From: an uncultured bacterium | GTDB lineage: Bacteria; Omnitrophota; Omnitrophia; Omnitrophales; Abzuiibacteriaceae | NCBI GenBank assembly: GCA_964387845.1 | Contig: CAYLXA010000006.1 | Location: 1 to 64,000 of the forward strand | Length of the DNA: 64,000 nt | Direction: 5' to 3' | Part shown: piece after piece, positions 1 to 64,000 of the stretch | Numbering within the stretch: the stretch's first letter is position 1 | Layout of the letters: every line of letters starts with the position of its first letter | Translations under genes and position numbers: made by a program | Notes under the pieces: model-generated | Seen by the model: only the letters and a program-made list of their open reading frames with translations | Databases searched by the model: none | What the model was told of the DNA's origin: nothing

Positions 1-92
1 AGAACGCCTGCTGAAGTATTTAATGAATTGTTGCATTAGTAACTTGTATCCACACAGTTTCAAAAGTGCCAGGTTCAGAAATGGACTAGTTA

Positions 93-443
93 ATGACAGA
101 AATAGATAAAAGAAAATTTCAACATAAAGAATTGGCTGAAGGACGTTGGAATACTTTTTCTTTTGAAGAACAAATGGCTAACATTGGTAGCGAAGTCGAG
201 CGTGCGCTCAATTGGCGTGCCAAGAAAAATGAGGATTATGCCAACCGGGCATTTGAGCGTGCACTCGAGCTTTTTGACCTGACACTCGATGATACGAAAC
301 ACAAGCACCGCCTTCGCGAAATCACGCGCGCCCGCGAAGCGTGGGTTGATTTTTACGCAAACGGAAACGAATACGGCACGTCAGAAAAATCCTGGCGGAA
401 ATATTTTCTTGAGTTTACTTTCGCCACGCGCCGGAATCGGTAA
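93..443 (+). CDS. hypothetical small helical protein (116 aa), charged, no signal peptide
   Basis: Intact ORF with ATG start; no recognisable family motifs. EE..E / E-rich helical segments are vaguely MazG-like, but this is unsupported. Confidence 0.35.
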   Translation: MTEIDKRKFQHKELAEGRWNTFSFEEQMANIGSEVERALNWRAKKNEDYANRAFERALELFDLTLDDTKHKHRLREITRAREAWVDFYANGNEYGTSEKSWRKYFLEFTFATRRNR

Positions 444-503
444 TAAAAAATCAGCTATACGATATGGCTACATTCCACGCATCATACAAATTGGAGATCA
501 ATC

Positions 504-1244
504 ATGAAAGATGCAATATCCAAAATAGTGGTTAGCGCCATTTTCACATGCATACTTCTTTTAAATGTGGCGCAAGCAGATAGCGCCTCCATTCCTGAAG
601 CCATTCAAGATTCCGCTAAATCAATTGTCTGGGTGTCGACAGGCGGAAAAGGCAGCCTCGCCAAAATAGGAGGCCTTATCTCTTACAATCCCAAACTGAA
701 AATGGAAGATTATGACACCACCGCATTCCATACGGGATTTGTCATTGATCCTTCCGGAATTATCGTGGTTTATCCCGGTGCACTCATACAATCTGAAGAG
801 GGAAAGCCGATTGAAGTTGTGACTGCTTCCGGCAAAACATATCAAGCTCGTCTTCTGAATCGTACGCAGGAATTAGCTAGTATTAAAATTGAGCCAGAAG
901 AACCTTTGGTAGCACTATCTTCGGACAGGCCGGGCGCTTTTACGTCTATGGAATCTCTTTATATGGTCAGCCGCCGGAAAAACGGAGAGTTGGCAATATG
1001 GCCCGTGAAGATGGGCGGACTTATGAATCAAGAGCCTGCAATGGGAGGCAGCTACACAGACAATATTGTTATGGCAACAGAGGGCAAAATTGATACCGAT
1101 AGCGGTATTCTTTTTAATGAGAAAGGTGAATGGGCCGGTTATGCAGTCAAATTTTACAGTATAAAAATGCAAGGCTATTTACCCCAGCAGTCGGTAAATG
1201 CAATCACGTCAAGCCGTATCAGAAACGCAATACAACAGCTTTGA
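504..1244 (+). CDS. secreted trypsin-like (S1-fold) peptidase-domain protein, possibly degenerate
   Basis: N-terminal signal peptide (hydrophobic stretch then ...AQA). 'TDSGILFNEKGEWAGYAV' resembles the GxSGGxLxNxxGExxG serine-motif region of DegP-like proteases, but the His/Asp are not clearly placed. Confidence 0.35.
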   Translation: MKDAISKIVVSAIFTCILLLNVAQADSASIPEAIQDSAKSIVWVSTGGKGSLAKIGGLISYNPKLKMEDYDTTAFHTGFVIDPSGIIVVYPGALIQSEEGKPIEVVTASGKTYQARLLNRTQELASIKIEPEEPLVALSSDRPGAFTSMESLYMVSRRKNGELAIWPVKMGGLMNQEPAMGGSYTDNIVMATEGKIDTDSGILFNEKGEWAGYAVKFYSIKMQGYLPQQSVNAITSSRIRNAIQQL

Positions 1245-1288
1245 TATAGGTAGGGGACAGTTCCCAAAAAAGGGGACAGGTAAATACT

Positions 1289-1684
1289 GTGCAGAAAACG
1301 AAAATATTCAATATTCCAATCTCACGTGACGCGAAGCGCGTGTATCAATTTACGTCCAACCCTGAAAACCTGCCGAAGTGGGCGAAGGCGTTCTGCCTGT
1401 CCATTAAAAGAGCAGGCAATGAATGGGTGATGACGACGCCGATGGGCGAGGCAAAGGCCCGTTTTGCGCCTCAAAACAAGTGGGGCGTTCTCGATCATTA
1501 TGTAAGCCCGAAGCCCGGTGTTGAAATTTATGTACCGATGCGCGTGATCGCAACCGCAAAAGACGCGAGCGAAGTGGTTTTTACGCTGATTCAAATGCCC
1601 GGCATGACGGACGATGCTTTTGCGGAAGATATTAAAATGGTTGAGAAGGATTTGAACAGTTTGAAGCAAGTTTTGGAATCCTAA
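1289..1684 (+). CDS. SRPBCC (Bet v1/AHSA1/polyketide-cyclase-like) family protein
   Basis: GTG start with a GGGGACAGG RBS. Size and composition fit SRPBCC, but no diagnostic motif was seen, so the family call is tentative. Confidence 0.4.
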   Translation: MQKTKIFNIPISRDAKRVYQFTSNPENLPKWAKAFCLSIKRAGNEWVMTTPMGEAKARFAPQNKWGVLDHYVSPKPGVEIYVPMRVIATAKDASEVVFTLIQMPGMTDDAFAEDIKMVEKDLNSLKQVLES

Positions 1685-1721
1685 CGTTGTCCGGTCAATA
1701 TATATCGATAGGGAGGGGCGC

Positions 1722-2186
1722 ATGAAAAAAATAATGACGGGTTTTAGTTTGGTGTTGTTTGTATTTTCTTTGATTTGTTTAACGCCTGTAAGTTTTGCCA
1801 ATGACGAAGTCAGGACTGAGCCTCAGCAGGACATGAATCCGGCGGGGAATGTGCCGCCGCAAGGCAAAACTTGGGACAAAGCTTGGAGCGGTTACTTCGG
1901 CCGCGATCTTCCTGATCCGCTCGCCGATCCCAACATGACGCCTGAAGAATGGAGCCGCAAGCGTGAAGAAGCCGCAAAGCGCGGGCAGGCCGCCGCCGAT
2001 TTTACGGCTGCCGCAACCACGGTTGTCAGCGCTGGTACGGCCAGCCCGACACTGGGCGTTACGGCTGCGCAAATGGCAGTTTCAGAAGGTGCCGGCGCAG
2101 TTGTGGAAGCAGAAACTACGCCGCCGCCCGCCAAGCCGGGCCTCTTGAGGCGTGCTTGGAATTGGATCAAGAGCTGGTTTAAGTAA
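1722..2186 (+). CDS. secreted hypothetical protein (signal peptide; A/T/P-rich C-terminal half)
   Basis: Strong GGGAGGGG RBS 6 nt upstream of the ATG. Classical signal peptide 'MKKIMTGFSLVLFVFSLICLTPVSFA'. Confidence 0.45.
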   Translation: MKKIMTGFSLVLFVFSLICLTPVSFANDEVRTEPQQDMNPAGNVPPQGKTWDKAWSGYFGRDLPDPLADPNMTPEEWSRKREEAAKRGQAAADFTAAATTVVSAGTASPTLGVTAAQMAVSEGAGAVVEAETTPPPAKPGLLRRAWNWIKSWFK

Positions 2187-2221
2187 AGAAAACAACCGAA
2201 ACGAGAAATCCGAAAGGCCCC

Positions 2222-3112
2222 ATGACAAAATATATTTCCCGGTTTTTTGCGATTGTGTGCATTTTGTTGTTTGCCTGTACACTTACACTTCACGCCGATG
2301 ACAAAACGGCGCGGCAGGACAAAATCAATAAGGAAATGGACAAATTCGGCATCAAGCCGAAAGAAGATGGTTCGGGCGCCAAGGAACCCGCCAAAGATTC
2401 CGGAGCCAAGAAAGACGATGGCGCAAAACCGGCCGAGAAGCCCGAGATGACAAACGGTTCTGCGACCAACAACGGTAAGGATGCGGTGAACGTTCAACCT
2501 CACAATATCGACGGCAAAACCGGCCCGGCCACACCGCTCAAGCCGGGCGAGTCGATGTCGTTTCCGCCGGGAACGGTCGGGGTGATTGTCCGGAATCCGG
2601 GCGGCAAAGACGGTATTCATGTGACGGTGACTCATCCCAACGGCGATAAAACCGGCATCAATACAAAAGAAAATTCATTCCTGGGCGATGTGCACAAACC
2701 GAATGTGGTGGACAACAAAGGCCAGGGTTCCGTGATTATCAAAGGCAAAACGGAGTCCGGCGGAATCTCTGTGACACAATTAGGCCCCGGAAAGCATATG
2801 GAATTACCCGCCGGAACAAAAGAAGTCCGGGTTGAAAAAGACCCGGCCGGCATAGGCAATGACAAAGACCCTGATGTCGATGTCACGGGCCCTGACGGCA
2901 GCAAGCAGCATCATGGTGAATGGAGAAAGTGGAAAAAAGTAGAAGGAAAAAACGAAAAGAACGATTCAACTTCACAAAACCCGGATGAGCGCTTTGATGT
3001 GCCGGGATCGGAATTGGCATCCAATCCGGTGCGGGGCGCGGAGATAGAGGAAGGCCGCGCGCTTGAGGAAGCCCATCATCCGGATGCGCAGCATCACGGT
3101 CATTATCAATAA
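2222..3112 (+). CDS. secreted low-complexity K/D/G/P-rich protein
   Basis: Signal peptide 'FFAIVCILLFACTLTLHA'. Repetitive charged composition (GAKKDDGAKPAEKPE...) with a His-rich C-terminus. Confidence 0.4.
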   Translation: MTKYISRFFAIVCILLFACTLTLHADDKTARQDKINKEMDKFGIKPKEDGSGAKEPAKDSGAKKDDGAKPAEKPEMTNGSATNNGKDAVNVQPHNIDGKTGPATPLKPGESMSFPPGTVGVIVRNPGGKDGIHVTVTHPNGDKTGINTKENSFLGDVHKPNVVDNKGQGSVIIKGKTESGGISVTQLGPGKHMELPAGTKEVRVEKDPAGIGNDKDPDVDVTGPDGSKQHHGEWRKWKKVEGKNEKNDSTSQNPDERFDVPGSELASNPVRGAEIEEGRALEEAHHPDAQHHGHYQ

Positions 3113-3198
3113 TTCCGGAGGTGTTACGGCATGCCACTTTCCAGAAGCCTTGCAGGCAAATGTTCAAATGTTGGGCCAGACACCGCCAGCAATACTTT

Positions 3199-3228
3199 TT
3201 GAATTAACTTGAGTTAATAACGTAAATA
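3199..3228 (+). promoter_or_regulatory. candidate sigma70-like promoter (TTGAAT-N18-TAAATA) upstream of the 3258 CDS
   Basis: Hexamers read directly from the sequence; an AAGGAGG RBS follows at 3245–3251. Confidence 0.3.
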
Positions 3229-3257
3229 AAAATCGAGATCAAACGAAGGAGGTATTT

Positions 3258-3824
3258 ATGAAACATTTTAGTTTATCCTTTTTGCTCTCAAGATTAATCA
3301 TCGCAGCGATGACGTTTGTGTTTGCATTGTCATCCCAAACGGCTTATGCCGGAAGCGCCCGGGAGATTAATGCTTCTTATGAAACCGCGCTGGATATCCT
3401 CAAGCGCGAATCTCTCGGTGCGGAAGATGCTTTAAAGAAAGCGAAAGGCATTCTGGTGATTCCCGGCATGTGGAAGTTCGGCCTTGGGCTTGGCGGGGAA
3501 TATGGAGAGGGCGCATTAAAAGTCGGCGGGTCATTTGTGGATTATTACAGCATGATCGGGCTTTCGCTCGGATGGCAGGTTGGTATTCAAAAGCATACCG
3601 TTATTCTGGCTTTTATGGATGACGATATTCTCAAAAAATTTCAGTCAAGCAGCGGCTGGGAATTTGGCCTGGACGGCTCGGCAACTCTTATTGCGGTTGG
3701 TATCGACGGCGATATCACAACACTTACCCACAACGAACCAATCCTGGCGTTTGTGATTGATCAAAAGGGTCTGATGGTCAACCTGACCCTTGAAGGCTAC
3801 AAATTAACCAAGATTAAAAAGTAA
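3258..3824 (+). CDS. secreted SYLF/DUF500 (Ysc84-like) lipid-binding domain protein
   Basis: Signal peptide. The Gly-rich beta pattern 'GGEYGEGALKVGGSF...GWEFGLDGSATLIAVGIDG' is typical of the SYLF/DUF500 family, at the expected ~190 aa size. Confidence 0.5.
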   Translation: MKHFSLSFLLSRLIIAAMTFVFALSSQTAYAGSAREINASYETALDILKRESLGAEDALKKAKGILVIPGMWKFGLGLGGEYGEGALKVGGSFVDYYSMIGLSLGWQVGIQKHTVILAFMDDDILKKFQSSSGWEFGLDGSATLIAVGIDGDITTLTHNEPILAFVIDQKGLMVNLTLEGYKLTKIKK

Positions 3825-3856
3825 AAGCAGATGAATAAATTTGAAGAACACAGGAC

Positions 3857-3885
3857 TTGCAATCCCCTCATTTCTTTCATAAAAT
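3857..3885 (+). promoter_or_regulatory. candidate sigma70-like promoter TTGCAA-N17-TAAAAT
   Basis: Near-consensus hexamers with 17-nt spacing. An AGGAGG RBS (3919–3924) sits 8 nt before the ATG at 3933. Confidence 0.4.
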
Positions 3886-3932
3886 GGAGCCCTTCAAAGT
3901 CGTGACACAGAGGCCAACAGGAGGAATTGCGT

Positions 3933-4313
3933 ATGGACATTAAAAAACTAATCCCACTTCTCTTAATCGCCGTTGTTTTTATTGCCGCTAAATCCGATGA
4001 GAGATCAAAAGGATGGTTTGGGAGCGGGACTACCGAATCTGCATCAACTTCTAGCTCGTCTTATGGTAATTATGGCACGTCATCAACAGCTTCTACGGCT
4101 TCGGCAAGCAAAACAACCGCTAAAAATGCGGCTGCCGACGAAGAACCGGCAGATGCCCAGGCAAACGCGCTCAGCGTTCTAGCGAAAAATCCGGAAGCGA
4201 TTAAATCATTATTAAGCCTTGCCAAAGCTATGGAGCAAGGAAACACGCAGCCGGCCTCTGAAACAACACCCAAGGCCAGCACAACGACAGCCCAAAAGAG
4301 CAGCTGGCGTTAA
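3933..4313 (+). CDS. secreted S/T/A-rich low-complexity protein
   Basis: ATG at 3933 preferred over the TTG at 3927 because of RBS spacing. Signal/TM 'LIPLLLIAVVFIAA', then Ser/Thr/Ala-rich tracts. Confidence 0.4.
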   Translation: MDIKKLIPLLLIAVVFIAAKSDERSKGWFGSGTTESASTSSSSYGNYGTSSTASTASASKTTAKNAAADEEPADAQANALSVLAKNPEAIKSLLSLAKAMEQGNTQPASETTPKASTTTAQKSSWR

Positions 4314-4344
4314 GGCCGACTTTTTGGCGCACCGACTTTGAGAG

Positions 4345-4380
4345 CCCCTCGGCGGGTAAAACCGCGCGAGGGGTTTTTGT
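4345..4380 (+). terminator. rho-independent terminator (CCCCTCG...CGAGGGG stem followed by TTTTTGTTT)
   Basis: GC-rich inverted repeat at 4345–4351/4367–4373 with a U-run, immediately downstream of the 3933–4313 CDS. Confidence 0.6.
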
Positions 4381-4472
4381 TTCTGCCAACCGCTCGCTCT
4401 TAGTTGGCTGAATTACTGGAAGAACAGGGTATTTTCCTGTAAAATCTCACACCAACGGCAAAAGGATCTCGG

Positions 4473-4898
4473 ATGATTCGATTCATGATTCAATTAGAGA
4501 AAATAACATGGTGGTATTGGCTTGCGAGCGTTTTGCTGCTTACAATCGGCCTCTTGGGCAACCCGGGCGCTTTTTATTTTTTGATTGTGCTGTGTTTCAT
4601 TCAAGTCGTTCATTTTGGGATTTTAGACCAATCCATCCGGTCTTTTACGGTTCAGCTGCGCCTGGCAATGCTCGGGATCGTGCTGTTGTGTTATTGGGAG
4701 CCGCTCAGGTGGCTGTATTGGATTCCGTTTTTTGGTTTATGGGCAAATGTGCTGTTTGGTTATTGCTTTTTAGCGCGTGTGATGTCGCTTGCAAGTTGGA
4801 ACCGGAAAGAAAAGCTGTCTTTCAATCTTATTAAACAAACCATTTTTTCTCCGCCTGTCCGAGGGTGTATTTTGGATACGCCTTTGAAACATCAGTAG
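4473..4898 (+). CDS. small integral membrane protein (3–4 TM), hypothetical
   Basis: Hydrophobic helices throughout; AAAGGA RBS before the ATG. Confidence 0.35.
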   Translation: MIRFMIQLEKITWWYWLASVLLLTIGLLGNPGAFYFLIVLCFIQVVHFGILDQSIRSFTVQLRLAMLGIVLLCYWEPLRWLYWIPFFGLWANVLFGYCFLARVMSLASWNRKEKLSFNLIKQTIFSPPVRGCILDTPLKHQ

Positions 4899-4902
4899 CC
4901 TC

Positions 4903-5550
4903 ATGAGCGGAATTCTCGAATCAATCGAAGCGGCACTTAAAAATTCGGCCAGCTATTTACCGCTTGAGTGGTCTGCATTTTTGGGCGGCATGATCGAAGA
5001 AATCATTGCGCCGATTCCGTCTCCTTTTGTGATGGCTGCTGTCGGTTCCGCAGCTTACGCGCAAAGCAAAATGTTTCCTGCGCTCGTGTGGTATGCCTTC
5101 ATGGGCTCGGTCGGAAAAACCATCGGTGCATGGGTCATTTATGCGATTGCAGACAAATTGGAAGATGCCATTGTGCCGAAATTCGGCCGATTTTTCGGAA
5201 TTTCGCACCAGGAAGTTGAGGGGCTTGGGAAAAAATTTAACGGCGGATGGCGCGACGATTTAATTCTGTTCACGCTCCGTGCGCTTCCCATCGTGCCGAG
5301 CTCACCGGTTTCGGCGGTGTGCGGTATCATCAAAATTAATCTTCGAACTTACATGATTGCGACGCTTCTCGGAAATTTTGTCCGGAACTTCATTTATATT
5401 TATTTGGGTTACGTGGGGCTTTCGGCCTATCATTCCGTTTTGAGCGGGCTCGATAATCTGGAATCCGTTGTTCAAATCGTCATTTTCACCGCTCTCGCGG
5501 CATTTGTGGGCTGGATTTATTATCAAAGGCATCAAAGAAGCAAAAAATAG
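4903..5550 (+). CDS. DedA/SNARE-associated (VTT domain) membrane protein
   Basis: Multi-TM protein of DedA size with a hydrophobic/Gly-rich core; family assignment from overall pattern only. Confidence 0.45.
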   Translation: MSGILESIEAALKNSASYLPLEWSAFLGGMIEEIIAPIPSPFVMAAVGSAAYAQSKMFPALVWYAFMGSVGKTIGAWVIYAIADKLEDAIVPKFGRFFGISHQEVEGLGKKFNGGWRDDLILFTLRALPIVPSSPVSAVCGIIKINLRTYMIATLLGNFVRNFIYIYLGYVGLSAYHSVLSGLDNLESVVQIVIFTALAAFVGWIYYQRHQRSKK

Positions 5551-5565
5551 AAACGGGGAATTTTC

Positions 5566-6165
5566 ATGAAACTATTGAAAGCCGGCCTGTCGGCCGTTGT
5601 GAGTTTATTTACCGGTCTTTTAATTCTTGTCGCAGCAGAAACGCCGCCGAGCAATTTTTCGGCTGAAATGGTTATGCGAGCCCAAAACCAAGTAATGCAG
5701 GGCAAGATCTACGCTTCCAATCAGAAAACCCGCATGGAAAACCCGGTCAATGTAATTATCGCCCGGCCGGATTTAAATGTATCGTGGGTTTTAATGCCGC
5801 AGCAGAAAATGTATATGGAACAGCCGCTTGATCCGGCAAATTTGCCAAAAACATCCGTTCAGATGCCCGGTGAAATTGAAAGAATCGAAGTCGGGACGGA
5901 ATCCATTGACGGCAGGCAGGCTCGGAAATTCAAAGTCACTTATTCCGACAACGGCCGGCAGGATTCACTTTATCAATGGATGGCCGAGGGCATTCCGATT
6001 CCCGTTAAAATGGAATCGATGGATGGCAGCTGGTCGATGGAATATCGCAATATCCATGTCGGTCCGCAGCCGGACGTTATTTTTGAAGTGCCGCCCGGGT
6101 ATCAAAAAATGGCGATGCCGAATTTAAATGACATGATGGCACAGGCGATGCAGGAAAATTATTAG
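5566..6165 (+). CDS. secreted DUF4412/LolA-like periplasmic protein
   Basis: Signal peptide; size and pattern ('FEVPPGYQKM', beta-rich) resemble the LolA-fold DUF4412 family. Confidence 0.35.
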   Translation: MKLLKAGLSAVVSLFTGLLILVAAETPPSNFSAEMVMRAQNQVMQGKIYASNQKTRMENPVNVIIARPDLNVSWVLMPQQKMYMEQPLDPANLPKTSVQMPGEIERIEVGTESIDGRQARKFKVTYSDNGRQDSLYQWMAEGIPIPVKMESMDGSWSMEYRNIHVGPQPDVIFEVPPGYQKMAMPNLNDMMAQAMQENY

Positions 6166-6170
6166 CCCAA

Positions 6171-6473
6171 ATGAAAAAAATTTTATTCTGCTTCACAGTT
6201 CTTTTAATCGGTTCAGTCGTTTCGTTCTCGCTTCACGCCGAAGAGCCCAAGCAGGCCAAAAAAAACAGGCAATCCATTACCGGGATTCTGACAGAAGTCA
6301 CAAAAACATCTCTCACGATTCGTACGCAGGACGGCAAAGAACTGAGCTACATGCGCGGCTTTAAACTCAAGATGCCCGAGAAAGTTGGAAAGGGAAGCCT
6401 TGTGACGATCCACATCAATCCGATCCTGGGCGTCGTCAAATCGATTGAGCCCGGGACGGGGAAGAAGCAGTGA
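6171..6473 (+). CDS. small secreted hypothetical protein
   Basis: Signal peptide 'VLLIGSVVSFSLHA'. Confidence 0.35.
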   Translation: MKKILFCFTVLLIGSVVSFSLHAEEPKQAKKNRQSITGILTEVTKTSLTIRTQDGKELSYMRGFKLKMPEKVGKGSLVTIHINPILGVVKSIEPGTGKKQ

Positions 6474-7327
6474 TTCAAAAAGTCCGCGTCTTCCTGGAGA
6501 TGATTAAGTTTGAGCATTCGGTTTTTGCGCTGCCGTTTGCGTACCTCGGACTTTTTTTGGCTTCAAACGGGCTTCCGACGTTTCACAGCTTTTTCTGGGT
6601 GACGCTAGCAATGGTGTCGCTCCGGACTTCCGCGATGTGTTTTAACCGCTTGCTTGATCAGCAAATCGATTCGGAAAATCCCAGAACGCAGAATCGCGCG
6701 CTGCCGCGCCGGCTGATCACGCGCCGTTTTACGTGGATGGCCGCTGTGATCGGTGTTTTTATTTTTGTGAAGTCGGCTGAGAATTTAAACGAACTTTGCT
6801 TGGCATTGACGCCGGTTCCGATCGCACTTTCCTTGATTTATCCGCTCGTGAAACGTTTTTCGTGGATCTCGCACTGGGTGTTGGGACTGACGCTCGGCAT
6901 TGCGCCTTACGGCGGCTGGCTGGCGGCGCGTCCCGAATGGAGCTGGATTCCGGGGCTTCTCGCGATTGCCGTTTTAAGCTGGGTGAGCGGTTTCGATATC
7001 TTTTATGCGCTTCAGGACGCCGATTTTGACCGCAAAAAAGGGCTTTTTTCACTGCCGGCAAGTTTCGGCGAGCCGAGGGCTATTTTTGTTGCAAAATGCC
7101 TCCAGGGACTTACAATATTAGCTCTTATTTTGGCCGGAATTTTATCGTCCCGCCATCTGTTCTATTGGGCCGGTATTGGGCTGGTTTCGGCGTTTATTTA
7201 CCGCGAACACCGGCTGATTGATCAATTCGGGCTCAAAAAAATTAACGAAGCTTTTTTTAACATGAACGCATGGGTCAGCGTTGTCATTTTTCTGGCCGCG
7301 TGGCTTGATTTGATGGTTTTTCCATGA
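6470..7327 (+). CDS. UbiA-family aromatic prenyltransferase (likely 1,4-dihydroxy-6-naphthoate polyprenyltransferase, MqnP-like)
   Basis: Multi-TM protein with the UbiA Asp-rich motif 'NRLLDQQIDSEN' and a second 'YALQDADFD' motif. Overlaps the downstream UbiX-like gene in a futalosine-pathway operon. Confidence 0.7.
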   Translation: MIQKVRVFLEMIKFEHSVFALPFAYLGLFLASNGLPTFHSFFWVTLAMVSLRTSAMCFNRLLDQQIDSENPRTQNRALPRRLITRRFTWMAAVIGVFIFVKSAENLNELCLALTPVPIALSLIYPLVKRFSWISHWVLGLTLGIAPYGGWLAARPEWSWIPGLLAIAVLSWVSGFDIFYALQDADFDRKKGLFSLPASFGEPRAIFVAKCLQGLTILALILAGILSSRHLFYWAGIGLVSAFIYREHRLIDQFGLKKINEAFFNMNAWVSVVIFLAAWLDLMVFP

Positions 7328-7941
7328 AACAAAAACCTTACGTGGTTGCGATTACAGGCGCGAGCGGCTCCATTTACGGCGTCCGCTTGGTCCGCGTTTT
7401 GGCGGAACTGGGACGTGAAATCGCGCTCGTCATCTCCGAATCCGCGAAGACCGTGATTCGCGAAGAGCTCGAAATCGATCTCGGCGATTTGCGTTCACCC
7501 CGGCTTGAGAAATTATTCGATCCGCAAACACTTTCCAAAATTTCTTATTATTTCCACGGCGATTTCACATCTCCCATCGCGAGCGGTTCTTATCCCACAG
7601 AAGGCATGATCATCGTTCCGACGTCGACGACCACGCTTGCGCGGGTCGCGGCCGGCATTTCGCAAAGTTTAATCGAACGTGCCGCCGAATGCATGATCAA
7701 AGAAGGACGCAAGCTCGTTTTGGTTCCGCGAGAAACACCGCTGTCTGCGATTCATCTGGAAAATATGCTGAAACTTTCCCGGATCGGCGTCTCAATCGTT
7801 CCGGCGATGCCCGGGTTTTATTCGGGGCAAAAATCGGTTGATGAAATGATCGATTTTGTGGTCGGCAAAGCGCTCGATCAAATCGGCGTCGAGCATGCGC
7901 TTTTTCAGCGCTGGACGGGCTCGCGGGAGAAAGTATCGTGA
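7324..7941 (+). CDS. UbiX/Pad1-family flavin prenyltransferase (MqnL-like)
   Basis: 'VVAITGASGSIYGVRLVRVL' flavoprotein N-terminus; ~200 aa; conserved 'LVLVPRETPLS'. Confidence 0.8.
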   Translation: MKQKPYVVAITGASGSIYGVRLVRVLAELGREIALVISESAKTVIREELEIDLGDLRSPRLEKLFDPQTLSKISYYFHGDFTSPIASGSYPTEGMIIVPTSTTTLARVAAGISQSLIERAAECMIKEGRKLVLVPRETPLSAIHLENMLKLSRIGVSIVPAMPGFYSGQKSVDEMIDFVVGKALDQIGVEHALFQRWTGSREKVS

Positions 7942-8804
7942 ACGTGAAGATCTCGACCGGAATCCGGCTCGGTAGAATCAGCTACATCAACACACTTCCT
8001 TTTTATCACGGCTTTGAATCCGAACAGCTGGAGGCGCGGGCCGCCTTTGGCGAGCCTCGCTTCGGGCGGGAAGGCGTTCCGTCGCAGATCAACGCCTGGA
8101 TTTCTGCGAAAGAAATCGATATCGCGCCCATTTCGGCTTTGGAATATGCACGGAATCCGAAAGATTATTATTTACTGCCGGGGCTTTGCATCGGCGCGCA
8201 CGAATTTTCGGGAAGCGTGTTGTTGATTAGTAAGGAAAAAATAGAAAACCTGGACGGCAAAAAAATCGCCATCACGCAGGATAGCCTGAGCGCACAGGCG
8301 CTTGCCAAGATTCTGCTAAAGAAGCGTTTTGGATTCCGGAATGAATTTACAATTTCCGCCCAATCCGCGGATGACATGCTGAAAGAAGCGAGCGCATGCC
8401 TCGTGATCGGCGATGCGGCGCTTTTCTACGAACCGAAAGAATTTGTTTATAAATATGATTTGAGCGAGCTTTGGTGGGAATGGGCATTGAAGCCCTTTTG
8501 TTTTTCGGTGTGGGCCGTGCGGCGCGAATTTTTTGACGCAAATTCCGAAGAAGTCATCGCTTTTTCAAAGCGCCTGAAAGCCAATACGGTCAAAAATCTG
8601 GGCCAGCTCCAGATGTTGATTCAGGAAGGTCTGGGTCTCCAGATTCATGACGCTAAATTTCCGGTTGTGTTCAGTTATTTATCGAGTCTGAAATTTAATT
8701 TCAACGAAACCATGCAGCAAGGTTTGGCCCGCTTTTTTGATGACGCCGCCGAACTTGGATTTGTGCCGCATTCTCCGGCACTGCAAATGATTGAGGGGGA
8801 ATGA
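7938..8804 (+). CDS. mqnA: MqnA/MqnD-family futalosine-pathway enzyme (chorismate dehydratase-like)
   Basis: 'LGRISYINTLPFYHG' is the hallmark N-terminal motif of the VitK2_biosynth (MqnA/MqnD) family; periplasmic-binding-protein-like size. Confidence 0.6.
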   Translation: MNVKISTGIRLGRISYINTLPFYHGFESEQLEARAAFGEPRFGREGVPSQINAWISAKEIDIAPISALEYARNPKDYYLLPGLCIGAHEFSGSVLLISKEKIENLDGKKIAITQDSLSAQALAKILLKKRFGFRNEFTISAQSADDMLKEASACLVIGDAALFYEPKEFVYKYDLSELWWEWALKPFCFSVWAVRREFFDANSEEVIAFSKRLKANTVKNLGQLQMLIQEGLGLQIHDAKFPVVFSYLSSLKFNFNETMQQGLARFFDDAAELGFVPHSPALQMIEGE

Positions 8805-9898
8805 TGTCTCAGCTGGCCGAAACTTCTGTCCATCATGAAATTTTGCAGAAAGCTGTCGACGGAAAAAGAATCAGCGTCGAAGAAGGCATCAAACTTTTCT
8901 CCTGCGATTTGCTCTCGCTCGGCGCTGCAGCCACGAAAGTCAGAAACCGGCTGCATCCCGAACCGGTCGTTACATTTGTGATCGACCGGAACGTCAGTTA
9001 CACGAATATTTGCATCGTCGACTGCGATTTCTGCGCATTTTACCGCCGCCCGGACCACAAAGAAGGCTACACGCTCACGAATGACCAGATTTTCGAAAAG
9101 ATCCAGGAGCTCGTTGATATGGGCGGCACGCAAGTCCTGATTCAGGGCGGCGTCAATCCCAATTTGCCGCTCGATTATTACATCAATTTGATCCGTTCAG
9201 TCCGGGAGAGATTTCCGCAGGTTCACATTCATTCGTTTTCGGTTGTGGAGCTCGATTTTATCGCGAAAAAATCAAAACTTCCGATCAAAGAAGTGCTGCT
9301 CAAGTTTAAAGAAGCCGGCCTCAACTCACTTCCGGGCGCCGGATCCGAGATGTTAGTGGAGCGTGTGCGCGATATCATCAGCCCCAAGAAAAATTCAACC
9401 GAGCGCTGGATTGAAGTCATGCGGACGGCGCACGAAGTCGGTTTGCGTTCGACGGCCACGATGGTGATCGGCCACATCGAAACATTCGCCGAAAGAATCG
9501 AACATCTGGAAGTTTTGCGCAAGCTTCAGGATGAAACGCACGGTTTCCGCGCGTTTATTTCGTGGACCTTATCACCCAAGGGAACACCGCGCATGAGCCA
9601 TCTGGAGCAGGCAAGCGGCGCTGATTTCCTCAAAACCGTCGCGATTTCACGGCTCTTTCTGGATAATTTTGAAAATATTCAAAGCGGTTGGCTCACCGAA
9701 GGCTTGAAGCTTGGGCAAACCGCGCTTTCCTTCGGCGCCAACGATATGGGCGGCACGCTTTTGGAAGACAAGGTGCTGGAGCCGACGGGCGTTCAGGTCA
9801 ATACGCGCCGCGATGATTTGGTGACGCTCATCAAAAAAGCCGGCTACATTCCCGCGCAGCGCAATACAAACTACGAAATTCTGCGCGTTTTCAAATAA
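8801..9898 (+). CDS. radical SAM menaquinone-biosynthesis enzyme, MqnC/MqnE family (dehypoxanthine futalosine cyclase or aminofutalosine synthase)
   Basis: 'NICIVDCDFCAFY' CxxxCxxC cluster motif and ~365 aa; adjacent to the MqnA-like gene. Confidence 0.7.
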   Translation: MMSQLAETSVHHEILQKAVDGKRISVEEGIKLFSCDLLSLGAAATKVRNRLHPEPVVTFVIDRNVSYTNICIVDCDFCAFYRRPDHKEGYTLTNDQIFEKIQELVDMGGTQVLIQGGVNPNLPLDYYINLIRSVRERFPQVHIHSFSVVELDFIAKKSKLPIKEVLLKFKEAGLNSLPGAGSEMLVERVRDIISPKKNSTERWIEVMRTAHEVGLRSTATMVIGHIETFAERIEHLEVLRKLQDETHGFRAFISWTLSPKGTPRMSHLEQASGADFLKTVAISRLFLDNFENIQSGWLTEGLKLGQTALSFGANDMGGTLLEDKVLEPTGVQVNTRRDDLVTLIKKAGYIPAQRNTNYEILRVFK

Positions 9899-9905
9899 TT
9901 CCTTT

Positions 9906-10601
9906 ATGGTTTATACGCAGCCTGACTCCAAATCCATTCAATCCATTTTTGATTCGATTCCAAAGCGCTATGATCTTCTGAATACAGTTTTCAGTTTATC
10001 GTTAGACCGCAATTGGCGCAAAAAAGCCGCGAAATCGGTTATCGAAGGAAACGAAAAATCGGTTTTGGATATCGGTGTCGGAACAGGGAAGTCCATTAGC
10101 GCATTTTTAAAAACGAAACATTTCGATCTGTCCGTCGGATGCGATTTTTCAAAAGGGATGCTCGAAGTCGCCAAAGGCAATGTGAACGGAACGAAGCTCG
10201 CATGTGCGGATATGCATGCGCTGCCGTTTTCGGATGAATCATTCGACATTATCACCTCGAGTTTTGTGCTCCGCAGCGTCCAAAATATGGTGCTTTTTCT
10301 TTCCGAAGTCCGGCGGGCGCTCACCAAAAACGGAAAAATTGCATTTTTGGATTTAACGCGTCCCACAAATCCCTGGGTTTGGAATTTGATGTACAAACCT
10401 TACCTTAAATTTTACATTCCGCTGATCGGAAAAACGGTTTCTCGTCACGACAGGGCGTATCAGTTCTTGTCGCAATCCATCCAGCATTTTATCGATCCTC
10501 ATATTTTAAAGAGCCAGCTTGAGCAAGCCGGATTCAAAGACGTTTCCTTTAAGCCGCTCACGTTTGGAATCGCGACACTGTTTATGGGTAGAAAAGCATG
10601 A
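9906..10601 (+). CDS. menG: demethylmenaquinone/ubiquinone C-methyltransferase (UbiE/MenG family)
   Basis: 'YDLLNTVFSLSLDRNWRK' (the UbiE YDxMN...HRxWR motif) and SAM motif I 'VLDIGVGTGK'. Confidence 0.75.
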   Translation: MVYTQPDSKSIQSIFDSIPKRYDLLNTVFSLSLDRNWRKKAAKSVIEGNEKSVLDIGVGTGKSISAFLKTKHFDLSVGCDFSKGMLEVAKGNVNGTKLACADMHALPFSDESFDIITSSFVLRSVQNMVLFLSEVRRALTKNGKIAFLDLTRPTNPWVWNLMYKPYLKFYIPLIGKTVSRHDRAYQFLSQSIQHFIDPHILKSQLEQAGFKDVSFKPLTFGIATLFMGRKA

Positions 10602-11440
10602 AAAAGGCAGCCCGGATTTTGCTGTCGCTTTTGGCCGGCGTTTTGATTTCGGCTTTTTTAGCGCCTATTCTGCATCAATTTCTGCCATTTAAATTCGAGA
10701 AAATCTTAAACCGGCTGCTCATTATCTCAATTGTTATCGTCTGCTTTGTTTTTGTCCGGTTCGACAAAAATTTCTTCCGTGAAATCGGTTTTCAAAAGGG
10801 GTATTTCAATTTCCGAAATTGGCTTTCCGGATTTGTGCTGAGCTGCGCGGTTTTGTTCGCGCTGGTTTTCCTGGAACTAAACCTCGGCGCTATGGGCTGG
10901 TCCGAAAACTTTTCACTGACGGTGTCGCTTATTTTCTCATCATTATTGACCGCGGTTGTGGTCGGTATCACGGAAGAATTTTTCTTCCGCGGCTATCTTT
11001 ACTTGAAGTTCAAAAAAATACTAAGCGTTACGCAGTCTTTATTGTGGACGAATGTCATTTATTCCGCCGTTCATTTTATGAAGAGCGGACGGCCTTTGAT
11101 CGAAGGCGATCCGACGATGTGGGACAGTTTGCGGGTGATCGGCGCGAGTTTCCGTGGATTCATCCAATTCGGAAATTTCTGGGCGGCATTTGTAGGTCTT
11201 TTTATCTTCGGTTTAGTTCTCAGTTTTGCGTTTTCGCGGACCAAGTCGCTTTATCTTTCCATCGGAATTCATTCCGGCGCGGTTTTCTTCATCAAGCTGA
11301 CGAGTAAATGGTTTGAGTATGACTCCTCATTTTCGTCGCTGATTTACGGCGGGAAGGGCTTTTATTCGGGCTTTTTGGGCTGGCTTTTTATCGGCCTCAT
11401 TGGCTTCGGTGTTTTCTTGTTTACTAAAAAGCATCACTAA
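10598..11440 (+). CDS. CPBP-family intramembrane metalloprotease (CAAX protease/bacteriocin-processing family)
   Basis: 'ITEEFFFRGYL' (EExxxR) and 'SAVHF' (FxxxH) motifs in a multi-TM protein. Confidence 0.65.
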   Translation: MKKAARILLSLLAGVLISAFLAPILHQFLPFKFEKILNRLLIISIVIVCFVFVRFDKNFFREIGFQKGYFNFRNWLSGFVLSCAVLFALVFLELNLGAMGWSENFSLTVSLIFSSLLTAVVVGITEEFFFRGYLYLKFKKILSVTQSLLWTNVIYSAVHFMKSGRPLIEGDPTMWDSLRVIGASFRGFIQFGNFWAAFVGLFIFGLVLSFAFSRTKSLYLSIGIHSGAVFFIKLTSKWFEYDSSFSSLIYGGKGFYSGFLGWLFIGLIGFGVFLFTKKHH

Positions 11441-11462
11441 TTTCCCGCCTCAACCCTCATAT

Positions 11463-11769
11463 TATCCATTTTTAACTACGCTCAGGCCCTCGGCTCAGCC
11501 GACGTTCGGATTTCCCAGCGAGAAATCCTCTCTCGACTTCCGGCTGCCCTCGGCAAGAATGGTTTGCCCAAAAGGCAGCTCACGGAACCGCGAGGAGCTT
11601 GGTCCTGCCTGATATTCGTTGGCAGGTCCGAGCGGTGAGTGGGCAGGCGGCTTGACGCCGCAGGAGCGTCAAGACCGCCGGTGCCTGACGGGCAAACCAT
11701 TCTTGCCACCATGCTCGGGCAGCCTCCCAGACGCGTCTTCGCCGAGGCCTTCGCAGTTAAAAATGGATA
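11463..11769. repeat. GC-rich ~307-bp imperfect palindrome with nested hairpins; candidate structured ncRNA or MITE-like element
   Basis: Terminal arms TATCCATTTTTAA...TTAAAAATGGATA. Perfect 18-bp internal inverted repeat GGCAAGAATGGTTTGCCC (11552–11569) / GGGCAAACCATTCTTGCC (11690–11707). 8-bp GGCTGCCC/GGGCAGCC pairing. Local hairpins CTTGACGC-N7-GCGTCAAG (11651–11673) and a central GGTCCTGCC...GGCAGGTCC hairpin. GC is clearly higher than the flanks; the ORFs called inside look spurious. Confidence 0.4.
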
Positions 11770-11878
11770 CAGACCTGCTTCAATCCAATGAGTTTGACTT
11801 TCTCCTTAATCTGCAGTATCCTAAGACTCTTTTTTACCAATTGCGAAAGACATAAATATAGTAACATCAATCACTTAC

Positions 11879-13051
11879 ATGAATTCAAAACGCCAAATCT
11901 ATTATTTCGACTATAACGCGACAACACCGATGGCGGAAGAAGTGTTGGCCGAAATGATGCCGTTTTTTGGCCCCGCCTACGGAAATCCGTCCAGCACTTA
12001 CCGGTTGGGAAGCGAATCGTTGCGCGCCCTGACTCAAGCGAGGCGCCAAGTTGCTAAGCTGATCGGTGCGGATGAGCGTGAAATTATTTTCACGGGCGGC
12101 GGAACGGAAAGCAACAACATGGCGATCTGGAGCGCGCTCCAAGCCGATCCTTTCAAAAGAAAAATCGTGACCAGCGCGGTCGAACATTCTTCGGTCCGAA
12201 ACGTCCTTTCCGATTTGGAAAAAAGCGGTGTTGAGGTTGTTAAAATCCCGGTTTCGCCGGCGGGTGAATTGGATTTAGACAGACTGGAAAAAGAGCTGAC
12301 CGAAAATGTTGCGGTTGTTTCGATTATGTGGGCCAACAATGAAACAGGTGTTGTATTTCCGGTCGATAAAATCACCCAGATTGTGAAATCAAAGAATATT
12401 TTGCTCCACGTGGACGCGGTGCAGGCGATCGGGAAAATTAAAATCGATTTATCGAAAACCGCCGTTGATTATTTGTCGCTCGCAGCACACAAATTTTACG
12501 GGCCGAAAGGCATCGGCGCGCTTTTTGTCCGGAAAAATGCCCCGGTTCATCCTTTGATTTTGGGCGGCCATCAGGAGCGCGGCCTGCGCGGCGGAACGGA
12601 GAATGTGCCGGGTATCGTTGGTATGGGAAAAGCCGCAGAGCTTCTTTTGAAAACCAGCGAAGATTCAATCATTCAAATGGGAAGATGGCGCGAACAGCTG
12701 GAGAAAGCCCTGATTCGCGATATTCCGGAAATTATTGTGAACGGAAAGTTATCGGCGCGGGCTTGCAATACGCTAAACGTTACGATTCCGGGCGTTTTAT
12801 CCGAAGTTTTGATCCCAAAGCTGGATGAGGCCGGTATTTGTGTCTCAAGCGGTTCGGCGTGCCTGACGGGCGCTCAAGAACCTTCGGTGGTTTTGCAGGC
12901 GATGGGTGTTTCGAAAGAAGACGCGATGTGTTCCGTTCGTATCAGCTTGGGATCCAAAACAACGCAGGAAGAAGTGGATTATTTAATTCAGATGATGCCG
13001 AAAGCGGTCCGGGAAATTCGGCAAACCAAAATTGGAGCGAAAAAGCAATGA
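11879..13051 (+). CDS. cysteine desulfurase (NifS/IscS family, PLP-dependent)
   Basis: 'FTGGGTESNN', 'SLAAHKFYGPKGIGALFVR' (PLP Lys) and the catalytic 'SSGSACLTG' loop. Confidence 0.85.
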   Translation: MNSKRQIYYFDYNATTPMAEEVLAEMMPFFGPAYGNPSSTYRLGSESLRALTQARRQVAKLIGADEREIIFTGGGTESNNMAIWSALQADPFKRKIVTSAVEHSSVRNVLSDLEKSGVEVVKIPVSPAGELDLDRLEKELTENVAVVSIMWANNETGVVFPVDKITQIVKSKNILLHVDAVQAIGKIKIDLSKTAVDYLSLAAHKFYGPKGIGALFVRKNAPVHPLILGGHQERGLRGGTENVPGIVGMGKAAELLLKTSEDSIIQMGRWREQLEKALIRDIPEIIVNGKLSARACNTLNVTIPGVLSEVLIPKLDEAGICVSSGSACLTGAQEPSVVLQAMGVSKEDAMCSVRISLGSKTTQEEVDYLIQMMPKAVREIRQTKIGAKKQ

Positions 13052-14151
13052 TTCAGGAATCGGATGTTTTGAGCGCGCTGAAGCAGGTGCAAGATCCCGA
13101 CCTTAAGATTGATATCGTGACGCTCAAGTTCGTGAAGAACGTCACAATCAAAGGTGGCGATGTGAGTTTCGATATCGAGCTGACGACTCCGGCGTGCCCC
13201 GTGAAAGACCAATTAAAAGAAGAGGCAGGCCGGGTTGTCCGGAAAATCCAGGGCGTGGTGAATGTGAATGTGAATATGACTTCTAACGTAAAAGCGCGGG
13301 CGAGCGCGGGAAGCGCTGTGCTGCCGAAAGTAAAAAATGTGATTGCCGTTGCGAGCGGCAAGGGAGGTGTCGGAAAATCAACCGTGGCGGCTAATTTGGC
13401 GCTTGCACTTGCGAAAACCGGTGCAAAAACGGGTTTGCTGGATGCCGATGTGTACGGCCCGAGCATTCCGGTGATGTTTGGCGTAAACGATCAGCCGGAA
13501 GTGACCGGTGATCAGAAAATTATTCCGATTGAAAGTCAGGGCTTGAAACTCATGTCGATGGGTTTTATCTCGAATGATGATTCGCCCGTGATTTGGCGGG
13601 GCCCGATGGTGCACGGTATTTTGCAGCAATTCCTGACGCGCGTTGAATGGGGCGCTCTCGATTATTTGGTGATGGATTTGCCGCCCGGCACAGGCGATGC
13701 GCAGCTGACACTCACGCAATCGGCGCCGATTTCGGGCGCTGTGATTGTCACGACGCCGCAAGAAGTGAGTCTTGTGGATGCGCGCAAAGGCCTCAAAATG
13801 TTTCAGAAAGTGAATGTGCCGGTCCTTGGTATTGTCGAAAACATGAGTTATTTTGTCTGCCCCGATTGCAACAAACGTCACAACATTTTCCGCTCGGGCG
13901 GCGGCCGTAAAACTGCCGATGAATTGGGCGTTTTGCTCTTGGGTGAAGTGCCGATTGATCCGGAAGTTTCGGAATCGGGTGACGCCGGCGTGCCGATTGT
14001 GGCGCGTAACGAAAAATCACCGGCCGCGAAGGCGTATCAAAATATTGCCGGAGCCGTTGCCGCGCAGCTCAGCATCGTCAATATGAAAAACGCTAATGTC
14101 CAATCTGATTTTAAAATGACCTGGAAAACGGTGCCGCAAAACCCGTCATGA
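13048..14151 (+). CDS. Fe-S cluster carrier ATPase Mrp/ApbC/NBP35 family with an N-terminal DUF59 (MIP18-like) domain
   Basis: ATG at 13048 overlaps the NifS stop (ATGA). Deviant Walker A 'ASGKGGVGKST' and a CPDC (CxxC) motif. The upstream ORF extension to 12838 lies inside nifS and is rejected. Confidence 0.85.
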   Translation: MIQESDVLSALKQVQDPDLKIDIVTLKFVKNVTIKGGDVSFDIELTTPACPVKDQLKEEAGRVVRKIQGVVNVNVNMTSNVKARASAGSAVLPKVKNVIAVASGKGGVGKSTVAANLALALAKTGAKTGLLDADVYGPSIPVMFGVNDQPEVTGDQKIIPIESQGLKLMSMGFISNDDSPVIWRGPMVHGILQQFLTRVEWGALDYLVMDLPPGTGDAQLTLTQSAPISGAVIVTTPQEVSLVDARKGLKMFQKVNVPVLGIVENMSYFVCPDCNKRHNIFRSGGGRKTADELGVLLLGEVPIDPEVSESGDAGVPIVARNEKSPAAKAYQNIAGAVAAQLSIVNMKNANVQSDFKMTWKTVPQNPS

Positions 14152-14477
14152 GCGAAATCGCGATTCCGACCGAAATCAAGCAAGCTGGCCCGCAGGAACT
14201 TGGGATCAAGTGGTCAGATGGGCACGACAGTGTTTATGGCTGTTATAATCTTCGGCTCCACTGCCGCTGTGCCAATTGTGTGGATGAATGGAACGGAGCA
14301 GCGAGATTAAATCGCGAGATGGTGCCGACGGATGTTCATCCGCTCACGATTGAAAGTGTCGGGCGTTACGGGCTTAAAATCAATTGGAGCGACGGGCACA
14401 GCACGGGCATTTATGCGTATCAGTCGTTGAGAGATTATTGTGAATGCAGTTTATGCGTGAAAGCGGGGAAGTCATGA
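14148..14477 (+). CDS. DUF971 (gamma-butyrobetaine hydroxylase N-terminal-like) domain protein, Fe-S assembly associated
   Basis: Duplicated 'W-DGH' halves ('IKWSDGHDS...', '[10 protein letters not shown]') with CxxC pairs; start overlaps the Mrp stop. Confidence 0.55.
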
Positions 14478-15070
14478 GAAAAGAAAAAAACGGATTGGGC
14501 ATTGCTGATGATCCAAAAATCGAATCACTCATCAAGGATTTAATCGAAAAGCTCGGCGAGGATCCGTCGCGCGAAGGTTTGCTCGAAACCCCAAAGCGCG
14601 TCGAAGCGTCGCTTCGTTATTTAACGAGAGGCTACAAGCAGGATATCGAAAAAGTCCTCAACAACGCGATTTTTGAAGAAAATTACGACGAGATGGTCGT
14701 GTTAAAAGACATCGACCTTTTTAGTCTGTGCGAACATCATTTGCTTCCGTTTTACGGAAAAGCACATGTTGCGTATCTGCCCAACAAAAAAATCATCGGC
14801 CTATCCAAAATTCCGCGTGTGGTGGACGTATTTGCGCGCCGTTTACAGGTTCAGGAGCGCCTCACGGGACAAATCGCTGACTGTCTCATGCAATATTTGA
14901 AGCCGAAAGGTGTTGCGGTCGTGATTGAAGCGTTTCACTTGTGTATGGCGATGCGCGGTGTCGAAAAGAAAGATTCTTACTGCGTGACGAGCTCCATGCT
15001 CGGCGGATTCAGGTCCGATGAAAGGTCGCGTGCGGAATTCCTGAGTTTGATCGGAAAGCGGAACGGCTAG
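14474..15070 (+). CDS. folE: GTP cyclohydrolase I (FolE)
   Basis: '[20 protein letters not shown]' active-site motif. ATG at 14474 (ATGA overlap with the upstream stop) preferred over the in-frame ATG at 14444. Confidence 0.8.
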
Positions 15071-16125
15071 TTTTTCGTTCCGGAACGGAGCGATTCGATT
15101 TCGGCTTCGAGATTGGCAATTCTTTTCTTCAGGTCGCTGACATCCCCAAAACTTTCGGCAGCGCGAAGCTGTGCGGCGATTTGCCTGCGCATTTCCTGAT
15201 AAGGCCGCGCCGGCTGGCCAAACCAAATTTGCTTAGCCGGAATTTTTTTGCCGGAAGGAACGCCGGAATTTCCGCCGAGCATCGTACCGTCGCCGATTTC
15301 CACGTGATCCGCGAGCCCTGCGCCGCCGCCCATAGTTACAAAATTCCCGATTTTGCAGCTTCCGGAAATTCCGCATTTTGCTGAAATTGCGCAATGCTCG
15401 CCGATTTCCACATTGTGCGCGATTTGGACCTGATTATCGATTTTGGTTCCTTTGCCGATGACGGTTTCGCCGACCGTGGCGCGGTCTATCGTGGTTCCGG
15501 CGCCGATTTCGACATCGTCATGCACGACAACGATACCGACTTGCGGCACTTTTTGCTGCTGCTTGCCGTCAAATACAAACCCGAATCCATCTGCACCCAA
15601 AACGGCACCGGCATGAATCGTGACGCGGTTTCCAATTTTGGTTTGATCGTAAATTGTCACATTCGGGTGAATAACGGAATTTTCGCCGATCACGGCTGAC
15701 TCACCGATGTGAACATTGGCCCGGATGACCGAATTTTTTCCGATCTGTACTTTCTCGCCGATCACGGCGAATGCCTCTACTGTCACATTGTCTCCGATTT
15801 TGGCCGTCGGCGCGATGAAAGCTTGTTTTGAAATTTGTCCGTCGAATTTTTTTGGCGGATGAAACAGGGAAAGCAGCATGGCGAACGCGAGTTTGGGATT
15901 ATCGGTTTGAATCAGCGGCTTGGATGATTTCGTGATGTTTTTGGGGACGATGATGCAGGCGATTTCGCTTTTCTCAAGCGCCGGCAAGTCTTTCGGGTTC
16001 AGTAAAAACGTAATACCACCCCGAATCGGCTTTTCGAATCCGGAAACATCGCCGATTTCGATTTTGGAATCACCGATAACCGTTCCGTGAATGATTTCTG
16101 ATAACTTTTGAATCGTGTAAGGCAT
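15067..16125 (-). CDS. lpxD: UDP-3-O-(3-hydroxyacyl)glucosamine N-acyltransferase (LpxD) with a ~35-aa C-terminal coiled-coil-like extension
   Basis: Long left-handed beta-helix hexapeptide repeats and an LpxD-type N-terminus '[14 protein letters not shown]'. ATG at 16125 chosen by homology to canonical LpxD starts; a TTG at 16173 is also in frame. Confidence 0.8.
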
Positions 16126-16185
16126 GGCGAGCATTTTAACTGGTAGGAGTCGAAAGTCAAGAAGGTCTGCCAAAGCTAAACAACT

Positions 16186-16214
16186 CTTGTTTTCCTAACT
16201 TCTGATGGTATAAT
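16186..16214 (+). promoter_or_regulatory. candidate promoter with extended -10 (TGgTATAAT) and weak -35 (CTTGTT, 17-nt spacer)
   Basis: Hexamers read directly. An AAGGAG RBS at 16228–16233 precedes the ATG at 16241. Lies in the divergent region between lpxD and the lipoprotein gene. Confidence 0.35.
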
Positions 16215-16240
16215 GCGTTATCAAACCAAGGAGTTTTCTA

Positions 16241-17215
16241 ATGAAAAAGTTTTTTATCTTAATTCCATTGCTCCTGCTTTTGACCGGCTGCTTTGACGCT
16301 ACTTTTAATTTTAAAACAAATGTTGCTTCCGATGGTTCGATTACCCGCGAAACTAAGATAGAAGGCCGGGGCGCCGACCGCTTTTTACCGCCCGCCGGCA
16401 AGGGCTGGGAAGTCAAAACCTACCAAACTCGCGGCGGCCAGTCGGTTTTAGATGATAAATATCACCATATTTATGCGATCGGCCGTTTTAAAAATTCTTC
16501 TCAGATGGGCAGCGATTATCAATACGATTCCGAAAGCGCTTTTACCGAAGTCAGCGATGAAGAACGGCAGAATTTTATCCAGCTCGGAGTTGTAGAGCCT
16601 TTCAACGAAACCATTTATTCCAAAAATAATGTTCAGGTCGTTAAGAAGAGCGGTCTTTTCAAATCGCAATTTGAATATGCAGAGACTTTTAAAAATCAGC
16701 ACATCATCGAATTGCTTTTGAATGATTTGAAAAAGGAAGTTGTGCGCCAGCAGGAAGTCGCGGTTGAAGAAGCCGGCGCAGCTTCCGCTCCGGCCGCTCA
16801 AAACGCACAACCGGGAGAAGGCGCTGAAAAAGCCGGGGCAATCGATCCCGAAGTGCTGCCGGTTACCATTGAAGGGCAGCTTTTATCAGCTCAGAAAGTT
16901 GAGACCATTGCGCGTGAGCGATTGGACAGAGAAATCCTTTCACAATTTAAATTTCATTCCGAAGTGACTTTGCCCGGAAAGATCATTTCATCGAATGCCG
17001 ACCGCGTGCTTGGCAATACCGCAATCTGGGACTTTACCGCGAAAGATTTTAAGGGAGGCATTGCCCAGAAGACACTTTCCATTCAATCGGAAATGATCGA
17101 ATGGAAAACCATCGTTTTGCTTTCTGTTTTGGCGCTTGTGATCATTTTTGGAATCGGGTCAGCACTTACCAAGAAACCAAAAACCGGCCGTTCACGTTCA
17201 AGTAAACGGCATTGA
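16241..17215 (+). CDS. lipoprotein (lipobox LLLTGC) with a C-terminal TM helix and basic tail; hypothetical
   Basis: 'LLLLTGCFD' lipobox. C-terminal '[16 protein letters not shown]' TM plus a [14 protein letters not shown] tail. Confidence 0.5.
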
Positions 17216-17217
17216 TT

Positions 17218-18219
17218 ATGAAAAAAGCGCTGATCACAGGAATTACGGGGCAGGATGGCTCCTACCTAGCCGAATTTTTGCTGAAAAAAGGCTATCAGGT
17301 TCATGGCATCATCCGCCGGACGAGCACCTTCAATAGCCGCTCGCGCCTGGAGCCCATTTATCAGGATCCGCAAATCAAACATGCGTCACTCATTTTGCAT
17401 TACGGTGATTTGAATGACGCAAGTTCGCTAAACAAATTGCTTCGCACGATCCGCCCGAATGAAATTTATAATTTAGGCGCGCAATCGCACGTTAAAACCA
17501 GCTTTGATATTCCGGAATATACTTCAGAAGTTACCGCGATCGGCGCGCTCCGGCTTCTGGAGGCAATCCGCGAGTCCGGCCTTCATCCCAAATACTATCA
17601 AGCTTCTTCCAGCGAAATGTTCGGCCGCGCACTGAAAGGGAAGAAGCAGAATGAAAAAACCGTGTTCAATCCCGTAAGCCCTTACGCGGCTGCGAAGGAA
17701 TTTGCGAACCGCATCACAACCATTTACCGGGAAAGTTACGGCATGTTTGCCTGCAACGGTATTTTGTTCAATCACGAATCGCCGCGGCGCGGTGAAACAT
17801 TCGTCACGCGTAAGATCACGATTGCGGTCGCGCGTATCAAGCATGGCCTTCAGGACAAACTTTATCTCGGAAATTTGAATGCCAAACGCGACTGGGGTTT
17901 TGCGGGCGACTATGTGGAAGCAATGTGGCTCATGCTCCAGCACAAAAAACCGGATGATTACGTGATCGCAACCGGCGAAACGCACACCGTGCGCGAATTT
18001 TTAGAAGAAGCGTTTGATTATGCAGGCCTCAATTGGAAAAAACATGTTCGCATTGATCCGCGCTATTTTCGTCCGTTAGAAGTTGAGTACTTGCAGGGTG
18101 ACGCGTCCAAAGCGCGCAGGGTTTTGGGATGGAAGCCGCGCGTTTCCTTCAAACAATTGGTGCAGATGATGGTTGACGCGGATATAGCCGCTTTTCATTC
18201 TGAAAGAGTTAGAGTTTAA
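17218..18219 (+). CDS. gmd: GDP-mannose 4,6-dehydratase (Gmd)
   Basis: '[19 protein letters not shown]' Rossmann motif, 'YAAAK' catalytic Y-x3-K, and a typical Gmd '[12 protein letters not shown]' segment. Confidence 0.9.
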
Positions 18220-18251
18220 AATTAATTCCCTACTTTTTCTGGCTTACCAAT

Positions 18252-18956
18252 ATGTTTTCGCTGATTATTCCCACTTACAATGAACGTGAAAATATCCTTT
18301 CGCTTCTGGAGCAGGTTGCTAAAGCTCTAAAAGGCAGAGAATACGAGGTTATTGTCGTCGATGATAATTCTCCCGATCAAACATGGAAAGCGGTAGAAGA
18401 ATATCAAACCACCCATCCTTGGATTCGCTTAAAGCGGCGGCTCAATAAGCGGGGGCTCAGTTCAGCTGTTTTGGAAGCGTTTGAAATAGCCAATGGGGAT
18501 ATTTTCGGCGTTATGGATGCGGACCATTCTCATGATCCCGAGCTTTTACCGAAGATGATTCATTTGATTGAAAATAAACAAGCTGATTGCGTTATCGGTT
18601 CGCGCCGAATCGCAGGCGGCGGCATTCAGGATTGGTCGTGGCATCGAAAATTTTCAAGTTTTTGCGCCACTTTTCTAGCCCATCAATTGACAGGGCTTCG
18701 CACGCAGGACCCTATGAGCGGTTTCTTTTGTATTACACGAGATACCTTTTTGAGTGTATCCGAAAAAGTGAAGGCAAAAGGCTATAAAATACTGTTAGAA
18801 ATTTTGGCCAAAGCGAGAGGGATACGTGTTGTAGAAGTTCCGTATATTTTTAAAGATCGTAAGCAGGGTAGAAGCAAATTATCACCGGTAGTTATCATGC
18901 AGTATCTTCAACAGGTCGCAGATCTGTTCTTCTATCGCGCCCGAAATAGCGCTTAA
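18252..18956 (+). CDS. GT2-family polyprenyl-phosphate glycosyltransferase (Dpm1/ArnC-like)
   Basis: 'LIIPTYNEREN', 'VIVVDDNSPDQT', DAD/DxSH motifs; ~230 aa soluble GT2. Confidence 0.75.
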   Translation: MFSLIIPTYNERENILSLLEQVAKALKGREYEVIVVDDNSPDQTWKAVEEYQTTHPWIRLKRRLNKRGLSSAVLEAFEIANGDIFGVMDADHSHDPELLPKMIHLIENKQADCVIGSRRIAGGGIQDWSWHRKFSSFCATFLAHQLTGLRTQDPMSGFFCITRDTFLSVSEKVKAKGYKILLEILAKARGIRVVEVPYIFKDRKQGRSKLSPVVIMQYLQQVADLFFYRARNSA

Positions 18957-18975
18957 TTCATAGGAATTTTTACAT

Positions 18976-20979
18976 ATGTGCGGTTTTAGCGGTATTGTTG
19001 ATTTTAAAAGCAGCCAAAATTCAGAGCTCGAGCAATGTTTGCGGGCAATGAATAAAACATTGTCACATCGCGGCCCTGATGATCATGGGTATTTTTTGGC
19101 AAGTTTTGAGGATTCCTCAAGCTTTGCTCGATTTAGCGACAACCATCCGCGTCCCGCGTCTAGCAAATCGAGTGAGTTCAATCTGGGTTTTGGCCATCAG
19201 CGGCTATCGATTATTGACCTAAGCTCAGCCGGAGCTCAGCCGATGTCATCAGCGAATCACAGGCTTTGGATCGTCTACAACGGAGAAATTTTCAATTTTG
19301 TCGAGATTCGAGAGGAATTGAAGGCGCAAGGCGTTGTTTTTCAAAGCCAATCCGATACGGAAGTGATTTTGCACGCTTACGAACGTTGGGGCAAGGATTG
19401 TTTAGAGCGTTTTAATGGTATGTGGGCTTTTGCGATTTTTGACCGTCAGAAAAAAGAAATTTTCTGCGCCAGGGACCGGTTCGGTATAAAGCCGTTTTAT
19501 TACTATTTGGATTCCCGTTATTTTATTTTTGCCTCCGAACTGAAAGCAATTTTGCAGCATCCGCATGTACGGAAAGCGCCGAACGACCGTATGGTGTTTG
19601 ATTTTTTAATTTATGGGTACCAGGACCATACCGAAGAAACTCTTTTTCATAATTTGAAACAATTAATGCCGGCGCACCACATGACCATTGATCGCCAGGG
19701 GAAACCGGTCATAAAGCGCTGGTGGGATATCCGGGTAGCACAAGATAAACAATCCGATTCTCATACGCTTAATTTTGATGAGTCGGCAGACACTTTCCGT
19801 GATTTGTTCGAAGACTCGGTCCGCATCCGGCTGCGCAGTGATGTGCCGGTCGGTATATCGCTCAGCGGGGGTTTGGATTCCTCCGCCATTGCACAAGTCG
19901 TAACCAATCTCGGGAGGAAAAAAAGCGATGCAAGGAACATTTACCGTTCTTTGACTTTCAGTGCTTGTTATGAAGAGGCCGGCTTTGATGATCGCGCGTT
20001 TGTGGAAGAAGCTCTCAAAACGTTGGATGCGGAATCGTTTTACATCTTTCCGAAAGCTCAGGATCTTTGGGATGAAATCGAGAAGATGACCTGGATAATG
20101 GATGAGCCGTTTCATTCAAGCAATCAATTTGCACAGTGGAGCGTTATGAAATTGGCGGCACAGCATAAAATCAAGGTGCTGCTCAGCGGGCAAGGTTCTG
20201 ATGAGTATTTGGCAGGCTACCGAGGATACAATAGTGTGTGGTTGGCGGAGTTGCTGAAAAGAGGAAGCTGGAATCAGGCGTTCGAAGAAATGAATCAAAT
20301 ATGCGCTCACCAAGACGGCATCAAGAAAACATCCCTTTTTTTACGCGTTTTGTTTGGAATCATGCCTCGAATGTTCTTAAATTTGGTGCAACCGGTTGAA
20401 CGTTTGATTGGTAAAACTCCGAAAGGGCACGATGTTAGTTTGTTCAATCCGGATTTTGTGAACCGCTTTGCAGGCCAACACCAGGCTTACTGGCAGAATC
20501 GGCACAAGGAACTAGCTCATTTAAATCAAAAGCTATACCGAGATGTATTCCAATACAGTTTGCCGCTTTTGCTGCATTACGAGGACAGAAACGGTATGGC
20601 ATTTTCCATTGAAGCCAGATATCCTTTTCTGGATCATCGGTTGCTTGAATTTGCGTTTTCATTGCCGCCCGAGCTTAAAATTCACGAAGGGCGTAACAAG
20701 TGGATGCTTCGAAAATCAATGCAAGGAATCTTGCCTGAAAGAATCCGTGATCGAAAGGATAAAAAGGGGTTTGTGACCCCGGAAACCGCATGGCTGCAGA
20801 ACGGTCTAGATAAGATAAAGCCGTTGTTTAAAGATTCAAAATTAAAATCAAATGCTTACACCAATGTTAAGAAGGTTTTTAATCATTTAGATAAAATGGG
20901 CGCTAATGCCCGGTATAGCCATCAGACAGATTTGTGGCGTGTCATTAACCTCGAAATTTGGCTCCAAAAGTTCTTTTAA
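18976..20979 (+). CDS. asparagine synthase (glutamine-hydrolysing) family amidotransferase (AsnB/WbpS-like)
   Basis: N-terminal 'MCGF' Ntn catalytic Cys and 'SLSGGLDSS' PP-loop; 667 aa. Confidence 0.85.
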   Translation: MCGFSGIVDFKSSQNSELEQCLRAMNKTLSHRGPDDHGYFLASFEDSSSFARFSDNHPRPASSKSSEFNLGFGHQRLSIIDLSSAGAQPMSSANHRLWIVYNGEIFNFVEIREELKAQGVVFQSQSDTEVILHAYERWGKDCLERFNGMWAFAIFDRQKKEIFCARDRFGIKPFYYYLDSRYFIFASELKAILQHPHVRKAPNDRMVFDFLIYGYQDHTEETLFHNLKQLMPAHHMTIDRQGKPVIKRWWDIRVAQDKQSDSHTLNFDESADTFRDLFEDSVRIRLRSDVPVGISLSGGLDSSAIAQVVTNLGRKKSDARNIYRSLTFSACYEEAGFDDRAFVEEALKTLDAESFYIFPKAQDLWDEIEKMTWIMDEPFHSSNQFAQWSVMKLAAQHKIKVLLSGQGSDEYLAGYRGYNSVWLAELLKRGSWNQAFEEMNQICAHQDGIKKTSLFLRVLFGIMPRMFLNLVQPVERLIGKTPKGHDVSLFNPDFVNRFAGQHQAYWQNRHKELAHLNQKLYRDVFQYSLPLLLHYEDRNGMAFSIEARYPFLDHRLLEFAFSLPPELKIHEGRNKWMLRKSMQGILPERIRDRKDKKGFVTPETAWLQNGLDKIKPLFKDSKLKSNAYTNVKKVFNHLDKMGANARYSHQTDLWRVINLEIWLQKFF

Positions 20980-21150
20980 CTCCTAATCTCTCCCCAGAAC
21001 GTTAAATTGATTGTTCGAAACCTGCTTTCACGGTATAATTCGCTTTAACTTATTGCTATCGCTTATGATAAACAATGTCCACCTTCTTCATTTGAGGGTC
21101 GAATAATCATCTTTCTCTCACTTTATTAACAGAGCCAAAATTCTGAAAAA

Positions 21151-23034
21151 ATGACCAAAAAAGGAATTCTCATATGTAACGACGCGGTCCTTATCGCCTT
21201 TGCCTATTATCTGTCCTATTTTCTTAGGCTTGACTGCAGTTATCCGGCCCAGTACATCGATTTCATTTATAAAACACTTCCCATTATCGTTTCTATCAAA
21301 ATTATCACCTTTTTCTTTGTCGGAATGTATAAACCGGTTTGGCGCTATGCCAGTATCAGTGCGGTTTTGCTGACGATATCGGCCGTTCTTCTGTCTTCAC
21401 TTGTGGCTGTCTTTGCTCTTTATATTGCCGATTTAAGAGCGCCCCGGTCTATTCTAATTCTGGACCTCATCCTAACGTTTATGCTCGTTGGCTTGTCGCG
21501 GCTTATGGTCAGGCTATTCAAAGACTACGCGGTCAAGCTGTCAAAAACCAGAAATGAGGCCAAAGATCAAGCGCAGAAAAGAATTTTGATATATGGTGCG
21601 GGGGATGCGGGGGAGCTTGTGCTGCGAGAACTGAAGTCGAATCAACGCACTTGGCATGTCGAAGTTGTTGGCTTTATTGATGACAATAAGAGCAAAGGAT
21701 CTCGCATTCACAATGTTCCTATTTTAGGCAATATCGATGACTGTGACCATATTGTTGATCGTTATCATGTAGAAGAGCTGATTGTTGCGATATCATCGCT
21801 TCCCGGCGAGAAAATGCGTCATTTGGTTGAACGATGCGGACGGCTCGGCGTCCGGTTCAAGGCGATCCCTAGAATCGGAGATATTGTTGATGGAAAAATT
21901 AAAATGAGCCAATTGCGCGACATTGAAATCGGCGATCTTCTAAAGCGTGATCCTAAAAATTTAGATTGGGATTTGATTAAAAAATTCATTAAAAACAAGC
22001 GGGTTTTTGTTTCGGGCGCGGGCGGGTCTATCGGAAGTGAGTTGTGTCTTCAAATTGCGGAATGCAGTCCTGCAAAATTAATCCTGGTAGAGAATTCCGA
22101 ATTTAATCTTTATTCAATCCAAACCAAGTTATCGGATCGTTGGCCAAAACTTCAAATCTCGAGTTATCTTACCAGCGTTACGGATCAAGCCAAAATCGAC
22201 AACGTTATTTCCGAGTCCCGGCCTGAAATCATTTTTCACGCCGCTGCGTACAAACATGTCCCGATTTGTGAAGAGAATATTTGTGTTTCTGTGTTAAACA
22301 ATGTGGGCGGCACTATTAATCTTGCCCGCTCTGCGGATCGGCATGGTGTCGGCCAGTTTGTTTTCATATCGACGGATAAGGCGGTTAATCCCAAAAGCAT
22401 TATGGGGCAAACTAAAAAGCTCGGTGAATTATTTGCCTACAATCTGGACCGCAGAAGCAAAACCAGCTTTATGATTGTCAGGTTTGGAAATGTGCTCAAA
22501 AGTTCCGGCAGTGTTTTAACCCGCTTCCGGGAGCAGGTTCTAAAAGGCGGGCCCGTAACAGTAACGCACCCCGATGCAACGCGGTACTTTATGCTGATTG
22601 ACGAAGCCGTCAAATTGATTTTACAAGCCGCATCTATTGGTAAGGGCGGTGAAACTTTCGTGCTGGATATGGGCTCTCCGGTTAAAGTGGTCGATATGGC
22701 GCGGGAACTGATTACAACCATGGGATTTCGGCCCGACAAGGATATTAAAATAGAATTTACGGCGCTCCGGCCCGGCGAAAAAATTCATGAAGAATTGTTC
22801 GAAGATATTCATCTCATGGACTCAATTCATGAAAGTATTTTTATGAGTAAGAACGATGTCCTGGATTGGGAAGAATTAAATGCTTCGCTAGAACAATTAC
22901 TGCTTCATGCGAGCCGTCATCAGCCTGAATTAGCACAAAAAAGCCTTGAGCGTATTTGTCAATTGCCCGCATTGACTGCGCGCCAAAATAATACATCTTC
23001 TGTTCTAGCTAGAAACATTAATGCGCGTCTCTAA
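21151..23034 (+). CDS. membrane-anchored UDP-HexNAc 4,6-dehydratase (CapD/WbpM/PglF family)
   Basis: N-terminal TM helices and two Rossmann motifs: 'ILIYGAGDAGE' and 'VFVSGAGGSIGSEL'; ~630 aa. Confidence 0.85.
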   Translation: MTKKGILICNDAVLIAFAYYLSYFLRLDCSYPAQYIDFIYKTLPIIVSIKIITFFFVGMYKPVWRYASISAVLLTISAVLLSSLVAVFALYIADLRAPRSILILDLILTFMLVGLSRLMVRLFKDYAVKLSKTRNEAKDQAQKRILIYGAGDAGELVLRELKSNQRTWHVEVVGFIDDNKSKGSRIHNVPILGNIDDCDHIVDRYHVEELIVAISSLPGEKMRHLVERCGRLGVRFKAIPRIGDIVDGKIKMSQLRDIEIGDLLKRDPKNLDWDLIKKFIKNKRVFVSGAGGSIGSELCLQIAECSPAKLILVENSEFNLYSIQTKLSDRWPKLQISSYLTSVTDQAKIDNVISESRPEIIFHAAAYKHVPICEENICVSVLNNVGGTINLARSADRHGVGQFVFISTDKAVNPKSIMGQTKKLGELFAYNLDRRSKTSFMIVRFGNVLKSSGSVLTRFREQVLKGGPVTVTHPDATRYFMLIDEAVKLILQAASIGKGGETFVLDMGSPVKVVDMARELITTMGFRPDKDIKIEFTALRPGEKIHEELFEDIHLMDSIHESIFMSKNDVLDWEELNASLEQLLLHASRHQPELAQKSLERICQLPALTARQNNTSSVLARNINARL

Positions 23035-23043
23035 GTTATCGCA

Positions 23044-25575
23044 ATGAATTTGAAGAAAGCCGGATTGCTTGTTTATTGCATTTTCTTTGCTTGCCTACCG
23101 CTTTCAATTTCTCTATCGGAAGCTTGTGTAGTATCCATCTTAATTCTTTTAGTGCTTGATCAAGCTTTTCAATTCCAAAAGGAAAAAACACAAACAGCCG
23201 GCTGCCCGGGAGAAAGCAGTTTGCTGCATAAAACACCGGTTGATTTATACGTTGTTTTGTTTTTATTCTTCTTCTCGCTATCCTTTCTTGTTACTTGGCT
23301 TCAAACCCCGGAAAATTTCGATCTTAGTTTTCGCGGCTTTTTGAAAGTATTGAAATGGTTCATTATTTTTTACGGTGTTGTCCGGTTTATTAATGATCCC
23401 CCTAAAATCAAACTCGTCAGCTATGTGATTTTATTGGTGGTTTCCGTTATTGTCTTGAACGGTATTGTTCAATTGATTTATGGCCGCGATTTATTGATGG
23501 GGTATTCGGCAACAGCGCCTTTTAAACTGCCCAGAGTCAGGTCTTCATTTTCAAGCGATAACGGATTTGCTACTTATTTAATGATGACGGTGCCTTTTGC
23601 GGTATTGAGCGGTTACATGTTCATGAAAACGGTAAAGAATGCCTGGGGCCGGCGGGCAATCCGTTTATTGATGTGGATATTTATCGCACTTGCTTTAATT
23701 TGTTTTTCGCAGACGCGGACGAGAGGCGCATGGATTGCCTCTATTTTTGGATTGCTTAGCTTGTTCTTCGTTTATCGGCCTAAGAAGAGCACTTCTTTTT
23801 TGATCGTGCTTACCATTTCGAGTATTTGCCTGATGCCTATTTTATTAAATGGAATCGTTAATAACCTCCATATTGATCATTCAACCGGTGTGATGAGATT
23901 TTATTTTGATGAGGATATTTTCACATACGCAAAAAAGGATTTTGGGCGTTTAAAATTGTGGATGGAAGCTCTTGCGATCGCGTCGGATCATTATTGGTTC
24001 GGCACAGGACCAAACACATATGCAAAGATTGCGGTTAATTTTAAATCCTTCGAATATGGCGGTATTTATCCGCATAATTCGTACTTAAAGCTGTTTGTTG
24101 AAATTGGCTTTTTGGCGTTCTTAGCTTTCGCAGCGCTTTTAGCCAGTATTTTGTACGTTGTGATCCGGTCCATTAAGCATTTTCGTAATCATCAAAGCGA
24201 CCTGGTTATTCTTCAGGCCGGTGTATTGATTGCCATTACTTCCTTTATGGCAAAATCATTTGTGGATACCGAAATAGAATCGCTAAAGAGAGTTTATCTG
24301 TTTTGGCTTTTTTCGGGATTGGGTTTCTCAATTTCCCGGCAGCTGTTGATGGACCGGTTTCGAATGCGGTTTTTAGCATCTAAAGATATCGTTTCGGTAT
24401 TGCATATCGGCAATCAGCAATCCATTCGCCGCTTAATCGGCATGAATATGGAGCATCAAGCAAAGTCCGGTTATCAGGTTATGGCGCTTACATCGTCAAA
24501 GGCGCCGTATTCTGAAGTCAGGGGGGTTCCGGTTAAGACAATTTTGTTTGAAGAGCAGTCGATCCGCCCAGTCCGGGATTTCTTTGAATTGATACGGCTT
24601 GTGAAAGCTATAGTTTCATTTTCGCCCGACATTGTTCATACGCATAGTGTTAAATTCGGGATTTTCGGCCGCCTGGCCGCACGGATAGCTTGCGTTTCTT
24701 ATGTGATTCATACGGCACACGGAATTTATAGGCCTCACGATGTTAATCCAACCAAACGGTTCCTGATTGACGGTTTGGAAAAAATCGCGGGGTATTTATG
24801 CGATGCAGTTTTGTTTGTGAGCCGTTTTGATTTATCGGCATACGTTAATCAAAAAATTGTCAGCCGGTCGAAAGCGTCATGGATTGGCAACGGGATTGAT
24901 CTCAACCGTTTTAACCCCGCAGCCTATGATCGTGACGAAATTGCGCAAAAGCGGAAAGAGATTGGCGTGCAAGACAATCAATTTTTAATCGGGCTCGTGG
25001 CGCGTCTTGTCAAGGACAAGGGTTGTGAGGAATTTTTTGAAGCTGCCCGCATCATTTCAGCACAGCATCCAAACGTGAAGTTTTTGGTGGTAACTTTGAG
25101 TTACTCGAGAAATGACAGTATTTCAGAAAAAATTGTTGAACAGCATGGATTAAGCGAGAAGGTGATTTTCCTACGCGACAGAGACGACATGCCGATCTTG
25201 TATCTGGCCATGGATTTGCTGGTGCATCCTTCGTGGCGCGAAGGTTTTCCGCGCTCTCTCATGGAAGCTTCCGCAATGGGCACGCCGTGTGTGGTAAGCG
25301 ATATCAGCGGCAATCAGAATGTCATAGAAAATGATGTTACGGGTTTGATGTTTGAAGTAAAAAATGCTCAAGAAATGTCGCAGAAAATCAATTGGGCAAT
25401 GGCTCATCCGCAGGCGATGAAATCTATGGCATTTAGAGCGCAGGAAAGGGCCAAGCAAGATTTTGATCAGCAGAAAATGTTCCAGCGAATTGATATCGCC
25501 TACGAGAAGAATCTTTCTGGCGCGGAATTTAATGAATCGTTGTGTCCGGAAGTTTATGAGTTGGCAAGCCGTTAA
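23044..25575 (+). CDS. fusion protein: N-terminal O-antigen ligase/Wzy_C-family polytopic membrane domain plus C-terminal GT4 glycosyltransferase
   Basis: N-terminal ~430 aa is multi-TM with the Wzy_C signature 'PHNSYLKLFVEIGFLAF'. The C-terminus carries the GT4 motif 'SWREGFPRSLMEASAMGTPCVVSDISGNQNVIENDVTGL'. Confidence 0.65.
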   Translation: MNLKKAGLLVYCIFFACLPLSISLSEACVVSILILLVLDQAFQFQKEKTQTAGCPGESSLLHKTPVDLYVVLFLFFFSLSFLVTWLQTPENFDLSFRGFLKVLKWFIIFYGVVRFINDPPKIKLVSYVILLVVSVIVLNGIVQLIYGRDLLMGYSATAPFKLPRVRSSFSSDNGFATYLMMTVPFAVLSGYMFMKTVKNAWGRRAIRLLMWIFIALALICFSQTRTRGAWIASIFGLLSLFFVYRPKKSTSFLIVLTISSICLMPILLNGIVNNLHIDHSTGVMRFYFDEDIFTYAKKDFGRLKLWMEALAIASDHYWFGTGPNTYAKIAVNFKSFEYGGIYPHNSYLKLFVEIGFLAFLAFAALLASILYVVIRSIKHFRNHQSDLVILQAGVLIAITSFMAKSFVDTEIESLKRVYLFWLFSGLGFSISRQLLMDRFRMRFLASKDIVSVLHIGNQQSIRRLIGMNMEHQAKSGYQVMALTSSKAPYSEVRGVPVKTILFEEQSIRPVRDFFELIRLVKAIVSFSPDIVHTHSVKFGIFGRLAARIACVSYVIHTAHGIYRPHDVNPTKRFLIDGLEKIAGYLCDAVLFVSRFDLSAYVNQKIVSRSKASWIGNGIDLNRFNPAAYDRDEIAQKRKEIGVQDNQFLIGLVARLVKDKGCEEFFEAARIISAQHPNVKFLVVTLSYSRNDSISEKIVEQHGLSEKVIFLRDRDDMPILYLAMDLLVHPSWREGFPRSLMEASAMGTPCVVSDISGNQNVIENDVTGLMFEVKNAQEMSQKINWAMAHPQAMKSMAFRAQERAKQDFDQQKMFQRIDIAYEKNLSGAEFNESLCPEVYELASR

Positions 25576-26173
25576 AACAATTTTTGATTTTACGTTGTCT
25601 CTTTTGGCTTTAGTCGTACTATCGCCGCTTTTGCTGATTGTGTCAGCGGCTATTAAATTTGACTCAGAAGGGCCTGTCTTGTTTGTTCAAGATAGGGTCG
25701 GCCTGAACGGAAAGATTTTTAAAATTTATAAATTTAGATCCATGCTCAATAACGCACAAGATGGTTTCGGCCCCTCTGGCCGCGTGTTGACCCAAGCTGA
25801 TAACCGTATTACTAAGCTCGGAAAGTTTTTAAGGGGTTCCAGTATTGATGAAATACCGCAGTTGTGGAATGTGGTCAGGGGAGAAATGGCATTAATTGGA
25901 CCGCGGCCCGTACTTCCGGTCCAAGCAGAGCAATTCTCGGATTTTCAAAGAGAGCGCCTTCGGGTGAAGCCCGGCTTAACGGGTCTTGTGGCTGTGCGCG
26001 GCGGTTATGAGCTTTCGTGGCCGCAGCGAATCCGTTTGGATGTTTGGTATGTACGGCATCAATCTTTTGCGCTGGATTGTTACATATTTTTTAAAACAAT
26101 CGAACTGTTGATTGCCGGCCGTTCGATTTATAATTCGCAGGGAGTAAGTGAAGATTTCAAGCCCGCGAAATAA
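25556..26173 (+). CDS. small monotopic initiating phosphoglycosyltransferase (bacterial sugar transferase family, PglC/WbaP-C-terminal-like)
   Basis: ATG at 25556 (the extension from 25463 lies within the upstream CDS). Has 'RIFDF' + TM + 'GPVLF.QDRVG..GK.F...KFRSM' and 'PGLTG' motifs. Confidence 0.75.
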   Translation: MSWQAVKTIFDFTLSLLALVVLSPLLLIVSAAIKFDSEGPVLFVQDRVGLNGKIFKIYKFRSMLNNAQDGFGPSGRVLTQADNRITKLGKFLRGSSIDEIPQLWNVVRGEMALIGPRPVLPVQAEQFSDFQRERLRVKPGLTGLVAVRGGYELSWPQRIRLDVWYVRHQSFALDCYIFFKTIELLIAGRSIYNSQGVSEDFKPAK

Positions 26174-26186
26174 ATTGTGAGTTGCT

Positions 26187-27311
26187 ATGAAAAAAATTCC
26201 GTTGTCTTCGCCCGACATTACAGACCAAGAGATTGACGCCGTCGTTCGTGTTTTACGCACGTCAAGATTAAGTTTGGGGCCAGAGCTTCCTGCTTTTGAA
26301 AAGGAATTTGCAGAGTATATCGGCACTCGGTTTGCGGTTACGGTCTCAAGCGGAACCGCAGGCCTGCATTGTGTCATGAAGGCGCTCAATATCGGAGATG
26401 GTGACGAGGTAATCACAACACCGTTTAGTTTTATTGCTTCTGCGAATTGCATTTGGTTCGAACGGGCCAAGCCTGTATTTGTTGATATTGACAAGAGCAC
26501 GATGTGTATTGATGCGTCCAAAATCGAATCCGCCATTACACCGAAAACAAAAGCGATTTTGCCGGTGCATTTAATCGGCGAGTGTTGCGCTATGGATCAA
26601 ATTCAAGACATTGCGCGAAGGCACAAATTATCGATCATTGAAGATGCCTGCGAAGCTCTTGGAACCACATGGAACGGTAAAAGAGTCGGAAGTTTTGGAG
26701 ATGCTTCTGTTTTTGCTTTTTATCCGAACAAACAAATGACAACCGGAGAAGGAGGTATGATTGTAACCAACAACAGTCAAATTGCCGAAGTTTGCCGCAG
26801 CTTGCGTAATCAAGGGCGCTCGCCGGGCGACGGTTTTGTTTTTGACAGGCTTGGTTACAATTATCGGCTAAGTGATATTCAGTGCGCTTTAGGACGAATC
26901 CAGCTGCAGCGCCTTGGAAGCATGATTGAAATGAGGAGACAGGTAGCTGATTGGTATGCCGAGGAGTTGGGCGGTACACCGGATATTATTCTCCCGGAAA
27001 GTATTCACCGCTCTGAAATCTCTTGGTTTATTTTTTTGATTCGGTTGAATGCAGATTATGCTGCCGATGACCGAAATGAGATCCGAAGGCTATTGTCCGA
27101 GCAAGGCGTTGAAACAGCGGCTTATTTTCCCAATATTCATCTCCAAAGTTTTTATAAAAAAGAATTTAGTTATAAGGCCGGCGATTTTCCTGTTTGCGAA
27201 AGCACATCACAGCGGACCATTGCGCTGCCATTTTATAATCGATTAAGCAGGGAAGAAGTGCGCTATGTTGCAGATAATCTGAAGGCCGCACTTCAAAAAG
27301 TATCAATTTAA
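26187..27311 (+). CDS. DegT/DnrJ/EryC1 PLP-dependent sugar aminotransferase (PglE/WecE-like)
   Basis: 'AVTVSSGTAGLH', a PLP-Lys region 'FYPNKQMTTGEGG', and 'GYNYRLSDIQCALG'. Confidence 0.85.
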   Translation: MKKIPLSSPDITDQEIDAVVRVLRTSRLSLGPELPAFEKEFAEYIGTRFAVTVSSGTAGLHCVMKALNIGDGDEVITTPFSFIASANCIWFERAKPVFVDIDKSTMCIDASKIESAITPKTKAILPVHLIGECCAMDQIQDIARRHKLSIIEDACEALGTTWNGKRVGSFGDASVFAFYPNKQMTTGEGGMIVTNNSQIAEVCRSLRNQGRSPGDGFVFDRLGYNYRLSDIQCALGRIQLQRLGSMIEMRRQVADWYAEELGGTPDIILPESIHRSEISWFIFLIRLNADYAADDRNEIRRLLSEQGVETAAYFPNIHLQSFYKKEFSYKAGDFPVCESTSQRTIALPFYNRLSREEVRYVADNLKAALQKVSI

Positions 27312-27334
27312 TATTTAACCGAGAAAAGCGCACC

Positions 27335-28000
27335 ATGCTAAATAGCCAGAGCAATTTTGATTCTATCAATTTCCGCGATTTTCTTTCCTTAATTAAAAAG
27401 CGAAAGCATATTTTTATTGTAACGTTTGTTCTTTTATTCTCGTCCTTATATTGGTGGAAAACCGCATATTTTCCGACTTTTCGGCTTCAACAGGGAATTT
27501 TAATGCGGGACGGCTCCGGCCAAATCGTTGAACCTGATTATTTATTCAATTTGAGAAAGCATTTTTTTCAAAGCGATTGGATAGTAGCTAAAATTAATTC
27601 TAGAATTCCCGATTCAACCTTAGACCATAAAACTTTACAAAAACGGTTATTGACCAAGGTGATCCCTTTCGCCGGGCCGTCTCCCAAGCATCATCAATTG
27701 GAGCGTGGGTATATTCTAGCTCTTATTGTCGATTCGGATTCTGCCGACCTTGGAAAACTTGTTTTAAGCCACTGGATTGCTGTTCTTAAAGAAGAGTTAT
27801 TGAGAATTGATGATGAAGTCGGTTTAGATTTTAAGTTCAGTGTTGCAACCGAGCCTGTATTGATTAGAAGTCGATTTACAGAGAAGCTGGAAGCAACCGG
27901 TGTTTCGTTTGCATTAGCTTTTTTGCTTTCGATATTCACAGTCGTGAGTTTCGAAATTTTTGCCAAACATAGCGGACGATCTCAAAATTTGAATTCCTAG
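27335..28000 (+). CDS. short Wzz-like (polysaccharide co-polymerase N-terminal domain) membrane protein
   Basis: 'INFRDFLSLIKKRKHIFIVTFVLLF' resembles the Wzz N-terminal motif/TM; second TM at the C-terminus; lacks the long periplasmic coiled coil. Confidence 0.35.
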   Translation: MLNSQSNFDSINFRDFLSLIKKRKHIFIVTFVLLFSSLYWWKTAYFPTFRLQQGILMRDGSGQIVEPDYLFNLRKHFFQSDWIVAKINSRIPDSTLDHKTLQKRLLTKVIPFAGPSPKHHQLERGYILALIVDSDSADLGKLVLSHWIAVLKEELLRIDDEVGLDFKFSVATEPVLIRSRFTEKLEATGVSFALAFLLSIFTVVSFEIFAKHSGRSQNLNS

Positions 28001-28013
28001 CGCCCCTGCGGTT

Positions 28014-29429
28014 ATGGATATGATTTTTGGAATTATTATAATTATTTGTATTTATGCAGCGTGGATTTTCTTGACAGTAAAGTCATTCAATCACCCCCGC
28101 ATTTTATTTTTAACCTCAGTTATTCTTGTTTCATTTGTAAACTTTTCTTTTTCTGATAATGAACTTTTCAGTCGTTTTGCTATCCCCGACGTTCTTTTTG
28201 TAACGCTCTTTGGGATTTATTTATTACGCGTTGCTCTGCTCCAAAGAGAAGAAATAGTTTTGCCTAAGAGCGCCTGCTTTGTCTTATTAATTTTTATTAC
28301 CGCTATTTTCCTTTCTTTTCTAAGCGCAATTCCAGATTCTGATATGATTTTTGGCGGAGGAGAATTTCTGATCATTTTGCAAGGCATTCTTGTTTTTGTT
28401 ATGGGAGTTCATTATGTTAAAACTGAACAAGAATTTATATCGTTTCTTAAAATGTGGATGATTTCCGTGATTTTGACATCAATTGTCTGTTTTATCGATA
28501 TGGGTGATATGATTTTTGCTCCTCCCGTTATCGAGAAGCTTCCATTTGCACATAGCGGATTTTTCGGGATTTTTGACCTTCTGTCCAAACAGACTTTCAT
28601 TCATGATTTCTTGTCTCCGTGGCCTTCTAGAATTATGGGCCCGTTTCGTTCGAATGGCCAGTTGGGCAGTTATTCATTAACATCATTCTTTGTAATGCTG
28701 GCCTATCTGTATGCGCCGGGTCAAACAGCCAAAACAAAAAAAGTAATTATCTTCCTTGCTTGGTGTCTCGGAATTTTTACTTTTCTGTCTATGGCGCTGA
28801 GGTTTTTGCCTAGTTTTGCTTTAGGGCTTGGGTTGTACGCTGTTTTCACTTTCAGGAAGTCTAAAAGACAAGGTTTTATTTTGTTGTGCTTGATAGCCGC
28901 GGCCGTGCTGCTGATTGTATCGATCGCTGCTTTTAATCCGCAGCTAGTTCCAAAATGGGCTCGCGATCTTAACATCACCAACACGCAGGTGGGAACAATG
29001 GGGAGCAAGCCGCTTCGTGCATGGGCTTTGTCATCCGTGCAAGAAGCATTTCTAAATCATCCATTGTTTGGCGTTGGGTTTGGCCGTTTTATCCAATCAG
29101 ATTATATTAATTTGACGCGCGGCTTTGAAATTCATAGCACACCGCTTCAATTTCTTGCCGAAACTGGAGCGGTAGGATTTCTTGCGTACTTATTTATGAT
29201 GGCGTATTTTGGTTATCTTGCTTTTCGTAACATTGTCTTGTCTCGTTTGAATGAATGGAAGGATTTTTTTATGGTACTCGCGTTTGGAATTTTATCGCTT
29301 CCAATCAGTTACTTATATAACCGACATCTCAAAGAACGAACCTTTTGGTTTTTGTTAATCTTAATTTATGCCGGATATCGATTTTTAAATGAAAGGCGCC
29401 TGCTTCAAGGCAAAAAAATCCAGACGTGA
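28014..29429 (+). CDS. Wzy_C/O-antigen-ligase-family polytopic membrane protein (polymerase or ligase)
   Basis: ≥10 TM helices; 'EIHSTPLQFLAETGAVGFLAY' Wzy_C loop motif. Paralogue of the 42748..44124 CDS, sharing a C-terminal 'YLYNRHL(K/R)ERTFW' block. Confidence 0.5.
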   Translation: MDMIFGIIIIICIYAAWIFLTVKSFNHPRILFLTSVILVSFVNFSFSDNELFSRFAIPDVLFVTLFGIYLLRVALLQREEIVLPKSACFVLLIFITAIFLSFLSAIPDSDMIFGGGEFLIILQGILVFVMGVHYVKTEQEFISFLKMWMISVILTSIVCFIDMGDMIFAPPVIEKLPFAHSGFFGIFDLLSKQTFIHDFLSPWPSRIMGPFRSNGQLGSYSLTSFFVMLAYLYAPGQTAKTKKVIIFLAWCLGIFTFLSMALRFLPSFALGLGLYAVFTFRKSKRQGFILLCLIAAAVLLIVSIAAFNPQLVPKWARDLNITNTQVGTMGSKPLRAWALSSVQEAFLNHPLFGVGFGRFIQSDYINLTRGFEIHSTPLQFLAETGAVGFLAYLFMMAYFGYLAFRNIVLSRLNEWKDFFMVLAFGILSLPISYLYNRHLKERTFWFLLILIYAGYRFLNERRLLQGKKIQT

Positions 29430-30571
29430 AACTGTTTTCTCAAGCGTCAATGTTGGCTGATCGCTGTATCATGTTTGTGGCGGTGAAAGGATTTGCTCTT
29501 AGCAACTCAAGACTCCCTTTGATGAAGTTCTTTATTAAGCAGGGGTGGAGAGTAGTTGCGGCAACTTCCGAAGACGATCATATCAACCATTTAAAGAACG
29601 AAGGCGTCATTGTTGAACCGATTTCATTTCGAAGAGGCGGTTTTCATCCATTTTCAGATTTCCGTGCACTAATTCAATTAATCAAAGTTTATCATCGCTA
29701 TCGACCGGCTCTGATCCAGCATTTCAATGGTAAGCCGATTGTTTTAGGAAATTTTGCCGCGCTTTGTCTGAAAAAAGTACTGATTGTGAATACGGTCACA
29801 GGCCTTGGGCATGCGTTTCTGGAGATGAATTTTTCATTCCGGCTGTTTGCATGGATTTATCAATTATTTTGCAGCCGCGCGGCTGCAACTATTTTCCAGA
29901 ACGAAAGCGACTATGAAGTTTTTGTTAAAAACGGTTGGGTCAATTCAAAAAGAGCGCATGTGATTGTCAGTTCGGGAATTGATTTTGAAAGATTTATAGG
30001 TGATCCTAAAAAAAGAACCGAAACGCCCACTATTTTACTGGCAGCTCGGCTTGTCTGGATGAAAGGCATCTCTGAATTTGTGGATGCTGCCCGGGAAATT
30101 AAATCCCGATTTCCGGCTGCACGCTTTTTTTTAGCTGGCGCGCCGGATTTAATTCATCCCGATTCGATTCCCATGGACTGGGTGCGTGAACGGACCCGGG
30201 AAGGCGTGATTGAGTATTTGGGCTATGTTGAACATCCCGAGAAACTATTGCAAACCGTTTGGGTTTGCGTATTGCCGTCTTACCGGGAAGGTGTTTCAAG
30301 AATTTTACTTGAAGCAGCGGCTTGCGAAGTGCCGATCGTGGCAACCGATGTCCCGGGCTGCAGGGAAACCGTCCAAGATGGAAAAACGGGAATATTGGTA
30401 CCTCCGCGCGATCGGCAGGCTTTGGTGCAAGCAATTACAAAATTACTGCAAAACCCCAAAGAAGCTCAGAAAATGGGCGAGCAAGGAAGGCGATTTGTTC
30501 GTGACAAATTTGATGTTCACCAGATCATGCAAAAATATATTCAAATTTATCAATTGATCGGTTTGAACTGA
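29426..30571 (+). CDS. GT4-family glycosyltransferase
   Basis: 'SYREGVSRILLEAAACEVPIVATDVPGCRETVQDGKTGILV' (E-x7-E motif). Start could be a downstream ATG (29450). Confidence 0.75.
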   Translation: MKLFSQASMLADRCIMFVAVKGFALSNSRLPLMKFFIKQGWRVVAATSEDDHINHLKNEGVIVEPISFRRGGFHPFSDFRALIQLIKVYHRYRPALIQHFNGKPIVLGNFAALCLKKVLIVNTVTGLGHAFLEMNFSFRLFAWIYQLFCSRAAATIFQNESDYEVFVKNGWVNSKRAHVIVSSGIDFERFIGDPKKRTETPTILLAARLVWMKGISEFVDAAREIKSRFPAARFFLAGAPDLIHPDSIPMDWVRERTREGVIEYLGYVEHPEKLLQTVWVCVLPSYREGVSRILLEAAACEVPIVATDVPGCRETVQDGKTGILVPPRDRQALVQAITKLLQNPKEAQKMGEQGRRFVRDKFDVHQIMQKYIQIYQLIGLN

Positions 30572-31434
30572 TGTCCGTACTTGATAAGCCCGTTTTTATT
30601 GTCGGAGCACCCAGATGCGGCAAAAAAATGACAGCAGAAGTTCTTGCCAGGGACTCGTCTGTGTATGCTTTTCAGTATGAAATGAATTTTTTGTGGCGTT
30701 ATGGTCACGCAGCGTTTCCGCACGATCGGCTGACTCCCCAAATGTTGTCCAATGATATCAAGACCTACATCCAAGATCAATTTACAGGGGTGCTAGGCAA
30801 GCATGGTAAACTGCGCATTGTGGACCGGACAGATCATAATGTGGTTCGCCTTGATTATGTCAACGCTGTTTTCCCGGACAGTTTTTTCATTTTTGTCGTG
30901 CGGGACCCGCGAGCTGCAGTTGCTTCCGCTATCCGGCGCCGGCAAGAGAAAGTTGGCTTCGTTCCTTATCTCAAGAAGTCGTTAACGGTTCCGACGCGGG
31001 ATTTGATATATTATGGCTTTCGGTATTTGAGTGACATTGCGCAAGCGCGGCTCAGAAAAAACGGCTATAAGAATTTGTGGGGCATTCGAACGCCGCAAAC
31101 TCTATCTTTAAGTCCCGAAAGCTCATTGGCCGAGAAATGCGCAGTACAGTGGAAGGAATGTGTACTGGCAGGCCTGCAATTTTCAAAAACATTTCCGCCG
31201 GAACGGTTTCTGATCGCTCGGTATGAGAAGTTAACCAGAGATCCGGTTGGTGAATTTAAGCGGATATTTGATTTTGCCGCTCTGTCTTGGAATTCTGAAA
31301 TTGCAAAGTGGGTGACCGAGAATGTTCATACTAATAGTATGGATAAATGGAAACAGCAGTTAAGCGATGACGATTTGCTGCAAGTACAATTACACACAAA
31401 AGATCTGGCGCAACGATTAAGTTACTCATTTTAA
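30571..31434 (+). CDS. sulfotransferase-family protein (Sulfotransfer_3-like)
   Basis: P-loop-like 5'-PSB 'GAPRCGKKMT' near the N-terminus and a 3'-PB-like 'VVRDPRAAVAS'. Confidence 0.55.
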   Translation: MSVLDKPVFIVGAPRCGKKMTAEVLARDSSVYAFQYEMNFLWRYGHAAFPHDRLTPQMLSNDIKTYIQDQFTGVLGKHGKLRIVDRTDHNVVRLDYVNAVFPDSFFIFVVRDPRAAVASAIRRRQEKVGFVPYLKKSLTVPTRDLIYYGFRYLSDIAQARLRKNGYKNLWGIRTPQTLSLSPESSLAEKCAVQWKECVLAGLQFSKTFPPERFLIARYEKLTRDPVGEFKRIFDFAALSWNSEIAKWVTENVHTNSMDKWKQQLSDDDLLQVQLHTKDLAQRLSYSF

Positions 31435-31444
31435 CTTCAATTTT

Positions 31445-32110
31445 ATGAATAAAGATTGGACCCACGAATTTCATGCAAGGTTTCATCCAAAAGGATTGAG
31501 TCTTGGTGAGCGGTTTTTTAAGAGAGCATTTGACATTACGGTGGCAATACTTGGTTTATGTTTAACGTGGTGGGTTATTGTGATTGCATTTATTTTGGCT
31601 TGGCTTGATACCAGGCAATCGGGTTTTTTTGTTCAAAATCGCGTGGGATATCGTGGAAAATTATTCAAACTTCTAAAAATAAGGTCAATGCGGGATAATC
31701 CTGCCATTAAAACAACCGTAACAACCGCTAATGATCCACGTATTACAAAGTTAGGCAAGTTCTTCAGAAAGACCAAAATTGACGAACTGCCGCAACTTTT
31801 TAATGTTCTGTGGGGAGATATGACCTTGGTGGGCCCGAGGCCTGATGTTATGGGGTTTGCAGATCGTTTAGAAGGAGATGATCGAATCATTCTCTCCATT
31901 CGTCCCGGGATTATTGGTCCGGGCACGCTCAAATATTTGTATGAAGAAGAAGAGTTGGCCCGACAGTCGAATCCGGAACAGTATAATCGCGAAGTTATTT
32001 TTCCGGATAAAGTCAGGCTGAATCGCGCATATATTGAAAACTATTCTTTCTGGAACGATCTCAAATATATTTATAAAACCTTGCAACGCATTAAATACCA
32101 TCAACAATAA
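31445..32110 (+). CDS. second small initiating phosphoglycosyltransferase (bacterial sugar transferase family)
   Basis: 'RAFDI' + TM + 'GFFVQNRVGYRGKLFKLLKIRSM', 'ELPQLFNVLWGDMTLVGPRP' motifs; paralogous to the 25556..26173 CDS. Confidence 0.75.
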   Translation: MNKDWTHEFHARFHPKGLSLGERFFKRAFDITVAILGLCLTWWVIVIAFILAWLDTRQSGFFVQNRVGYRGKLFKLLKIRSMRDNPAIKTTVTTANDPRITKLGKFFRKTKIDELPQLFNVLWGDMTLVGPRPDVMGFADRLEGDDRIILSIRPGIIGPGTLKYLYEEEELARQSNPEQYNREVIFPDKVRLNRAYIENYSFWNDLKYIYKTLQRIKYHQQ

Positions 32111-32128
32111 TTCTCAAAAAGGATCCGT

Positions 32129-33106
32129 ATGGGTATTTCAGGTTTAAAGAAGGTTGATATTATTGCGACAGTGGGCCCAAGGTCGTTGTCTAAGCAAGTT
32201 ATTTGTGACATGATTGATGCGGGCGCCTCTATCTTGCGGATCAACGGATCGCATGAGAATTTGGAAAGCATTCGAGTTTGTGCTAGCCAGCTACGCAAAT
32301 GGATGGGCAAGCGCGCTAAAATCTTAGTAGATATTCCGGGCAATAAGATCAGGACCATGCATTTGGGCGACCCTATTATTTTGAAACCCGGAAAAGAAAT
32401 TCAGCTTTTCAAGCATCAGGTTAATTTCCCCGGTTTTTTTAAATTGCTCAGAAAGGGTGACACCATTCTGGCGAATGACGGCTTGGTCAGGTTCAAGGTG
32501 CAAAAACCATCCGGCGAGGCAATTGTATTTAAATCAGAAACGGAAGGAAAGCTTGAGAATAATAAAGGATTCCACGTATCACGAAAACTTTCCTTACCGT
32601 TTTTGTTTGAAAAGGATATCCAGATTTTTAAATTAGCCAAACAAATTGGAATCGATTTTGTCGGTCTTTCATTTGTACGCTCGGCGGACGATGTTCGAGA
32701 GGCAAGGCAATATTTCAAGAATAGTAAAACCAAGCTTTTGGTCAAGGTCGAAACCCGGGGTGCGGTTGACCGGCTTGAAGAAATATTGGCGGAATCCGAT
32801 CAAATTTTGATTGACCGGGGCGATCTTGCGGCTGAAATTGGTTTTGAAAATGTTTCATGTGTTCAAACTAAAGTAATCAGCGCTGCCAAGAAGAGAAAAG
32901 TCCGCGTTGCATTGGCAACGCAGTTTCTGCACAGTATGGTTGATCGCGATGTTCCTTTGATTGCTGAGGTGGATTCGCTTTATTACGCAATCCGATCAGG
33001 GATTGATGCCGTTCAAGTATCGGAAGAAACTTCGATTGGCCGGTTTCCCGAAAAAGTAATTCGAGTTTTAACTACCATGATTCAGCAAAGCAAGAGAAAA
33101 GTTTAG
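32129..33106 (+). CDS. pyruvate-kinase-like barrel-domain protein lacking the C-terminal regulatory domain
   Basis: 'KIIATVGPRS', 'RINGSHE' (cf. NFSHG), 'ILVDIPGNKIRT', 'VKVETRGAV', 'IDRGDLAAEIG' all align to PK catalytic motifs. Only 325 aa against ~470 for canonical PK. Confidence 0.55.
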   Translation: MGISGLKKVDIIATVGPRSLSKQVICDMIDAGASILRINGSHENLESIRVCASQLRKWMGKRAKILVDIPGNKIRTMHLGDPIILKPGKEIQLFKHQVNFPGFFKLLRKGDTILANDGLVRFKVQKPSGEAIVFKSETEGKLENNKGFHVSRKLSLPFLFEKDIQIFKLAKQIGIDFVGLSFVRSADDVREARQYFKNSKTKLLVKVETRGAVDRLEEILAESDQILIDRGDLAAEIGFENVSCVQTKVISAAKKRKVRVALATQFLHSMVDRDVPLIAEVDSLYYAIRSGIDAVQVSEETSIGRFPEKVIRVLTTMIQQSKRKV

Positions 33107-33108
33107 GC

Positions 33109-34053
33109 ATGATTGCTCGCTATTTCAAGAAGGCGCTGGAATATAGCCGGCTAATTCCTATTTGGGAAGAATTTTTATGGCAGAAATCCTACATGGAAGC
33201 CTCTGCGTCGTCGCGGCTATCGGATTTGCGTTCTTTGTGTTTTATGGTTGGACCCAACCGCAATTTGGCCTCTCTCGTAGCGTTGCTTATTTACTTACAT
33301 AAGAACGGGGAAGCCGTGAACCATGCGGGTAGCCGTATTTTTCCTAAAAAAGAAATTGATATTTGGCATCAATGTTCCGAGAACCGTTTTGATTTATTTT
33401 GCCGCTATCTTGAATTTCTTTCGAGCCGCGGAATGCGAGGGCAGACAGGGGGATCTATTCGCTACTCAAATGCTGTGGCAGATCACCCTGAAGCCAAGCA
33501 GCTTGTGCTCAATCGATTTCCGGATTTAAACCGCCGGTCGCCTGTCCATGCGTTGGTGTGGAAAGAGCCTTTAATGATTTACAAGTTTCTGGCTAGCGAT
33601 GGAATGAAGACTGTAGAGTTGTTAAAGTGCTATCAAAAAATTAAGTTGCTTTTGCCGGTTAGAAATCCTCTGGATTGCGCCATTTCAAATAAGAATTTAG
33701 GAGAACGTTGGCTTAAGCGGGCCTATGGCCTTACCGATTTTAGTCTCGAGTCGGTTCTAGAAGCTTTATTTAAGATATATCATTCATTTTTTACATGGAG
33801 TAAAACGTACCCGGGTCGGTGCATGGCGCTGTTTGAGAACGAATGCTCTGAAAATACGCTGAGCCAACTGGCGCAATTTCTCTCCCTAGAGCATGATCCT
33901 GCATGGATTGTGGATTGTTTGCAGGTTTGGAAAGTCAATCAGCACTATCGGTGGGAAAAGTCATGGCTGGAATACTATAAAATTTTGTGCGATCGTTATT
34001 TCTCAGATGTTCCCGAGATTAAAAATCGGTTTTTATTAATGGTAGGATCTTGA
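33109..34053 (+). CDS. hypothetical protein, possibly divergent sulfotransferase (RNPLD 3'-PB-like motif)
   Basis: 'LLLPVRNPLDCAISNK' resembles the sulfotransferase 3'-phosphate-binding motif (RNPKD/RDPRD). No clear 5'-PSB loop was found. Confidence 0.3.
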   Translation: MIARYFKKALEYSRLIPIWEEFLWQKSYMEASASSRLSDLRSLCFMVGPNRNLASLVALLIYLHKNGEAVNHAGSRIFPKKEIDIWHQCSENRFDLFCRYLEFLSSRGMRGQTGGSIRYSNAVADHPEAKQLVLNRFPDLNRRSPVHALVWKEPLMIYKFLASDGMKTVELLKCYQKIKLLLPVRNPLDCAISNKNLGERWLKRAYGLTDFSLESVLEALFKIYHSFFTWSKTYPGRCMALFENECSENTLSQLAQFLSLEHDPAWIVDCLQVWKVNQHYRWEKSWLEYYKILCDRYFSDVPEIKNRFLLMVGS

Positions 34054-34072
34054 AAATCAGGAGTATGGGCTT

Positions 34073-34969
34073 ATGCTAGAATTAAAATCTACCGCTTCAT
34101 ATGTTGAGACGATCCGGAGCAGACGCGCGGGCCTTAAGTTCAATTTTATCCGATCGGCGCTTTCGAAATTCTATAACCAACTATGCCTAAGATTCGAAAA
34201 TCAGTTTTTCATTTCGTTTCCAAAATGCGGGCGGACATGGTTGCGCTTCTTTCTTGCGAAATACATCGCAGATAAGTACCAAGTTCCTTTCATGCTGGAT
34301 CATTCGGTTGTCATGCGCGCCCTGAGCTTTGGAACCGGATTTAACTTTGCGCCTCATTTTCATTTTACACATTCAGGTTTTGATGTTCCCGATAAGAATC
34401 AATTTAATAAAATAGCAAAAGCGTTTCGAGGTAAAAAAATCCATTTTCTCATCCGGGATCCAAGAGATGTGGTTATTTCGTACTATTGGCACTATCAAAA
34501 AAGACAGAAGCGATTGAATAAGGATGTTCCACGCGATACGCCGCTTTCGGTTTTTCTGCGTCATCCGGAGGTCGGAATTTCTCAAATCATTGAATTCATG
34601 AACCGTTGGTATGATCAGAGAGGAGACTTTAGTCAATTTTCAATTTGGTGTTACCAGGATTTTAAAAAAGATTCCGGTTTGTTATTTAAAAAGCTTTTGG
34701 AAGGCGTTGGAGAAGGGAAGATTGATCAAGAAGTTTTTGAAAATGCGCTGCAATATTCTAACTTCGATAACATGCGGGCAATGGAATTGAATCAAAAAAT
34801 TAAAGATCCTATGTTGCGCACGCTTGATACGGGCGATCCTGAGGCATTCAAAGTGAGGCGGGGTGTTATCGGGGGATATCGTGACTACTTTTCAAAAGAA
34901 GATCTTGTATTTGCCAATTCGGAAATGGCCAAACTGAATACTAATTTTGGTTACTCGGTTGATCGATAG
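34073..34969 (+). CDS. sulfotransferase (Sulfotransfer_1-like; PAPS-dependent)
   Basis: 5'-PSB 'FPKCGRTWL' (cf. PKSGTTW) and 3'-PB 'FLIRDPRDVVISYYWHY'. Confidence 0.7.
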   Translation: MLELKSTASYVETIRSRRAGLKFNFIRSALSKFYNQLCLRFENQFFISFPKCGRTWLRFFLAKYIADKYQVPFMLDHSVVMRALSFGTGFNFAPHFHFTHSGFDVPDKNQFNKIAKAFRGKKIHFLIRDPRDVVISYYWHYQKRQKRLNKDVPRDTPLSVFLRHPEVGISQIIEFMNRWYDQRGDFSQFSIWCYQDFKKDSGLLFKKLLEGVGEGKIDQEVFENALQYSNFDNMRAMELNQKIKDPMLRTLDTGDPEAFKVRRGVIGGYRDYFSKEDLVFANSEMAKLNTNFGYSVDR

Positions 34970-34981
34970 CGAATCGAACTT

Positions 34982-35860
34982 ATGGCTTTTCATTGTTTCT
35001 CGGTCGACGTAGAGGGGTTTTGCGAGTCAAACTCCGAGTCGTTCACCGTCCCATCTGGATTAATCGCCAATCGATCGGAGTTAGACGAAATTCAGGCAAA
35101 TATTGAAACGACACTTCAGCTGCTCTCACAATTTCATGTGAAAGCAACTTTTTTTTGTTTGGGTCATTTGGCTTCTCAACGGCCGGAAATTATTAGGGCC
35201 ATAGCAAATGAGAAACATGAAATCGGTTCGCACGGTTATTGGCACAAACGGTTGTTCAATTTAAAGTCGGCGGATCTTGCGGAGTCAATTATCCGATCCA
35301 AAGAAGAACTCGAACAAGTATCCGGCCAAAAAGTTCTCGGTTTCAGGGCGCCCGATTTTTCAATTCAAGCAAGTAATATAAAAGTGTTAGATCTTATTCA
35401 AAAAGCTGGTTACTTGTATGATTCCTCAATTTATCCAATTTCCATGCACGATGTTTACGGTATTCCGGGGGCCAGAAGAGACCTTCATCAATTGGCCAAT
35501 GGAATGATCGAGTTTCCGCCGTCCTCTATCCGTTTCTTAGGTGTGTCCTTTCCGGTTCTTGGAGGCGGATATTTTCGTTTGGCGCCCTTGTGGGTTTCGC
35601 GCTTGGCACTGAAACATTTTACGAGGGCCGGAATGCCTGCGATGATGTATCTCCATCCATACGAAATAGGAGACCGATTTCCCCAAGTTTCCAACCTGTC
35701 TCCTTACCGGAAGTTTCGTCATTATATCAATCTATCAAAAGGAAAGCGCAGACTTCAGTCCATTTTTAAAGAACACAAATTTTATCCGGCAGCAGAATTC
35801 GTTAGTTCCTTCCAAACAGCAAATTCAACACTAAAAGGCAATGTCGATACTTCAAATTAA
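34982..35860 (+). CDS. polysaccharide deacetylase family protein of the PEP-CTERM/exosortase-locus type (NodB-like + DUF3473)
   Basis: 'FSVDVEGF', 'HEIGSHGYWH' NodB motifs; the C-terminal 'GGGYFRL.P' block is typical of the XrtA-locus deacetylase subfamily. Confidence 0.6.
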   Translation: MAFHCFSVDVEGFCESNSESFTVPSGLIANRSELDEIQANIETTLQLLSQFHVKATFFCLGHLASQRPEIIRAIANEKHEIGSHGYWHKRLFNLKSADLAESIIRSKEELEQVSGQKVLGFRAPDFSIQASNIKVLDLIQKAGYLYDSSIYPISMHDVYGIPGARRDLHQLANGMIEFPPSSIRFLGVSFPVLGGGYFRLAPLWVSRLALKHFTRAGMPAMMYLHPYEIGDRFPQVSNLSPYRKFRHYINLSKGKRRLQSIFKEHKFYPAAEFVSSFQTANSTLKGNVDTSN

Positions 35861-35926
35861 GTGGGGCGGTTTACGGGATAAAGAGCGCGCCACTGATAAA
35901 CCCGGCAATGCATTGCGGTGAAAACC

Positions 35927-36556
35927 ATGAAATACGGTTTACGTTCAGCTATTGCACATCTTCAAATCGAGGGGCTTGGGGCTTTCTTGCTTCGTGCTTT
36001 TCAGATTTTTCTTCGATTATTTTATTATGATATGAAAGCCGAGCTTTTATCGCTTGATTTTAAGCAGCCCTTTTCATTCTCGCATGGTAAAACCTCGCTC
36101 CAAATAGACAAATTGGCTGACGGCGATATCAAGGCTTTGTCTAAAATTACGATGTATGATGAATCGGAAATTCAGAGGAGGCTTCACCGGGGTCAATTTT
36201 GCATGATCGCAAAAGTTGACGGCAATATTGTGCATTACTCATGGGTAACCCGTGAAGTTCAGCAGGCTGACGAAATAGAATCGACACTTCAATTCCAACC
36301 CGGTTGTTTCTATATCTACAACTGCAGAACCCTAAAAAAATTTCGCGGGCTTGGAATTTTTCCGAGCGTGCTTGGTCAAATCATTCATGAAACAAAAGCG
36401 AGGGGAGCATCCAAGGCTTATGCGTTAGTCACGTCTATGAATCATGCCTCAAAGCGCTCATTTTCTAAACTTCATTTTCTGCCTGAGCGAGAATTTAGAG
36501 TAACGCGGATTTTATTCTGGTATTTTGGAAAGCATCAAAACTTATACAGGATTTAA
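35927..36556 (+). CDS. GNAT-fold acyltransferase-like protein
   Basis: 'CRTLKKFRGLGIFPSVLGQII' resembles the GNAT motif A (R/Q-x-x-G-x-G/A). GTG at 35918 is an alternative start. Confidence 0.35.
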   Translation: MKYGLRSAIAHLQIEGLGAFLLRAFQIFLRLFYYDMKAELLSLDFKQPFSFSHGKTSLQIDKLADGDIKALSKITMYDESEIQRRLHRGQFCMIAKVDGNIVHYSWVTREVQQADEIESTLQFQPGCFYIYNCRTLKKFRGLGIFPSVLGQIIHETKARGASKAYALVTSMNHASKRSFSKLHFLPEREFRVTRILFWYFGKHQNLYRI

Positions 36557-37592
36557 ATTTTTGATTACGATCAAAATTTATCAAAAAAATCTACCGGACA
36601 GCTGGGATCAATTGGTTGATGATTGCGCCGGCAGTTGGTATTTTAAATCGAGATGGAAGCGCGTCCTGGACGCTGTTTACAATCACCCAAGTTATTATTT
36701 AGCAGCGGAAGAAACCGGCAAGCTGGTCGGTATCTTGCCCTTGATGTTGGGCGGGAATCTTTTATTCGGGCGTTTTTTGGTTTCTCTTCCTTATTCCTGT
36801 TACGGCGATATTTGCACAAAAGATGCCAATGCGCGAAGTGCTCTTTTGCAAAAAGCGAAGGAAATCGCTCGGTCGCACGGTGTGGAATATTTACAAATTC
36901 GGTCTCAGCATCCGGTTGGCGACCGAGATTTCGTGACCATTTCTGATAAAGCTACTTTTCAATCCGCACTTAATTCCAGTCCTGATTTGTGGTGGGAACG
37001 CCTTTCTGATGATGCTAAACGAGATGTCCGGAAAGCTTTATCGGCCGGCTGTGAAGTCAGAATAGGCGGAAAAGAGTATCTCGATGATTTTTATCACGTT
37101 TTTTGCCGCAGAATGCAGGAATTGGGCTCGCCGGTATATGGGAAAAATCTTTTTCATAAAGTAATCGATATTTTTCAGGATGATGCCAAGATTGTTTTGG
37201 TTTCAAAAGGGGAAAAACCTATTGGCGCCGGTTTTTTGATGATTGATCGGCAAAATATAGAAATACCTTGGTCTGCGTCTTTGGCTTCGGAATTTAAACA
37301 TAAGCCAAACCATTTGATATATTGGAAAGCGGTTCAGTATGGCTTTGAGCGCCGTTGCCGCATGATTGACTTCGGAACTTCTAATCAGGATTCGCCAAAT
37401 GCCGCATTCAAATTGCAGTGGTGCGCACAAAAAATCCCATTGGCATGGTCTTATTACCCTGTCAGGCAGAAAAGGCTTAGTCTCTTAAGTCCCAAAAATC
37501 CTAAATTCAAACTTGCGATTGAGCTTTGGAAAAAACTACCTCCGCCGGTTGCTGATTTCATAGGGCCAAAACTAATTCGCGGCATTCCATAA
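36525..37592 (+). CDS. FemAB-family (GNAT-fold) protein of the type associated with PEP-CTERM EPS loci
   Basis: ~350 aa; FemAB/acetyltransf_6-like pattern. Overlaps the upstream ORF, so the true start may be downstream. Confidence 0.5.
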   Translation: MESIKTYTGFKFLITIKIYQKNLPDSWDQLVDDCAGSWYFKSRWKRVLDAVYNHPSYYLAAEETGKLVGILPLMLGGNLLFGRFLVSLPYSCYGDICTKDANARSALLQKAKEIARSHGVEYLQIRSQHPVGDRDFVTISDKATFQSALNSSPDLWWERLSDDAKRDVRKALSAGCEVRIGGKEYLDDFYHVFCRRMQELGSPVYGKNLFHKVIDIFQDDAKIVLVSKGEKPIGAGFLMIDRQNIEIPWSASLASEFKHKPNHLIYWKAVQYGFERRCRMIDFGTSNQDSPNAAFKLQWCAQKIPLAWSYYPVRQKRLSLLSPKNPKFKLAIELWKKLPPPVADFIGPKLIRGIP

Positions 37593-38851
37593 TGATATCC
37601 AAATGCTGGACTAGTTTGTTAGTGTTCCTGTTTATTCTTGTGTTGTGGGTTATTTACCACATCTGGGGAACGGCCATTTTTCTGCATGCTTGTGAAGGGC
37701 AGTTTGGGTCTTTTTTGAATCAACTATTCTCAGCGCGAATCTCTGAGGTGACGCCTGAATACTGTTCGGATCGAGCCGGCCAATTTGTGTCGTACTTCTT
37801 AACAGCTATTTTATTTACTTCGGGCTTTATCGCTGTTTATATCCATGTCATTGAATATTTAAATTCTGTCAAACGGTCATGGTTTGGAAATTGCGTGATA
37901 ATTTTATTGACGATTTTTTTAATTTTCTCGGGAAGTGAGTTGGGTGTACGTTTGTATCAACTTCTCAAAGACGAGGTGCCTTTTTCAAAAAATTTGAATG
38001 ATTTTTACGACCCCATATTGGGATGGAGGGGAGAGGGGCGATTTGGTAATTTGCGCACCGATCGTCCGAAAGTGTTTTTTATAGGTGATTCGTTCACAGA
38101 AGCCAAGAAGGTTTCTGAAAGTGCAAAGTTCTTTAATGTAATCCGCGATGAATTAAAAATCGAACCCTTTGTTTACGGTAGAACCAGTTACGGCACTTTG
38201 CAGGAATATCTGATTTTAGATCGCTACATGGATTTAATTGAGCCGGATTTAATTGTTTTGCAGATATGCTCAAACGATTTTATTAATAATTCATACGAGC
38301 TTGAAAAGCTGAGTTTTTTTAACAACAAAAGAATTCAAAGGCCTTATTGGATTAACGGACAAATCGAACTCCGTTTTCCGAGAGATCATGAATGGCTGCA
38401 TGCAGTTAAGTTTAAATTGTCCAGCTACTCGCGCCTATTCCACTTTATTTTAATCGGCTTTGATTATCTTTCAATCCGCCTCTGGCAGTTGAGTGGTGCT
38501 GAGAGCGTAGAGATGCGTATTAAGCGCGAAGGTGTTCATTTTGACTTATTTCGCGAATCGGTCGAAATAACGGATCATATCGTGGGGCTCATGCAGGAAC
38601 GGGTATCCGGCGTACCCATAGTCGTAATTCCAACCGACCGCAGCGAGCCATATTTGGGAGAGTTCCGGAAAATCTTTCAGAAATACAAAATTCGATTTCT
38701 TGAAGAAGCTTCGATTGAACTAGAGCATAAAAAAGCGAGCGGGGTTTTGGTTACGTTTAAAGACGGCGTGCATTGGAATGATCAAGGGCATCGCATTGCC
38801 GGACAAGTTATCTCGGCAGCGTTGCAGAATATTGTTCGGCGCAGGAGTTAG
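37592..38851 (+). CDS. membrane-anchored SGNH/GDSL-family hydrolase/acyltransferase
   Basis: N-terminal TMs; 'FFIGDSFTEA' (block I GDS), 'DGVHWNDQGH' (block V DxxH). Confidence 0.55.
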   Translation: MISKCWTSLLVFLFILVLWVIYHIWGTAIFLHACEGQFGSFLNQLFSARISEVTPEYCSDRAGQFVSYFLTAILFTSGFIAVYIHVIEYLNSVKRSWFGNCVIILLTIFLIFSGSELGVRLYQLLKDEVPFSKNLNDFYDPILGWRGEGRFGNLRTDRPKVFFIGDSFTEAKKVSESAKFFNVIRDELKIEPFVYGRTSYGTLQEYLILDRYMDLIEPDLIVLQICSNDFINNSYELEKLSFFNNKRIQRPYWINGQIELRFPRDHEWLHAVKFKLSSYSRLFHFILIGFDYLSIRLWQLSGAESVEMRIKREGVHFDLFRESVEITDHIVGLMQERVSGVPIVVIPTDRSEPYLGEFRKIFQKYKIRFLEEASIELEHKKASGVLVTFKDGVHWNDQGHRIAGQVISAALQNIVRRRS

Positions 38852-39159
38852 TTTCCACGAAATGCGCGTTGAAACCATTTATTGAGTTTTCTCTCGATGG
38901 CGGGAATTTTGGGATCCCAAAAATGTTTTACGTTATCGGATCGATATACTTGGTAGAAATCAAGCAAGCGGATTAGTTCCAATAATTCCTCTTTTGATAC
39001 CTCATCAAATACGACCGGCTGGCTCTGAGATGTGCGCTGCAGCAAGGCACTAGCTTTCTTGGCCTCAATATTGATTTTAGATTGAGCCAACTCTCCGATC
39101 GCTTTGAGGATTAACTGCCACTCATCTTGATTGATATCAGCCAGTGTGATTCTAGGCAT
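38848..39159 (-). CDS. small hypothetical protein (103 aa)
   Basis: Intact ORF overlapping the neighbouring genes' ends by 4–8 nt; no recognisable motifs. Confidence 0.3.
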   Translation of the reverse strand: MPRITLADINQDEWQLILKAIGELAQSKINIEAKKASALLQRTSQSQPVVFDEVSKEELLELIRLLDFYQVYRSDNVKHFWDPKIPAIERKLNKWFQRAFRGN

Positions 39160-40477
39160 CGTTTTTTACCAGTAAATTAAATTGATCGGCCAAGCAACCG
39201 GCCAACCGATATGCATTGAACCGGTCAATATAATCAGCGGGATTATGCACTTTTACTTTATTTTGCTTCCAATCGTCATAAAGTTTGATAATCGATTGTT
39301 TGATTTCGGGCAATGATGAAGGCGAAGCAATGTAAACAGAGGGGAGAGGGCGTAAATATTCTGAACAAACACCGGTTTTTGGGATAATGGCAAGAATCGG
39401 TTTTTGAAGGGCCATATAATCAAATATTTTTGCATTAACGATGTGATCCTTCATTTCTTCTTCAACCATAACCAGCAAAGTGCTTGCATCTGAAATAATT
39501 TTAAGCGCCTCCTTTTGCGAACAAAGAGGCTTTAGATCGGTTATTGCCCGAATGTGGCGAAATTTGTCTGGCAGTAATTTTAGGTTACTGACAAACTTAA
39601 TACGTATTTGCGTGGCCTCTATTCTTCTTTCATCAATTAGTTGTTCAATGCTTGTAAAAAAAGCATCAGGGCAGCGGTCTCCATAAAAAGCACCCATATA
39701 ACCAATGGTAAAGGTTTGGTTACTGCTCTGACCGGATTCTTTCCGAACTTCATCAATCATCTCTGGATCGAAGCCATTTGTTACGGTTACAAATTTATCG
39801 GAATTGGGCGCGTGGTGCCTTAAATCTTGGTTGATGTGTTCGCCGACGCTGGTAATGAGATCTGCAGACCGGATCATTTGCTTTTCTAAGTACTGTTGAA
39901 GCTTTCGATGAAGAGGAGTGGGAAAGAACATATTTTTATTGGTTGTCCAAACATCGCGGAAATCGGCAATCCATGGCTTTTTGCATATTTTTTTTAGAGT
40001 CCAAGCAACCAGATGATTAGAAGCCGGTCCGAATGTCGAAAAAATGAGGTCGCATTGATGTTGTTTCATTATTCTCAAGCCTCCCATTACGGCAAAAGGA
40101 AACCAAAGTATTTGGCGGTCCGGGACTAGAAAGAAAGCGGTAATCCATCGTATGAATTTGCCGCCTATTGAACTTTTTATTTGAGAAAAGGAGCCTCGAA
40201 CAGACGAAAACGGGTCTAGGCTAAAGGTTCTATTGATGGTAACTTGAGAGGGGATTCCGTTTATCTGCCGAATATCCCCATCGGACTCTCGACTTGAATT
40301 GTGCAATGTTAAAACGTGGACATTCCACCCATGCTGGGTTAAATATTTGGAAAAATTCTTGCTTCGGATGCTGCCGCCTGCCGGAAGTGGGGGGTATGCG
40401 TAGCTGATAAAACACACACTCTTGGGATTAGATAAAGACATGGCTAAAATCATATCAAAGAAAACTGGTTTATGCAT
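39152..40477 (-). CDS. GT-B fold glycosyltransferase (GT4-like)
   Basis: N-terminal 'VCFISYAYPPLPAGGSIRSKNFSKYLTQHGWNVHVLT' is a typical GT4 N-terminal domain; size fits. Confidence 0.5.
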   Translation of the reverse strand: MHKPVFFDMILAMSLSNPKSVCFISYAYPPLPAGGSIRSKNFSKYLTQHGWNVHVLTLHNSSRESDGDIRQINGIPSQVTINRTFSLDPFSSVRGSFSQIKSSIGGKFIRWITAFFLVPDRQILWFPFAVMGGLRIMKQHQCDLIFSTFGPASNHLVAWTLKKICKKPWIADFRDVWTTNKNMFFPTPLHRKLQQYLEKQMIRSADLITSVGEHINQDLRHHAPNSDKFVTVTNGFDPEMIDEVRKESGQSSNQTFTIGYMGAFYGDRCPDAFFTSIEQLIDERRIEATQIRIKFVSNLKLLPDKFRHIRAITDLKPLCSQKEALKIISDASTLLVMVEEEMKDHIVNAKIFDYMALQKPILAIIPKTGVCSEYLRPLPSVYIASPSSLPEIKQSIIKLYDDWKQNKVKVHNPADYIDRFNAYRLAGCLADQFNLLVKNDA

Positions 40478-40560
40478 CCCTGGTTTTTTGTTAAAATACG
40501 CTTCTTCGGGAGTTTAAATCAATGACCATAAAAGGTCTGTTTGAAGTTTAAAGGGAGCGT

Positions 40561-41367
40561 ATGAACAGAGGATATGATCGGCAAATTGAAGAGCATTATA
40601 AGGGCGTCGCAAAAGAACAGGGTCTTTTGTCGACGAGCACCATGGCGGATGAAATTATCCGGAATTTGGAAACAGATGCGATTGTTCAATTTTTGAGAGC
40701 AGCCCTCAAAGACTGTCCGACTCAGGCAATCGTGATGGATGTTGGGTGCGGCAATGGGTATACCTTAGAAAAATTGTCGAAACAATTTCCCAACTGTCAG
40801 TTTATCGGCGTTGAAAAATCAAACGATCTTAGAGCGCTGGCATCATCAAGATTCTCAAAGAGTGAACGCGTCAAGATTGTAGAGGGCGACATACGACAAG
40901 AAAATTTCTCGAAGGGCATTCAGGCGGATGTCCTGATTTGCCAGAGAGTGATCATTAATATTTTGAGCTTGGAAGATCAGAAGCAGGCGCTTCAGAATAT
41001 TTTAAATGTGTTAAAGCCCAAAGCTCATTTGATATTTATAGAATGTTTTGAAGAGGCTCTCGAAAAACTGAATGTTGCCAGGAGTGAATTTGGTTTAGAG
41101 CCTTTGCCTCCGGCTCATCACAACATGTACTTGCCTTCGGATTTTTTCAGTGTGGCCGGATTGAGAGCTCTCGATTCGCATCATGAGCTGCCCCCCGCAA
41201 ATTTTCTATCTACTCACTATTACATCACGCGCGTTCTTCATCCCTATTTCAACCAGGGGAAACCGTTTAAGCATAATTCCGAATTCGTTAAGTTTCTTTC
41301 CGGCGCGTTGAAGCCCGGTGTCGGTGATTATGCTCCGCTCAAGGCATGCATATTTAGAAAAGGTTGA
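40561..41367 (+). CDS. class I SAM-dependent methyltransferase
   Basis: Motif I 'VMDVGCGNGYTLEKL' and post-I acidic 'IGVEKS'. Confidence 0.65.
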   Translation: MNRGYDRQIEEHYKGVAKEQGLLSTSTMADEIIRNLETDAIVQFLRAALKDCPTQAIVMDVGCGNGYTLEKLSKQFPNCQFIGVEKSNDLRALASSRFSKSERVKIVEGDIRQENFSKGIQADVLICQRVIINILSLEDQKQALQNILNVLKPKAHLIFIECFEEALEKLNVARSEFGLEPLPPAHHNMYLPSDFFSVAGLRALDSHHELPPANFLSTHYYITRVLHPYFNQGKPFKHNSEFVKFLSGALKPGVGDYAPLKACIFRKG

Positions 41368-41392
41368 CACGATTAAGTCAATTGGCCGCTTT

Positions 41393-42718
41393 TTACGACC
41401 TTTTGATCGGCCATTTTTTCTTCCAGTAAGCCAAGACCTCTTTCTCCATAGACAGGGAAAATAGATATGGCCACTCAATATATTCCTTGGAATTAATAAA
41501 ATAGAGTTGAAAGGTCGTGATTACCATTGTGCTGAGAATGTTTGCGCAAGCAGCGCCGTGGGCTTGAAATTTCGGAATGAGAAATAAATTCAGAACAAGT
41601 GATACAGCGAGTCCTAAAAAATTTGAGATAGCCATTAGCCCGCTTTTCTTTTCCAGCAAAAGGATGATGTTGCAGGTTTGGCTCGGAATGCCGACCAATG
41701 AAGAAATTCCCACAAGAGCGAATAAACCCACTTGGGAACTATAGTCCTTTGGCACTAACTGCGGAATGAGCTGGATTGCCCCCACAATACCCATAATCAC
41801 AATTGCTTGAAAAATAATGCGTGTTTTAACAATAGACATCAGTAATCGATTGCGCTTCTTGATTGCTTGTTGGTCGTGGGCTTCAAAGATATATGGAACA
41901 ATCGTAATTTGATTAAATCTTTCGGAAGCATCAAAGAGCGTGCTAAAAAAATGGTAAGGTGCTAATACGCTTAATGAGGTAATGGCCCCCAGAAGGTATC
42001 GATCGTAGTATTGCCACACCTTTTTTCCCACATCTCCAAAACAAATCGGAAATCCATAGCGGAGACCGCTTTTTATGAATTGTAAATTGGGAACGGAGAA
42101 GGGTTGGATTTTGTACTTACTTAAAAACCAGATAAAAATTGCTAGAAAACTAAAACTCCAGGTCCAGGTAACCGTGTAAATAGTAACCGGCCCAATCAAA
42201 AGAGCTGCGATCATAAAAACCAACCAGAACGCGACTTGCAATATAGTGATATTGTTAAATTCCTTTATCTGTTTTGAATAATTGAAGTAAATCTGGAGCA
42301 GAGGAAAAAGACCGGATAAAAATAGAAGAAAAGACAAATTAAAAAAGAGCTGACCGGACAAGTTGAAATCAATCATGGCGGATATTGTGTCAATTGGTAT
42401 GAAAATCAAGATGAGTACCAGGAGGCAAAGCATTGAAGCTAATTGAAGAAAATTTGAGTATTGAAAATACAGGACCCGGCTTTCCTGGTTCAAAGCCGGA
42501 ATTTCTCTGCGTAAATAATCGCCCCATCCCAAATCCGAAACCGCCATCCACATTCCCATAGTAGCAACAAAAAGGCTGTAGAAGCCGTATTCAGTACTTG
42601 TCAGCTGCCGGACAAGAAAAATGGCCAAGCAGCCTTTTAAGCCGATTGTAATTACTCGAGACACGGTCGAGTGGATGTACTGGCCGATAATGGTGGTTTT
42701 AATTGAGCTCATGAGCAA
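41393..42718 (-). CDS. Wzx-like polysaccharide flippase (MOP/MATE superfamily)
   Basis: ~12 TM helices, 441 aa, N-terminal pattern typical of PST-family flippases. Confidence 0.5.
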   Translation of the reverse strand: MLMSSIKTTIIGQYIHSTVSRVITIGLKGCLAIFLVRQLTSTEYGFYSLFVATMGMWMAVSDLGWGDYLRREIPALNQESRVLYFQYSNFLQLASMLCLLVLILIFIPIDTISAMIDFNLSGQLFFNLSFLLFLSGLFPLLQIYFNYSKQIKEFNNITILQVAFWLVFMIAALLIGPVTIYTVTWTWSFSFLAIFIWFLSKYKIQPFSVPNLQFIKSGLRYGFPICFGDVGKKVWQYYDRYLLGAITSLSVLAPYHFFSTLFDASERFNQITIVPYIFEAHDQQAIKKRNRLLMSIVKTRIIFQAIVIMGIVGAIQLIPQLVPKDYSSQVGLFALVGISSLVGIPSQTCNIILLLEKKSGLMAISNFLGLAVSLVLNLFLIPKFQAHGAACANILSTMVITTFQLYFINSKEYIEWPYLFSLSMEKEVLAYWKKKWPIKRS

Positions 42719-42747
42719 GCACGCTTGATTGATGGTGTTGTGTGATG

Positions 42748-44124
42748 TTAGGAAGAAATCTGGCGCTCTCTATTAAATGTCTTCAGGCGGGAAGCCAAAT
42801 AAATAACTGCGATGAACAGCCAAAAAGTCCGTTCCCTTAAATGACGATTGTACAGATAGCTGGGAATTAGGCAGATGAATCCAAACAAAATAACGGCGTG
42901 AAATTCTTCCCATGCTGTTCGACGCGAGAACCAGAAATTCTGGAATGCCAGGAATAGAAAATATCCCATGAATATCAAATAGGCCAATGTCCCGACGATT
43001 CCGGTTTCGGCAAGAAATTGCAAGAGAGTACTGTGCATTTCATATCCACGAATGGATACTTGATAATCGGATTGGATAAAGCGGCCGTACCCAATTCCAA
43101 GAGTTGGATGATTTTCAAAGCTGTGTTTGGCGGCATCGATTTGGTTTCCTATAAAACCCTTTCCGGAGGCGAGGGATGACATTTTCTTGACGTTGCGCAA
43201 AATCGAGTTTTGAAAAATCTGAGGATTTAAATAGCTCATGAGTGAAAAAACAAGAGCGCACACAATTGCAATGGAAGCAAAAAGCGCAGACGCTTTCGGA
43301 GATTTCTTGCACAGATACACGGTAATAACGAGAATCCCGGTCGCCAGACTGGGGAAAACGCTGAAGCGTGCGGTAAAAAATGCGCAGAGTATCAGCAGCG
43401 GGGCAATGATCCAGATTCTTAGGCGACTCTTAATGCTTTGACCGGGCGCGAAAGAGAAGGCAAATAGCGCGAAGAAAGTGGTGGTAGCAAATGCGGAAAG
43501 CTGGCCGGGGGTTCGGAATGGCCCCTGGATACGAAAACTGTGCGGAGACAAAAAGGAATTTGCAAATACGCCCGGATGAATGATGTCACCGATAGAGAAA
43601 AAGCCGGTTCCTTTTCCGATTTTCGGTGCTTGGTTAGATAAGTCACTCATATCGATCAAAGAAACCGTGATTGCAATGATGGCGGCAACAGTCCAAGCGC
43701 GCATGATCTTGAAAAAATCATCCTCTGACTGTGTGTGTTCGGCGATTAACAGGAAAAATAACATGCCGACTACAATGGCAAATGGTTGGCCTTCGCCATA
43801 GATCACTGCTTTAATGGTTGATTCGCTCAGAAGAGATAAAGAGATGGCTGATAGAAGGATCAGAAAAATCAATGACGGATAAAGCGGAAAAGAAAATGAA
43901 TCACGCAAAATGACTTTTCGAATTACAAAAACCAATAATAAGGTAAAGAGCAGAATATCGGGCAGGGCAATGCGGCCTAGAATTTCCCCTTTAAAAAAAG
44001 AAAGATTGATTAGGCAGATGGTTGAAATCCATAGATAAAGCAGCCAATTTGGATTTGAAATGCCTTTTGCGAAAACCCAAAGCCATGCCGCGCAGAGTAT
44101 CGCCAGGATAGCAAGGGTTAGCAT
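42748..44124 (-). CDS. Wzy_C/O-antigen-ligase-family polytopic membrane protein, paralogue of the 28014..29429 CDS
   Basis: 'EMHSTLLQFLAETGIVGTLAY' and the C-terminal 'YLYNRHLRERTFW' block shared with the other copy. Confidence 0.5.
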   Translation of the reverse strand: MLTLAILAILCAAWLWVFAKGISNPNWLLYLWISTICLINLSFFKGEILGRIALPDILLFTLLLVFVIRKVILRDSFSFPLYPSLIFLILLSAISLSLLSESTIKAVIYGEGQPFAIVVGMLFFLLIAEHTQSEDDFFKIMRAWTVAAIIAITVSLIDMSDLSNQAPKIGKGTGFFSIGDIIHPGVFANSFLSPHSFRIQGPFRTPGQLSAFATTTFFALFAFSFAPGQSIKSRLRIWIIAPLLILCAFFTARFSVFPSLATGILVITVYLCKKSPKASALFASIAIVCALVFSLMSYLNPQIFQNSILRNVKKMSSLASGKGFIGNQIDAAKHSFENHPTLGIGYGRFIQSDYQVSIRGYEMHSTLLQFLAETGIVGTLAYLIFMGYFLFLAFQNFWFSRRTAWEEFHAVILFGFICLIPSYLYNRHLRERTFWLFIAVIYLASRLKTFNRERQISS

Positions 44125-44127
44125 AAA

Positions 44128-45357
44128 TTAATGGCGTCTGTTTTGTTGAGTGATGATAGAAATCAATAGAACGCTCAGGCAAGACAGTAAAAAAGAGTTC
44201 GACAGTGATAATGCAATCGAAGAAATTAAAAAATCCCTTCGTGAGAAAACCACTTTTGGCTCGTCCATATTTTCAAATCTAAAAATTTTTGGCTTGGTAG
44301 ATTCGATTTCTTTGAAGAGAGAGTTTTGGCTTTCGGTGACGGCATTTTTATCCGCTTGAAGCGTGTCAAGCCGTGCTATCGTATTTTGCAACTCTGCTTT
44401 GGTATGCTGCAAAAACGATTTAAAAGACGAAGTGTGTGTGGCGAAGTTTATAGAAAGAGCCTCCGATATACTGATAAGCCCCTGGACCACAAGATTTAAA
44501 TTTGATTCCAAATCGTTAAGTTCTCGCCCTATCTTGGTTTTTGTAGCCTGTTCAAAATTTCGAAGCAATGTGCTTTCGGACTGATGATTTAACAAATGGC
44601 GGGACAATTGAATAGCGTTTTGAGCACTTTCCAAAACCTGCTTGGGATAATCGGTGCTCAAAGCTTTTAACTGAAGTTCAGCTTTAAGCAATTGATTGAT
44701 CAGTTTGTCGCTTTGTTCGGTCGTGACGAGCGAACGTTCTTTGAGATTGGCTAAAGTAGGTGCATTGAAACGGTTGAGAATTTCATTCATTTGCGCATCG
44801 ATTTCTTTCTCTTTTTGAAAAAATCTGGACTGTTCTGCCTTCAGTTCTTCAACGTAAAGTTTAAGATTTTCCAGCTCTTCCTCATGCTCCTGATAACAAA
44901 CCTCAGTCCACGCCTGTAAAACTTTTGACGCTATTTCTTGATTCGGATGCTGAACATAAAAGATGATCATATAAGCATTTACGTATTTGCCGTTTGAGGC
45001 CGGCATATTTCCAATGTCTTGGAGCTTAATCGAGATCGCATTGGATATTTGGCTGTTGCTGAGTTTGATATTTTGTTCTTCGAGTTTAAATCTTGTTTCC
45101 GTGATGATTTGGGGCTCGTGCAAGAAAAGGAGCCTGAGATTTAAAAGATGGGAGTAATTAATGTAAGCCATCTCGCTTTTTGCGAAATATTTTTTTTCTA
45201 ATTTCGGGCCTTTGAATTGATAAAACTGATACCCAAAAGAAAGAGCAAACGCGACGAAGGAGAGAGAAATGAAAAGGACTTTCTTTTGCCAAAAAAAAGC
45301 AATGAGTGTCCGTAAATCAATAGGATCTTGCAATTTCTTTGTCTCAAGTCTGTTCAT
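44128..45357 (-). CDS. Wzz/polysaccharide co-polymerase (chain-length determinant) family protein
   Basis: N-terminal 'IDLRTLIAFFWQKKVLFISL' + TM, a long heptad/coiled-coil periplasmic region, and a C-terminal TM. Confidence 0.5.
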   Translation of the reverse strand: MNRLETKKLQDPIDLRTLIAFFWQKKVLFISLSFVAFALSFGYQFYQFKGPKLEKKYFAKSEMAYINYSHLLNLRLLFLHEPQIITETRFKLEEQNIKLSNSQISNAISIKLQDIGNMPASNGKYVNAYMIIFYVQHPNQEIASKVLQAWTEVCYQEHEEELENLKLYVEELKAEQSRFFQKEKEIDAQMNEILNRFNAPTLANLKERSLVTTEQSDKLINQLLKAELQLKALSTDYPKQVLESAQNAIQLSRHLLNHQSESTLLRNFEQATKTKIGRELNDLESNLNLVVQGLISISEALSINFATHTSSFKSFLQHTKAELQNTIARLDTLQADKNAVTESQNSLFKEIESTKPKIFRFENMDEPKVVFSRRDFLISSIALSLSNSFLLSCLSVLLISIITQQNRRH

Positions 45358-45469
45358 GGATTAGATAAAAGTGGTGTGCTAATAGAGGAGTATGATAACA
45401 TATCATCTTTAAATAACAACAAATAACAACATGATTTATAGTCCAATTTGAACACTTTTTAAGAGAAAA

Positions 45470-46381
45470 ATGAGCCCTCATTCAACTGGTTTTAGAGATT
45501 GGTTGAGGATATTTTTGTCAACTTGCGCGGCTTCAATATTATTTTTTTTGCTGGGAAGCGAACTTTTAATACGGGCAAAAGTGGCTCCGCAGGATTTGTT
45601 CGAAAAGCACCGGCACTTATTTTTTAATTCGGACAAAACAAACGCGGTTTTTGGAGATTCGCACGGCGCTCAAGGCTTTACGGGAGAGCCTGATTTTGTG
45701 AATCTGTCGTTTCCTTCCGAGTCAATTGACATCATATACAAGAAAATAAAATTATATTTTAAAAGCCGAACGCCTCACAAAGTGGTTCTTCAAGCCGACC
45801 CTCATCTATTTTCTGATTACCGCATGAAGGAGCGCGCCGATGATTATGTTGAGCTTTTTAAGAACCCGAGACTGCCTTATTTTCAGATTTTGACGCCTCG
45901 GCATCAGAAGTTCCTGCTTTATTATTGGAAAAATTTTTTAGCTGGAAGCGATTTTAAAAATCATTTTCAAATGAACCCAGACGGTTCTCAAATGATGGAT
46001 AAAAAAGAGAAAAGATCCCACGTTTATGATCTTCAGGGCAGGATTTTCTTGCAGAGACCTCGGGGAGATTTTGAGAAATCTCACAGTATGAAAAAATATT
46101 TTGAAGTTTTAGATTATTTAAAAAGCCGGAACGCGGATGTTTGTCTCGTCACATTTCCGGTTTCTCCTGCCTATGTTGAAGCGGCTCGGAAATTTCCTGA
46201 ATTTGAAAAGGCTAGACAATTTCTGGAGAAAATTGCCGCGCAACACGGCTTCCGTTATGCCAGTTATTGGGATGCTTTTTCCGATGCGGGCATGTTTGTT
46301 AACGAAGATCATCTTGGCATCGAAGGCGCGCGACAGTTGACTGGCAAAATCATGACGGATTGTTTTCATGGAAAAAATTAA
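45470..46381 (+). CDS. membrane-anchored hypothetical protein (possible SGNH-like esterase)
   Basis: N-terminal TM; 'AVFGDSHGAQGF' resembles a GDS block. Otherwise unassigned. Confidence 0.3.
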   Translation: MSPHSTGFRDWLRIFLSTCAASILFFLLGSELLIRAKVAPQDLFEKHRHLFFNSDKTNAVFGDSHGAQGFTGEPDFVNLSFPSESIDIIYKKIKLYFKSRTPHKVVLQADPHLFSDYRMKERADDYVELFKNPRLPYFQILTPRHQKFLLYYWKNFLAGSDFKNHFQMNPDGSQMMDKKEKRSHVYDLQGRIFLQRPRGDFEKSHSMKKYFEVLDYLKSRNADVCLVTFPVSPAYVEAARKFPEFEKARQFLEKIAAQHGFRYASYWDAFSDAGMFVNEDHLGIEGARQLTGKIMTDCFHGKN

Positions 46382-47339
46382 ATATTTTGTATTTAATTTT
46401 TGGAATTATTTCTGGAGAATACCGCCGTTCTCTATTTTCTACCGGGCGTATTATTTATTTAGAGCCAGCTGGCCGGTGTGGTTTTATGTTTTAAACAAAG
46501 CGCCACGCGAGTATCATCGGAAGCATCGTTCAAATCTTAATCAAATCCAAAAGCGAACAGTGGAAGATTTAACGAGGTTTGGCATCGGTTCCGCTCACTT
46601 CAGCGACATGTTTCCCGAGCTGGATTTTTCACTATTTCAAAAGAGCCTGGCCGAAGCTATGTTGATAGGTGAGAACCAAAAACAAATCGAAGAACAGTCG
46701 AAAGGGCAAAGTGCCCAGAGCAAAAAATATTACCTGGTTGAATTATGGAAAAAGCCGTTTCATTTTGACTTTGCCAATCCGTTCATGTCCTTAGCTGCCA
46801 GCGAAAGAATTTTAACAATTGTGAATCATTACCTGGAAATGGCTGCGCACTTAAGTTATTTGAATTTATGGTATACGGTCCCCATGGAAAAAGCGGCGAA
46901 CTACAGTCAGCGCTGGCATCGTGATCCGGATGATCGAAGGTTGGTCAAATTATTTCTTTATTTAAATGATGTGGATGAAAACAGCGGGCCGTTTCATTAT
47001 GTTTCAGGATCGCACGATCAGGGCCCCCACAGAAATGTACTGCCTTCAAGGCCGCCTTATAGCACTTATCCGAAAGAAGGAGAGGTTGAGAAGCTGATTT
47101 CCAAAGATGATATACGCCAATGCACGGGCCGGGCCGGGACGCTTATTTTTTGCGATACCAGAGGGCTGCACAAGGGCGGGCATGCCACTAAAAATCCAAG
47201 GATTTTGTTTAATGCAGTTTATTTGACAGAAGGAGCCATTCCTTCCGAGAAAAGAAAAATTAATTACATTCTAAATCAGCCAAATCGCACGCATAATCCT
47301 CTAGCTGATTACGCATTAAGTTGGGCAGAATCTAGTTAG
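46368..47339 (+). CDS. PhyH-family Fe(II)/2-oxoglutarate-dependent dioxygenase
   Basis: 'RWHRDPDD' (HxD) ... 'NSGPFHYVSGSH' (distal His) in a ~320-aa protein. Confidence 0.55.
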   Translation: MEKIKYFVFNFWNYFWRIPPFSIFYRAYYLFRASWPVWFYVLNKAPREYHRKHRSNLNQIQKRTVEDLTRFGIGSAHFSDMFPELDFSLFQKSLAEAMLIGENQKQIEEQSKGQSAQSKKYYLVELWKKPFHFDFANPFMSLAASERILTIVNHYLEMAAHLSYLNLWYTVPMEKAANYSQRWHRDPDDRRLVKLFLYLNDVDENSGPFHYVSGSHDQGPHRNVLPSRPPYSTYPKEGEVEKLISKDDIRQCTGRAGTLIFCDTRGLHKGGHATKNPRILFNAVYLTEGAIPSEKRKINYILNQPNRTHNPLADYALSWAESS

Positions 47340-48030
47340 ACTTTTTACGTAAATATAGTTCCGCCAAAGCCAAATCAATTTTTGAATCAATATTAACAGA
47401 GCGTTCCACGGGCATGACGTAAGCCAGGCTTTTTTTGCCCCAAAGCGAGTGTTTTTTCATTAAAGTATCCCGCCGGACTGCATATACGGCCCCGTTTAAA
47501 GCAAATACGCGCGGCAAATCCTGACGCCTAATGCCTTCATGCCAGAATTTTGGCAGGAAAGGTTTCAAAGTCCCCTTATGAATTTGCATGGTTTTGCCCG
47601 GATGCGGATCCGAGATTTCGGAAACACTGATAACCGAATCAGCCTTTGAGTCTCTTAAAAGCATGATGGATCGATCGATGTCTTGCGAAGTTCTTAATGG
47701 CGCTGTGGGCTGAAGCAAAACAATGAAGTCATATCGACCTTGCTTTTTTTCCATAAAATTAACGGCATGTTTGAGCACGGAAAGAGAGCTGGCACGGTCT
47801 GTGGCGAGACGCGAGGGGCGAGTAAATGGAGTCACCGCGCCATATTTTCTTGAAACAGAAATAATTTTGGTGTTATCGCTCGAGACAATGCAATCGGTCA
47901 AGTAACGGCTTTTTTTCGCGGCTCTAATACTGTATGCGATAAGGGGAAGCCCAGCCAATGGCTTGATATTTTTCTTCGGAATACCTTTTGATCCGCCTCG
48001 AGCCGGAATAACGCCCAAAACCCTCAGCAT
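47332..48030 (-). CDS. CMP-nonulosonic acid synthetase (acylneuraminate cytidylyltransferase, NeuA family)
   Basis: 'VIPARGGSKGIPKKN' cytidylyltransferase P-loop. ATG at 48030 chosen; the upstream extension is unlikely. Confidence 0.75.
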   Translation of the reverse strand: MLRVLGVIPARGGSKGIPKKNIKPLAGLPLIAYSIRAAKKSRYLTDCIVSSDNTKIISVSRKYGAVTPFTRPSRLATDRASSLSVLKHAVNFMEKKQGRYDFIVLLQPTAPLRTSQDIDRSIMLLRDSKADSVISVSEISDPHPGKTMQIHKGTLKPFLPKFWHEGIRRQDLPRVFALNGAVYAVRRDTLMKKHSLWGKKSLAYVMPVERSVNIDSKIDLALAELYLRKKSN

Positions 48031-48992
48031 ATTGAAGGTACCTCGCGCTCTTCCCAATTGTAAATCACGTCTTTTCCGCAATGGCTTGCAAAACGGCCTC
48101 TGTAATAATTTCGGTTCAACAATTCCTCTTCACTTAGGCCGGGATTCTCAATTCCTATCATGCTTTCGTATTCAGCGGATGAAATCTCGGCATGGATTTT
48201 TTTATTCAGATTTTCACGAGAAAGTTTACAGGCGGCAGTAAGTTCTGAAAGCTGTTTCGGATTGATTGAAACCGGGCCGTCCCTCGTTTCTTCCGGCTTG
48301 AGTAAAGTAAAATGGCGTTCAATGACGGAAGCGCCGAGCGATATAGCGATAAAAGAAGCTTTTAGGCCATCTTTGGCGGGTGCGGAATGGTCGCTAAATC
48401 CAACGGATGGCGTAAATTGCAGAAGAAAATTCATTCTCCTTAAATTTAATTTATCCAGCGGTGTCGGGTATCGTGTTACACAATGCAAAAAACTAAATTT
48501 TTTATTTTTTAGAATAGATGCTGTTTTACGGATTTCGTCGTCATAAGTACCGCCCGTGGAAATGATCAACGAATCAAATTGTTCCGCAAGCTCGCGAATC
48601 ATGGGGAAGCTTGCGCAATCGATGCTTGCAACTTTGATAGTCGAAAATCCCAACGATTTTACAAGCGGGATTCGATGGCGCGAAAAAACCGTTGTGAGCG
48701 GAAGGATTTTGGCCTTTTGGCAGGTTTCGAGGAATATGTGGTGATCTTTTTCGGAAAGCTCTAGAGGCTTTAAACGGTTCTTTTCAGCCGCGCAGGGGCG
48801 TTTGATGATTTTCTGAATGCCATTTTCGATTTTTCCTTCTTCAAATTCAGGGCGATAAGTTACGTCATCTGCGAAAATGGTTTGAATTTTGGCGTAGGCG
48901 GCACCGTTTTCTTTGGCTGCCCACACCATCTCTTTTAGAAGGGAAATGCTTCCGTTATGATTTTGACAAAATTCGACAATAATTTCTGTCAT
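48024..48992 (-). CDS. nonulosonic acid synthase (NeuB/PseI/LegI family, PEP-dependent aldolase-like)
   Basis: 'EFCQNHNGSISLLKEMVWAAKENGAAYAKIQT' is a NeuB-family N-terminal TIM-barrel motif. Confidence 0.8.
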   Translation of the reverse strand: MTEIIVEFCQNHNGSISLLKEMVWAAKENGAAYAKIQTIFADDVTYRPEFEEGKIENGIQKIIKRPCAAEKNRLKPLELSEKDHHIFLETCQKAKILPLTTVFSRHRIPLVKSLGFSTIKVASIDCASFPMIRELAEQFDSLIISTGGTYDDEIRKTASILKNKKFSFLHCVTRYPTPLDKLNLRRMNFLLQFTPSVGFSDHSAPAKDGLKASFIAISLGASVIERHFTLLKPEETRDGPVSINPKQLSELTAACKLSRENLNKKIHAEISSAEYESMIGIENPGLSEEELLNRNYYRGRFASHCGKDVIYNWEEREVPSIC

Positions 48993-48997
48993 TGGAT

Positions 48998-50167
48998 TTA
49001 GTAGGCGAGTTTCTTTTCGCTTTCAAGCTTGATGTCTGCCAAAATATCCGCGATTTTTTTGCCTGCGTTTCCGCGGCCGTAAAGGTAATCACGGGAATAA
49101 ACGCCGTGTTTTAATTGCTTCTGAATAGCGCTTTTGATTTTTGGAGTATCGTTCTGGACTTGAATGACGTTTCGGCCCATTTCGCGTCCTCCTTGGCGGT
49201 CTCCGATTGTGACAGCCGGAATTCCTAAAAACGAACCTTCGCGGATGGCCATGCTGGAATTGCCGACGATGCAAGCTGAATTAATTGCAAGCGAAAGAAA
49301 ATCTTCCGCAGGCAAGTTGCGGATAAAGTGCACATTGGGGATCTTGTTTTGTTCGCGGTAAAGCCTGATACCTTTAGAGATTTGATCAGAGCCGGCGTCG
49401 ACATTAGGCCAAAACCAGAAGGTAGGCATTCTAATCTCAGAAACAGCGTCCAATGTCTTTCTAACTTGGCTTAATCCCGATTGTTCTTGTGTGGTGACGG
49501 GGTGCTGCAGGACAATCAAATAGCTATTTTTCTTTGGTGTAAACATGGCGCCAACGCCCTTACGCATGACTGAATCCAAAGGCCGCGTTTTCCCCCTTGA
49601 AACATCCAACGCTAAATCAATGGACGGACAGCCGGTAAAAAAAACATTTCTTGGGTTTTCGCCCAATCGGATAATTCTCTTTTTTGCAAGCGCGGTCGAA
49701 GCAAAATGATAATTAGAAAGCTTGGTCACGGCATGACGTACTTTTTCATCGATGGAGCCCGTGATTTCACCGCCCTGGACGTGAGCAACGGGAATATTCA
49801 TATAAGAACCTGCGATAGCAGTTGCAATGGTTTCGTACCGATCAGCCACGGTCAAAACAATATCAGGTTTCAGATTGGAAAAAGCAGTAGAGAGTTCTAG
49901 GATGCTCAAGCCCGTTGTCTTGGACATTGTCACCAGGTTTTCCCCTTCCAAGACAGAATAAATTCGTTCGGCCACCCGGAAACCGTCTTTGACGATGACA
50001 TCAACGACCGATCCGAATTTTTCAAGCAATGCAGAAGCGCCCACGATGAGTTGGAGTTCAAGAGCAGGGTGCGCCTGAACCGCGCGTAAGACAGTCTTGA
50101 TTCTGGCGTAGCTAGCCCGGTTGGTGACGACAATCGCAATTTTTCTTTTTTGCTTCCTTTTTTTCAT
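48998..50167 (-). CDS. UDP-N-acetylglucosamine 2-epimerase (hydrolysing), NeuC family
   Basis: 'KIAIVVTNRASYARIKTVL', 'VAHVQGGE', 'GNSSMAIREGSFLGIPAVTIGDRQ' epimerase_2 motifs. Confidence 0.8.
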   Translation of the reverse strand: MKKRKQKRKIAIVVTNRASYARIKTVLRAVQAHPALELQLIVGASALLEKFGSVVDVIVKDGFRVAERIYSVLEGENLVTMSKTTGLSILELSTAFSNLKPDIVLTVADRYETIATAIAGSYMNIPVAHVQGGEITGSIDEKVRHAVTKLSNYHFASTALAKKRIIRLGENPRNVFFTGCPSIDLALDVSRGKTRPLDSVMRKGVGAMFTPKKNSYLIVLQHPVTTQEQSGLSQVRKTLDAVSEIRMPTFWFWPNVDAGSDQISKGIRLYREQNKIPNVHFIRNLPAEDFLSLAINSACIVGNSSMAIREGSFLGIPAVTIGDRQGGREMGRNVIQVQNDTPKIKSAIQKQLKHGVYSRDYLYGRGNAGKKIADILADIKLESEKKLAY

Positions 50168-51696
50168 GATCGTGTTTCTGAAACCGGCGCAGGCTCTCGA
50201 GTTTGATTTAAGTGAAAAGTATTTTTAATCTCAGCAAGTAAAGCTCTGGTAACATCCTTAACATTTTCCCAAGTGACCACATAAGGAACCGCGTAGGGCT
50301 GGCGCCGTGTTCCGGGGTGGCTGCCTTTGAAAAGAGCTGTGATGTATTTTAATAAATTTTCGCGGTTGGGGCGAAAATTTTTTAGAAGCTTTTGAATAAC
50401 GGAGGGCAGGTCTTTGATGTTTTCTAGATAAAAGGCGTTGTCATAATTTTTGTAAAAAGTGTCGCCAAGCACAACCAATGGCTTTTCAAGCAAGATAGCT
50501 TCCATCCCGATTGTATTGGATATGGAAACAATTAAAGAAGCGTTCTTCACTATATCAAAGCTTGGCAGCTGAGTATCTAAAAGTCTCACATTGTAAATGG
50601 AGCGCAGCCGGCGATATTCGGAAAGCGGTCTTCGGCCCAGAAAAATCGGATGGTCCTTAACGTAAAGTCTGTAGCCGGCCGGCAAACTTTTGCTGATATT
50701 TTCGATCACGGCGAGCTGATCGCAATAAAAGGGAGCCAAAATGAGCGTTGAGCGTTCGGGCTGTACTTGGAGCGGGTAAAAAATGTATTTTTCACCGGCA
50801 ACCGGTTTTTCGAAAAGATTGAGCGCTTTTCCCAGGTGGTGGCGGAACACGCGCGAAATTCTTGAGCGCACCAAATCCAAAAATTTCATCCGGCTGATAT
50901 CCAGTGGATCCGTAAAGTTATCCCAGCTGAAAGTAAATAAATTAATCAGTGCTTTAAAGCTGAAGTTGGGAACCTTGCTCCGTGTTTTTAAATAAAGCAG
51001 AGGTTCGTAATGATTGGTGTATTCGTGCAAGAAGGATTCGGCATGCTTTCTTTCATCGGTTGTTAATTCACGCGTCTTCAATTCCCGATAGGCAAGCTCG
51101 ACCGGTTCGCGTGAATCAAGGCAATCGTCATAAATCGAAAGGCGATGATTCAATTTTAAACTTCCCAGGGACCAAACGGGCACGCCTCGCTTTTTACCGA
51201 TTTTATAAATTAAATAGCTTAGCATGCAGCAAACGTCGTCCATGATAATCAAATCCGGCTGCTGCCGCTCAAGCGCCTCCTCCACAAAATGGATGCAAAG
51301 CTCCAGTGCACGCATGGCTTTATCATATGGCAGCTTTGAAATGTAACGGTCTGAAGAAATGTAAAAGGGTAGATTGGGGATGCCCAGTTCTTTTTCTTTT
51401 TGTTCTAAGAAGGAGAGGTCGTAGGGCGCCGACCAGTTTTTGGAGCGCAAATAATCCGTAAAAATACAGATTTCGTTCCAGGTCTTGTCTTGCTCGAGAA
51501 GTCTCTTGGCACTGATTTGTCCGTAAGAAATTCCTGAAAATTTTACAGATGGGATATCTTGACGCAGAAGTACGCTGATCCGCTGAAAGAAAATCTCATA
51601 AATTGATAAAAAGAAAGTAATTTTCATTAAATTGTCTAAAAGACCGCCCTTTAACTGGAAGGAAAGGAGTATAAACACAAAGATAAAACGCGTCAA
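50164..51696 (-). CDS. GT-B-like capsule-biosynthesis protein, KpsS/KpsC (Capsule_synth) family, or alternatively TagF-like
   Basis: 'YIFYPLQVQPERS' (cf. KpsC/KpsS 'PLQVxxDS') and a downstream 'YVKDHP' block. Family assignment is uncertain between Capsule_synth and Glyphos_transf. Confidence 0.45.
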   Translation of the reverse strand: MTRFIFVFILLSFQLKGGLLDNLMKITFFLSIYEIFFQRISVLLRQDIPSVKFSGISYGQISAKRLLEQDKTWNEICIFTDYLRSKNWSAPYDLSFLEQKEKELGIPNLPFYISSDRYISKLPYDKAMRALELCIHFVEEALERQQPDLIIMDDVCCMLSYLIYKIGKKRGVPVWSLGSLKLNHRLSIYDDCLDSREPVELAYRELKTRELTTDERKHAESFLHEYTNHYEPLLYLKTRSKVPNFSFKALINLFTFSWDNFTDPLDISRMKFLDLVRSRISRVFRHHLGKALNLFEKPVAGEKYIFYPLQVQPERSTLILAPFYCDQLAVIENISKSLPAGYRLYVKDHPIFLGRRPLSEYRRLRSIYNVRLLDTQLPSFDIVKNASLIVSISNTIGMEAILLEKPLVVLGDTFYKNYDNAFYLENIKDLPSVIQKLLKNFRPNRENLLKYITALFKGSHPGTRRQPYAVPYVVTWENVKDVTRALLAEIKNTFHLNQTREPAPVSETRS

Positions 51697-51785
51697 CTTC
51701 TATGATGGCAAACGCTTGCCTTGAAAAGATGCATTGATAATCAAAGGGGGATCGGGTAAAATTCTCTCTTTGAAAGGCAGAAGAA

Positions 51786-52496
51786 ATGTCTCAATTAGAA
51801 GAAAAGCTTAGCTCTACAGACGAACAGAAAAAATCCGGATTACGCCGCGGTTTTAAAGCAGTTATTGAGAGACTTAGCCCCGCGCTTCTTTGGCAATTAC
51901 GGCGCTGGACCTATCTCAAGAATCCCAGAGAATTTTGGGCGCGTGTCGGTCAGGACAAAGGTTATGAGAACCCAGGCCCTGAAGTTACCCGGATTCAGGG
52001 TAAATTTATTGCTGATAAGATCAAGCCTTTAGCTCCGCGGTCTGTGCTCGAGATTGGCTGTGGCTGGGGCCGTATTTTGGGAGTTGTTCGTGAAGAGTTG
52101 GGCGCGGATGTAAAAGTGGTAGGTCTTGATTTTGGGCACCCGCAAATCACAACGGCAAAGAGCCGGCTTGGCAATTCATGCGGATTTGTGGAAGGCAATG
52201 CAGCCAAACTGCCTTTCAAGGACAATAGTTTTGACGTGGTTTATACGATGGGCGTTTTTATGCATATCCCGCCGGAATTTATTGAATCTGCTTATAGCGA
52301 AGCTGTTCGTGTCAGCCGGAAATACATTGTGCATGGCGAAGACTTAAGCGGAGCCTATCATCGTTTTCGCTATGACCACGAAAAAGAATACCGAAGCCGC
52401 GGATTTGGCATTCAAACCTGTGAAGCACCTAAGCTTCTTCACGTAGACCCAAAAAAGATCCCGCAATTTTTAATCGTACAAAAAAAATCTGTTTAG
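51786..52496 (+). CDS. class I SAM-dependent methyltransferase
   Basis: Motif I 'VLEIGCGWGRILG', 'VVGLDF', 'VDVVYTMGVFMHI'. Confidence 0.6.
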   Translation: MSQLEEKLSSTDEQKKSGLRRGFKAVIERLSPALLWQLRRWTYLKNPREFWARVGQDKGYENPGPEVTRIQGKFIADKIKPLAPRSVLEIGCGWGRILGVVREELGADVKVVGLDFGHPQITTAKSRLGNSCGFVEGNAAKLPFKDNSFDVVYTMGVFMHIPPEFIESAYSEAVRVSRKYIVHGEDLSGAYHRFRYDHEKEYRSRGFGIQTCEAPKLLHVDPKKIPQFLIVQKKSV

Positions 52497-52513
52497 AATT
52501 AAACAGATTTTTT
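52481..52513. terminator. AU-rich bidirectional hairpin terminator between convergent genes (A6-ATCTGTTT-agaatt-AAACAGAT-T5)
   Basis: Perfect 8-bp inverted repeat flanked by an A-run on one side and a T-run on the other; overlaps both stop codons. Confidence 0.45.
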
Positions 52514-54184
52514 CTTGGCCGCAATTCTTAAAACTTTTTCCAGCCATTCGGATAGAAATTTCTGATCCAAAGAACTCTCAAGATTCAGTTTAGTCGTGGC
52601 AATGTCTTTGCTTGCGGAGGGGTCGACTTTAATGCGCTCGTGCAGCCTTCTGACCAAGGCTTGCGCAAAACAAAACTGTAGAAGCAGCAAAAGATGTTTT
52701 TTTGTTTCTTGATTCCATGTGCATTTAAAATATGAAATGTAAGCACCAAACCAATCGGTGACCCAATCGGCTTCGAATATTTTCTGAACCGGGTTTTTGC
52801 ATGCTATATGGACTAAGTCATATAGAAAAAATTCGTGCTTTCGGACACCCTCGAAGTCCAGTATGAAAATTTCTGAATCCTGAACTCCGCCAAATGATAA
52901 ATTTCCGCCAGAGATAATATCGCCGTGCACTGCAGTTCTTAGATTGGCGGCGTTTATGAATTTTGTTTTAAAGTATGTGCCCGCGATCTTGAGAACGGCT
53001 TTGAATGAAATTGTCTTTTCCAGGCATAGCAACAGCAGGCGCTTTGCGAAATCCAAACCAAAGAAAAATCGATCAAAGCGCTCAATCCATGTGACTGGCT
53101 CTTGATTAACTCGAGCTTGAAATTCAAACAATGCATCCAAAATTAATTTTTGAGATCCGGCTGAAAGGTTGGAAATATTTTCACGGTTGCCGATCGGATG
53201 CAGCTTCTCGTAGAGGGTGGTGTACTTGAAAAAAGAGTCAGACTGGATTCTGAGAACGCGAAACGTATTTGGTTTTGGATTTTGCAATGCTTTGAGGGTG
53301 TTTTTGTCTTTCAAAAATTGAAAAATATTTTTAGGACTTAAATTTCGTATTTTTTTAACCACAACAGTTCCGGCGTCCGATGTTTTTAAGGAGACATTGC
53401 CCCGCGATGTCCATGCTTTGTCCCACTGTTTGACGCTGAATGCTACTAAAATTCTTTCGCTAAGCATGTTAAAAGGAGCGATCAGCATGAGTCGTTCCAG
53501 GTGTGGTCTTGTTTTGGGAAACCACTTCATTAAGCTTCGGAATCCCGGACACCACGTGCCGCTTACCGCTTGAACTTCCAGAAAAGGGAATTGCAATTTC
53601 CATGCGAACGGGACCGTTTTTCTTGAAAGATAATCTTTTTCTGTGAAAGTCTTAAAAATAGTCCTGAAAAAAGTGCGTAAATTCAAAAAATAAGATGCGT
53701 TGATAAATTCTATAATGATAATGCCGTCAGCTTTTACAACCCTGGAAAATTCTTTAAGGCAAATTCTTTTTAATCGCAATGGGATCAAATGAAAGAATCG
53801 ACAGGATAGAACAATATCAAATGCCTGTTTTTGAAAGGGTAAATGCTCGGCGTCACCCTGAATTAAAGGCAATGGCGCTGACAAATTTGCTTTTGCTTGC
53901 ATGAGCATCTCATAAGCATAATCAAGTCCAATTATTTTCTGTGCACGGCTTTGAAGGAGATTTAGATTTCTGCCCGTACCGGTCGCAATGTCCAAAATCT
54001 TCTGTTTTGACAAGTCTGTGTAACCAAGAGATTCCAGAAGTCGAAGCGTCATCCGATTAGTTTGTTCAAGATCAAACAAACCCTTTTCATCACTGTAGCG
54101 TGCTTGGTGGTAAGAAGCCGCAATCATTTCATATTTTTCTTTTAGGTGCTTCTTACGGCTCTGCGGAGTTATTTCGGGTATCAT
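52499..54184 (-). CDS. bifunctional methyltransferase + protein-kinase-like (APH/WaaP-fold) phosphotransferase fusion, WbdD-like
   Basis: N-terminal SAM motif I 'ILDIATGTGRN'. C-terminal kinase motifs 'VVKKI' (beta3 Lys), 'HGDIISGGN' (catalytic loop), 'ILDFEG' (DFG-equivalent). Helical C-terminal tail. Confidence 0.5.
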   Translation of the reverse strand: MIPEITPQSRKKHLKEKYEMIAASYHQARYSDEKGLFDLEQTNRMTLRLLESLGYTDLSKQKILDIATGTGRNLNLLQSRAQKIIGLDYAYEMLMQAKANLSAPLPLIQGDAEHLPFQKQAFDIVLSCRFFHLIPLRLKRICLKEFSRVVKADGIIIIEFINASYFLNLRTFFRTIFKTFTEKDYLSRKTVPFAWKLQFPFLEVQAVSGTWCPGFRSLMKWFPKTRPHLERLMLIAPFNMLSERILVAFSVKQWDKAWTSRGNVSLKTSDAGTVVVKKIRNLSPKNIFQFLKDKNTLKALQNPKPNTFRVLRIQSDSFFKYTTLYEKLHPIGNRENISNLSAGSQKLILDALFEFQARVNQEPVTWIERFDRFFFGLDFAKRLLLLCLEKTISFKAVLKIAGTYFKTKFINAANLRTAVHGDIISGGNLSFGGVQDSEIFILDFEGVRKHEFFLYDLVHIACKNPVQKIFEADWVTDWFGAYISYFKCTWNQETKKHLLLLLQFCFAQALVRRLHERIKVDPSASKDIATTKLNLESSLDQKFLSEWLEKVLRIAAKKKSV

Positions 54185-55239
54185 AATTTGCGCGCTTTTA
54201 GATTGGTAAATTGAGGGGAGTGGTGTATTAAAAAATTCCGAAGAATGGCCGCGACAGCTCGATGGCCATTGCGTGTCAGGTGTCCGTCTTTTTGGTAGTA
54301 AAGAGTCTGCGTGTCAGGAAGTTTCTTCATTTCTGGTGTTAAATCCAGAAAAGGAATCTTTAGTTCGTGAAGCCACGCCGCTACCGTTCGGTTCGGCTGT
54401 CCCAAATCATACAAAAGATCAAAGTTTGCAATTTGATTTGCAAGTTCAGCTTGGTCATCAGATTGCACCATGGTTTTATACGGGATCAAAACAACAAGAA
54501 GGGGGGTATTGATTTTCTTGGTTTCTTCTACTAATTCTGCCGTCAGAGTTTTAGAATATTCGTAATCTCTTTGAGCTGTTGGCGATAAATTTTTTGCTGT
54601 TAGTGCCAAATATTCATCCGGCAGTTTCCATTTTTGATTGACCCGGCGAAAAAATAGACGATGTCTCAGTATTTTTAGCAATGTAACGATTTTAATATCA
54701 CGGTGGCTTCTTACCGTCGGGCGATCAGACGAGGCGATGTTGCCATTTTTTCTTTCCCAGCGCCAGTTACCAACCAAGTCATTGCCCAGGTAAAGCATGT
54801 AAATAATAAGATCCGGCGAGTATTTCTTTCCGTAATGTTTTAGCCATTGCACTTGATGAATTAAATCAAACCCGCCTGATGCCGTGTTTAGAATTTCAGT
54901 GCCCAATTGCCGTTCAAGCAAATCTGCGAATATGAACGGGCGATCGACGCCGTAACCAAAGGTGAATGAATCGCCGAGAAGGACGATGCGCGGCCCTTGT
55001 TTTATTTGAATCGGATCATCGCGGAACCCGTCTTCGTTTGTCGTAATGGACACATCGTATTCGCTTGATACCATGCGTTGATCGAGTTTAGGCGCGTAAT
55101 GAAACCCGGTGTGGGGATCTGATTCCCACGGGGACCAGCTCTTTTTTGGATAATTAATGAATTGAAGGCCCGCTTCGGACAATAAAAGCACAATCAAGAT
55201 AGAAGCGAAGAGTAATAGTATTTTCTTAAGAATATCCAT
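54181..55239 (-). CDS. membrane-anchored SGNH/GDSL-family hydrolase/acyltransferase
   Basis: N-terminal TM; 'IVLLGDSFTFGYGV' block I; 'DGHLTRNGHR' block V. Confidence 0.55.
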   Translation of the reverse strand: MDILKKILLLFASILIVLLLSEAGLQFINYPKKSWSPWESDPHTGFHYAPKLDQRMVSSEYDVSITTNEDGFRDDPIQIKQGPRIVLLGDSFTFGYGVDRPFIFADLLERQLGTEILNTASGGFDLIHQVQWLKHYGKKYSPDLIIYMLYLGNDLVGNWRWERKNGNIASSDRPTVRSHRDIKIVTLLKILRHRLFFRRVNQKWKLPDEYLALTAKNLSPTAQRDYEYSKTLTAELVEETKKINTPLLVVLIPYKTMVQSDDQAELANQIANFDLLYDLGQPNRTVAAWLHELKIPFLDLTPEMKKLPDTQTLYYQKDGHLTRNGHRAVAAILRNFLIHHSPQFTNLKARKL

Positions 55240-55339
55240 CCGCTTTATGGGAGTTTTTTCATTCGAAATATGGTATGCTAGCGCAATTTAAGGGGTTATT
55301 TTATCATGCGCTGTTTCGTTTGTAATCAATTAAGAAAAT

Positions 55340-56287
55340 ATGATCTATCCGGAACATAAAACAGCTGCTGTTGTTTTTTCGATTGATGATATTCATCCTG
55401 CGTCTTCCATAAATGGTTACGAAGCGGGCGGTGATCTTGCGAAGGGTGTTTTGGGCCGGCTTCGGCAGCTTACTGTCGAGCATTCCGATTTTTGTGCCAC
55501 CTTGTTTGTTACCGCCGATTGGCGCGCGAAATCACCTTACCCGAATCTGCAAAACCGCATTTTAAACTACATTCCAGGAATGGGCGCGCACTTCGGCGCT
55601 CTTCCGCAATGGCCGGAAGGCTTTATGAGTCTTGATCGGCACCCTGATTTTGTTTCTTATCTTGACACTATTCCCCGGATCGAAATTGGCAGCCACGGCC
55701 TTACGCATGTGGGGTTGGGAAAAAATTTGATACGGGAATTTTTAGGGCTTTCTGAAAATGAAATTAGAAAACGTGTGAGTAAAATCGCCCAGATTTTTCA
55801 AAATGCGGGCTTGAAGAAACCTGCAGGTTTTTGTCCGCCGGGCTGGGGTTATAATGAGTTGTTATTGAAAGTAATTCCAGATTTCGGATATTCTTATATT
55901 GCCTGTTCGCGCGATTTAAACACGCCGATTAAAAGAGATGCTGTTTGTAATGAAAGTGGCATCAAAAACGTTTCTCTTGTGAACCCATGTTTTTTACCGG
56001 GTTCAAAAATTGTTCACATTCCGTCAAATTGGAGTGTCACGTGCAATTTGGACCGCGCTTATCAAATTATTGAATCGGGCGGCGTTTTATCAATCAAGGC
56101 ACATGCCGTTAAAAAAATGGGAACTTATGTGAGTGCCGATGGTTTAGATGATGCTTGCCAAAATTATTTGAGCAAACTATTTCATTCCTTAAAATCCCGT
56201 TTCGGCAACTCGATTTGGTGGACAACTATGAAAGAATTGGCCGTCCGATACCGCGACTCGCAATTTTCACATGCAAATTCTTCTTAA
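55340..56287 (+). CDS. polysaccharide deacetylase-like (NodB/DUF2334-like) protein
   Basis: 'AAVVFSIDDIHP', 'IEIGSHGLTHV' NodB-type motifs. Confidence 0.45.
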   Translation: MIYPEHKTAAVVFSIDDIHPASSINGYEAGGDLAKGVLGRLRQLTVEHSDFCATLFVTADWRAKSPYPNLQNRILNYIPGMGAHFGALPQWPEGFMSLDRHPDFVSYLDTIPRIEIGSHGLTHVGLGKNLIREFLGLSENEIRKRVSKIAQIFQNAGLKKPAGFCPPGWGYNELLLKVIPDFGYSYIACSRDLNTPIKRDAVCNESGIKNVSLVNPCFLPGSKIVHIPSNWSVTCNLDRAYQIIESGGVLSIKAHAVKKMGTYVSADGLDDACQNYLSKLFHSLKSRFGNSIWWTTMKELAVRYRDSQFSHANSS

Positions 56288-57233
56288 TCCCTCCACGAGC
56301 GCTGAAGAGTATATTCAATGCGCGGATGCTTGTTTCGGAAATTGGGGCGGCCGGCCTATGTATGAGTGGGTGTTCAACCGGCAAGTCGGTCCCATCCCGT
56401 CCGATCGTTTTGTTTTGGTGCGCGATGGTAAAATCGCCGGCGGAAGCGCGTTAACTTTCAGGCCTCTAAGGACTTCAAAAGGCAAATTAATGCAAGCGGC
56501 CGTTATCACCGGTTCATTCACTCTGCCAAATTTTAGAAAGCAGGGATTTTTTTCTACCATCATTGATTTAACTTTTAAGAGGTCTATTGAATTAGGGGCA
56601 TCTGTTTATCTTGGTTTTGCAGCAGCCAAGAATATGAGCGTGAACCGGTTGTTGGAGGCGGGCTGCGAAATTCTGCCAAGCCATTATTTTCAATTCAATA
56701 CCCAAAGTGCAAAGCAAACAGACTTTCGGATTCGTGTTTGCAATGTTGATGATTTTGATGCTCAAAAAAGGGCGTTCAATATTCGGTCAAAGCGCATGAA
56801 AGGGAAAAGCCATTTTGAATATTCGTTGGACGAATGGAAGGGGCAGATGATTAACAGGCCTCACCCGACTTTTTTATGTGAAGTTTTTGATGATCGTAAA
56901 AATTTGGGTTATTTTGTGACGAGCGATATTGAGGAGAAATACCGTTTGATTGAATTTTTCGCAGAAGATGAATCGTTTGATGAAAAAATTGTTTTGGCTG
57001 CTATTAATTATGCTCGTCAGTTTACGCAAGTCATAGATGCCTATACGATTGAAGCCAATACGCATAGAATTTTCCAGAATTGCCATGGCTATGAGATATC
57101 GGGATTATTATTTTTGAGAGCTTGCTCCCAGGGCGCAGACAGATCGCTCACACGTGCTTATTTGGACCAAGATCCAGCGCGCACGCAAAGCAGTTTATTG
57201 CCGTTTGCTTTTACCTCAGGCGATAGAATGTAA
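56271..57233 (+). CDS. GNAT-family N-acetyltransferase-like protein
   Basis: 'FRKQGFFSTIIDL' resembles the GNAT motif A (Q/R-x-x-G-x-A/G); ~320 aa with two lobes. Confidence 0.4.
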   Translation: MQILLNPSTSAEEYIQCADACFGNWGGRPMYEWVFNRQVGPIPSDRFVLVRDGKIAGGSALTFRPLRTSKGKLMQAAVITGSFTLPNFRKQGFFSTIIDLTFKRSIELGASVYLGFAAAKNMSVNRLLEAGCEILPSHYFQFNTQSAKQTDFRIRVCNVDDFDAQKRAFNIRSKRMKGKSHFEYSLDEWKGQMINRPHPTFLCEVFDDRKNLGYFVTSDIEEKYRLIEFFAEDESFDEKIVLAAINYARQFTQVIDAYTIEANTHRIFQNCHGYEISGLLFLRACSQGADRSLTRAYLDQDPARTQSSLLPFAFTSGDRM

Positions 57234-57318
57234 TTTGAATTTGTTTTGGAAAAATGAGTTTTTTTCCGAATGTATTTTAGGATATTTATCATGAAACTTG
57301 AAACTAGTAGAGGCTAAA

Positions 57319-58290
57319 ATGATCCAATCTCAGGCTTTCGATTACTCAAAGGAAAAGCTGGAATATGTGAATTGTAATTTTTGTGGATCTGACAATTATT
57401 TAATTTTGAGCAAGAAGGACCGTAATGGTTTAGATGTTAGAATGTGCATATGCAAATCTTGCGGGCTTATGTTTTTGAATCCCAGGATGACCCGAGAAGG
57501 TTATGATCTGTATTATCAGCAGGAATACCGTTCTCAAATGGAAAGACTTAAAATCAAAGAAAGTTCCAGAGATGATAATGTTTTATTTGAAAGAGGGAAA
57601 AGGGCAGGAAGGGAAATATTCAAACTTCTTGGGAAATATTTAAAAGATGGTATTACCATCGATGTGGGTTCTGGTACGGGAGGAATCTTGAAAAGTTTTC
57701 AAGAGCTTAACCCCGCTTTAATTCCTGTAGGTATCGAGCCTTCATCGTCAGCAGCTGAGTATGCCATTGCACATGGCGTAAAAACGTACACTTGTTTGTT
57801 TGAAGATTTCTCAGAAAATCTCGGCTCGATTTCTAATATTATGAGCATGAGAAATTTAAATCATTTATTGGATCCAAAGGCTTTTTTAGCTTGGGCTTAC
57901 CAAAATCTCTCTGACGATGGGCGGCTTGTTTTGTTGGTGCAAAATTTTCGCCACGCATCAAAGGATCGAGGAAAAATGATCTCTCAAGTAGATCATTGTT
58001 ATTATTTTGTTCCTGAAACTATCATTCCGCTTCTTAAACATTCCGGATTTGAAATTATTTTTTTTGATAATCCAGACGATCAAGGAATTTACAGTGTTTT
58101 AAAAAAGAAAAAAGCAGGACTGCCTGCAAGTATGAAAATTGTTGCAAAAAAGGTTGTCAAAAAGTATTTTTCTGTGAACGATCAAAAAATAGCCGGCAGC
58201 ATTTTAAAATCGTTTTCTCCCATTAAATTAAAAGTAGCAAAAATAAAATATTTATTTAATCATGCTATATTAAAGTACTTGAACTTCTAA
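57319..58290 (+). CDS. class I SAM-dependent methyltransferase with an N-terminal C4 zinc ribbon
   Basis: 'CNFCGS...CKSCGLMF' zinc ribbon; motif I 'ITIDVGSGTGGIL'. ATG at 57319 with a GAGG RBS preferred over the TTG at 57298. Confidence 0.6.
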   Translation: MIQSQAFDYSKEKLEYVNCNFCGSDNYLILSKKDRNGLDVRMCICKSCGLMFLNPRMTREGYDLYYQQEYRSQMERLKIKESSRDDNVLFERGKRAGREIFKLLGKYLKDGITIDVGSGTGGILKSFQELNPALIPVGIEPSSSAAEYAIAHGVKTYTCLFEDFSENLGSISNIMSMRNLNHLLDPKAFLAWAYQNLSDDGRLVLLVQNFRHASKDRGKMISQVDHCYYFVPETIIPLLKHSGFEIIFFDNPDDQGIYSVLKKKKAGLPASMKIVAKKVVKKYFSVNDQKIAGSILKSFSPIKLKVAKIKYLFNHAILKYLNF

Positions 58291-58449
58291 ATGGGCCAGA
58301 GACAGCCACTCTATCACGAGCCCGTTTAAGCTTGACTTCTTGAGGCCCCTTCCCCATAATAAACTTCTAAAATTAGCTAATTTTAGCTGTTGCAGTTCAA
58401 AGGAATATAAGGGGAATAACCAAGTTATTTTTAGGTTTTTATTTAATTA

Positions 58450-59454
58450 ATGCTATTACATACGACTGCTAGATACATATCACGAAGATTATACTCTCAC
58501 GTATTTGCCAAGACTCCTCAGACAAAAGCGTTGTGGTGGTCATTCCGCGAGCATGTCCTGAATCGTTTTATACGGGGCGAGACGATCAAGGTTGAACTTT
58601 CCGCTAACTGCAATGCGCGCTGTTCGTTTTGCTGGATGTTTCAATCCGAAGCTAAGCCGGCAGGATTGATGACGCTGGAGAATTTCAAAAAATTTATTGA
58701 TATCAATAAAAACGATTTCAAAAAGCACCGGACGCACATCCAGCCGTTTTTTAACGGGGAAGCGCTGGTCAATCCGCATTTTTTTGATTTTATCGATTAT
58801 ATTGTCGCCAACAAAATTCCTTTGGCCCGTCTGGATACCAACCTCGGCGTGAAGCGCGATATGGATAAATTGATGAGCTATCCGTGGCCTGTCATTTGCG
58901 TCAACATCGGAGGAATCACAAAAGAAGTGCACGAGAAGGTTATGAAGACGAGATGGGAAATTGTAACTGAGAACTTGAAACGAATTTTACAAATCGACAA
59001 GAGCCGCGTGTTTATCAAAGCAACTCCGGTGAAGATTAATCTTCATCAAATTAAATCATTTCCACAATTCATGAAGGAGATGGGCGGCGACCCGGATCGT
59101 GTTGAATTTGGGACGACGGGTTTTAATATTCCTGCTGAAGCGACTGATCAGGAAATCGTGGATTATTTTAACGAGGTTGTTTCTCCGGAGGTTAACGAGC
59201 ATTTGCGATTTACGTATGATCTCTCGAAGCCCCGTTATGATATCAAAGCCAAAAGGCCGGGATGTCATTTTTTAAATGACTGCGTCACGTTTGATGGCAA
59301 GTTGACCATTTGCTGTCATGATCAATTGGGAAAACTCAACGTAGGAAACAGTTTTGAAACTCCGCTTTATGATCTGAAGAAATCCAAGAAGTATCATGAT
59401 TTTCGTCTGGCAGGCATTGATCAAAAGTTTAAGATGTGCAAAGAGTGCAATTAG
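58450..59454 (+). CDS. radical SAM protein with a C-terminal SPASM-like Cys cluster
   Basis: '[12 protein letters not shown]' (CxxxCxxC). C-terminal 'CHFLNDC...CCHD...CKEC' cysteines. Confidence 0.55.
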
Positions 59455-59566
59455 TCGTTCAGTTTTTCCAGTTTCCCGCCCGGTTCGTATCACATTCGAA
59501 ACCATCAGCAATGCTAAAGAAAGGTTGGTCGGCAGCGTGAGTGCTTTTTGGAAAAAACACAGGGTC

Positions 59567-60508
59567 ATGGTTGCGGGCGGCAGCGGCTTTTTGGGGTCTT
59601 ATGTTGTAGAGAAGATTCGTCAGCGTGGTTGCCGGAATATTTTTGTTCCGCGATCTTCTGTGTATGACTTGCGTGAAGAAGCTCGGGTCCGCAAAGCCTT
59701 CCAAAAGTTTAAGCCAACGCTTGTCATTCATTTGGCTGCGGTTGTGGGAGGGATTGGCGCTAACCGGAAAGAGCCCGGCCGGTTTTTTTACGATAATGCG
59801 GTGATCGGCGTGCATTTAATGGAGCAAGCCCGGCTCTCAAAAGTGAAAAAGTTTGTTGCAATCGGTACTATCTGCGCTTATCCCAAATTTTGCCCCGTTC
59901 CATTCAAAGAAATTAACCTGTGGAATGGTTATCCGGAAGAAACGAATGCGCCGTATGGGCTGGCGAAGAAAATGCTTTTGGTCCAAGCTCAAGCCTATCG
60001 CGCTCAATATGGATTTAATGCCATCTACCTTTTGCCGGTCAATCTCTACGGCCCGCGCGATAATTTTGATTTAGAATCCGGCCATGTTATCCCGGTTTTG
60101 ATCCGAAAATTTATAGAAGCGAAAAGAAAGAATAAAAAAGAAGTCGTTTTGTGGGGCAACGGCAGCCCGACGCGGGAATTTCTCTATGCGGCAGATGCGG
60201 CGGAAGGTATTTTGCTTGCAGCCGAGAAATACAACAAACCCGATCCGGTTAATTTAGGTTCCGGTAATGAAATTAGTATTTTGGACTTAGCTCGTTTAAT
60301 TCAAAAACTAACAGGCTATAGAGGAAAGTTGATTTGGGACAAAACCAAGCCGAACGGCCAGCCGCGCCGATGTCTTGATGTTTCTCGGGCAAAACGAGAA
60401 TTTAATTTCAAAGCTGCTGAAAAATTAGAAGATGGATTGCGCAAAACAATTCAATGGTACCAACAAAACCGAGAACCCATCCTTTTTAATCGTAAAAATT
60501 CCCGTTAA
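59567..60508 (+). CDS. fcl: GDP-L-fucose synthase (GDP-4-keto-6-deoxymannose 3,5-epimerase/4-reductase, Fcl)
   Basis: ATG at 59567 ('[11 protein letters not shown]' Rossmann). 'YGLAKK' catalytic YxxxK. The upstream extension to 59396 is rejected. Confidence 0.85.
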
Positions 60509-60510
60509 TA

Positions 60511-61896
60511 ATGTTATCCAACCACCAGTCTTCCGAAAGGGATCTTTCCCAGAGATTTGGCAGAAATAAAACCAATGAAATTAGCCGTCTCATTTATGAA
60601 ATCGGGAGGCGGGAAGGGCTCGCATCGGATGAAGTCCTTAATCAAGCGCTTCAAGCCATCTCGCCGGCTGCGACTCTAGAATCTGTCGCCTTCGCTTCTC
60701 TTAAGAAAGCGCTTCTCAAACGCCGCTATCCCAGTTTTTCGGAAGAAGAGTTTTCCAAAATTTATTTTGCGCCGCTGCGTTTTCCGGAAAGTCGGGAAGA
60801 GGCCGATCCTCAAACAAACGATTTTCGGCCGGATGAAATTGTCATCGCACGGCATGCCAAAAATTTTCCACTCACGAAACGAATCACGAGTTTTTGGCCC
60901 GAAGTTCCCGTCCGCGAAATTGAATCGCTGGATGAGTTGCGAAGGCCCAAGAAAGAGTGGCTGGGCGATTTCGGTAAAAAGCGAATTGCGATTTCCAACG
61001 AACACTTTGATTTGGTCAAACCGTGCCCCTGTACGGCGAATGCCTGTTCCTGCAATTATCATGTCCTCAACATTGGCTACGGCTGCCCGTACGATTGCAC
61101 CTATTGCTATCTGCAGGATTATCAAAATCTGCCGGCCATTGTGCTGCCGGCTGACCTGGAACCATTTTTAAACCAAATGGGCTCAGTTCTGAAGCAAAAA
61201 CCGGGATTTTTTACACGTATCGGCACCGGCGAGTTTGCGGATTCTTTGGCACTCGATTGGCTGACGGAATATTCCAAAACCCTGGTTCCGTTTTTTAAAA
61301 ATAAGCCGGTCATTCTGGAGCTGAAAACCAAAAGCGATTGCGTAGAAAATCTGCTAGAACTTGATCACGGCGGCCGTACGGTGATTGCGTGGTCCGTCAA
61401 TCCCGAGCGCTTTTCTAAGGAAGAAAAAAGAACAGCGCCGGTTCATAAGCGCCTTGAAGCTGCGCAGCTTTGCGAAAAAGCCGGCTATGGAACGGCTTTC
61501 CATTTTGACCCGATCTTACAAGCTGCAAATTGGGAAGAAGATTATCAAGATTTGGTCCGCGATTTATTTAATCATGTAGGCATTTCGTTGCGTTGGATTA
61601 GTCTGGGAACGCTGCGGTTTCACAAAGACTTGCGCGGCGTCGCCGAATTCAGGCATCCGGACAGCGAAATTTTCTTAGGAGAGCAGCGTTTGGATGTTTC
61701 CGATCAGAAAATGCGGTATGCGGATGAAGCCAGAGTCTCTGTTTATCGGAAAATGATTTCTTGGATCAAGCAGTTCAACGAAAAAGTTCCGATTTATTTA
61801 TGTATGGAACCGCCCGAAATTTGGAAAACCGTCTTTGAGAGCAAGCCCTATCAGGGAAGGATTGACAGCTGGATTGCGCACGGTTCAGCGCGTTAA
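60511..61896 (+). CDS. SPL (spore-photoproduct-lyase)-family radical SAM protein with a ~150-aa N-terminal extension
   Basis: 'GCPYDCTYCYLQDY' matches the SPL-family CxxxCxYCYLQ cluster motif; 461 aa. Confidence 0.5.
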   Translation: MLSNHQSSERDLSQRFGRNKTNEISRLIYEIGRREGLASDEVLNQALQAISPAATLESVAFASLKKALLKRRYPSFSEEEFSKIYFAPLRFPESREEADPQTNDFRPDEIVIARHAKNFPLTKRITSFWPEVPVREIESLDELRRPKKEWLGDFGKKRIAISNEHFDLVKPCPCTANACSCNYHVLNIGYGCPYDCTYCYLQDYQNLPAIVLPADLEPFLNQMGSVLKQKPGFFTRIGTGEFADSLALDWLTEYSKTLVPFFKNKPVILELKTKSDCVENLLELDHGGRTVIAWSVNPERFSKEEKRTAPVHKRLEAAQLCEKAGYGTAFHFDPILQAANWEEDYQDLVRDLFNHVGISLRWISLGTLRFHKDLRGVAEFRHPDSEIFLGEQRLDVSDQKMRYADEARVSVYRKMISWIKQFNEKVPIYLCMEPPEIWKTVFESKPYQGRIDSWIAHGSAR

Positions 61897-62489
61897 TTTT
61901 CCGGATTCTTCGGTTCCGGCTTTCCGAATTTCTGAATATCCGCTTCCTTCATTAAATTCTGCCACCAGCCCGAAAAAGCTTCCGCGGCTTTTGCGCGTTC
62001 TTCATCACTCATGGTTGAATCAATATTTTGATGCTGCTCGATGAGCTTCCGGATGCGGAGCGCGTCGCGGATTCTTTCTTCAAACAGGCGCGGAGATTCG
62101 CCGGCAACTCTCCCTACCCAAGCTTTGTAAAATTCGGGGTTGAATTGAGAGCCGTCAGCCGTAAAGAAGCGCTCAATTTCGGCGCGAACTTCCGCATCAG
62201 AAGCCGAAATTTGTTCTTGCTCGGCCTGATGCAGCAAGACAATATTCTGCCAAGCCGAAGCTTCCAATTGATCGATATCCGGCTTTTCGTCGGGGCTTCT
62301 TTGCGAAAAAAGTTCGGCGGATTTCAGGGCATCCTGGAATGTTTTGAACGAAACAGTCTTGCCGAATACTTTACCGACGCCTTTTGATTCTTCCTGAAGA
62401 CTCAGAAAGACATTTTCAATTCCCCAAAGCGCGAAGGAAATCACAATCAGCCAAATAATAAACGGAACTATCCGGCGCATTAGTTTCAT
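61893..62489 (-). CDS. membrane-anchored periplasmic protein, possibly SurA/PpiD N-terminal chaperone-domain-like
   Basis: N-terminal TM 'IVPFIIWLIVISFALWGI'; the rest is helical and acidic. Weak similarity to the PpiD N-domain. Confidence 0.3.
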   Translation of the reverse strand: MKLMRRIVPFIIWLIVISFALWGIENVFLSLQEESKGVGKVFGKTVSFKTFQDALKSAELFSQRSPDEKPDIDQLEASAWQNIVLLHQAEQEQISASDAEVRAEIERFFTADGSQFNPEFYKAWVGRVAGESPRLFEERIRDALRIRKLIEQHQNIDSTMSDEERAKAAEAFSGWWQNLMKEADIQKFGKPEPKNPEN

Positions 62490-62637
62490 CTGTAAACTCC
62501 CCCAAATTTGAAGAGCGTACCATAGCTTCCGGGATCTGTAAAGGAAGCCATCCGTGTTTAAAGTTTATGATTCAATTTCCCGTATAATTCTGTAAAATAC
62601 GTTCTCGGCGTCTTCATTGGTCAAATACGGAGAAAAC

Positions 62638-63054
62638 ATGAAAAAAGCATACGCAGGGTTTACGATGATCGAAATTTTAATGGTAGTGATCATCATCGGT
62701 ATTTTGGTCTCATTAATCGCGCCGCGTCTTGCGGGCCGTTCCGAAGAAGCGCGCCGCCAGGCTGCAAAAGCCGATATCGAAGGCGGTCTTGCGCTCGCGC
62801 TCGACCTCTACGAAGCGGACAATGGAAAATATCCGAATGAATTGCAGGATTTGCTGAAGAAACCCGGCGACGCTATTAATTGGAAAGGCCCTTATCTGAA
62901 AAAAGGTATTCCGAAAGATCCGTGGGGAAATCCGTATGTGTATCGCTCGCCCGGCAGCTCTAACACGGATACTTACGATTTATCGTCTGCCGGACGTGAC
63001 CGGAAAGAAGGCACTGAGGACGACGTTTCTAATTGGGGAGACATTGAGATTTGA
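62638..63054 (+). CDS. gspG: type II secretion system major pseudopilin GspG
   Basis: Prepilin N-terminus 'GFTMIEILMVVIIIGIL' (G-F-T-x-x-E). GspG-specific 'WKGPYLKKGIPKDPWGNPYVY...AGRD...DDVSNW'. GGAG RBS before the ATG at 62638. Confidence 0.8.
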   Translation: MKKAYAGFTMIEILMVVIIIGILVSLIAPRLAGRSEEARRQAAKADIEGGLALALDLYEADNGKYPNELQDLLKKPGDAINWKGPYLKKGIPKDPWGNPYVYRSPGSSNTDTYDLSSAGRDRKEGTEDDVSNWGDIEI

Positions 63055-63386
63055 AGCTTTCAAAAATTTGCTCATGGATCGTTGTTTTCTCGATTTTCAT
63101 TTCATTTTCCGGATGTGTGCACAACAGAAAAACGCCCGTCATTTTAGACCACAAGCCGGAGCAGCCGTACGAAGTCATACAAACCGTTGAAACCGAGGTT
63201 GATTGGGGGGCGCTTCAATGGGTTTGGTTTTGGTGGCATTACATGCCGTGGTATTCATCTTCCAATAGTATCCATCGCGAAACCCTGATCAAGAAAGCCA
63301 AGAAGTTAGGCGCTGATGCCATCATCAATGTCAAATACCTTCCAAGACGAAGTGGTGCTACAGGCGATGCCATCCGCTTTAAGTGA
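63051..63386 (+). CDS. lipoprotein with a C-terminal YbjQ/DUF74-like segment
   Basis: Lipobox 'ISFSGC'. C-terminal 'LIKKAKKLGADAIINVKY' resembles the YbjQ_1 family. Confidence 0.35.
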   Translation: MKLSKICSWIVVFSIFISFSGCVHNRKTPVILDHKPEQPYEVIQTVETEVDWGALQWVWFWWHYMPWYSSSNSIHRETLIKKAKKLGADAIINVKYLPRRSGATGDAIRFK

Positions 63387-63559
63387 TTTTTAGCAGTTCA
63401 GTCACGCTCAAATTTTATAATCCTTTTTAAAAAATTTATCGCGTCTGGGTAGATTTTCATCTCGCCACAGTAGATAACCCTCAGTTTTTTCTTCTCCAAC
63501 ATTGATTTCAGCCGCTGCTTCGGGTATCTACGTTCTGTTGTCAAAATTCTATCGATGAG

Positions 63560-63835
63560 GTGATTGGCGTGAATGATAAAGGAGAATGTCACAGCAAGTT
63601 TACGTTTCAGGATGCGCTTTCGGACTATGCGGAGCTTTCTGGATTTCGTTTGTCTGAGAACCTGAAGAAGGATCTGACCACCCTATTTTACAGGCCCGAG
63701 CTTGAGATTGAAACGGTCTGTGCGGTGCAGTACGGAAAAAGCATTTGGCTGATTGGATCGAAAGAGGATTTGAGATGGTTTGAAGGCATTTTCTCAGTGG
63801 ACCCAAAAGTAAACCGGGTTACCCGGCTGGCGTAA
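63560..63835 (+). CDS. hypothetical protein (91 aa)
   Basis: ORF only; GTG/ATG start context is weak. Confidence 0.2.
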   Translation: MIGVNDKGECHSKFTFQDALSDYAELSGFRLSENLKKDLTTLFYRPELEIETVCAVQYGKSIWLIGSKEDLRWFEGIFSVDPKVNRVTRLA

Positions 63836-64000
63836 CTTTTCAAATGAAATGCGGGAGGTGAAATGGAGTGGATTATTCCGACGAAGAACGCGATTGGTGG
63901 CTTGTTCAGCCCCGAGCATCCAGTCAAATGTGGTTTGAGGAGGGTGGTTTCAGGGCTTTTAGCCGCCTCTTTATCCAAAAACCGCTTGAGAGCGATCGCG

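What the first reader, a model, noticed from the sequence alone, without database searches (positions are those of the whole stretch)
11463..11769. GC-rich 307-bp imperfect palindrome between the CAAX protease gene and nifS: candidate structured ncRNA or MITE
- **Structure.** The terminal arms are exact reverse complements (TATCCATTTTTAA / TTAAAAATGGATA). Inside sit a perfect 18-bp inverted repeat (11552–11569 vs 11690–11707), an 8-bp GGCTGCCC/GGGCAGCC pair, a local 8-bp hairpin (11651–11673) and a central hairpin at about 11601–11629. Together these could fold into a long multi-branched rod.
- **Composition.** GC content is visibly higher than the surrounding DNA.
- **Coding potential.** The three ORFs predicted inside (11400–11612+, 11482–11712−, 11619–11855+) overlap each other and look like palindrome artefacts.
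- **What it is not.** It does not match RNase P, tmRNA, SRP RNA or 6S RNA by eye.
- **What it could be.** A novel structured RNA (it lies immediately 5' of the nifS Fe-S operon, so possibly a cis-regulatory leader), or a palindromic mobile element.
Basis: seen in the sequence. Interest (0 to 1): 0.65.

Follow-up and report, generated by a model that had tools for sequence, protein, structure and literature searches.

The report
Maintained 307-bp palindromic insertion, not a nifS leader
A GC-rich 307-bp DNA segment that folds into a long branched hairpin sits between two genes of an Omnitrophota-like bacterium; it has taken the place of two genes that relatives carry there, has one diverged relative elsewhere that keeps the same fold, and looks most like a small low-copy mobile palindromic element rather than a regulator of the neighbouring Fe-S gene.

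Summary
The palindrome is real. Both strands fold far better than shuffles (z -9.4 and -8.5), and GC is 0.60-0.63 against 0.445 for the window. Rfam has no match.

It is not a conserved nifS leader. Five relatives carry a GGDEF gene and a TPR gene after the CAAX protease gene and have no such element. In the window, about 350-380 bp containing the palindrome replaces those 2.4 kb. A promoter-like site conserved with a relative lies downstream of the element.

A six-frame protein search found one second copy, read as a spurious N-terminal extension of an unrelated ceramidase-like protein (P0078, DNA not retrievable). Genetic-code constraints from that protein show:
- 88 of 93 predicted pairs can still pair (61-71 in slid controls).
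- 11 pairs are changed on both sides yet stay complementary (1-3 in controls).
- Unpaired positions are more conserved than paired ones (p = 0.007).

Pairing is almost purely Watson-Crick, and neither strand is preferred. No other copy was found anywhere searched.

Best reading (0.5): a low-copy MITE/REPIN-like mobile palindrome. Main rival (0.3): a new structured RNA.

The parts
11463..11769 (.). Whole palindromic element (307 bp). It is a rod of about 110 base pairs with one side hairpin on the left arm and a three-way junction at the apex.
   Evidence: The unit shared with the second copy (P0078) runs from about 11465 to about 11768, so it is delimited by the base of the hairpin.
11463..11480 (.). 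Left terminal arm. It pairs with 11752-11769.
   Evidence: I2: 18 nt, 94% complementary. In the second copy 4 of the outer 5 pairs are changed on both sides and still pair.
11752..11769 (.). Right terminal arm. It pairs with 11463-11480.
11484..11509 (.). Left half of the interrupted second-tier stem. It pairs with 11727-11750.
   Evidence: helices. Compensated pairs inferred in the second copy: 11486-11748, 11493-11742, 11498-11737.
11727..11750 (.). Right half of the interrupted second-tier stem.
11507..11541 (.). Left-arm side branch with no counterpart on the right arm. It forms either hairpin GGATTTC..GAAATCC (11507-11527) or hairpin 11517-11538. It lies in the block that is nearly invariant between the two copies.
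   Evidence: The 11517-11538 version loses pair 11523-11531 in the second copy. By my reading of the sequence, the 11507-11527 version falls in identical residues and pairs better on the minus strand (U.G in place of C.A).
11542..11549 (.). 8-bp stem GGCTGCCC. It pairs with 11717-11724 and is part of the conserved core.
   Evidence: I10. No forced change in the second copy.
11552..11577 (.). Left arm of the main 26-nt stem, which contains the perfect 18-mer. It pairs with 11682-11707.
   Evidence: I1. Compensated pairs 11568-11691 (CG>TA) and 11574-11685 (GC>AT).
11597..11633 (.). Apical hairpin A. The second copy is 2 codons shorter here and has a different sequence.
   Evidence: That the second copy also forms a hairpin here is my inference only.
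11646..11679 (.). Apical hairpin B, which includes the 8-bp CTTGACGC / GCGTCAAG stem.
   Evidence: (I11). Compensated pairs 11649-11676 and 11650-11675.
11682..11707 (.). Right arm of the main 26-nt stem.
11708..11716 (.). 9-nt bulge ACCATGCTC on the right arm, unchanged in the second copy. Part of the conserved core.
11717..11724 (.). 8-bp stem GGGCAGCC. It pairs with 11542-11549.
11441..11462 (.). Left flank between the CAAX stop codon and the palindrome. It is not homologous to the relatives.
11770..11792 (.). Right flank. It is not reliably homologous to the relatives; homology to L003 resumes at 11793.
11794..11822 (+). Context, not part of the element: promoter-like site TTGACT-17-TATCCT in front of nifS, conserved with L003.

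Best explanation
The element is a discrete, non-coding, low-copy palindromic insertion of the MITE/REPIN kind: a small non-autonomous or formerly mobile DNA.

It arrived in this lineage between the CAAX-protease gene and the nifS promoter. Its arrival was accompanied or followed by loss of the ancestral GGDEF and TPR genes. Whether that happened by adjacent deletion or by recombination is inferred, not shown.

The whole length folds into a branched hairpin. The fold is kept across diverged copies, either by selection on the element or by templated correction within the palindrome. A roughly 90-nt asymmetric core stays nearly constant in sequence and is the likely site recognised by a protein (inferred).

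At its present position it lies in the 3' untranslated part of the mqn-ubiE-CAAX transcription unit, upstream of the nifS promoter. Its most likely effect on the host is a large 3' hairpin that blocks read-through or exonucleases. That effect is inferred and untested.
For: 1. Lineage-specific presence.
- Five relatives (CAAX protein 78-53% identical) all have CAAX -> GGDEF(-) -> TPR(+).
- nhmmer finds no trace of the element in them.
- Window 9497-11415 and 11793-18185 are collinear with L003 2-1918 and 4299-10704. So 11416-11792 replaces 2.4 kb.

2. A second copy sits in a different context. P0078 residues 13-99 equal the frame-0 translation of 11471-11737 (E 8e-17). This stretch precedes a signal-peptide-like segment and ceramidase and AAT domains that start at residue 137.

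3. Similarity between the two copies starts and stops at the base of the hairpin; the flanks differ. The shared unit is therefore the palindrome itself.

4. Terminal inverted repeats of 18 nt, bordered by TA on both sides.

5. Pairing is almost purely Watson-Crick.
- 3 G.U among 110 pairs on the + strand, and 0 G.T among the 28 complementary fully determined pairs of the second copy.
- The two strands fold equally well.
- This fits a DNA-level palindrome.

6. GC is 0.62 against 0.445, which suggests foreign origin.

7. No promoter-like or terminator-like site frames the element as a gene of its own. The two promoter-like sites near it lie outside, and no Rfam family matches.

8. Published work reports that MITEs reach about 400 bp and fold into long stem-loops. 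It also reports compensatory changes in the mobile repeats REPIN and bcr1 (PMC3184786, PMC3116915).
Against: - Copy number looks very low. There is no second copy in the 64-kb window and none in about 100 kb of relatives.
- There is only one hit in the six-frame protein search, and none for the 76-aa ORF or the left-half translation.
- Nothing was found in phages or plasmids or in viral contigs.
- Only chance hits came from the representative genomes with the 18-mer and from JGI metagenomes with the terminal-repeat pair.
- The outermost terminal pairs are the most diverged part between the two copies. This is the opposite of what transposase-bound ends of one family predict.
- Unpaired positions are more conserved than paired ones (4/72 against 37/201 forced changes, p = 0.007). 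That is the usual signature of a functional structured RNA.
- A target-site duplication cannot be shown. The two TA dinucleotides are themselves part of the palindrome, and the non-homologous segment is about 22 nt wider than the palindrome on each side.
- No transposase gene lies within 10 kb.
Confidence: 0.5

Rival explanations
1. It is the gene for a previously undescribed structured RNA of about 300 nt, either stand-alone or processed from the 3' end of the CAAX operon transcript. Its conserved asymmetric core binds a protein or other ligand. The terminal and apical helices only need to pair.
For: - The fold is very stable.
- 11 inferred double compensatory changes and 88/93 pairs kept in the second copy, against 1-3 and 61-71 in slid controls.
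- Loops, bulges and junctions are more conserved than stems (p = 0.007).
- The terminal stem covaries rather than being conserved.
- It is a GC-rich island in an AT-richer genome.
- The side hairpin 11507-11527 pairs slightly better on the minus strand (my reading of the sequence).
Against: - Absent from the orthologous locus of five relatives.
- Almost no G.U pairs and no strand asymmetry.
- No promoter-like or terminator-like site of its own.
- Perfect helices of 15 and 18 bp would be RNase III substrates (general knowledge).
- No Rfam family even at E = 10.
- Compensation is also known in mobile palindromes.
Confidence: 0.3
2. It is a functionless quasi-palindrome: a by-product of the deletion that removed the GGDEF and TPR genes, or of local inverted duplication. 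Template-switch repair then made it more perfect.
For: - It sits exactly where 2.4 kb were lost.
- The pairing is Watson-Crick only, as templated copying would give.
- It is unique in the window.
Against: - A homologous copy exists at an unrelated locus.
- That copy has the same boundaries, the same branched architecture and a conserved core.
- A local accident would not recur elsewhere.
Confidence: 0.07
3. It is a cis-regulatory 5' leader of the nifS / Fe-S cluster operon.
For: It lies 110 nt upstream of nifS on the same strand.
Against: - Relative L003 has the same nifS-mrp-DUF971-folE operon and the same promoter-like site without the element.
- The promoter-like sites at 11794-11822 and 11833-11862 lie downstream of the element.
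- The second copy precedes a ceramidase-like gene, not an Fe-S gene.
Confidence: 0.03
4. It is a divergent housekeeping RNA that Rfam models miss: 6S or Ms1-like RNA, long SRP RNA, or RNase P RNA.
For: - The size and rod shape, with an apical three-way junction and a conserved internal asymmetric region, loosely recall 6S/Ms1 or the S domain of long SRP RNA (my own knowledge).
- Candidate phyla often escape Rfam models.
Against: - No hit to any of these families, even at E = 10 with permissive filters.
- No conserved SRP or RNase P sequence motifs are visible.
- Absent at the syntenic site of close relatives.
- Near-perfect Watson-Crick palindromy is unlike these RNAs.
Confidence: 0.05

Closest known systems
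Bacterial MITEs that fold along their whole length (Neisseria Correia/NEMIS elements, Bacillus cereus bcr1, enterobacterial ERIC/IRU, pneumococcal RUP)
   Same: - Small and non-coding, with terminal inverted repeats, lying between genes.
- Presence or absence differs between relatives.
- The whole length folds into a stem-loop.
- Compensatory changes are reported for bcr1 (PMC3184786).
- TA borders resemble the TA duplication of Correia and IS630-type elements (my own knowledge).
   Different: - Those families are 100-160 bp and occur in tens to hundreds of copies. This element is 307 bp and only two copies are known.
- The ends are not conserved between the two copies.
- No target duplication is demonstrable.
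- No partner insertion sequence is known.
REPINs (REP doublets forming hairpins, mobilised by RAYT transposases)
   Same: Two inverted conserved blocks (about 11542-11562 and 11697-11724) are separated by a spacer whose sequence varies while its hairpin is kept by compensatory changes. This matches the description of REPINs (PMC3116915). Pairing is at the DNA level.
   Different: - REPINs are about 70-110 bp, highly abundant, and linked to a RAYT gene.
- Here the spacer is about 134 nt with two sub-hairpins.
- There are additional covarying outer arms.
- Copy number is low, and no RAYT was seen in the window. Small ORFs were not exhaustively screened.
Integron attC sites
   Same: - Imperfect palindromes in which structure is conserved and sequence is not. 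They act as folded single strands and lie downstream of a gene.
- The arm ends TTTTAAC / GTTAAAA match the RYYYAAC / GTTRRRY boxes at 6 of 7 positions each (my reading of the sequence).
   Different: - attC sites are about 57-141 bp and occur in arrays with or near an integrase.
- This element is 307 bp and solitary.
- The upstream CAAX gene is syntenic core genome, not a cassette.
Rickettsia palindromic elements (RPEs)
   Same: A palindromic repeat that can be read through in frame as part of an annotated protein, as happens in P0078.
   Different: RPEs are inserted inside genuine coding regions and tolerated in the protein. In P0078 the element lies before a signal-peptide-like segment, so it is most likely an over-extended start-codon call.
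6S / Ms1-type rod-shaped regulatory RNAs
   Same: A long irregular rod with a conserved asymmetric internal region and covarying closing and apical helices. Ms1 is about 300 nt (my own knowledge).
   Different: - No Rfam hit.
- No large two-sided central bubble.
- Very few G.U pairs.
- Not conserved in position among relatives.

Membership tests
MITE | Small (below about 400 bp) and without coding capacity | tested here: met
   307 bp. The internal ORFs overlap one another, have no Pfam match, and the 76-aa ORF has no homologues. Frame 0 is interrupted by a stop codon.
MITE | Terminal inverted repeats | tested here: met
   18 nt at 94%, with the outer 15 nt perfect.
MITE | Flanking target-site duplication | tested here: inconclusive
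   TA lies at both ends (11463-64 and 11768-69), but these bases pair with each other as part of the palindrome. The flanks 11441-11462 and 11770-11792 are not homologous to relatives, so no empty site is available.
MITE | Multiple dispersed copies in a genome | tested here: inconclusive
   One copy in the 64-kb window. One further copy is known only through protein P0078, from an NCBI contig of unknown genome. The rest of the source genome could not be fetched.
MITE | Presence/absence polymorphism at orthologous sites | tested here: met
   Absent from L001, L003, L037, L038/L039 and L040/L041. The site also carries a 2.4-kb deletion, so this is not a clean filled-versus-empty comparison.
MITE | A parent insertion sequence with the same terminal repeats | tested here: not met
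   No other match to the terminal 15-mer with up to 2 mismatches in the window apart from one chance-level site. No transposase gene among the annotated neighbours. Only 64 kb could be examined.
REPIN | Two inverted conserved motifs with a hairpin-forming, compensating spacer | tested here: met
   Conserved blocks at 11503-11562 and 11697-11726. The spacer and outer arms are variable but stay paired.
REPIN | High abundance and an associated RAYT gene | tested here: not met
   No further copies in any search. No RAYT was noted in the window, though ORFs under 200 aa were not screened systematically.
Known structured RNA families (Rfam 15: 6S, Ms1, SRP, RNase P, tmRNA, ribozymes, riboswitches, OLE/GOLLD/HEARO/ROOL and others) | Match to the family covariance model | tested here: not met
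   No hit at gathering score in the whole window. In 11200-12000 at E <= 10, only mir-351 (E 1.9) and CRISPR-DR30 (E 4.5) appear, both far below their gathering scores.
Functional structured RNA (generic) | Covariation that supports the fold | tested here: met
   Indirect, from genetic-code constraints of P0078. 11 double changes keep pairing, against 1-3 in slid controls. 28 of 31 fully determined pairs are complementary, against 6-14 of 21-31. This rests on two sequences only and on inferred nucleotides.
Functional structured RNA (generic) | Strand-specific transcription with defined ends | not testable with these tools
   No expression data. The consensus scan finds no promoter-like or terminator-like site that frames the element.
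Cis-regulatory leader of nifS | Lies within the 5' UTR and is conserved with the regulated gene | tested here: not met
   The promoter-like site conserved with L003 lies downstream of the element. L003 has the operon without the element.
Integron attC | 57-141 bp, in cassette arrays or near an integron integrase | tested here: not met
   307 bp and solitary in 64 kb. The upstream gene is conserved core synteny.

The most novel reading that the evidence does not exclude
The element is the first seen member of an undescribed family of about 300-nt structured nucleic acids (RNA, or single-stranded DNA) in Omnitrophota-like bacteria. Its features would be:
- a conserved asymmetric core (about 11503-11562 together with 11697-11726);
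- covarying closing and apical helices;
- the ability to move between loci or genomes.

In other words, a functional structured RNA gene that behaves as a mobile unit, rather than a decaying MITE.
Probability: 0.3. Interest if true: 0.65.

Novelty: new member of a known kind. Interest (0 to 1): 0.45.

Why it matters
If it is a MITE/REPIN-like element, it is an ordinary kind of object, though it would be one of the few mobile palindromes characterised in the poorly studied, uncultivated Omnitrophota. It also marks a recent loss of a diguanylate-cyclase/TPR gene pair.

The unusual points are these:
- its very low copy number;
- a fold maintained through at least 11 compensated pairs;
- a core that is more conserved than the stems and the ends.

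If these reflect function, the element is a new structured RNA or DNA family absent from Rfam, and it could be tested directly with existing metagenomes and metatranscriptomes.

On method: translating a non-coding element in all six frames and searching protein databases recovered a copy hidden inside a mis-annotated protein. The genetic code then allowed a covariation test without the DNA.

Tried and rejected
1. Rfam at gathering score on the whole window, and at E <= 10 on 11200-12000. Nothing credible.

2. BLASTN and nhmmer of the element against the window and all 93 fetched loci. Only the self-match.

3. Scan of the representative genomes with the perfect 18-mer GGCAAGAATGGTTTGCCC. It gave 32 single chance hits in unrelated phyla. 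In hindsight the 18-mer carries a position (11568) that differs in the second copy, so that copy could not have matched.

4. JGI metagenome scan with the terminal-repeat pair TCCATTTTTAA N{266,296} TTAAAAATGGA. It gave 48 hits, nearly all AT-rich chance matches. L059 and L063 are far larger or perfect foldbacks unrelated to this element.

5. Viral contigs with three patterns: nothing relevant. Phage and plasmid blastn: nothing.

6. Protein searches with the 76-aa minus-strand ORF gave no hit. The left-half frame-0 translation against 1.84 billion representatives gave only three tandem-repeat junk proteins.

7. Fetching the DNA of the source contig and of the P0078 locus. These are not on record and no accession is available.

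8. Coding remnant of a ceramidase N-terminus: rejected. The matching stretch precedes a signal-peptide-like segment, and the window copy has an in-frame stop. Pairing compensation would also not be expected of coding sequence.

9. Assembly artefact: rejected. The palindrome is imperfect and branched, and part of it is present in an independent Logan assembly of the same strain.

10. Intrinsic terminator: no U-run follows the hairpin on either strand.

11. Literature searches for Omnitrophota together with MITE or noncoding RNA: no papers.

Full report
**1. The observation**

It consists of nested inverted repeats:
- terminal arms of 18 nt (94% complementary, outer 15 nt perfect);
- an interrupted stem 11484-11509 / 11727-11750;
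- an 8-bp stem 11542-11549 / 11717-11724;
- a 26-nt stem 11552-11577 / 11682-11707 that contains the perfect 18-mer;
- an apical three-way junction with hairpins 11597-11633 and 11646-11679;
- a side branch on the left arm (11507-11541) with no counterpart on the right arm.

Folded as RNA, the + strand gives -167.8 kcal/mol and the - strand -169.2. Shuffle means are -112.5 and -118.7, so z = -9.4 and -8.5, and no shuffle folds as well.

GC is 0.60-0.63 over the element, against 0.445 for the window.

The internal ORFs have no Pfam domain. The flanking genes are an Rce1-like CAAX protease (10598-11440) and a class-V aminotransferase, NifS/IscS-like (11879-13051). After these come Mrp/ApbC, a DUF971-type protein and GTP cyclohydrolase I.

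**2. What it is not**

Rfam 15 gives no hit at gathering score anywhere in the 64 kb. In 11200-12000 it gives nothing better than E = 1.9. This excludes recognisable 6S, SRP, RNase P, tmRNA, ribozymes, riboswitches and the large ornate RNAs.

**3. Genomic context and relatives**

The CAAX protein has homologues named by their sources as Candidatus Omnitrophota/Omnitrophica. I fetched loci for relatives at 78%, 71%, 58%, 54% and 53% protein identity (L001/L002, L003/L004, L037, L038/L039, L040/L041).
- Every contig that extends far enough beyond the CAAX gene carries a convergent GGDEF gene and then a TPR gene. In three of them one extra gene lies in between.
- In L003 the TPR gene is followed directly by the same nifS-mrp-DUF971-folE operon.
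- Whole-window BLAST shows window 9497-11415 = L003 2-1918 and window 11793-18185 = L003 4299-10704.
- So about 350-380 bp containing the palindrome stand in place of 2.4 kb.
- nhmmer finds no trace of the element in any relative.

The stretch conserved with L003 upstream of nifS begins with TTGACT-17-TATCCT (11794-11822). A second promoter-like site lies at 11833-11862. Both are downstream of the element.

The element is therefore lineage-specific. It sits behind the CAAX stop codon and in front of the nifS promoter. It is not a conserved nifS leader.

**4. Search for further copies**

The following searches found nothing:
- the window itself;
- the 76-aa ORF against 5.8 billion proteins;
- phages and plasmids;
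- viral contigs;
- the representative genomes with the exact 18-mer, which gave 32 chance hits;
- JGI metagenomes with the terminal-repeat pair, which gave 48 chance hits.

A pseudo-protein made of all open six-frame segments found one protein, P0078 (924 aa, NCBI only, on a 409,037-bp contig), at E = 3e-14. Residues 13-99 of P0078 match the frame-0 translation of 11471-11737 (58% identity, tblastn E = 8e-17).

This stretch precedes a signal-peptide-like segment (MSSLLKCPSVIYIFLLLVLLCLP...). The ceramidase and AAT domains begin only at residue 137. I read it as an over-extended start codon that runs through a second copy of the element in front of an unrelated gene.

The DNA of that locus could not be fetched. 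Both P0078 and the window's own CAAX protein P0001 are NCBI-only and absent from the contig index. This fits them coming from the same assembly but does not show it.

**5. Covariation without DNA**

The genetic code fixes many nucleotides of the second copy. I used three ungapped blocks:
- frame 0 from 11465, 48 codons;
- frame 0 from 11639, 30 codons;
- frame +1 from 11730, 13 codons. This block implies a 1-nt deletion at 11729 in the other copy.

I chose the registers by amino-acid similarity, not by pairing. I then asked of each base pair of the window's minimum-energy fold whether the second copy can still form it.

| Measure | Observed | Partner slid by 1-3 nt |
|---|---|---|
| Evaluable pairs that can still pair | 88 of 93 | 61-71 of 89-92 |
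| Pairs changed on both sides and still complementary | 11 | 1-3 |
| Fully determined pairs that are complementary | 28 of 31 | 6-14 of 21-31 |

The 11 compensated pairs are:

| Pair | Window | Second copy |
|---|---|---|
| 11465-11767 | TA | GC |
| 11466-11766 | CG | GC |
| 11468-11764 | AT | CG |
| 11469-11763 | TA | AT |
| 11486-11748 | GC | AT |
| 11493-11742 | GC | AT |
| 11498-11737 | GC | AT |
| 11568-11691 | CG | TA |
| 11574-11685 | GC | AT |
| 11649-11676 | GC | AT |
| 11650-11675 | GC | YG |

Forced changes are rarer at unpaired positions (4/72) than at paired positions (37/201); Fisher p = 0.007.

The blocks 11503-11562 and 11703-11722 are almost invariant. The outermost terminal pairs are the most changed. 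Similarity between the two copies begins and ends at the base of the hairpin, and the flanks are unrelated.

Caveat: this rests on two sequences and on inferred nucleotides. Seven of the 11 compensated pairs depend on the 13-codon frame-shifted block.

**6. DNA or RNA?**

The window copy has 3 G.U among 110 pairs on the + strand and 6 on the - strand. The mirror-image structures have nearly the same energy. None of the complementary fully determined pairs of the second copy is G.T.

So no strand is preferred, and pairing is essentially Watson-Crick. This is what a DNA-level palindrome or templated arm-to-arm copying would give. It is unusual for an RNA selected on one strand only.

No promoter-like or terminator-like site frames the element as a gene of its own. 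No U-run follows the hairpin on either strand.

**7. Interpretation**

Shown:
- a discrete 307-bp unit bounded by its own hairpin base;
- lineage-specific at this locus;
- a diverged homologue at an unrelated locus;
- the fold maintained;
- the core conserved.

Inferred: it is, or was, mobile, of the MITE/REPIN kind. The literature reports that MITEs reach about 400 bp and fold into long stem-loops, and that compensatory changes occur in bcr1 and in REPIN spacers (PMC3184786, PMC3116915). Covariation alone therefore does not separate a mobile palindrome from an RNA gene.

Against the MITE reading:
- very low apparent copy number;
- ends that are not conserved between the copies;
- no demonstrable target duplication;
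- no partner transposase.

These same points, together with loops being more conserved than stems, keep a new structured RNA alive as the main rival (0.3). The nifS-leader idea, a local deletion scar and a divergent housekeeping RNA are each unlikely, for the reasons given under the rival explanations.

At its present site the most plausible effect is a large 3' hairpin on the mqn-ubiE-CAAX transcript, upstream of an independent nifS promoter. This is untested.

**8. Independent assembly**

The same strain occurs in Logan run SRR15237813, where the NifS, UbiE and DUF971 proteins are identical.
- The right-hand contig starts at window 11736, inside the right arm.
- The left-hand contig ends at 10929.

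The part of the right arm that was assembled is identical, so the element is not an artefact of one assembler. The gap may reflect poor coverage of the hairpin or heterogeneity in the population. It is worth checking with the reads.

**9. Verdict**

The feature is real and its fold is evolutionarily maintained. Its class is undecided. Most likely it is a low-copy mobile palindromic element, new for this phylum but of a known kind. Interest is moderate: it would rise if genome-wide and transcript data show a single-copy, expressed RNA.

Noticed in passing
window 11416-11792 versus L003 1919-4298 (also L001, L037, L038, L040): This genome has lost the convergent HAMP-GGDEF (diguanylate cyclase) gene and the TPR gene. 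All five examined relatives carry them downstream of the CAAX protease gene.
   Followed up: partly
window 11794-11822 and 11833-11862: Two promoter-like sites lie upstream of nifS. The first (TTGACT-17-TATCCT) lies in a block nearly identical to relative L003, so it is probably the real nifS operon promoter.
   Followed up: partly
L091/L092 position 1 (= window 11736); L093 end (= window 10929): In the Logan assembly of SRR15237813 (same strain) the contig carrying nifS begins inside the right arm of the palindrome, and the upstream contig ends in the middle of the CAAX gene. About 800 bp, including most of the element, are not on either contig.
   Followed up: no
P0078 residues 1-105 (NCBI protein, 409,037-bp contig): The annotated N-terminus of this ceramidase/AAT-domain protein appears to be a translated copy of the palindromic element, ahead of a signal-peptide-like segment. 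The start codon is probably called too far upstream.
   Followed up: partly
window 11504-11539: A weak, non-significant resemblance to a CRISPR repeat model (CRISPR-DR30, 16 bits, E 4.5) falls on the most conserved part of the element. No repeat array or cas gene was seen nearby.
   Followed up: no
L059 about 1780-2290; L063 2368-2684: Two JGI metagenome contigs picked up by chance contain very long, nearly perfect foldback palindromes (fold energies -152 and -301 kcal/mol over about 300 nt). These are probably assembly foldbacks and are unrelated to this element.
   Followed up: partly
window 11396-11406 and 11782-11792: An 11-nt inverted repeat (CTCATTGGCTT / AATCCAATGAG, 91% complementary) brackets the whole replaced segment, from the 3' end of the CAAX gene to just before the nifS promoter. 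It may be chance, or it may be related to the rearrangement.
   Followed up: no
window 1-64000: No tRNA or any other Rfam family reaches its gathering score in the entire 64 kb.
   Followed up: no

Follow-up and report, generated by a model that had tools for sequence, protein, structure and literature searches.

Why should one surface-sugar island carry two pairs of polymerase-like and partner genes in opposite orientation, and what could each pair contribute to the glycan? The question arises from the 64,000-nucleotide stretch of DNA analysed here (the window), in which a first-pass annotation had described a short Wzz-like gene followed by a Wzy_C gene on the plus strand and a mirrored pair, its Wzz-like member longer and with a coiled coil, on the minus strand. 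An ORF check with translations recovered all four reading frames, exact in position and strand. The two pairs, referred to below as modules A (A1, A2) and B (B1, B2), and the island genes that bear on their interpretation are as follows.

23044..25575, plus strand: fusion of Wzy_C and GT4 glycosyltransferase domains, 843 aa (Pfam Wzy_C, 68.8 bits, and Glycos_transf_1)
25463..26173, plus strand: first small initiating phosphoglycosyl transferase (Bac_transf), upstream of module A (Pfam, E 3e-63)
27335..28000, plus strand: A1, short co-polymerase-like partner, 221 aa; TM helices at both ends of an alpha/beta base domain, coiled-coil hairpin absent
28014..29429, plus strand: A2, A-type paralog of the Wzy_C family, a 471-aa membrane glycosyltransferase
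29426..30571, plus strand: GT4 glycosyltransferase directly downstream of A2 (Pfam)
31445..32110, plus strand: second small initiating phosphoglycosyl transferase (Bac_transf; Pfam, E 3e-51)
41393..42718, minus strand: Wzx-type flippase directly downstream of B2 (Pfam Polysacc_synt, E 6e-18)
42748..44124, minus strand: B2, B-type paralog of the Wzy_C family, a 458-aa membrane glycosyltransferase (Pfam Wzy_C; E 1e-81 against A2)
44128..45357, minus strand: B1, long co-polymerase-like partner, 409 aa; two terminal TM segments, an A1-type base domain and a coiled-coil-like insert of ~190 residues

Within each module the two genes are closely spaced, with 13 nt between the A1 stop codon and the A2 start and 3 nt between the B1 stop codon and the B2 start, and translation is probably coupled in both A1/A2 and B1/B2; the start codons of A2 and B1 are uncertain, and gene callers shorten the two proteins to 452 and 401 aa, respectively. 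A promoter scan returned 15 sites against 15.1 expected in shuffled sequence, i.e. no excess, so operon boundaries were read from gene orientation alone. No tRNA genes were found in the window.

The two Wzy_C proteins are paralogs. Pairwise alignment of A2 with B2 runs end to end, with 164 of 468 positions identical (35%) and an E-value of 1e-81, and because this identity spans the full length, the relationship does not reduce to a shared C-terminal motif. Both motifs quoted as common to the pair, one in the loop and one in the C-terminal block, occur in A2 (EIHSTPLQFLAETGAVG and SYLYNRHLKERTFWFLL) as well as in B2 (EMHSTLLQFLAETGIVG and SYLYNRHLRERTFWLFI). As members of Pfam Wzy_C (PF04932), A2 at 37.0 bits and B2 at 33.8 bits lie barely above the gathering score of 31.7, and both have a multi-TM fold of the WaaL/SEDS-like type, in which a large periplasmic loop precedes the last helices. 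Across the 17 aligned sequences, A2 and B2 included, 26 residues are invariant (17/17). R212, H374, E383 and the block Y435-R437-H438-E441-R442-W445 are among these, and all are predicted to lie in periplasmic loops or at periplasmic helix ends, the placement of the C-terminal block being deduced from predicted topology; they probably form the binding site for the lipid-diphosphate substrate. The block itself, YxYNRHxxERTFW, is family-specific, invariant and C-terminal to the Pfam domain, a distinctive block in a diverged Wzy_C branch. RX10G motifs in two periplasmic loops are, we assume, a feature of the P. aeruginosa Wzy and not a universal one; A2 has the invariant R212 and a conserved GxGxGRF loop, and by inspection the exact R-x10-G spacing is absent (T223 stands at +11 from R212, and G370 at +12 from R358). 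An NCBIfam scan matched no family at E <= 0.01 for A2, for B2 or for either of the other two focal proteins, and a suggested connection to the exosortase-associated ligase-like family TIGR03097 accordingly found no footing.

Since BLASTP gives no match between A1 and B1, homology of the partner proteins was established through profiles and a bridging sequence. The A1 and B1 groups align by hhalign (96.5%, E 8e-10; A1 residues 8–157, B1 residues 10–160), and the 325-aa partner from the related locus L004 links to both (E 1e-6 to A1, E 2e-11 to B1). Pfam Wzz (PF02706; gathering threshold 25.5 bits) is not reached by either protein, A1 having no match and B1 scoring 17.9 bits (E 0.004) over residues 13–46; throughout the partner family sub-threshold matches occur in 5 of 20 members, and none lies above. 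Both proteins nevertheless have the alpha/beta base-domain fold of polysaccharide co-polymerases (PCP) between two TM segments, located near residues 26 and 192 in A1 (modeled as helices 24–45 and 180–220) and near residues 18 and 381 in B1. They differ in what follows the base domain: in B1, alignments reveal an insert of ~190 residues ahead of TM2, with weak matches to coiled-coil proteins only, and in the A1 model there is one 26-residue helix and no hairpin. A Pro/Gly-rich motif near TM2 has been described as conserved in Wzz proteins (PMC12004945); the 20-sequence alignment of the partner family contains no conserved Pro or Gly column before TM2, and A1 and B1 have one Pro each ahead of this segment. 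The family is small, a full HMMER scan of 1.84 billion proteins yielding 18 representatives and a word-indexed search with the partner alignment returning only the four proteins already known. The co-polymerase fold provides it with a structural annotation where Pfam and NCBIfam offer no model.

Partner and Wzy_C gene co-evolve. In 9/9 modules from metagenomes (A and B of the window, L001, L008, L004, L010, L020, L022 and L023) the partner gene immediately precedes the Wzy_C gene, and the pairing is invariant among all relatives that possess the partner. Distances among partners co-vary with those among their Wzy_C proteins (mirror-tree r = 0.965, Mantel p ~4e-4), and the A clade is identical in the two trees. 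Partner size follows the same division: short partners (206–222 aa) accompany A-type Wzy_C proteins, and partners of 325–409 aa accompany B2 and its relatives in L004, L022 and L023; the partner in L010, which is not resolved in the tree, has ~248 aa. A-type and B-type Wzy_C proteins form separate clades, each including sequences from other organisms, with a bootstrap of 100 for the A clade. In a synteny comparison, a related 439-kb metagenome contig (Ga0268299_1000056) carries both modules in the same convergent layout, at ~73% identity for Wzy_C and ~55% for the partner; the B2 ortholog (P0015, 73%) and P0002 sit on one related contig, and the B1 ortholog (P0021) is 56% identical. This layout recurs in independent JGI, Logan and NCBI assemblies. 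At the DNA level, only short chance-level matches and no repeat were found between modules A and B, and the duplication must therefore be ancient. Of the first-pass proposal of an ancient duplication or inversion, the duplication thus holds, and applies to the whole two-gene unit, given the co-varying distances, the retention of both modules on the related contig, the separate clades and the missing DNA repeat; an inversion is unneeded and has left no mark. A scan of GTDB representative genomes gave an Omnitrophota MAG as the nearest carrier, with no more than 36% identity.

Apart from its paired modules and the partner family, this is a glycan locus of the usual Wzx/Wzy type, though an elaborate one, in an uncultured bacterium. 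It offers the gene context of a Wzy-class enzyme, with Wzx, the Bac_transf genes at 25463 and 31445 and the co-polymerase-like A1 and B1 all encoded within it. The Wzx at 41393..42718 is the sole flippase detected, a TM survey of the island giving no second candidate; the order B1-B2-wzx is retained in L008, and in L004 the Wzx gene adjoins the module. Downstream of A2, the GT4 gene likewise has orthologs after the A-type Wzy_C gene of L001 (65%) and L019 (47%), and orthologs of the initiating transferases are found in L001 (the first, called there at 205 aa; the second, 80%) and in L004/L006 (the second, 66%). Several GT4 enzymes, two sulfotransferases, NeuB, a CMP-transferase and a 2-epimerase are also encoded. 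The probable product is a sulfated glycan that is rich in amino sugars and contains a nonulosonic acid. Among the window genes scanned, Pfam identified neither a Wza/OPX outer-membrane exporter nor a tyrosine kinase domain, and a single ATPase of the ParA/MinD type was seen, the Mrp/NUBPL Fe-S protein at 12838..14151; from the presence of the lipid A gene lpxD (15067..16173), the host appears to be diderm. A related island, that of L004-L006, has just one module, although it contains orthologs of genes that flank each of the two in the window. The earlier count of three Wzy_C members is correct at the level of Pfam, but the third, the Wzy_C+GT4 fusion, belongs to a different branch without BLASTP similarity to A2 or B2 (E 0.5 and 0.07); it has a 67% ortholog in L001 and a weak single-sequence phmmer match to WaaL (7tpg).

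We propose, with a probability of roughly 0.6, that the two ancient paralogous modules A and B, each composed of a bitopic co-polymerase-like protein and a Wzy_C-family membrane glycosyltransferase, operate as cognate pairs in a Wzx/Wzy-type island. At the periplasmic face, A2 and B2 would join undecaprenyl-diphosphate-linked repeat units that the small phosphoglycosyl transferases of the island would start and its single Wzx would flip, and A1 and B1 would surround or dock onto their own Wzy_C protein, as Wzz does on Wzy, and set processivity or chain length. The modules would differ mainly in the periplasmic reach of the partner (A1 hairpin-less, B1 with ~190 extra coiled-coil-like residues), so that the outcome would be either a single glycan with two kinds of linkage or two classes of chain length, or a pair of related glycans. 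The sequence and fold of A2 and B2 do not separate a polymerase from a WaaL-type ligase or a PglL-type O-oligosaccharyltransferase; it is the conserved co-polymerase-like partners that favor two polymerase modules. Several observations count against this proposal: one Wzx would have to serve two putative polymerases, with no Wza/OPX or tyrosine kinase found; the partners stay below the Pfam Wzz threshold and are without the Pro/Gly motif, A1 also being without a coiled coil; the L004-L006 island does with one module, which makes the need for two hard to explain; and the alignments behind the structure models are shallow (17 and 20 sequences).

A further point against polymerases, that the best solved-structure matches of A2 and B2 are a ligase and an oligosaccharyltransferase, leads to a different and rather doubtful assignment, in which A2, B2 or both are terminal transferases (WaaL-like to lipid A-core, or PglL-like to periplasmic proteins) and the upstream bitopic protein is an accessory or specificity subunit. 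By sequence profile the closest structure is a chain annotated 'oligosaccharyltransferase' (9rmk_A, E 2e-8), followed by WaaL (E 4e-4); both proteins carry H-S-x9-G-x-x-G, compatible with what we take to be the ligase motif, H[NSQ]x9Gxx[GTY]; the genome is apparently diderm, with lipid A genes; and at the start of the island lie genes of the bacillosamine type, for a PglF-like dehydratase, a DegT aminotransferase and a PglC-like transferase. The WaaL match, however, would be expected of any Wzy_C protein and is uninformative, because Wzy polymerase structures are apparently few or lacking in the PDB copy searched. Ligases and O-oligosaccharyltransferases are not known to depend on a co-polymerase-like partner, whereas that of A2 and B2 is invariant and co-evolving. 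No NCBIfam ligase model matches A2 or B2, and the separate Wzy_C+GT4 fusion, with its higher Pfam score and its WaaL match, is the more natural ligase candidate.

It is highly improbable that only one module is functional and that the other, as a redundant or decaying copy, has no role of its own. Although the sole Wzx and the related island that manages with a single module would be consistent with this, both ORFs are intact in both modules, A2 and B2 each retain all 26 family-invariant residues, and intact orthologs of both exist at ~73% in the related genome; A-type and B-type orthologs in further organisms, moreover, indicate long-term purifying selection on both. The chance that the likeness is superficial (short motifs in unrelated membrane proteins) or an assembly artefact (a recent inversion or duplication) is negligible. 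Nothing was found in its favor, although A1 and B1 do look unrelated by BLASTP, and it is ruled out by the full-length A2/B2 alignment, by the hhalign and bridging links between the partners, by the missing DNA similarity between the copies, and by the related contig together with the recurrence of the layout in independent assemblies.

Viewed as polymerase modules, A and B can be set beside several known systems. Wzz and Wzy form a complex of ~8:1 (PMC10030265), and like Wzy/Wzz pairs (PCP-1; O-antigen and enterobacterial common antigen, e.g. WzyE/WzzE; PMC10030265, PMC12004945), each module combines a multi-TM Wzy_C enzyme with a bitopic two-TM partner that has a periplasmic alpha/beta base. 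Enterobacterial wzz is found just beyond the border of the O-antigen cluster or at a distance from wzy (PMC12004945, PMC3715488), whereas here the partner gene directly precedes that of the polymerase in every case and one island has two cognate pairs. Clustering with Wzx and initiating transferases, and the long coiled-coil-like periplasmic insert of B1, are further likenesses to the Wzy/Wzz type; the sub-threshold Pfam scores and unconserved TM2 motif of both partners, and the absence of a helical hairpin from A1, are departures from Wzz. PCP-3 KpsE is the partner of an ABC transporter, and in contrast to KpsE systems the island has Wzx and no KpsMT. In its size class (~220 aa, two TM helices, a short external domain), A1 presumably resembles PCP-2b CpsC/CapA. 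The PCP-2b co-polymerases (CpsC/Wzd and CapA, of Gram-positive capsule loci) act together with a tyrosine kinase that has a gene of its own (PMC7310880), unlike the present case, where none was detected in the window and the host is apparently diderm. With WaaL (PDB 7tpg/7tpj) and PglL-type enzymes, A2 and B2 share the Wzy_C domain, the overall fold and a conserved periplasmic His-containing loop; they are set apart from these by an identity of 12–14%, the lack of an NCBIfam ligase match, a dedicated partner and the YxYNRHxxERTFW block. More than one set of Wzy (PF04932) and co-polymerase per organism is also seen in the EPS, MASC and BPS pathways of Myxococcus xanthus, which lie in separate clusters, each with a Wzx, a Wzc (PF02706) and a Wza to itself (PMC7310880). 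Unlike that arrangement, the present one places two clearly paralogous pairs in one island, with apparently one Wzx and no Wza seen.

In carrying a two-gene unit twice, as old and diverged copies, this surface-sugar island represents a rare form of a pathway that is itself well known, and the co-polymerase-like protein of one copy, A1, is unusually reduced. Current models of chain length are centered on the long periplasmic helical barrel or coiled-coil region of the co-polymerase. How Wzz-type co-polymerases set chain length is still debated (PMC12004945), and here two paralogous cognate pairs stand side by side; a long coiled-coil-like stretch is present in one partner and missing from the other, and relatives have intermediate lengths. 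If A and B are true polymerase modules, partner swaps within the family could separate polymerase activation or docking from chain measuring. A bolder version, which we regard as unlikely, is that the partners constitute an undescribed and very rare co-polymerase class in which the helical region is absent (A1 type, 206–248 aa), intermediate (312–358 aa) or long (B1 type, ~400 aa), each form locked to its own co-evolving Wzy_C protein, and that a hairpin-less and a long-hairpin module, acting on the units of one Wzx, would give a single glycan under two regimes of chain length or linkage, or a block co-polymer. The island would then be a natural experiment on whether activating the polymerase, a function separate from controlling length, requires the co-polymerase barrel at all. 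The G+C content of A1 (0.380), A2 (0.386) and B1 (0.386) is low, and low G+C is reportedly typical of wzy genes (PMC12004945).

The first-pass annotation had read two mirrored Wzz-like/Wzy_C-like gene pairs as an ancient duplication or inversion, and its coordinates for the four ORFs match exactly:

27335..28000, + strand: A1, short co-polymerase-like partner (221 aa)
28014..29429, + strand: A2, Wzy_C protein (471 aa)
42748..44124, − strand: B2, Wzy_C protein (458 aa)
44128..45357, − strand: B1, long co-polymerase-like partner (409 aa)

The intergenic gap is 13 nt in the A module (A1-A2) and 3 nt in the B module (B1-B2); gene callers place A2 and B1 in shorter frames of 452 and 401 aa, respectively. 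The motifs originally noted in the Wzy_C proteins are found in both A2 and B2 and, because the pairwise alignment spans their whole length (164/468 identical, 35%, E 1e-81), homology is global rather than restricted to the C-terminal motif. Both proteins score narrowly above the Pfam Wzy_C gathering score of 31.7 bits (A2, 37.0; B2, 33.8), and an NCBIfam scan returned no model matching either. Aligning 17 family members revealed 26 invariant columns, including R212, the G353/G355/G357 loop, H374, E383-T384-G385 and a C-terminal block (Y435, R437, H438, E441, R442, T443, F444, W445) that lies outside the Pfam domain match (residues 249–393) and is characteristic of the A2/B2 family. In a topology deduced from predicted helices and the positive-inside rule, nearly all invariant residues occupy periplasmic loops or periplasmic helix ends—the exception is P235, in a predicted cytoplasmic loop—and we infer that the periplasmic residues form a single putative active site.

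Compared directly by BLASTP, A1 and B1 show no significant similarity (E 2.2); A1 has no Pfam or NCBIfam match, and the sole Pfam match of B1 is a sub-threshold one to Wzz (residues 13–46). A bridging 325-aa protein (L004 9027..10004), whose gene immediately precedes a related Wzy_C gene in a groundwater metagenome, matches both by tblastn (A1, E 1e-6; B1, E 2e-11), and hhalign of an A1-type alignment against B1 and its ortholog pairs A1 residues 8–157 with B1 residues 10–160 (96.5% probability, E 8e-10). A1 and B1 are homologous and have a fold like that of co-polymerases: each carries a single hydrophobic segment close to each terminus, and their alignments have in common a TM helix at the N- and at the C-terminal end and, between the two, a base domain of ~110–130 residues in which three positions are near-invariant (A1 numbering: K108, V132, W147). 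Between base domain and TM2, multiple alignments place ~190 extra residues in B1, ~100 in intermediate relatives and none in A1. The label “Wzz-like” thus holds for fold and topology but not for Pfam Wzz membership, as only 5 of 20 partner-family members match, all sub-threshold, and the Pro/Gly-rich motif near TM2 described as conserved in Wzz proteins (PMC12004945) is absent from the family's multiple alignment. Unlike Wzz, this family has no existing sequence model and spans hairpin-less to long forms.

Both families are very rare. A word-indexed search of 5.8 billion proteins recovered 13 relatives of A2 and 8 of B2, and a full HMMER scan with a partner profile yielded 18 proteins at E ≤ 0.001 among 1.84 billion representatives. 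Of the GTDB representative genomes that carry the module, the nearest, an Omnitrophota MAG, reaches just 36% identity. When family HMMs were run over all ORFs of the fetched metagenome loci, a partner gene was found immediately upstream in every close Wzy_C relative having upstream sequence. This gives nine modules, the window's A and B plus those in L001, L008, L004, L010, L020, L022 and L023; across them, pairwise distances of partners and Wzy_C proteins were closely correlated (r = 0.965, Mantel p ~4e-4), and the same A clade appears in both trees. In the neighbour-joining tree of Wzy_C proteins, A2 groups with its ortholog P0002, P0003 and P0004 (bootstrap 100) and B2 with its ortholog P0015 and P0016 (bootstrap 84.5), the remaining sequences falling on the B side with no firm placement. 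Partner length follows suit: 206–222 aa beside A-type enzymes, 325–409 aa beside B2 and its relatives in L004, L022 and L023, and ~248 aa in L010, whose tree position is ambiguous. For more distant relatives from Thermoanaerobaculia MAGs (L011–L018), similarity to the Wzy_C proteins lies mainly in the C-terminal half, and no co-polymerase-like partner was found beside them; they retain the invariant RHxxERTFW block and, where examined, the upstream gene product is ~370–410 aa with no evident TM segments. L023 has a second Wzy_C gene (261..1637, − strand; family HMM E 6e-14), an orphan 3.4 kb away from the paired module of that locus, and islands with several Wzy_C genes may be common in this lineage.

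Both modules recur in the same convergent layout on the 439-kb JGI contig Ga0268299_1000056 and in Logan assemblies from the same organism or one like it, with identities to the window of 73% (A2), 73% (B2), 54% (A1) and 56% (B1), and no DNA repeat common to the A and B modules was found. It follows that the two-gene unit was duplicated as a whole and long ago, which bears out that half of the original proposal; nothing suggests a recent inversion.

Building on the observed paralogy, folds, adjacency, co-evolution and pathway context, we favour, with a probability of about 0.6, two cognate co-polymerase/polymerase modules. Each Wzy_C protein would form a complex with its own partner and polymerise Und-PP-linked units on the periplasmic side, by analogy with the ~8:1 WzzE:WzyE complex (PMC10030265); given how strongly the partners differ in periplasmic reach, each module would have its own linkage or chain-length regime. 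In the main rival reading, A2, B2 or both would be terminal transferases of the WaaL or PglL kind. Fold and sequence do not separate the two activities, since the solved reference structures come from a ligase and from an oligosaccharyltransferase; the invariant partner speaks against this reading, which we regard as rather improbable. Decay of one module after duplication is unlikely, as every invariant residue is kept in both copies and both have orthologs in other genomes. Multiple Wzx/Wzy pathways per genome are known (three in M. xanthus, PMC7310880), the diverse Salmonella wzy genes offer precedent for several Wzy genes (PMC3715488), and Wzy-Wzz pairing is the textbook arrangement (PMC12004945); the proposed polymerase modules differ from such systems in forming a strictly adjacent, co-evolving partner/enzyme cassette, duplicated inside one island with one Wzx.

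The island extends from ~17 kb to at least 58 kb of the window and includes:

23044..25575, + strand: fusion of Wzy_C (68.8 bits) and a complete GT4 (843 aa)
29426..31434, + strand: GT4 and sulfotransferase, separate genes downstream of A2
32129..33106, + strand: pyruvate-kinase barrel only (PF00224, E 3e-59)

Upstream of the A module lie a GDP-mannose dehydratase, a GT2, an asparagine synthase homolog, a PglF-like 4,6-dehydratase, the fusion, a small initiating transferase (Bac_transf) and a DegT aminotransferase. A1-A2 are followed by the GT4, the sulfotransferase, a second Bac_transf, the pyruvate-kinase-barrel protein, a second sulfotransferase, a DUF3473 deacetylase, GNAT and FemAB-like acyltransferases and a TM-GDSL protein. 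On the opposite strand are a GT4 and then the B1-B2-wzx operon, beyond which come DltD-like, PhyH, NeuB, CMP-transferase, 2-epimerase, capsule-synthesis-like, methyltransferase and AlgX-like SGNH proteins. The locus is of Wzx/Wzy type; its glycan is heavily decorated, probably with sulfate groups and a nonulosonic acid. A single flippase was detected in the island, and neither a Wza/OPX exporter nor a tyrosine kinase was seen among the scanned window genes.

The fusion has an ortholog in the related contig (67%, L001 5019..7565). Its Wzy_C domain shows no BLASTP similarity to A2 or B2 and the protein has a weak single-sequence match to WaaL. It may act as the ligase of the island, a role for which we consider it the best candidate. 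In a groundwater relative, the L004–L006 island has a single module. Neighbours of the A module and of the B module in the window both have orthologs in it: the 29426 GT4 and the 30571 sulfotransferase, as one fused gene, the 31445 transferase, the pyruvate-kinase-like protein, Wzx, the 39152 GT4, and the DltD-like and PhyH proteins. The second module has therefore been added to a core that the two islands have in common. The dehydratase, fusion, first initiating transferase and aminotransferase that accompany A1-A2 were not seen in this short stretch of the relative, and the block could be a second priming line.

The fused GT4-sulfotransferase is a 678-aa protein (L006 10100..12136; 47% and 53% identity to the window parts), and the pyruvate-kinase-barrel protein is kept in two other lineages (79% in L001, 47% in L006). 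The longest ORF of the first Bac_transf (25463..26173, + strand) has a TTG start, and its first 113 nt coincide with the 3′ end of the fusion gene; the L001 ortholog is called as 205 aa, so the start is probably ~90 nt downstream. A methyltransferase gene (57298..58290, + strand) has the lowest G+C of the 38 island genes measured between 16 and 58 kb (0.348, against 0.38–0.49 for the others) and may be a recent acquisition. At the far island edge (58450..61896, + strand) are a radical-SAM/SPASM protein, an NAD-dependent epimerase and a spore-photoproduct-lyase-like radical-SAM protein; a radical-SAM/SPASM gene also adjoins the module at L022 7496..8500. Unrelated to the module duplication, a menaquinone (futalosine-type) gene run at 6470..10601 (+ strand) encodes a UbiA prenyltransferase, a flavoprotein, VitK2_biosynth, a radical-SAM CofH/MqnC-like protein and a UbiE methyltransferase.

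Follow-up and report, generated by a model that had tools for sequence, protein, structure and literature searches.

The main new point of the segment at 30571–34969 is a short pyruvate-kinase-like gene, whose subfamily is tightly linked to PAPS synthesis through gene fusions and operons, and which points to a so far undescribed helper enzyme for bacterial sulfation. The segment lies in a polysaccharide island within a 64 kb stretch of DNA (hereafter, the window) from an uncultured Omnitrophota bacterium, and it probably constitutes a decoration module, with sulfotransferases sulfating the polysaccharide repeat unit and the pyruvate kinase (PK) supporting PAPS supply. Directly observed are domain and fold assignments, motif conservation, operon structure, and gene-fusion and gene-neighbourhood statistics.

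All five ORFs described in the earlier note for this segment were recovered at the same coordinates, all on the + strand, in the order ST-A, Bac_transf, PK-like gene, ST-X and ST-B. Intergenic distances of −1 to 19 nt across the segment support its reading as a single operon, and the same gene order, with intact ORFs and 64–80% amino-acid identity gene by gene, was seen in a related metagenome contig. The stop of the preceding GT4 gene overlaps the start of ST-A by 1 nt (gap −1 nt), so that both are probably translationally coupled. The segment and its surroundings comprise the following features:

28014..29429, + strand: Wzy_C-type membrane protein, putative polymerase or ligase, 5' of the segment (Pfam Wzy_C, 3.5e-09)
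29426..30571, + strand: GT4 glycosyltransferase (Pfam Glycos_transf_1, 3.3e-33)
30571..31434, + strand: ST-A, Sulfotransfer_3 / TPST-like, PAPS-dependent sulfotransferase, 287 aa (Sulfotransfer_3, 73.9 bits)
31445..32110, + strand: small monotopic polyprenyl-phosphate glycosyl-phosphotransferase (Bac_transf, 3.4e-51)
32129..33106, + strand: short pyruvate-kinase-like protein, 325 aa (PF00224, 201 bits; PK barrel, 3.4e-59)
33109..34053, + strand: ST-X, predicted sulfotransferase-fold protein of an unmodelled family, 314 aa
34073..34969, + strand: ST-B, cytosolic-SULT-type (Sulfotransfer_1) sulfotransferase, 298 aa (51.6 bits)
34982..35860, + strand: XrtA-system-type polysaccharide deacetylase, next gene of the operon (Pfam Polysacc_deac_1 and DUF3473)
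36525..37592, + strand: FemAB-family XrtA/PEP-CTERM system-associated protein (TIGR03019, 280.3 bits, cut-off 260.35)
41393..42718, − strand: Wzx-type flippase (Pfam Polysacc_synt, 6.2e-18)
47332–50167, strand opposite to the PK-like gene: NeuB, NeuC and CMP-transferase

The matches at 31445..32110 and 32129..33106 bear out the earlier description of a second initiating sugar transferase and a pyruvate-kinase-like gene interleaved with the sulfotransferases; the island's first Bac_transf gene lies at 25463–26173. The second also matches TIGR03025 (7.4e-56), under that model's cut-off, and the deacetylase scores 242 bits with TIGR03006, not reaching the cut-off of 276. The TIGR03019 match places the island among XrtA/PEP-CTERM-associated EPS loci. 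Altogether, the glycan genes in the window include GT4, two phosphoglycosyl transferases, Wzy_C proteins, Wzx, sugar-nucleotide enzymes, the TIGR03019 protein and NeuB/NeuC/CMP-transferase.

The PK-like protein consists of the A and B domains only, aligning to residues 1–337 of the 470 in E. coli PykF and leaving PykF residues ~338–470 unmatched; NCBIfam pyruvate-kinase cut-offs are not reached. The C-terminal domain that it lacks serves allosteric regulation in pyruvate kinases and forms part of the tetramer interface. The catalytic set is intact, with all canonical PK catalytic residues kept, and R37, N39, D68, K73, R75, K206, E208, D232, T264 and E300 are invariant across the family (n = 44). 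The B domain is shortened, and the motif on the nucleotide side, DLPGNK(I/V)R, is unusual, with Pro114 invariant in the family. At the equivalent of rabbit-muscle residue 117 the window protein has Lys, a signature of K+-independent enzymes.

The link to PAPS synthesis comes from the relatives of this protein. Among its 120 best homologues, 27 are PK::APS-kinase fusions, and 80 metagenome loci of PK relatives contain Sat-type ATP sulfurylase (56), APS kinase (42) and CysQ (12). The usual order is APS kinase, sulfurylase, PK and often CysQ: Sat lies directly upstream of PK on the same strand in 37 of 51 non-redundant metagenome loci with sufficient upstream DNA, and 7 of the 54 loci whose downstream DNA extends far enough have CysQ directly after PK. 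Named examples of this context include Malaciobacter halophilus, Thalassomonas viridans (TauE, APS kinase, Sat, PK, CysQ, adjoining Sulfotransfer_2) and an Oligoflexia MAG (Sat, PK::APS kinase, Sulfotransfer_1). When 150 neighbours of PK-bearing PAPS modules are ranked by Pfam family, sulfotransferases come first, and the closest relatives of the window PK all adjoin sulfotransferases, one of them a GT4::Sulfotransfer_3 fusion. A sub-clade of ~8 loci has no Sat. We found no description of a PK as a member of bacterial PAPS-synthesis modules in the literature searched.

Within the window itself, Pfam or NCBIfam scans of the main ORFs (at least 150 aa) detected no sat, cysC, cysDN or cysQ, and a six-frame scan with purpose-built HMMs (E ≤ 10) detected no APS kinase, Sat-type ATP sulfurylase, CysQ or TauE; for CysDN, the absence refers to the family scans only. 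The earlier statement that no PAPS-supply genes are visible thus stands for cysC, cysDN and sat, but misses the PK-like gene tied to PAPS supply. With none of these genes in the window, PAPS availability in the host is assumed, and Sat, CysC and CysQ would be encoded elsewhere in the host genome.

The earlier note had reported PSB and 3'-PB motifs in two of the three sulfotransferase-like genes, and both sets were found in the translations. ST-A (FIVGAPRCGKKMT, IFVVRDPRAAVAS) carries GAPRCGKK as the PSB motif and VVRDPRAAVAS as the 3'-PB motif, and exceeds the Pfam thresholds of Sulfotransfer_3 (cut-off 27) and Sulfotransfer_1 (37.1 bits, cut-off 22); its alignment with TPST2 covers the 3'-PB segment. 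A weak match of ST-A to NoeE was also seen. ST-B (SFPKCGRTWLRF, FLIRDPRDVVISYY) carries the full SULT signature, namely PKCGRTW, the His in FTHSG, RDPRDVVIS and RRGVIGGYRDYF, passes the Sulfotransfer_1 cut-off of 22 bits, and gives end-to-end alignments to human SULT2A1 and its relatives (best E 2.6e-10); the positions that agree with SULT2A1 are PKxGxxW, the catalytic His, RxPRDVxxS and RxGxxGxY/W. PAPS-binding residues are accordingly kept on alignment to solved enzymes in both ST-A (TPST2, 3'-PB) and ST-B (SULT2A1).

The HMM searches that placed these two genes gave no match for the third, and at the sequence level ST-X matched none of the sulfotransferase models searched; profile comparison with ST-A was marginal (E 0.021). 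The RNPLD 3'-PB-like motif reported for it is nevertheless present in the translation (LLPVRNPLDCAISN), as part of PVRNPLDCAIS (R185, S193), together with a PSB-like strand-loop-helix, GPNRNLAS (R51), and an invariant K152. Its predicted fold is that of a sulfotransferase, with modest Foldseek TM-scores (0.38–0.46), and we propose that ST-X belongs to a new, unmodelled sulfotransferase-fold family. Across that family (n = 110), K152, P183, R185 and S193 are invariant, while R51 is kept in 109/110, N52 in 109/109 and H72 in 108/110. Canonical sulfotransferases are the commonest immediate neighbours of the family in 80 GTDB genomes (Sulfotransfer_3, 10; Sulfotransfer_1, 10; Sulfotransfer_2, 4; out of 128 neighbours), and five fusion proteins combine the ST-X domain with Sulfotransfer_1, _3 or _4. 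We infer that ST-X is catalytically active. Position 121 is His in 102 of 110 family members but Asn in the window copy, and this copy could be catalytically altered.

In the mechanism that we propose, the module would belong to a Wzx/Wzy-dependent polysaccharide locus with XrtA/PEP-CTERM-associated markers. The presence of a Wzx flippase implies assembly of the repeat unit on the cytoplasmic face, and sulfation would take place there too, ahead of export: with PAPS as donor, cytoplasmic ST-A, ST-B and ST-X would sulfate the lipid-linked unit at different hydroxyl or amino positions, with flipping and polymerisation following. The product would be an EPS or O-antigen-like glycan that is sulfated at several positions. 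The co-transcribed PK most likely recycles ADP to ATP for APS kinase at the expense of PEP. Such recycling would keep APS kinase out of the inhibitory ADP/APS dead-end complex and pull the unfavourable ATP-sulfurylase step forward, for a net conversion of APS + PEP to PAPS + pyruvate. In one in vitro system, efficient PAPS synthesis needed PK and PEP, as ADP otherwise traps APS kinase (PMC9885120).

It is unlikely that the PK instead serves sugar chemistry, as PEP balance for NeuB-type nonulosonic acid synthesis or pyruvylation, or as phosphorylation of a sugar/glycerate-type substituent. The PEP consumer NeuB occurs in the window and NeuB-like genes in 10 of 80 PK loci, so a PEP-related role outside sulfation is possible; the NeuB, NeuC and CMP-transferase set recurs near a 53%-identical relative, the window lacks Sat and APS kinase, and a Binatia MAG relative (44% identity), flanked by GT4 and CDP-alcohol phosphatidyltransferase genes, sits in a polysaccharide locus in which neither a sulfotransferase nor a sulfurylase lies within 7 kb. 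NeuB is, however, far outnumbered in the PK loci by Sat and APS kinase, and here it lies 15 kb away on the opposite strand, whereas the PK gene sits between sulfotransferases. The physical fusions to APS kinase, and a PK cassette in an NRPS cluster without sugar genes, also argue for sulfation. Action on a sulfonucleotide, that is, PEP-dependent phosphorylation of PAP, AMP or APS as a salvage or short-cut to PAPS, is very unlikely: the short B domain, odd nucleotide-side motif and Pro114 would fit it, as would the adjacency of the closest clade to sulfotransferases, which make PAP, and not to APS kinase, which makes ADP, but the canonical catalytic residues are all kept, the fusion partner is a complete APS kinase that the PK does not replace, and PAP-destroying CysQ is found in, and sometimes directly downstream in, the same modules.

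Similar questions concern the sulfotransferases. ST-X might be an inactive paralogue that serves a canonical sulfotransferase as partner, scaffold or specificity subunit, with two sulfations only; this appears doubtful. The missing HMM match, the Asn at the His121 position and the deviations at Y50 and P65, shared by the window copy and a 66%-identical relative, point that way, and the frequent adjacency or fusion to canonical sulfotransferases resembles a partner subunit. Yet the expected PAPS-binding residues (R51, N52, K152, R185, S193) are all kept in the window copy, many family members have no adjacent canonical sulfotransferase (a Wzm/Wzt-side locus; most of the 80 GTDB loci), and multi-sulfated products normally have tandem active sulfotransferases, in keeping with an active ST-X. 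As for the acceptor, we infer that it is the polysaccharide; the earlier prediction of a sulfated polysaccharide gains support from the position of the sulfotransferase genes inside the island, the product being predicted only. ST-A and ST-X find their best structural and sequence matches among protein-tyrosine sulfotransferases, PqqD-like peptide-recognition domains occur as fusions in two members of the ST-X family, and the island has XrtA/PEP-CTERM-associated markers, all of which would suit another target, such as a lipid, a peptide (through tyrosine sulfation) or secreted PEP-CTERM proteins. Such a target is nonetheless improbable: the genes are translationally packed among GT4, phosphoglycosyl transferase and polysaccharide deacetylase, glycan-synthesis genes dominate the neighbours of the PK-like and ST-X families, a close PK relative adjoins the GT4::sulfotransferase fusion, and the operon yielded neither a precursor peptide nor a PEP-CTERM gene.

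Compared with known enzymes, ST-B shares all SULT signatures and the whole aligned domain with SULT2A1 and its relatives, but is bacterial, has 44 extra N-terminal residues and is located in a polysaccharide operon. ST-X is only 13–16% identical to TPST1/2 (PDB 3ap3, 5wri), has no HMM match to Pfam Sulfotransfer_3, and differs in the family-specific motifs NHAG, GGSIxxSHA and WKE, which have no described counterpart, and in an acceptor that is probably glycan and not protein. The window PK has the A/B-domain barrel and all catalytic residues of PykF but lacks the whole C-terminal domain, carries the invariant Pro114, and belongs to a family whose genomic context is PAPS synthesis and not glycolysis; with K+-independent PKs it shares Lys117 and a hydrophobic residue at 113 (PMC4374775, PMC8835810). 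Its relatives are embedded in, or fused to, genes of bacterial PAPS modules (Sat or CysDN, CysC and CysQ), whereas the window PK travels with sulfotransferases, without Sat or CysC. The proposed logic is that of engineered one-pot PAPS synthesis, where PK clears ADP, keeps APS kinase from entering its dead-end complex and improves the PAPS yield (PMC9885120); that artificial in vitro cascade uses commercial muscle PK, whereas the arrangement here appears natural and genetically fixed. Sulfated polymers are represented by the xss/synechan EPS cluster of Synechocystis PCC 6803 (PMC8205485), the capsule of Cobetia marina (PMC11766843) and GAG-like exopolymers of Pontiella (PMC7356697). These clusters, too, are Wzx/Wzy-type loci with PAPS-type sulfotransferase genes among glycosyltransferases, and in them, as here, sulfation is predicted on the cytoplasmic lipid-linked unit. 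In the present case, sulfation is predicted from genes alone and the host is an uncultured Omnitrophota bacterium, not a cyanobacterium or marine heterotroph; its operon differs from those clusters in that the three sulfotransferase-fold genes represent as many families, including an unmodelled one, and in the PK-like gene inside.

The sulfotransferase or sulfotransferase-like genes ST-A, ST-X and ST-B lie in a run of seven forward-strand ORFs between 29.4 and 35.9 kb, separated by intergenic gaps of -1 to 19 nt, which also includes a pyruvate-kinase-like gene (PK).

Open reading frames of the 29.4-35.9 kb segment
29426-30571, + strand: first ORF, GT4 glycosyltransferase
30571-31434, + strand: second ORF, ST-A
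31445-32110, + strand: third ORF, small Bac_transf phosphoglycosyl transferase
32129-33106, + strand: fourth ORF, pyruvate-kinase-like gene
33109-34053, + strand: fifth ORF, ST-X
34073-34969, + strand: sixth ORF, ST-B
34982-35860, + strand: seventh ORF, polysaccharide deacetylase

The segment is surrounded by a polysaccharide island (16-57 kb of the window) encoding sugar enzymes (GDP-mannose dehydratase, PglF-like dehydratase, DegT aminotransferase and an asparagine-synthase-type amidotransferase), several GT4 and GT2 glycosyltransferases, three Wzy_C-type proteins and one Wzx flippase, as well as methyltransferases, SGNH/AlgX-type proteins and a NeuB/NeuC/CMP-transferase set. The XrtA/PEP-CTERM-associated FemAB marker TIGR03019 scored above its NCBIfam cut-off (280.3 against 260.35), while TIGR03006, TIGR03088, TIGR03013 and TIGR03108 scored below theirs, and no exosortase gene was found among the scanned ORFs of the window. 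We also considered a recent horizontal insertion of the segment; GC content at 30-36 kb (0.42-0.45) equals that of the flanks, and there is therefore no evidence for such an event. A related JGI metagenome contig (Ga0268299_1000056, 440 kb) has identical gene order, with every ORF intact and 64-80% amino-acid identity per gene.

Several other features of the window were recorded. An 843-aa fusion (23044-25575), also kept in the JGI relative, joins an N-terminal Wzy_C/O-antigen-ligase-like membrane domain to a C-terminal GT4 domain. The nonulosonic (sialic-like) acid set on the reverse strand (47332-51696) comprises a CMP-transferase (CTP_transf_3), NeuB and a NeuC-type UDP-GlcNAc 2-epimerase, followed by a Capsule_synth-like protein, so that the window glycan probably also carries a nonulosonic acid. 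Five island ORFs of 221-409 aa have no Pfam match (16241-17215, 27335-28000, 44128-45357, 45470-46381 and 56271-57233); the first two have no NCBIfam match either, and none of the five matched the sulfotransferase, ST-X or PAPS-gene profiles built here. At the far edge of the island (58450-61896) are a radical SAM/SPASM protein, an NAD-dependent epimerase and a spore-photoproduct-lyase-like radical SAM protein; radical SAM genes make up 8 of the 150 other neighbours of the PK cassettes described below. Outside the island, a menaquinone (futalosine-route) run at 6470-10601 encodes a UbiA prenyltransferase, a UbiX-like flavoprotein, MqnA-like (VitK2_biosynth) and MqnC (radical SAM, CofH_C) proteins and a UbiE methyltransferase, and all named best matches of MqnC (67-72% identity) belong to Candidatus Omnitrophota.

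An earlier note had proposed, from motifs binding the sulfate donor PAPS (PSB and 3'-PB), that all three genes encode sulfotransferase-like proteins, and the motifs it quoted are all present in the translations. For ST-A and ST-B the family assignment was borne out by HMM searches. ST-B passed the gathering threshold of Pfam Sulfotransfer_1 (PF00685; 51.6 bits against 22) and ST-A those of Sulfotransfer_3 (PF13469; 73.9 bits against 27) and Sulfotransfer_1 (37.1 bits against 22), and both would be named sulfotransferases by standard annotation. The PAPS-binding residues were likewise recovered on alignment. ST-B aligned over the whole domain with human SULT2A1 (3f3y), matching it at the PSB loop (PKCGRTW with PKSGTNW), the catalytic His (FTHSG with SSHLP), the 3'-PB (RDPRDVVIS with RNPRDVLVS) and the C-terminal loop of RKGxxGxWK type (RRGxxGxY in ST-B), where RRGVIGGYRDYF corresponds to RKGVSGDWKNHF. 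ST-A has a GxPRSGTT-type PSB loop at residues 12-19 (GAPRCGKK), its nearest solved relatives are tyrosylprotein sulfotransferases (TPSTs), and its VVRDPRAAVAS aligned with MVRDGRASVHS of TPST2 at the 3'-PB. No obvious hydrophobic N-terminal segment was seen by eye in the translations of ST-A, ST-X and ST-B; judging from the type of pathway, the three enzymes would act on an Und-PP-linked repeat unit ahead of Wzx flipping.

ST-X has no Pfam or NCBIfam match at E ≤ 0.01, and family profiles of 6 and 110 members retrieved no sulfotransferase from PDB sequences with hmmsearch at E ≤ 10. With hhalign, the ST-X family profile gave a marginal alignment to ST-A centred on the 3'-PB (E = 0.021), and a shallow ST-X profile gave nothing useful. 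After the empty Pfam, NCBIfam and PDB profile searches, a sequence-level tie to known sulfotransferases was given up, which leaves fold, motif position and genomic context as the grounds for the assignment. The AlphaFold model is confident (pLDDT 82.9, pTM 0.84) and has the three-dimensional fold of sulfotransferases: the top 50 Foldseek matches were all sulfotransferases (best E = 4.8e-6), with modest TM-scores of 0.38-0.46 that mark ST-X as a divergent version of this fold. Thus the third sulfotransferase-like gene stood by fold and failed by HMM.

How widely the family is distributed depended on the search used. A word-indexed search of 5.8 billion proteins returned five homologues besides ST-X itself, an exhaustive profile search 401 representatives at 50% clustering, and a pattern scan of the genomes of 185,579 species 101 confirmed relatives from many phyla, with cultured carriers including Methylococcus capsulatus Texas and Litoribrevibacter euphylliae; the best match among GTDB representatives reached 35%. 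Across 110 members, K152, P183, R185 and S193 are invariant, and G48, R51, N52, H64, H72, G114, G115, W151 and W266 are at least 98% conserved. R51 (109/110 members) and N52 (109/109) fall in a strand (42-46), loop and helix (51-62), and the invariant R185 and S193 in a second element, a strand (178-184) followed by a helix (187-195). In the model, R51 appears to occupy the strand-loop-helix where sulfotransferases have the PSB loop, and the R185/S193 element resembles a 3'-PB; from these positions we infer that the three residues are equivalents of PAPS ligands. TPSTs, too, have Arg instead of Lys at the PSB position. Residue 121 (motif GGSIxxSHA) is His in 102 of 110 members; the window copy has Asn there, as does a relative 66% identical to it. 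The same two proteins also deviate at Y50 (Asn) and P65 (Lys in the window copy). Asn121 and these other deviations could reflect altered catalysis or another acceptor in this sub-lineage.

The genomic context of the family also points to sulfotransfer. Five proteins join the ST-X domain to a canonical Sulfotransfer_1, _3 or _4 domain, and two join it to glycosyltransferase-like domains. Among 128 immediate neighbours in 80 genomes, the top Pfam families were Sulfotransfer_3 (10), Sulfotransfer_1 (10) and Sulfotransfer_2 (4), with glycosyltransferases and methyltransferases ranking next; one homologue adjoins a Wzm/Wzt O-antigen exporter. A part in donor supply was rejected, as HMMs for APS kinase, the ATP sulfurylase Sat, TauE and PK found none of these in the 80 GTDB ST-X loci, and CysQ in one. 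From the modelled fold together with this context, we conclude that ST-X belongs to a sulfotransferase family modelled in no database, the activity of the window copy being predicted. Two of the fusion proteins (P0028 and P0030) combine an ST-X family domain, a canonical Sulfotransfer_3 domain and PqqD-like domains, the last serving RiPP pathways in peptide recognition. In combination with the TPST-like fold, these fusions suggest peptides, and not glycans, as the acceptors of some family members.

The pyruvate-kinase-like gene of the segment encodes a short protein (325 aa) that passes the cut-off for the PK barrel (PF00224; 201 bits against 30) and falls below those of the NCBIfam pyruvate-kinase models (TIGR01064, 260.6 against 306.4; PRK05826, 271 against 432). 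It aligned with residues 1-337 of the 470 of E. coli PykF, and thus has the A and B domains and lacks the C-terminal alpha/beta domain. The catalytic positions of PykF are matched by R37, N39, D68, K206, E208, D232 and T264, none of which varies among 44 relatives. K73, within the motif DLPGNK(I/V)R, is also invariant; it is equivalent to rabbit-muscle position 117, where Lys marks K+-independent PKs (PMC4374775, PMC8835810). All three motifs of the subfamily (DLPGNK[IV]R, ATQ[FI]L and Q[LMV]SEET) are present in the window PK. A neighbour-joining tree, rooted on PykF as the only outgroup and carrying no support values, placed it inside the short-PK family, in a basal clade shared with three further loci; all adjoin sulfotransferases, one of the neighbours being a GT4::Sulfotransfer_3 fusion. 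The next clades hold the APS-kinase fusions and the classical cassettes.

The relatives of this protein link it to PAPS synthesis. Fusions of PK to APS kinase (~500 aa; MCO5141930.1 is one example of such a fusion) account for 27 of the 120 best homologues of the window PK. Scanning metagenomes with the subfamily-specific motifs returned 80 loci carrying a short PK. Sat-type ATP sulfurylase is encoded in 56 of them, APS kinase in 42 and a CysQ-type phosphatase in 12, usually in the order APS kinase, Sat, PK and sometimes CysQ. Once duplicates and short contigs had been removed, Sat lay directly upstream of PK on the same strand in 37 of 51 loci, and APS kinase was present in 27 of 42. The top Pfam families among 150 other neighbours of these PK modules were Sulfotransfer_3 (9) and Sulfotransfer_1 (7), and sugar-nucleotide and glycosyltransferase genes were also frequent. 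Related arrangements occur in Malaciobacter halophilus CP031218 (APS kinase, TauE, Sat and PK in order), in an Oligoflexia MAG (Sat, PK::APS kinase and Sulfotransfer_1, with a CysQ-like gene further along) and in Thalassomonas viridans CP059734 (504958-519923), where Sulfotransfer_2, two unrelated genes, TauE, APS kinase, Sat, PK and CysQ lie inside an NRPS cluster. The last arrangement predicts that this cultured bacterium makes a sulfated non-ribosomal peptide. Three Cupin_8/JmjC-like genes adjoin the same cluster. We found no description of the association between PK and APS kinase in the literature, of which subscription journals were incompletely covered.

Individual loci showed further partners. 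In one (L090, 3570-5651), a 694-aa GT4::Sulfotransfer_3 fusion lies directly downstream of a short PK 47% identical to the window PK; from its domains, this fusion looks like a one-polypeptide enzyme that would add a sugar and then sulfate it. The short PK is directly followed by a gene for a Na_H_Exchanger-family (CPA) membrane protein in L111 and L094; in L085 such a gene lies on the opposite strand, two positions further down. These membrane proteins may serve the PK module as a transporter partner not recognised so far. Immediately upstream of PK in L111 is a gene for a TauD dioxygenase, which carries a taurine-catabolic annotation. An apparently shared novel 634-aa component upstream of PK in L088 and L105 was discarded after BLASTP showed the proteins to be unrelated.

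A biochemical reason for this association can be proposed. APS kinase uses ATP and releases ADP. ADP and APS together are reported to trap the enzyme in a dead-end complex, and in the same study an in vitro cascade yielded hardly any PAPS without PK and PEP to clear ADP (PMC9885120). With PK and APS kinase in one polypeptide or expressed together, ADP would be removed likewise in vivo, for a net reaction of APS + PEP -> PAPS + pyruvate. Removal of ADP by PK would, in addition, help to draw the unfavourable sulfurylase equilibrium towards product. The missing allosteric C domain would fit a PK that does not answer to glycolytic effectors.

The window PK itself sits with consumers of PAPS, the sulfotransferases, and not with its producers. 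The earlier note had remarked that no PAPS-supply genes are visible, which is correct insofar as cysC, cysDN, sat and cysQ are all missing from the 64-kb window, but misses the tie of the PK-like gene to PAPS supply. The adjacent Sat and APS kinase genes that characterise a cassette are likewise missing, and the clade of the window PK travels with sulfotransferases instead; look-ups with the edge genes of the window, which reached a 52 kb Logan contig and a 1.6 kb fragment, revealed no new sulfur genes. One further PK clade of about eight loci is without Sat, although sulfotransferase genes occur in two of these and a neighbouring TauD gene in one. In a Binatia MAG (JAQWRY010000088), a short PK (7001-7993) 44% identical to the window PK lies between GT4 and CDP-alcohol phosphatidyltransferase genes of a Wzy-type locus with no sulfotransferase, Sat or APS kinase within 7 kb, and is therefore unexplained by a PAPS-support role. 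A minor rival explanation is that the short PK has a PEP-related role in nonulosonic acid synthesis, in keeping with the NeuB-like genes of the window and of 10 of the 80 short-PK loci, a set in which Sat and APS kinase are the recurrent partners. We favour PAPS support, and hold with moderate confidence that the window PK has this same function, relocated to a sulfotransferase operon.

Taken together, we think it slightly better than an even bet that a dedicated PK without the C domain and with a K+-independent signature is an unrecognised fourth component of bacterial sulfate activation. Present as a fusion with APS kinase or as a member of APS kinase-Sat-PK(-CysQ) cassettes, it would make PAPS synthesis PEP-driven; the module would be portable, serving both glycan and natural-product sulfation, and in one lineage, including the window PK, would have moved beside sulfotransferases, among them ST-X of the new family. 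The original reading of the sulfotransferase genes in the polysaccharide island as signs of a sulfated glycan is supported at the level of sequence and predicted structure, subject to two changes: the assignment of ST-X comes from its fold and not from an HMM, and the PK is tied to PAPS supply. From the locus, the surface glycan of this Omnitrophota-like bacterium is predicted to be multiply sulfated; we found no report of sulfated polysaccharides in Omnitrophota in the literature.

Sulfated polysaccharides (heparin-like, carrageenan-like) are valuable, and the cost and supply of PAPS are a main bottleneck in producing them. The cultured Thalassomonas viridans and Malaciobacter halophilus offer a compact natural PAPS cassette that would recycle its own ATP and could serve engineering directly. 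Both the PK-PAPS link and the ST-X family are directly testable in cultured bacteria. About 400 representative ST-X proteins have no Pfam or NCBIfam assignment and are called hypothetical where named, and the source-record names of short PKs include 'pyruvate kinase' and 'hypothetical protein'; such labels hide sulfation capacity in metagenomes.

Bacteria able to produce sulfated polysaccharides are described as scarce in a recent paper (PMC13125312). Sulfotransferase genes in bacterial EPS/CPS loci are already known from Synechocystis (synechan), Cobetia and Pontiella, and the window locus is of the same kind in a new lineage. What goes beyond these known sulfated-EPS loci is the recurrent PK component of PAPS cassettes, together with the unmodelled ST-X family.
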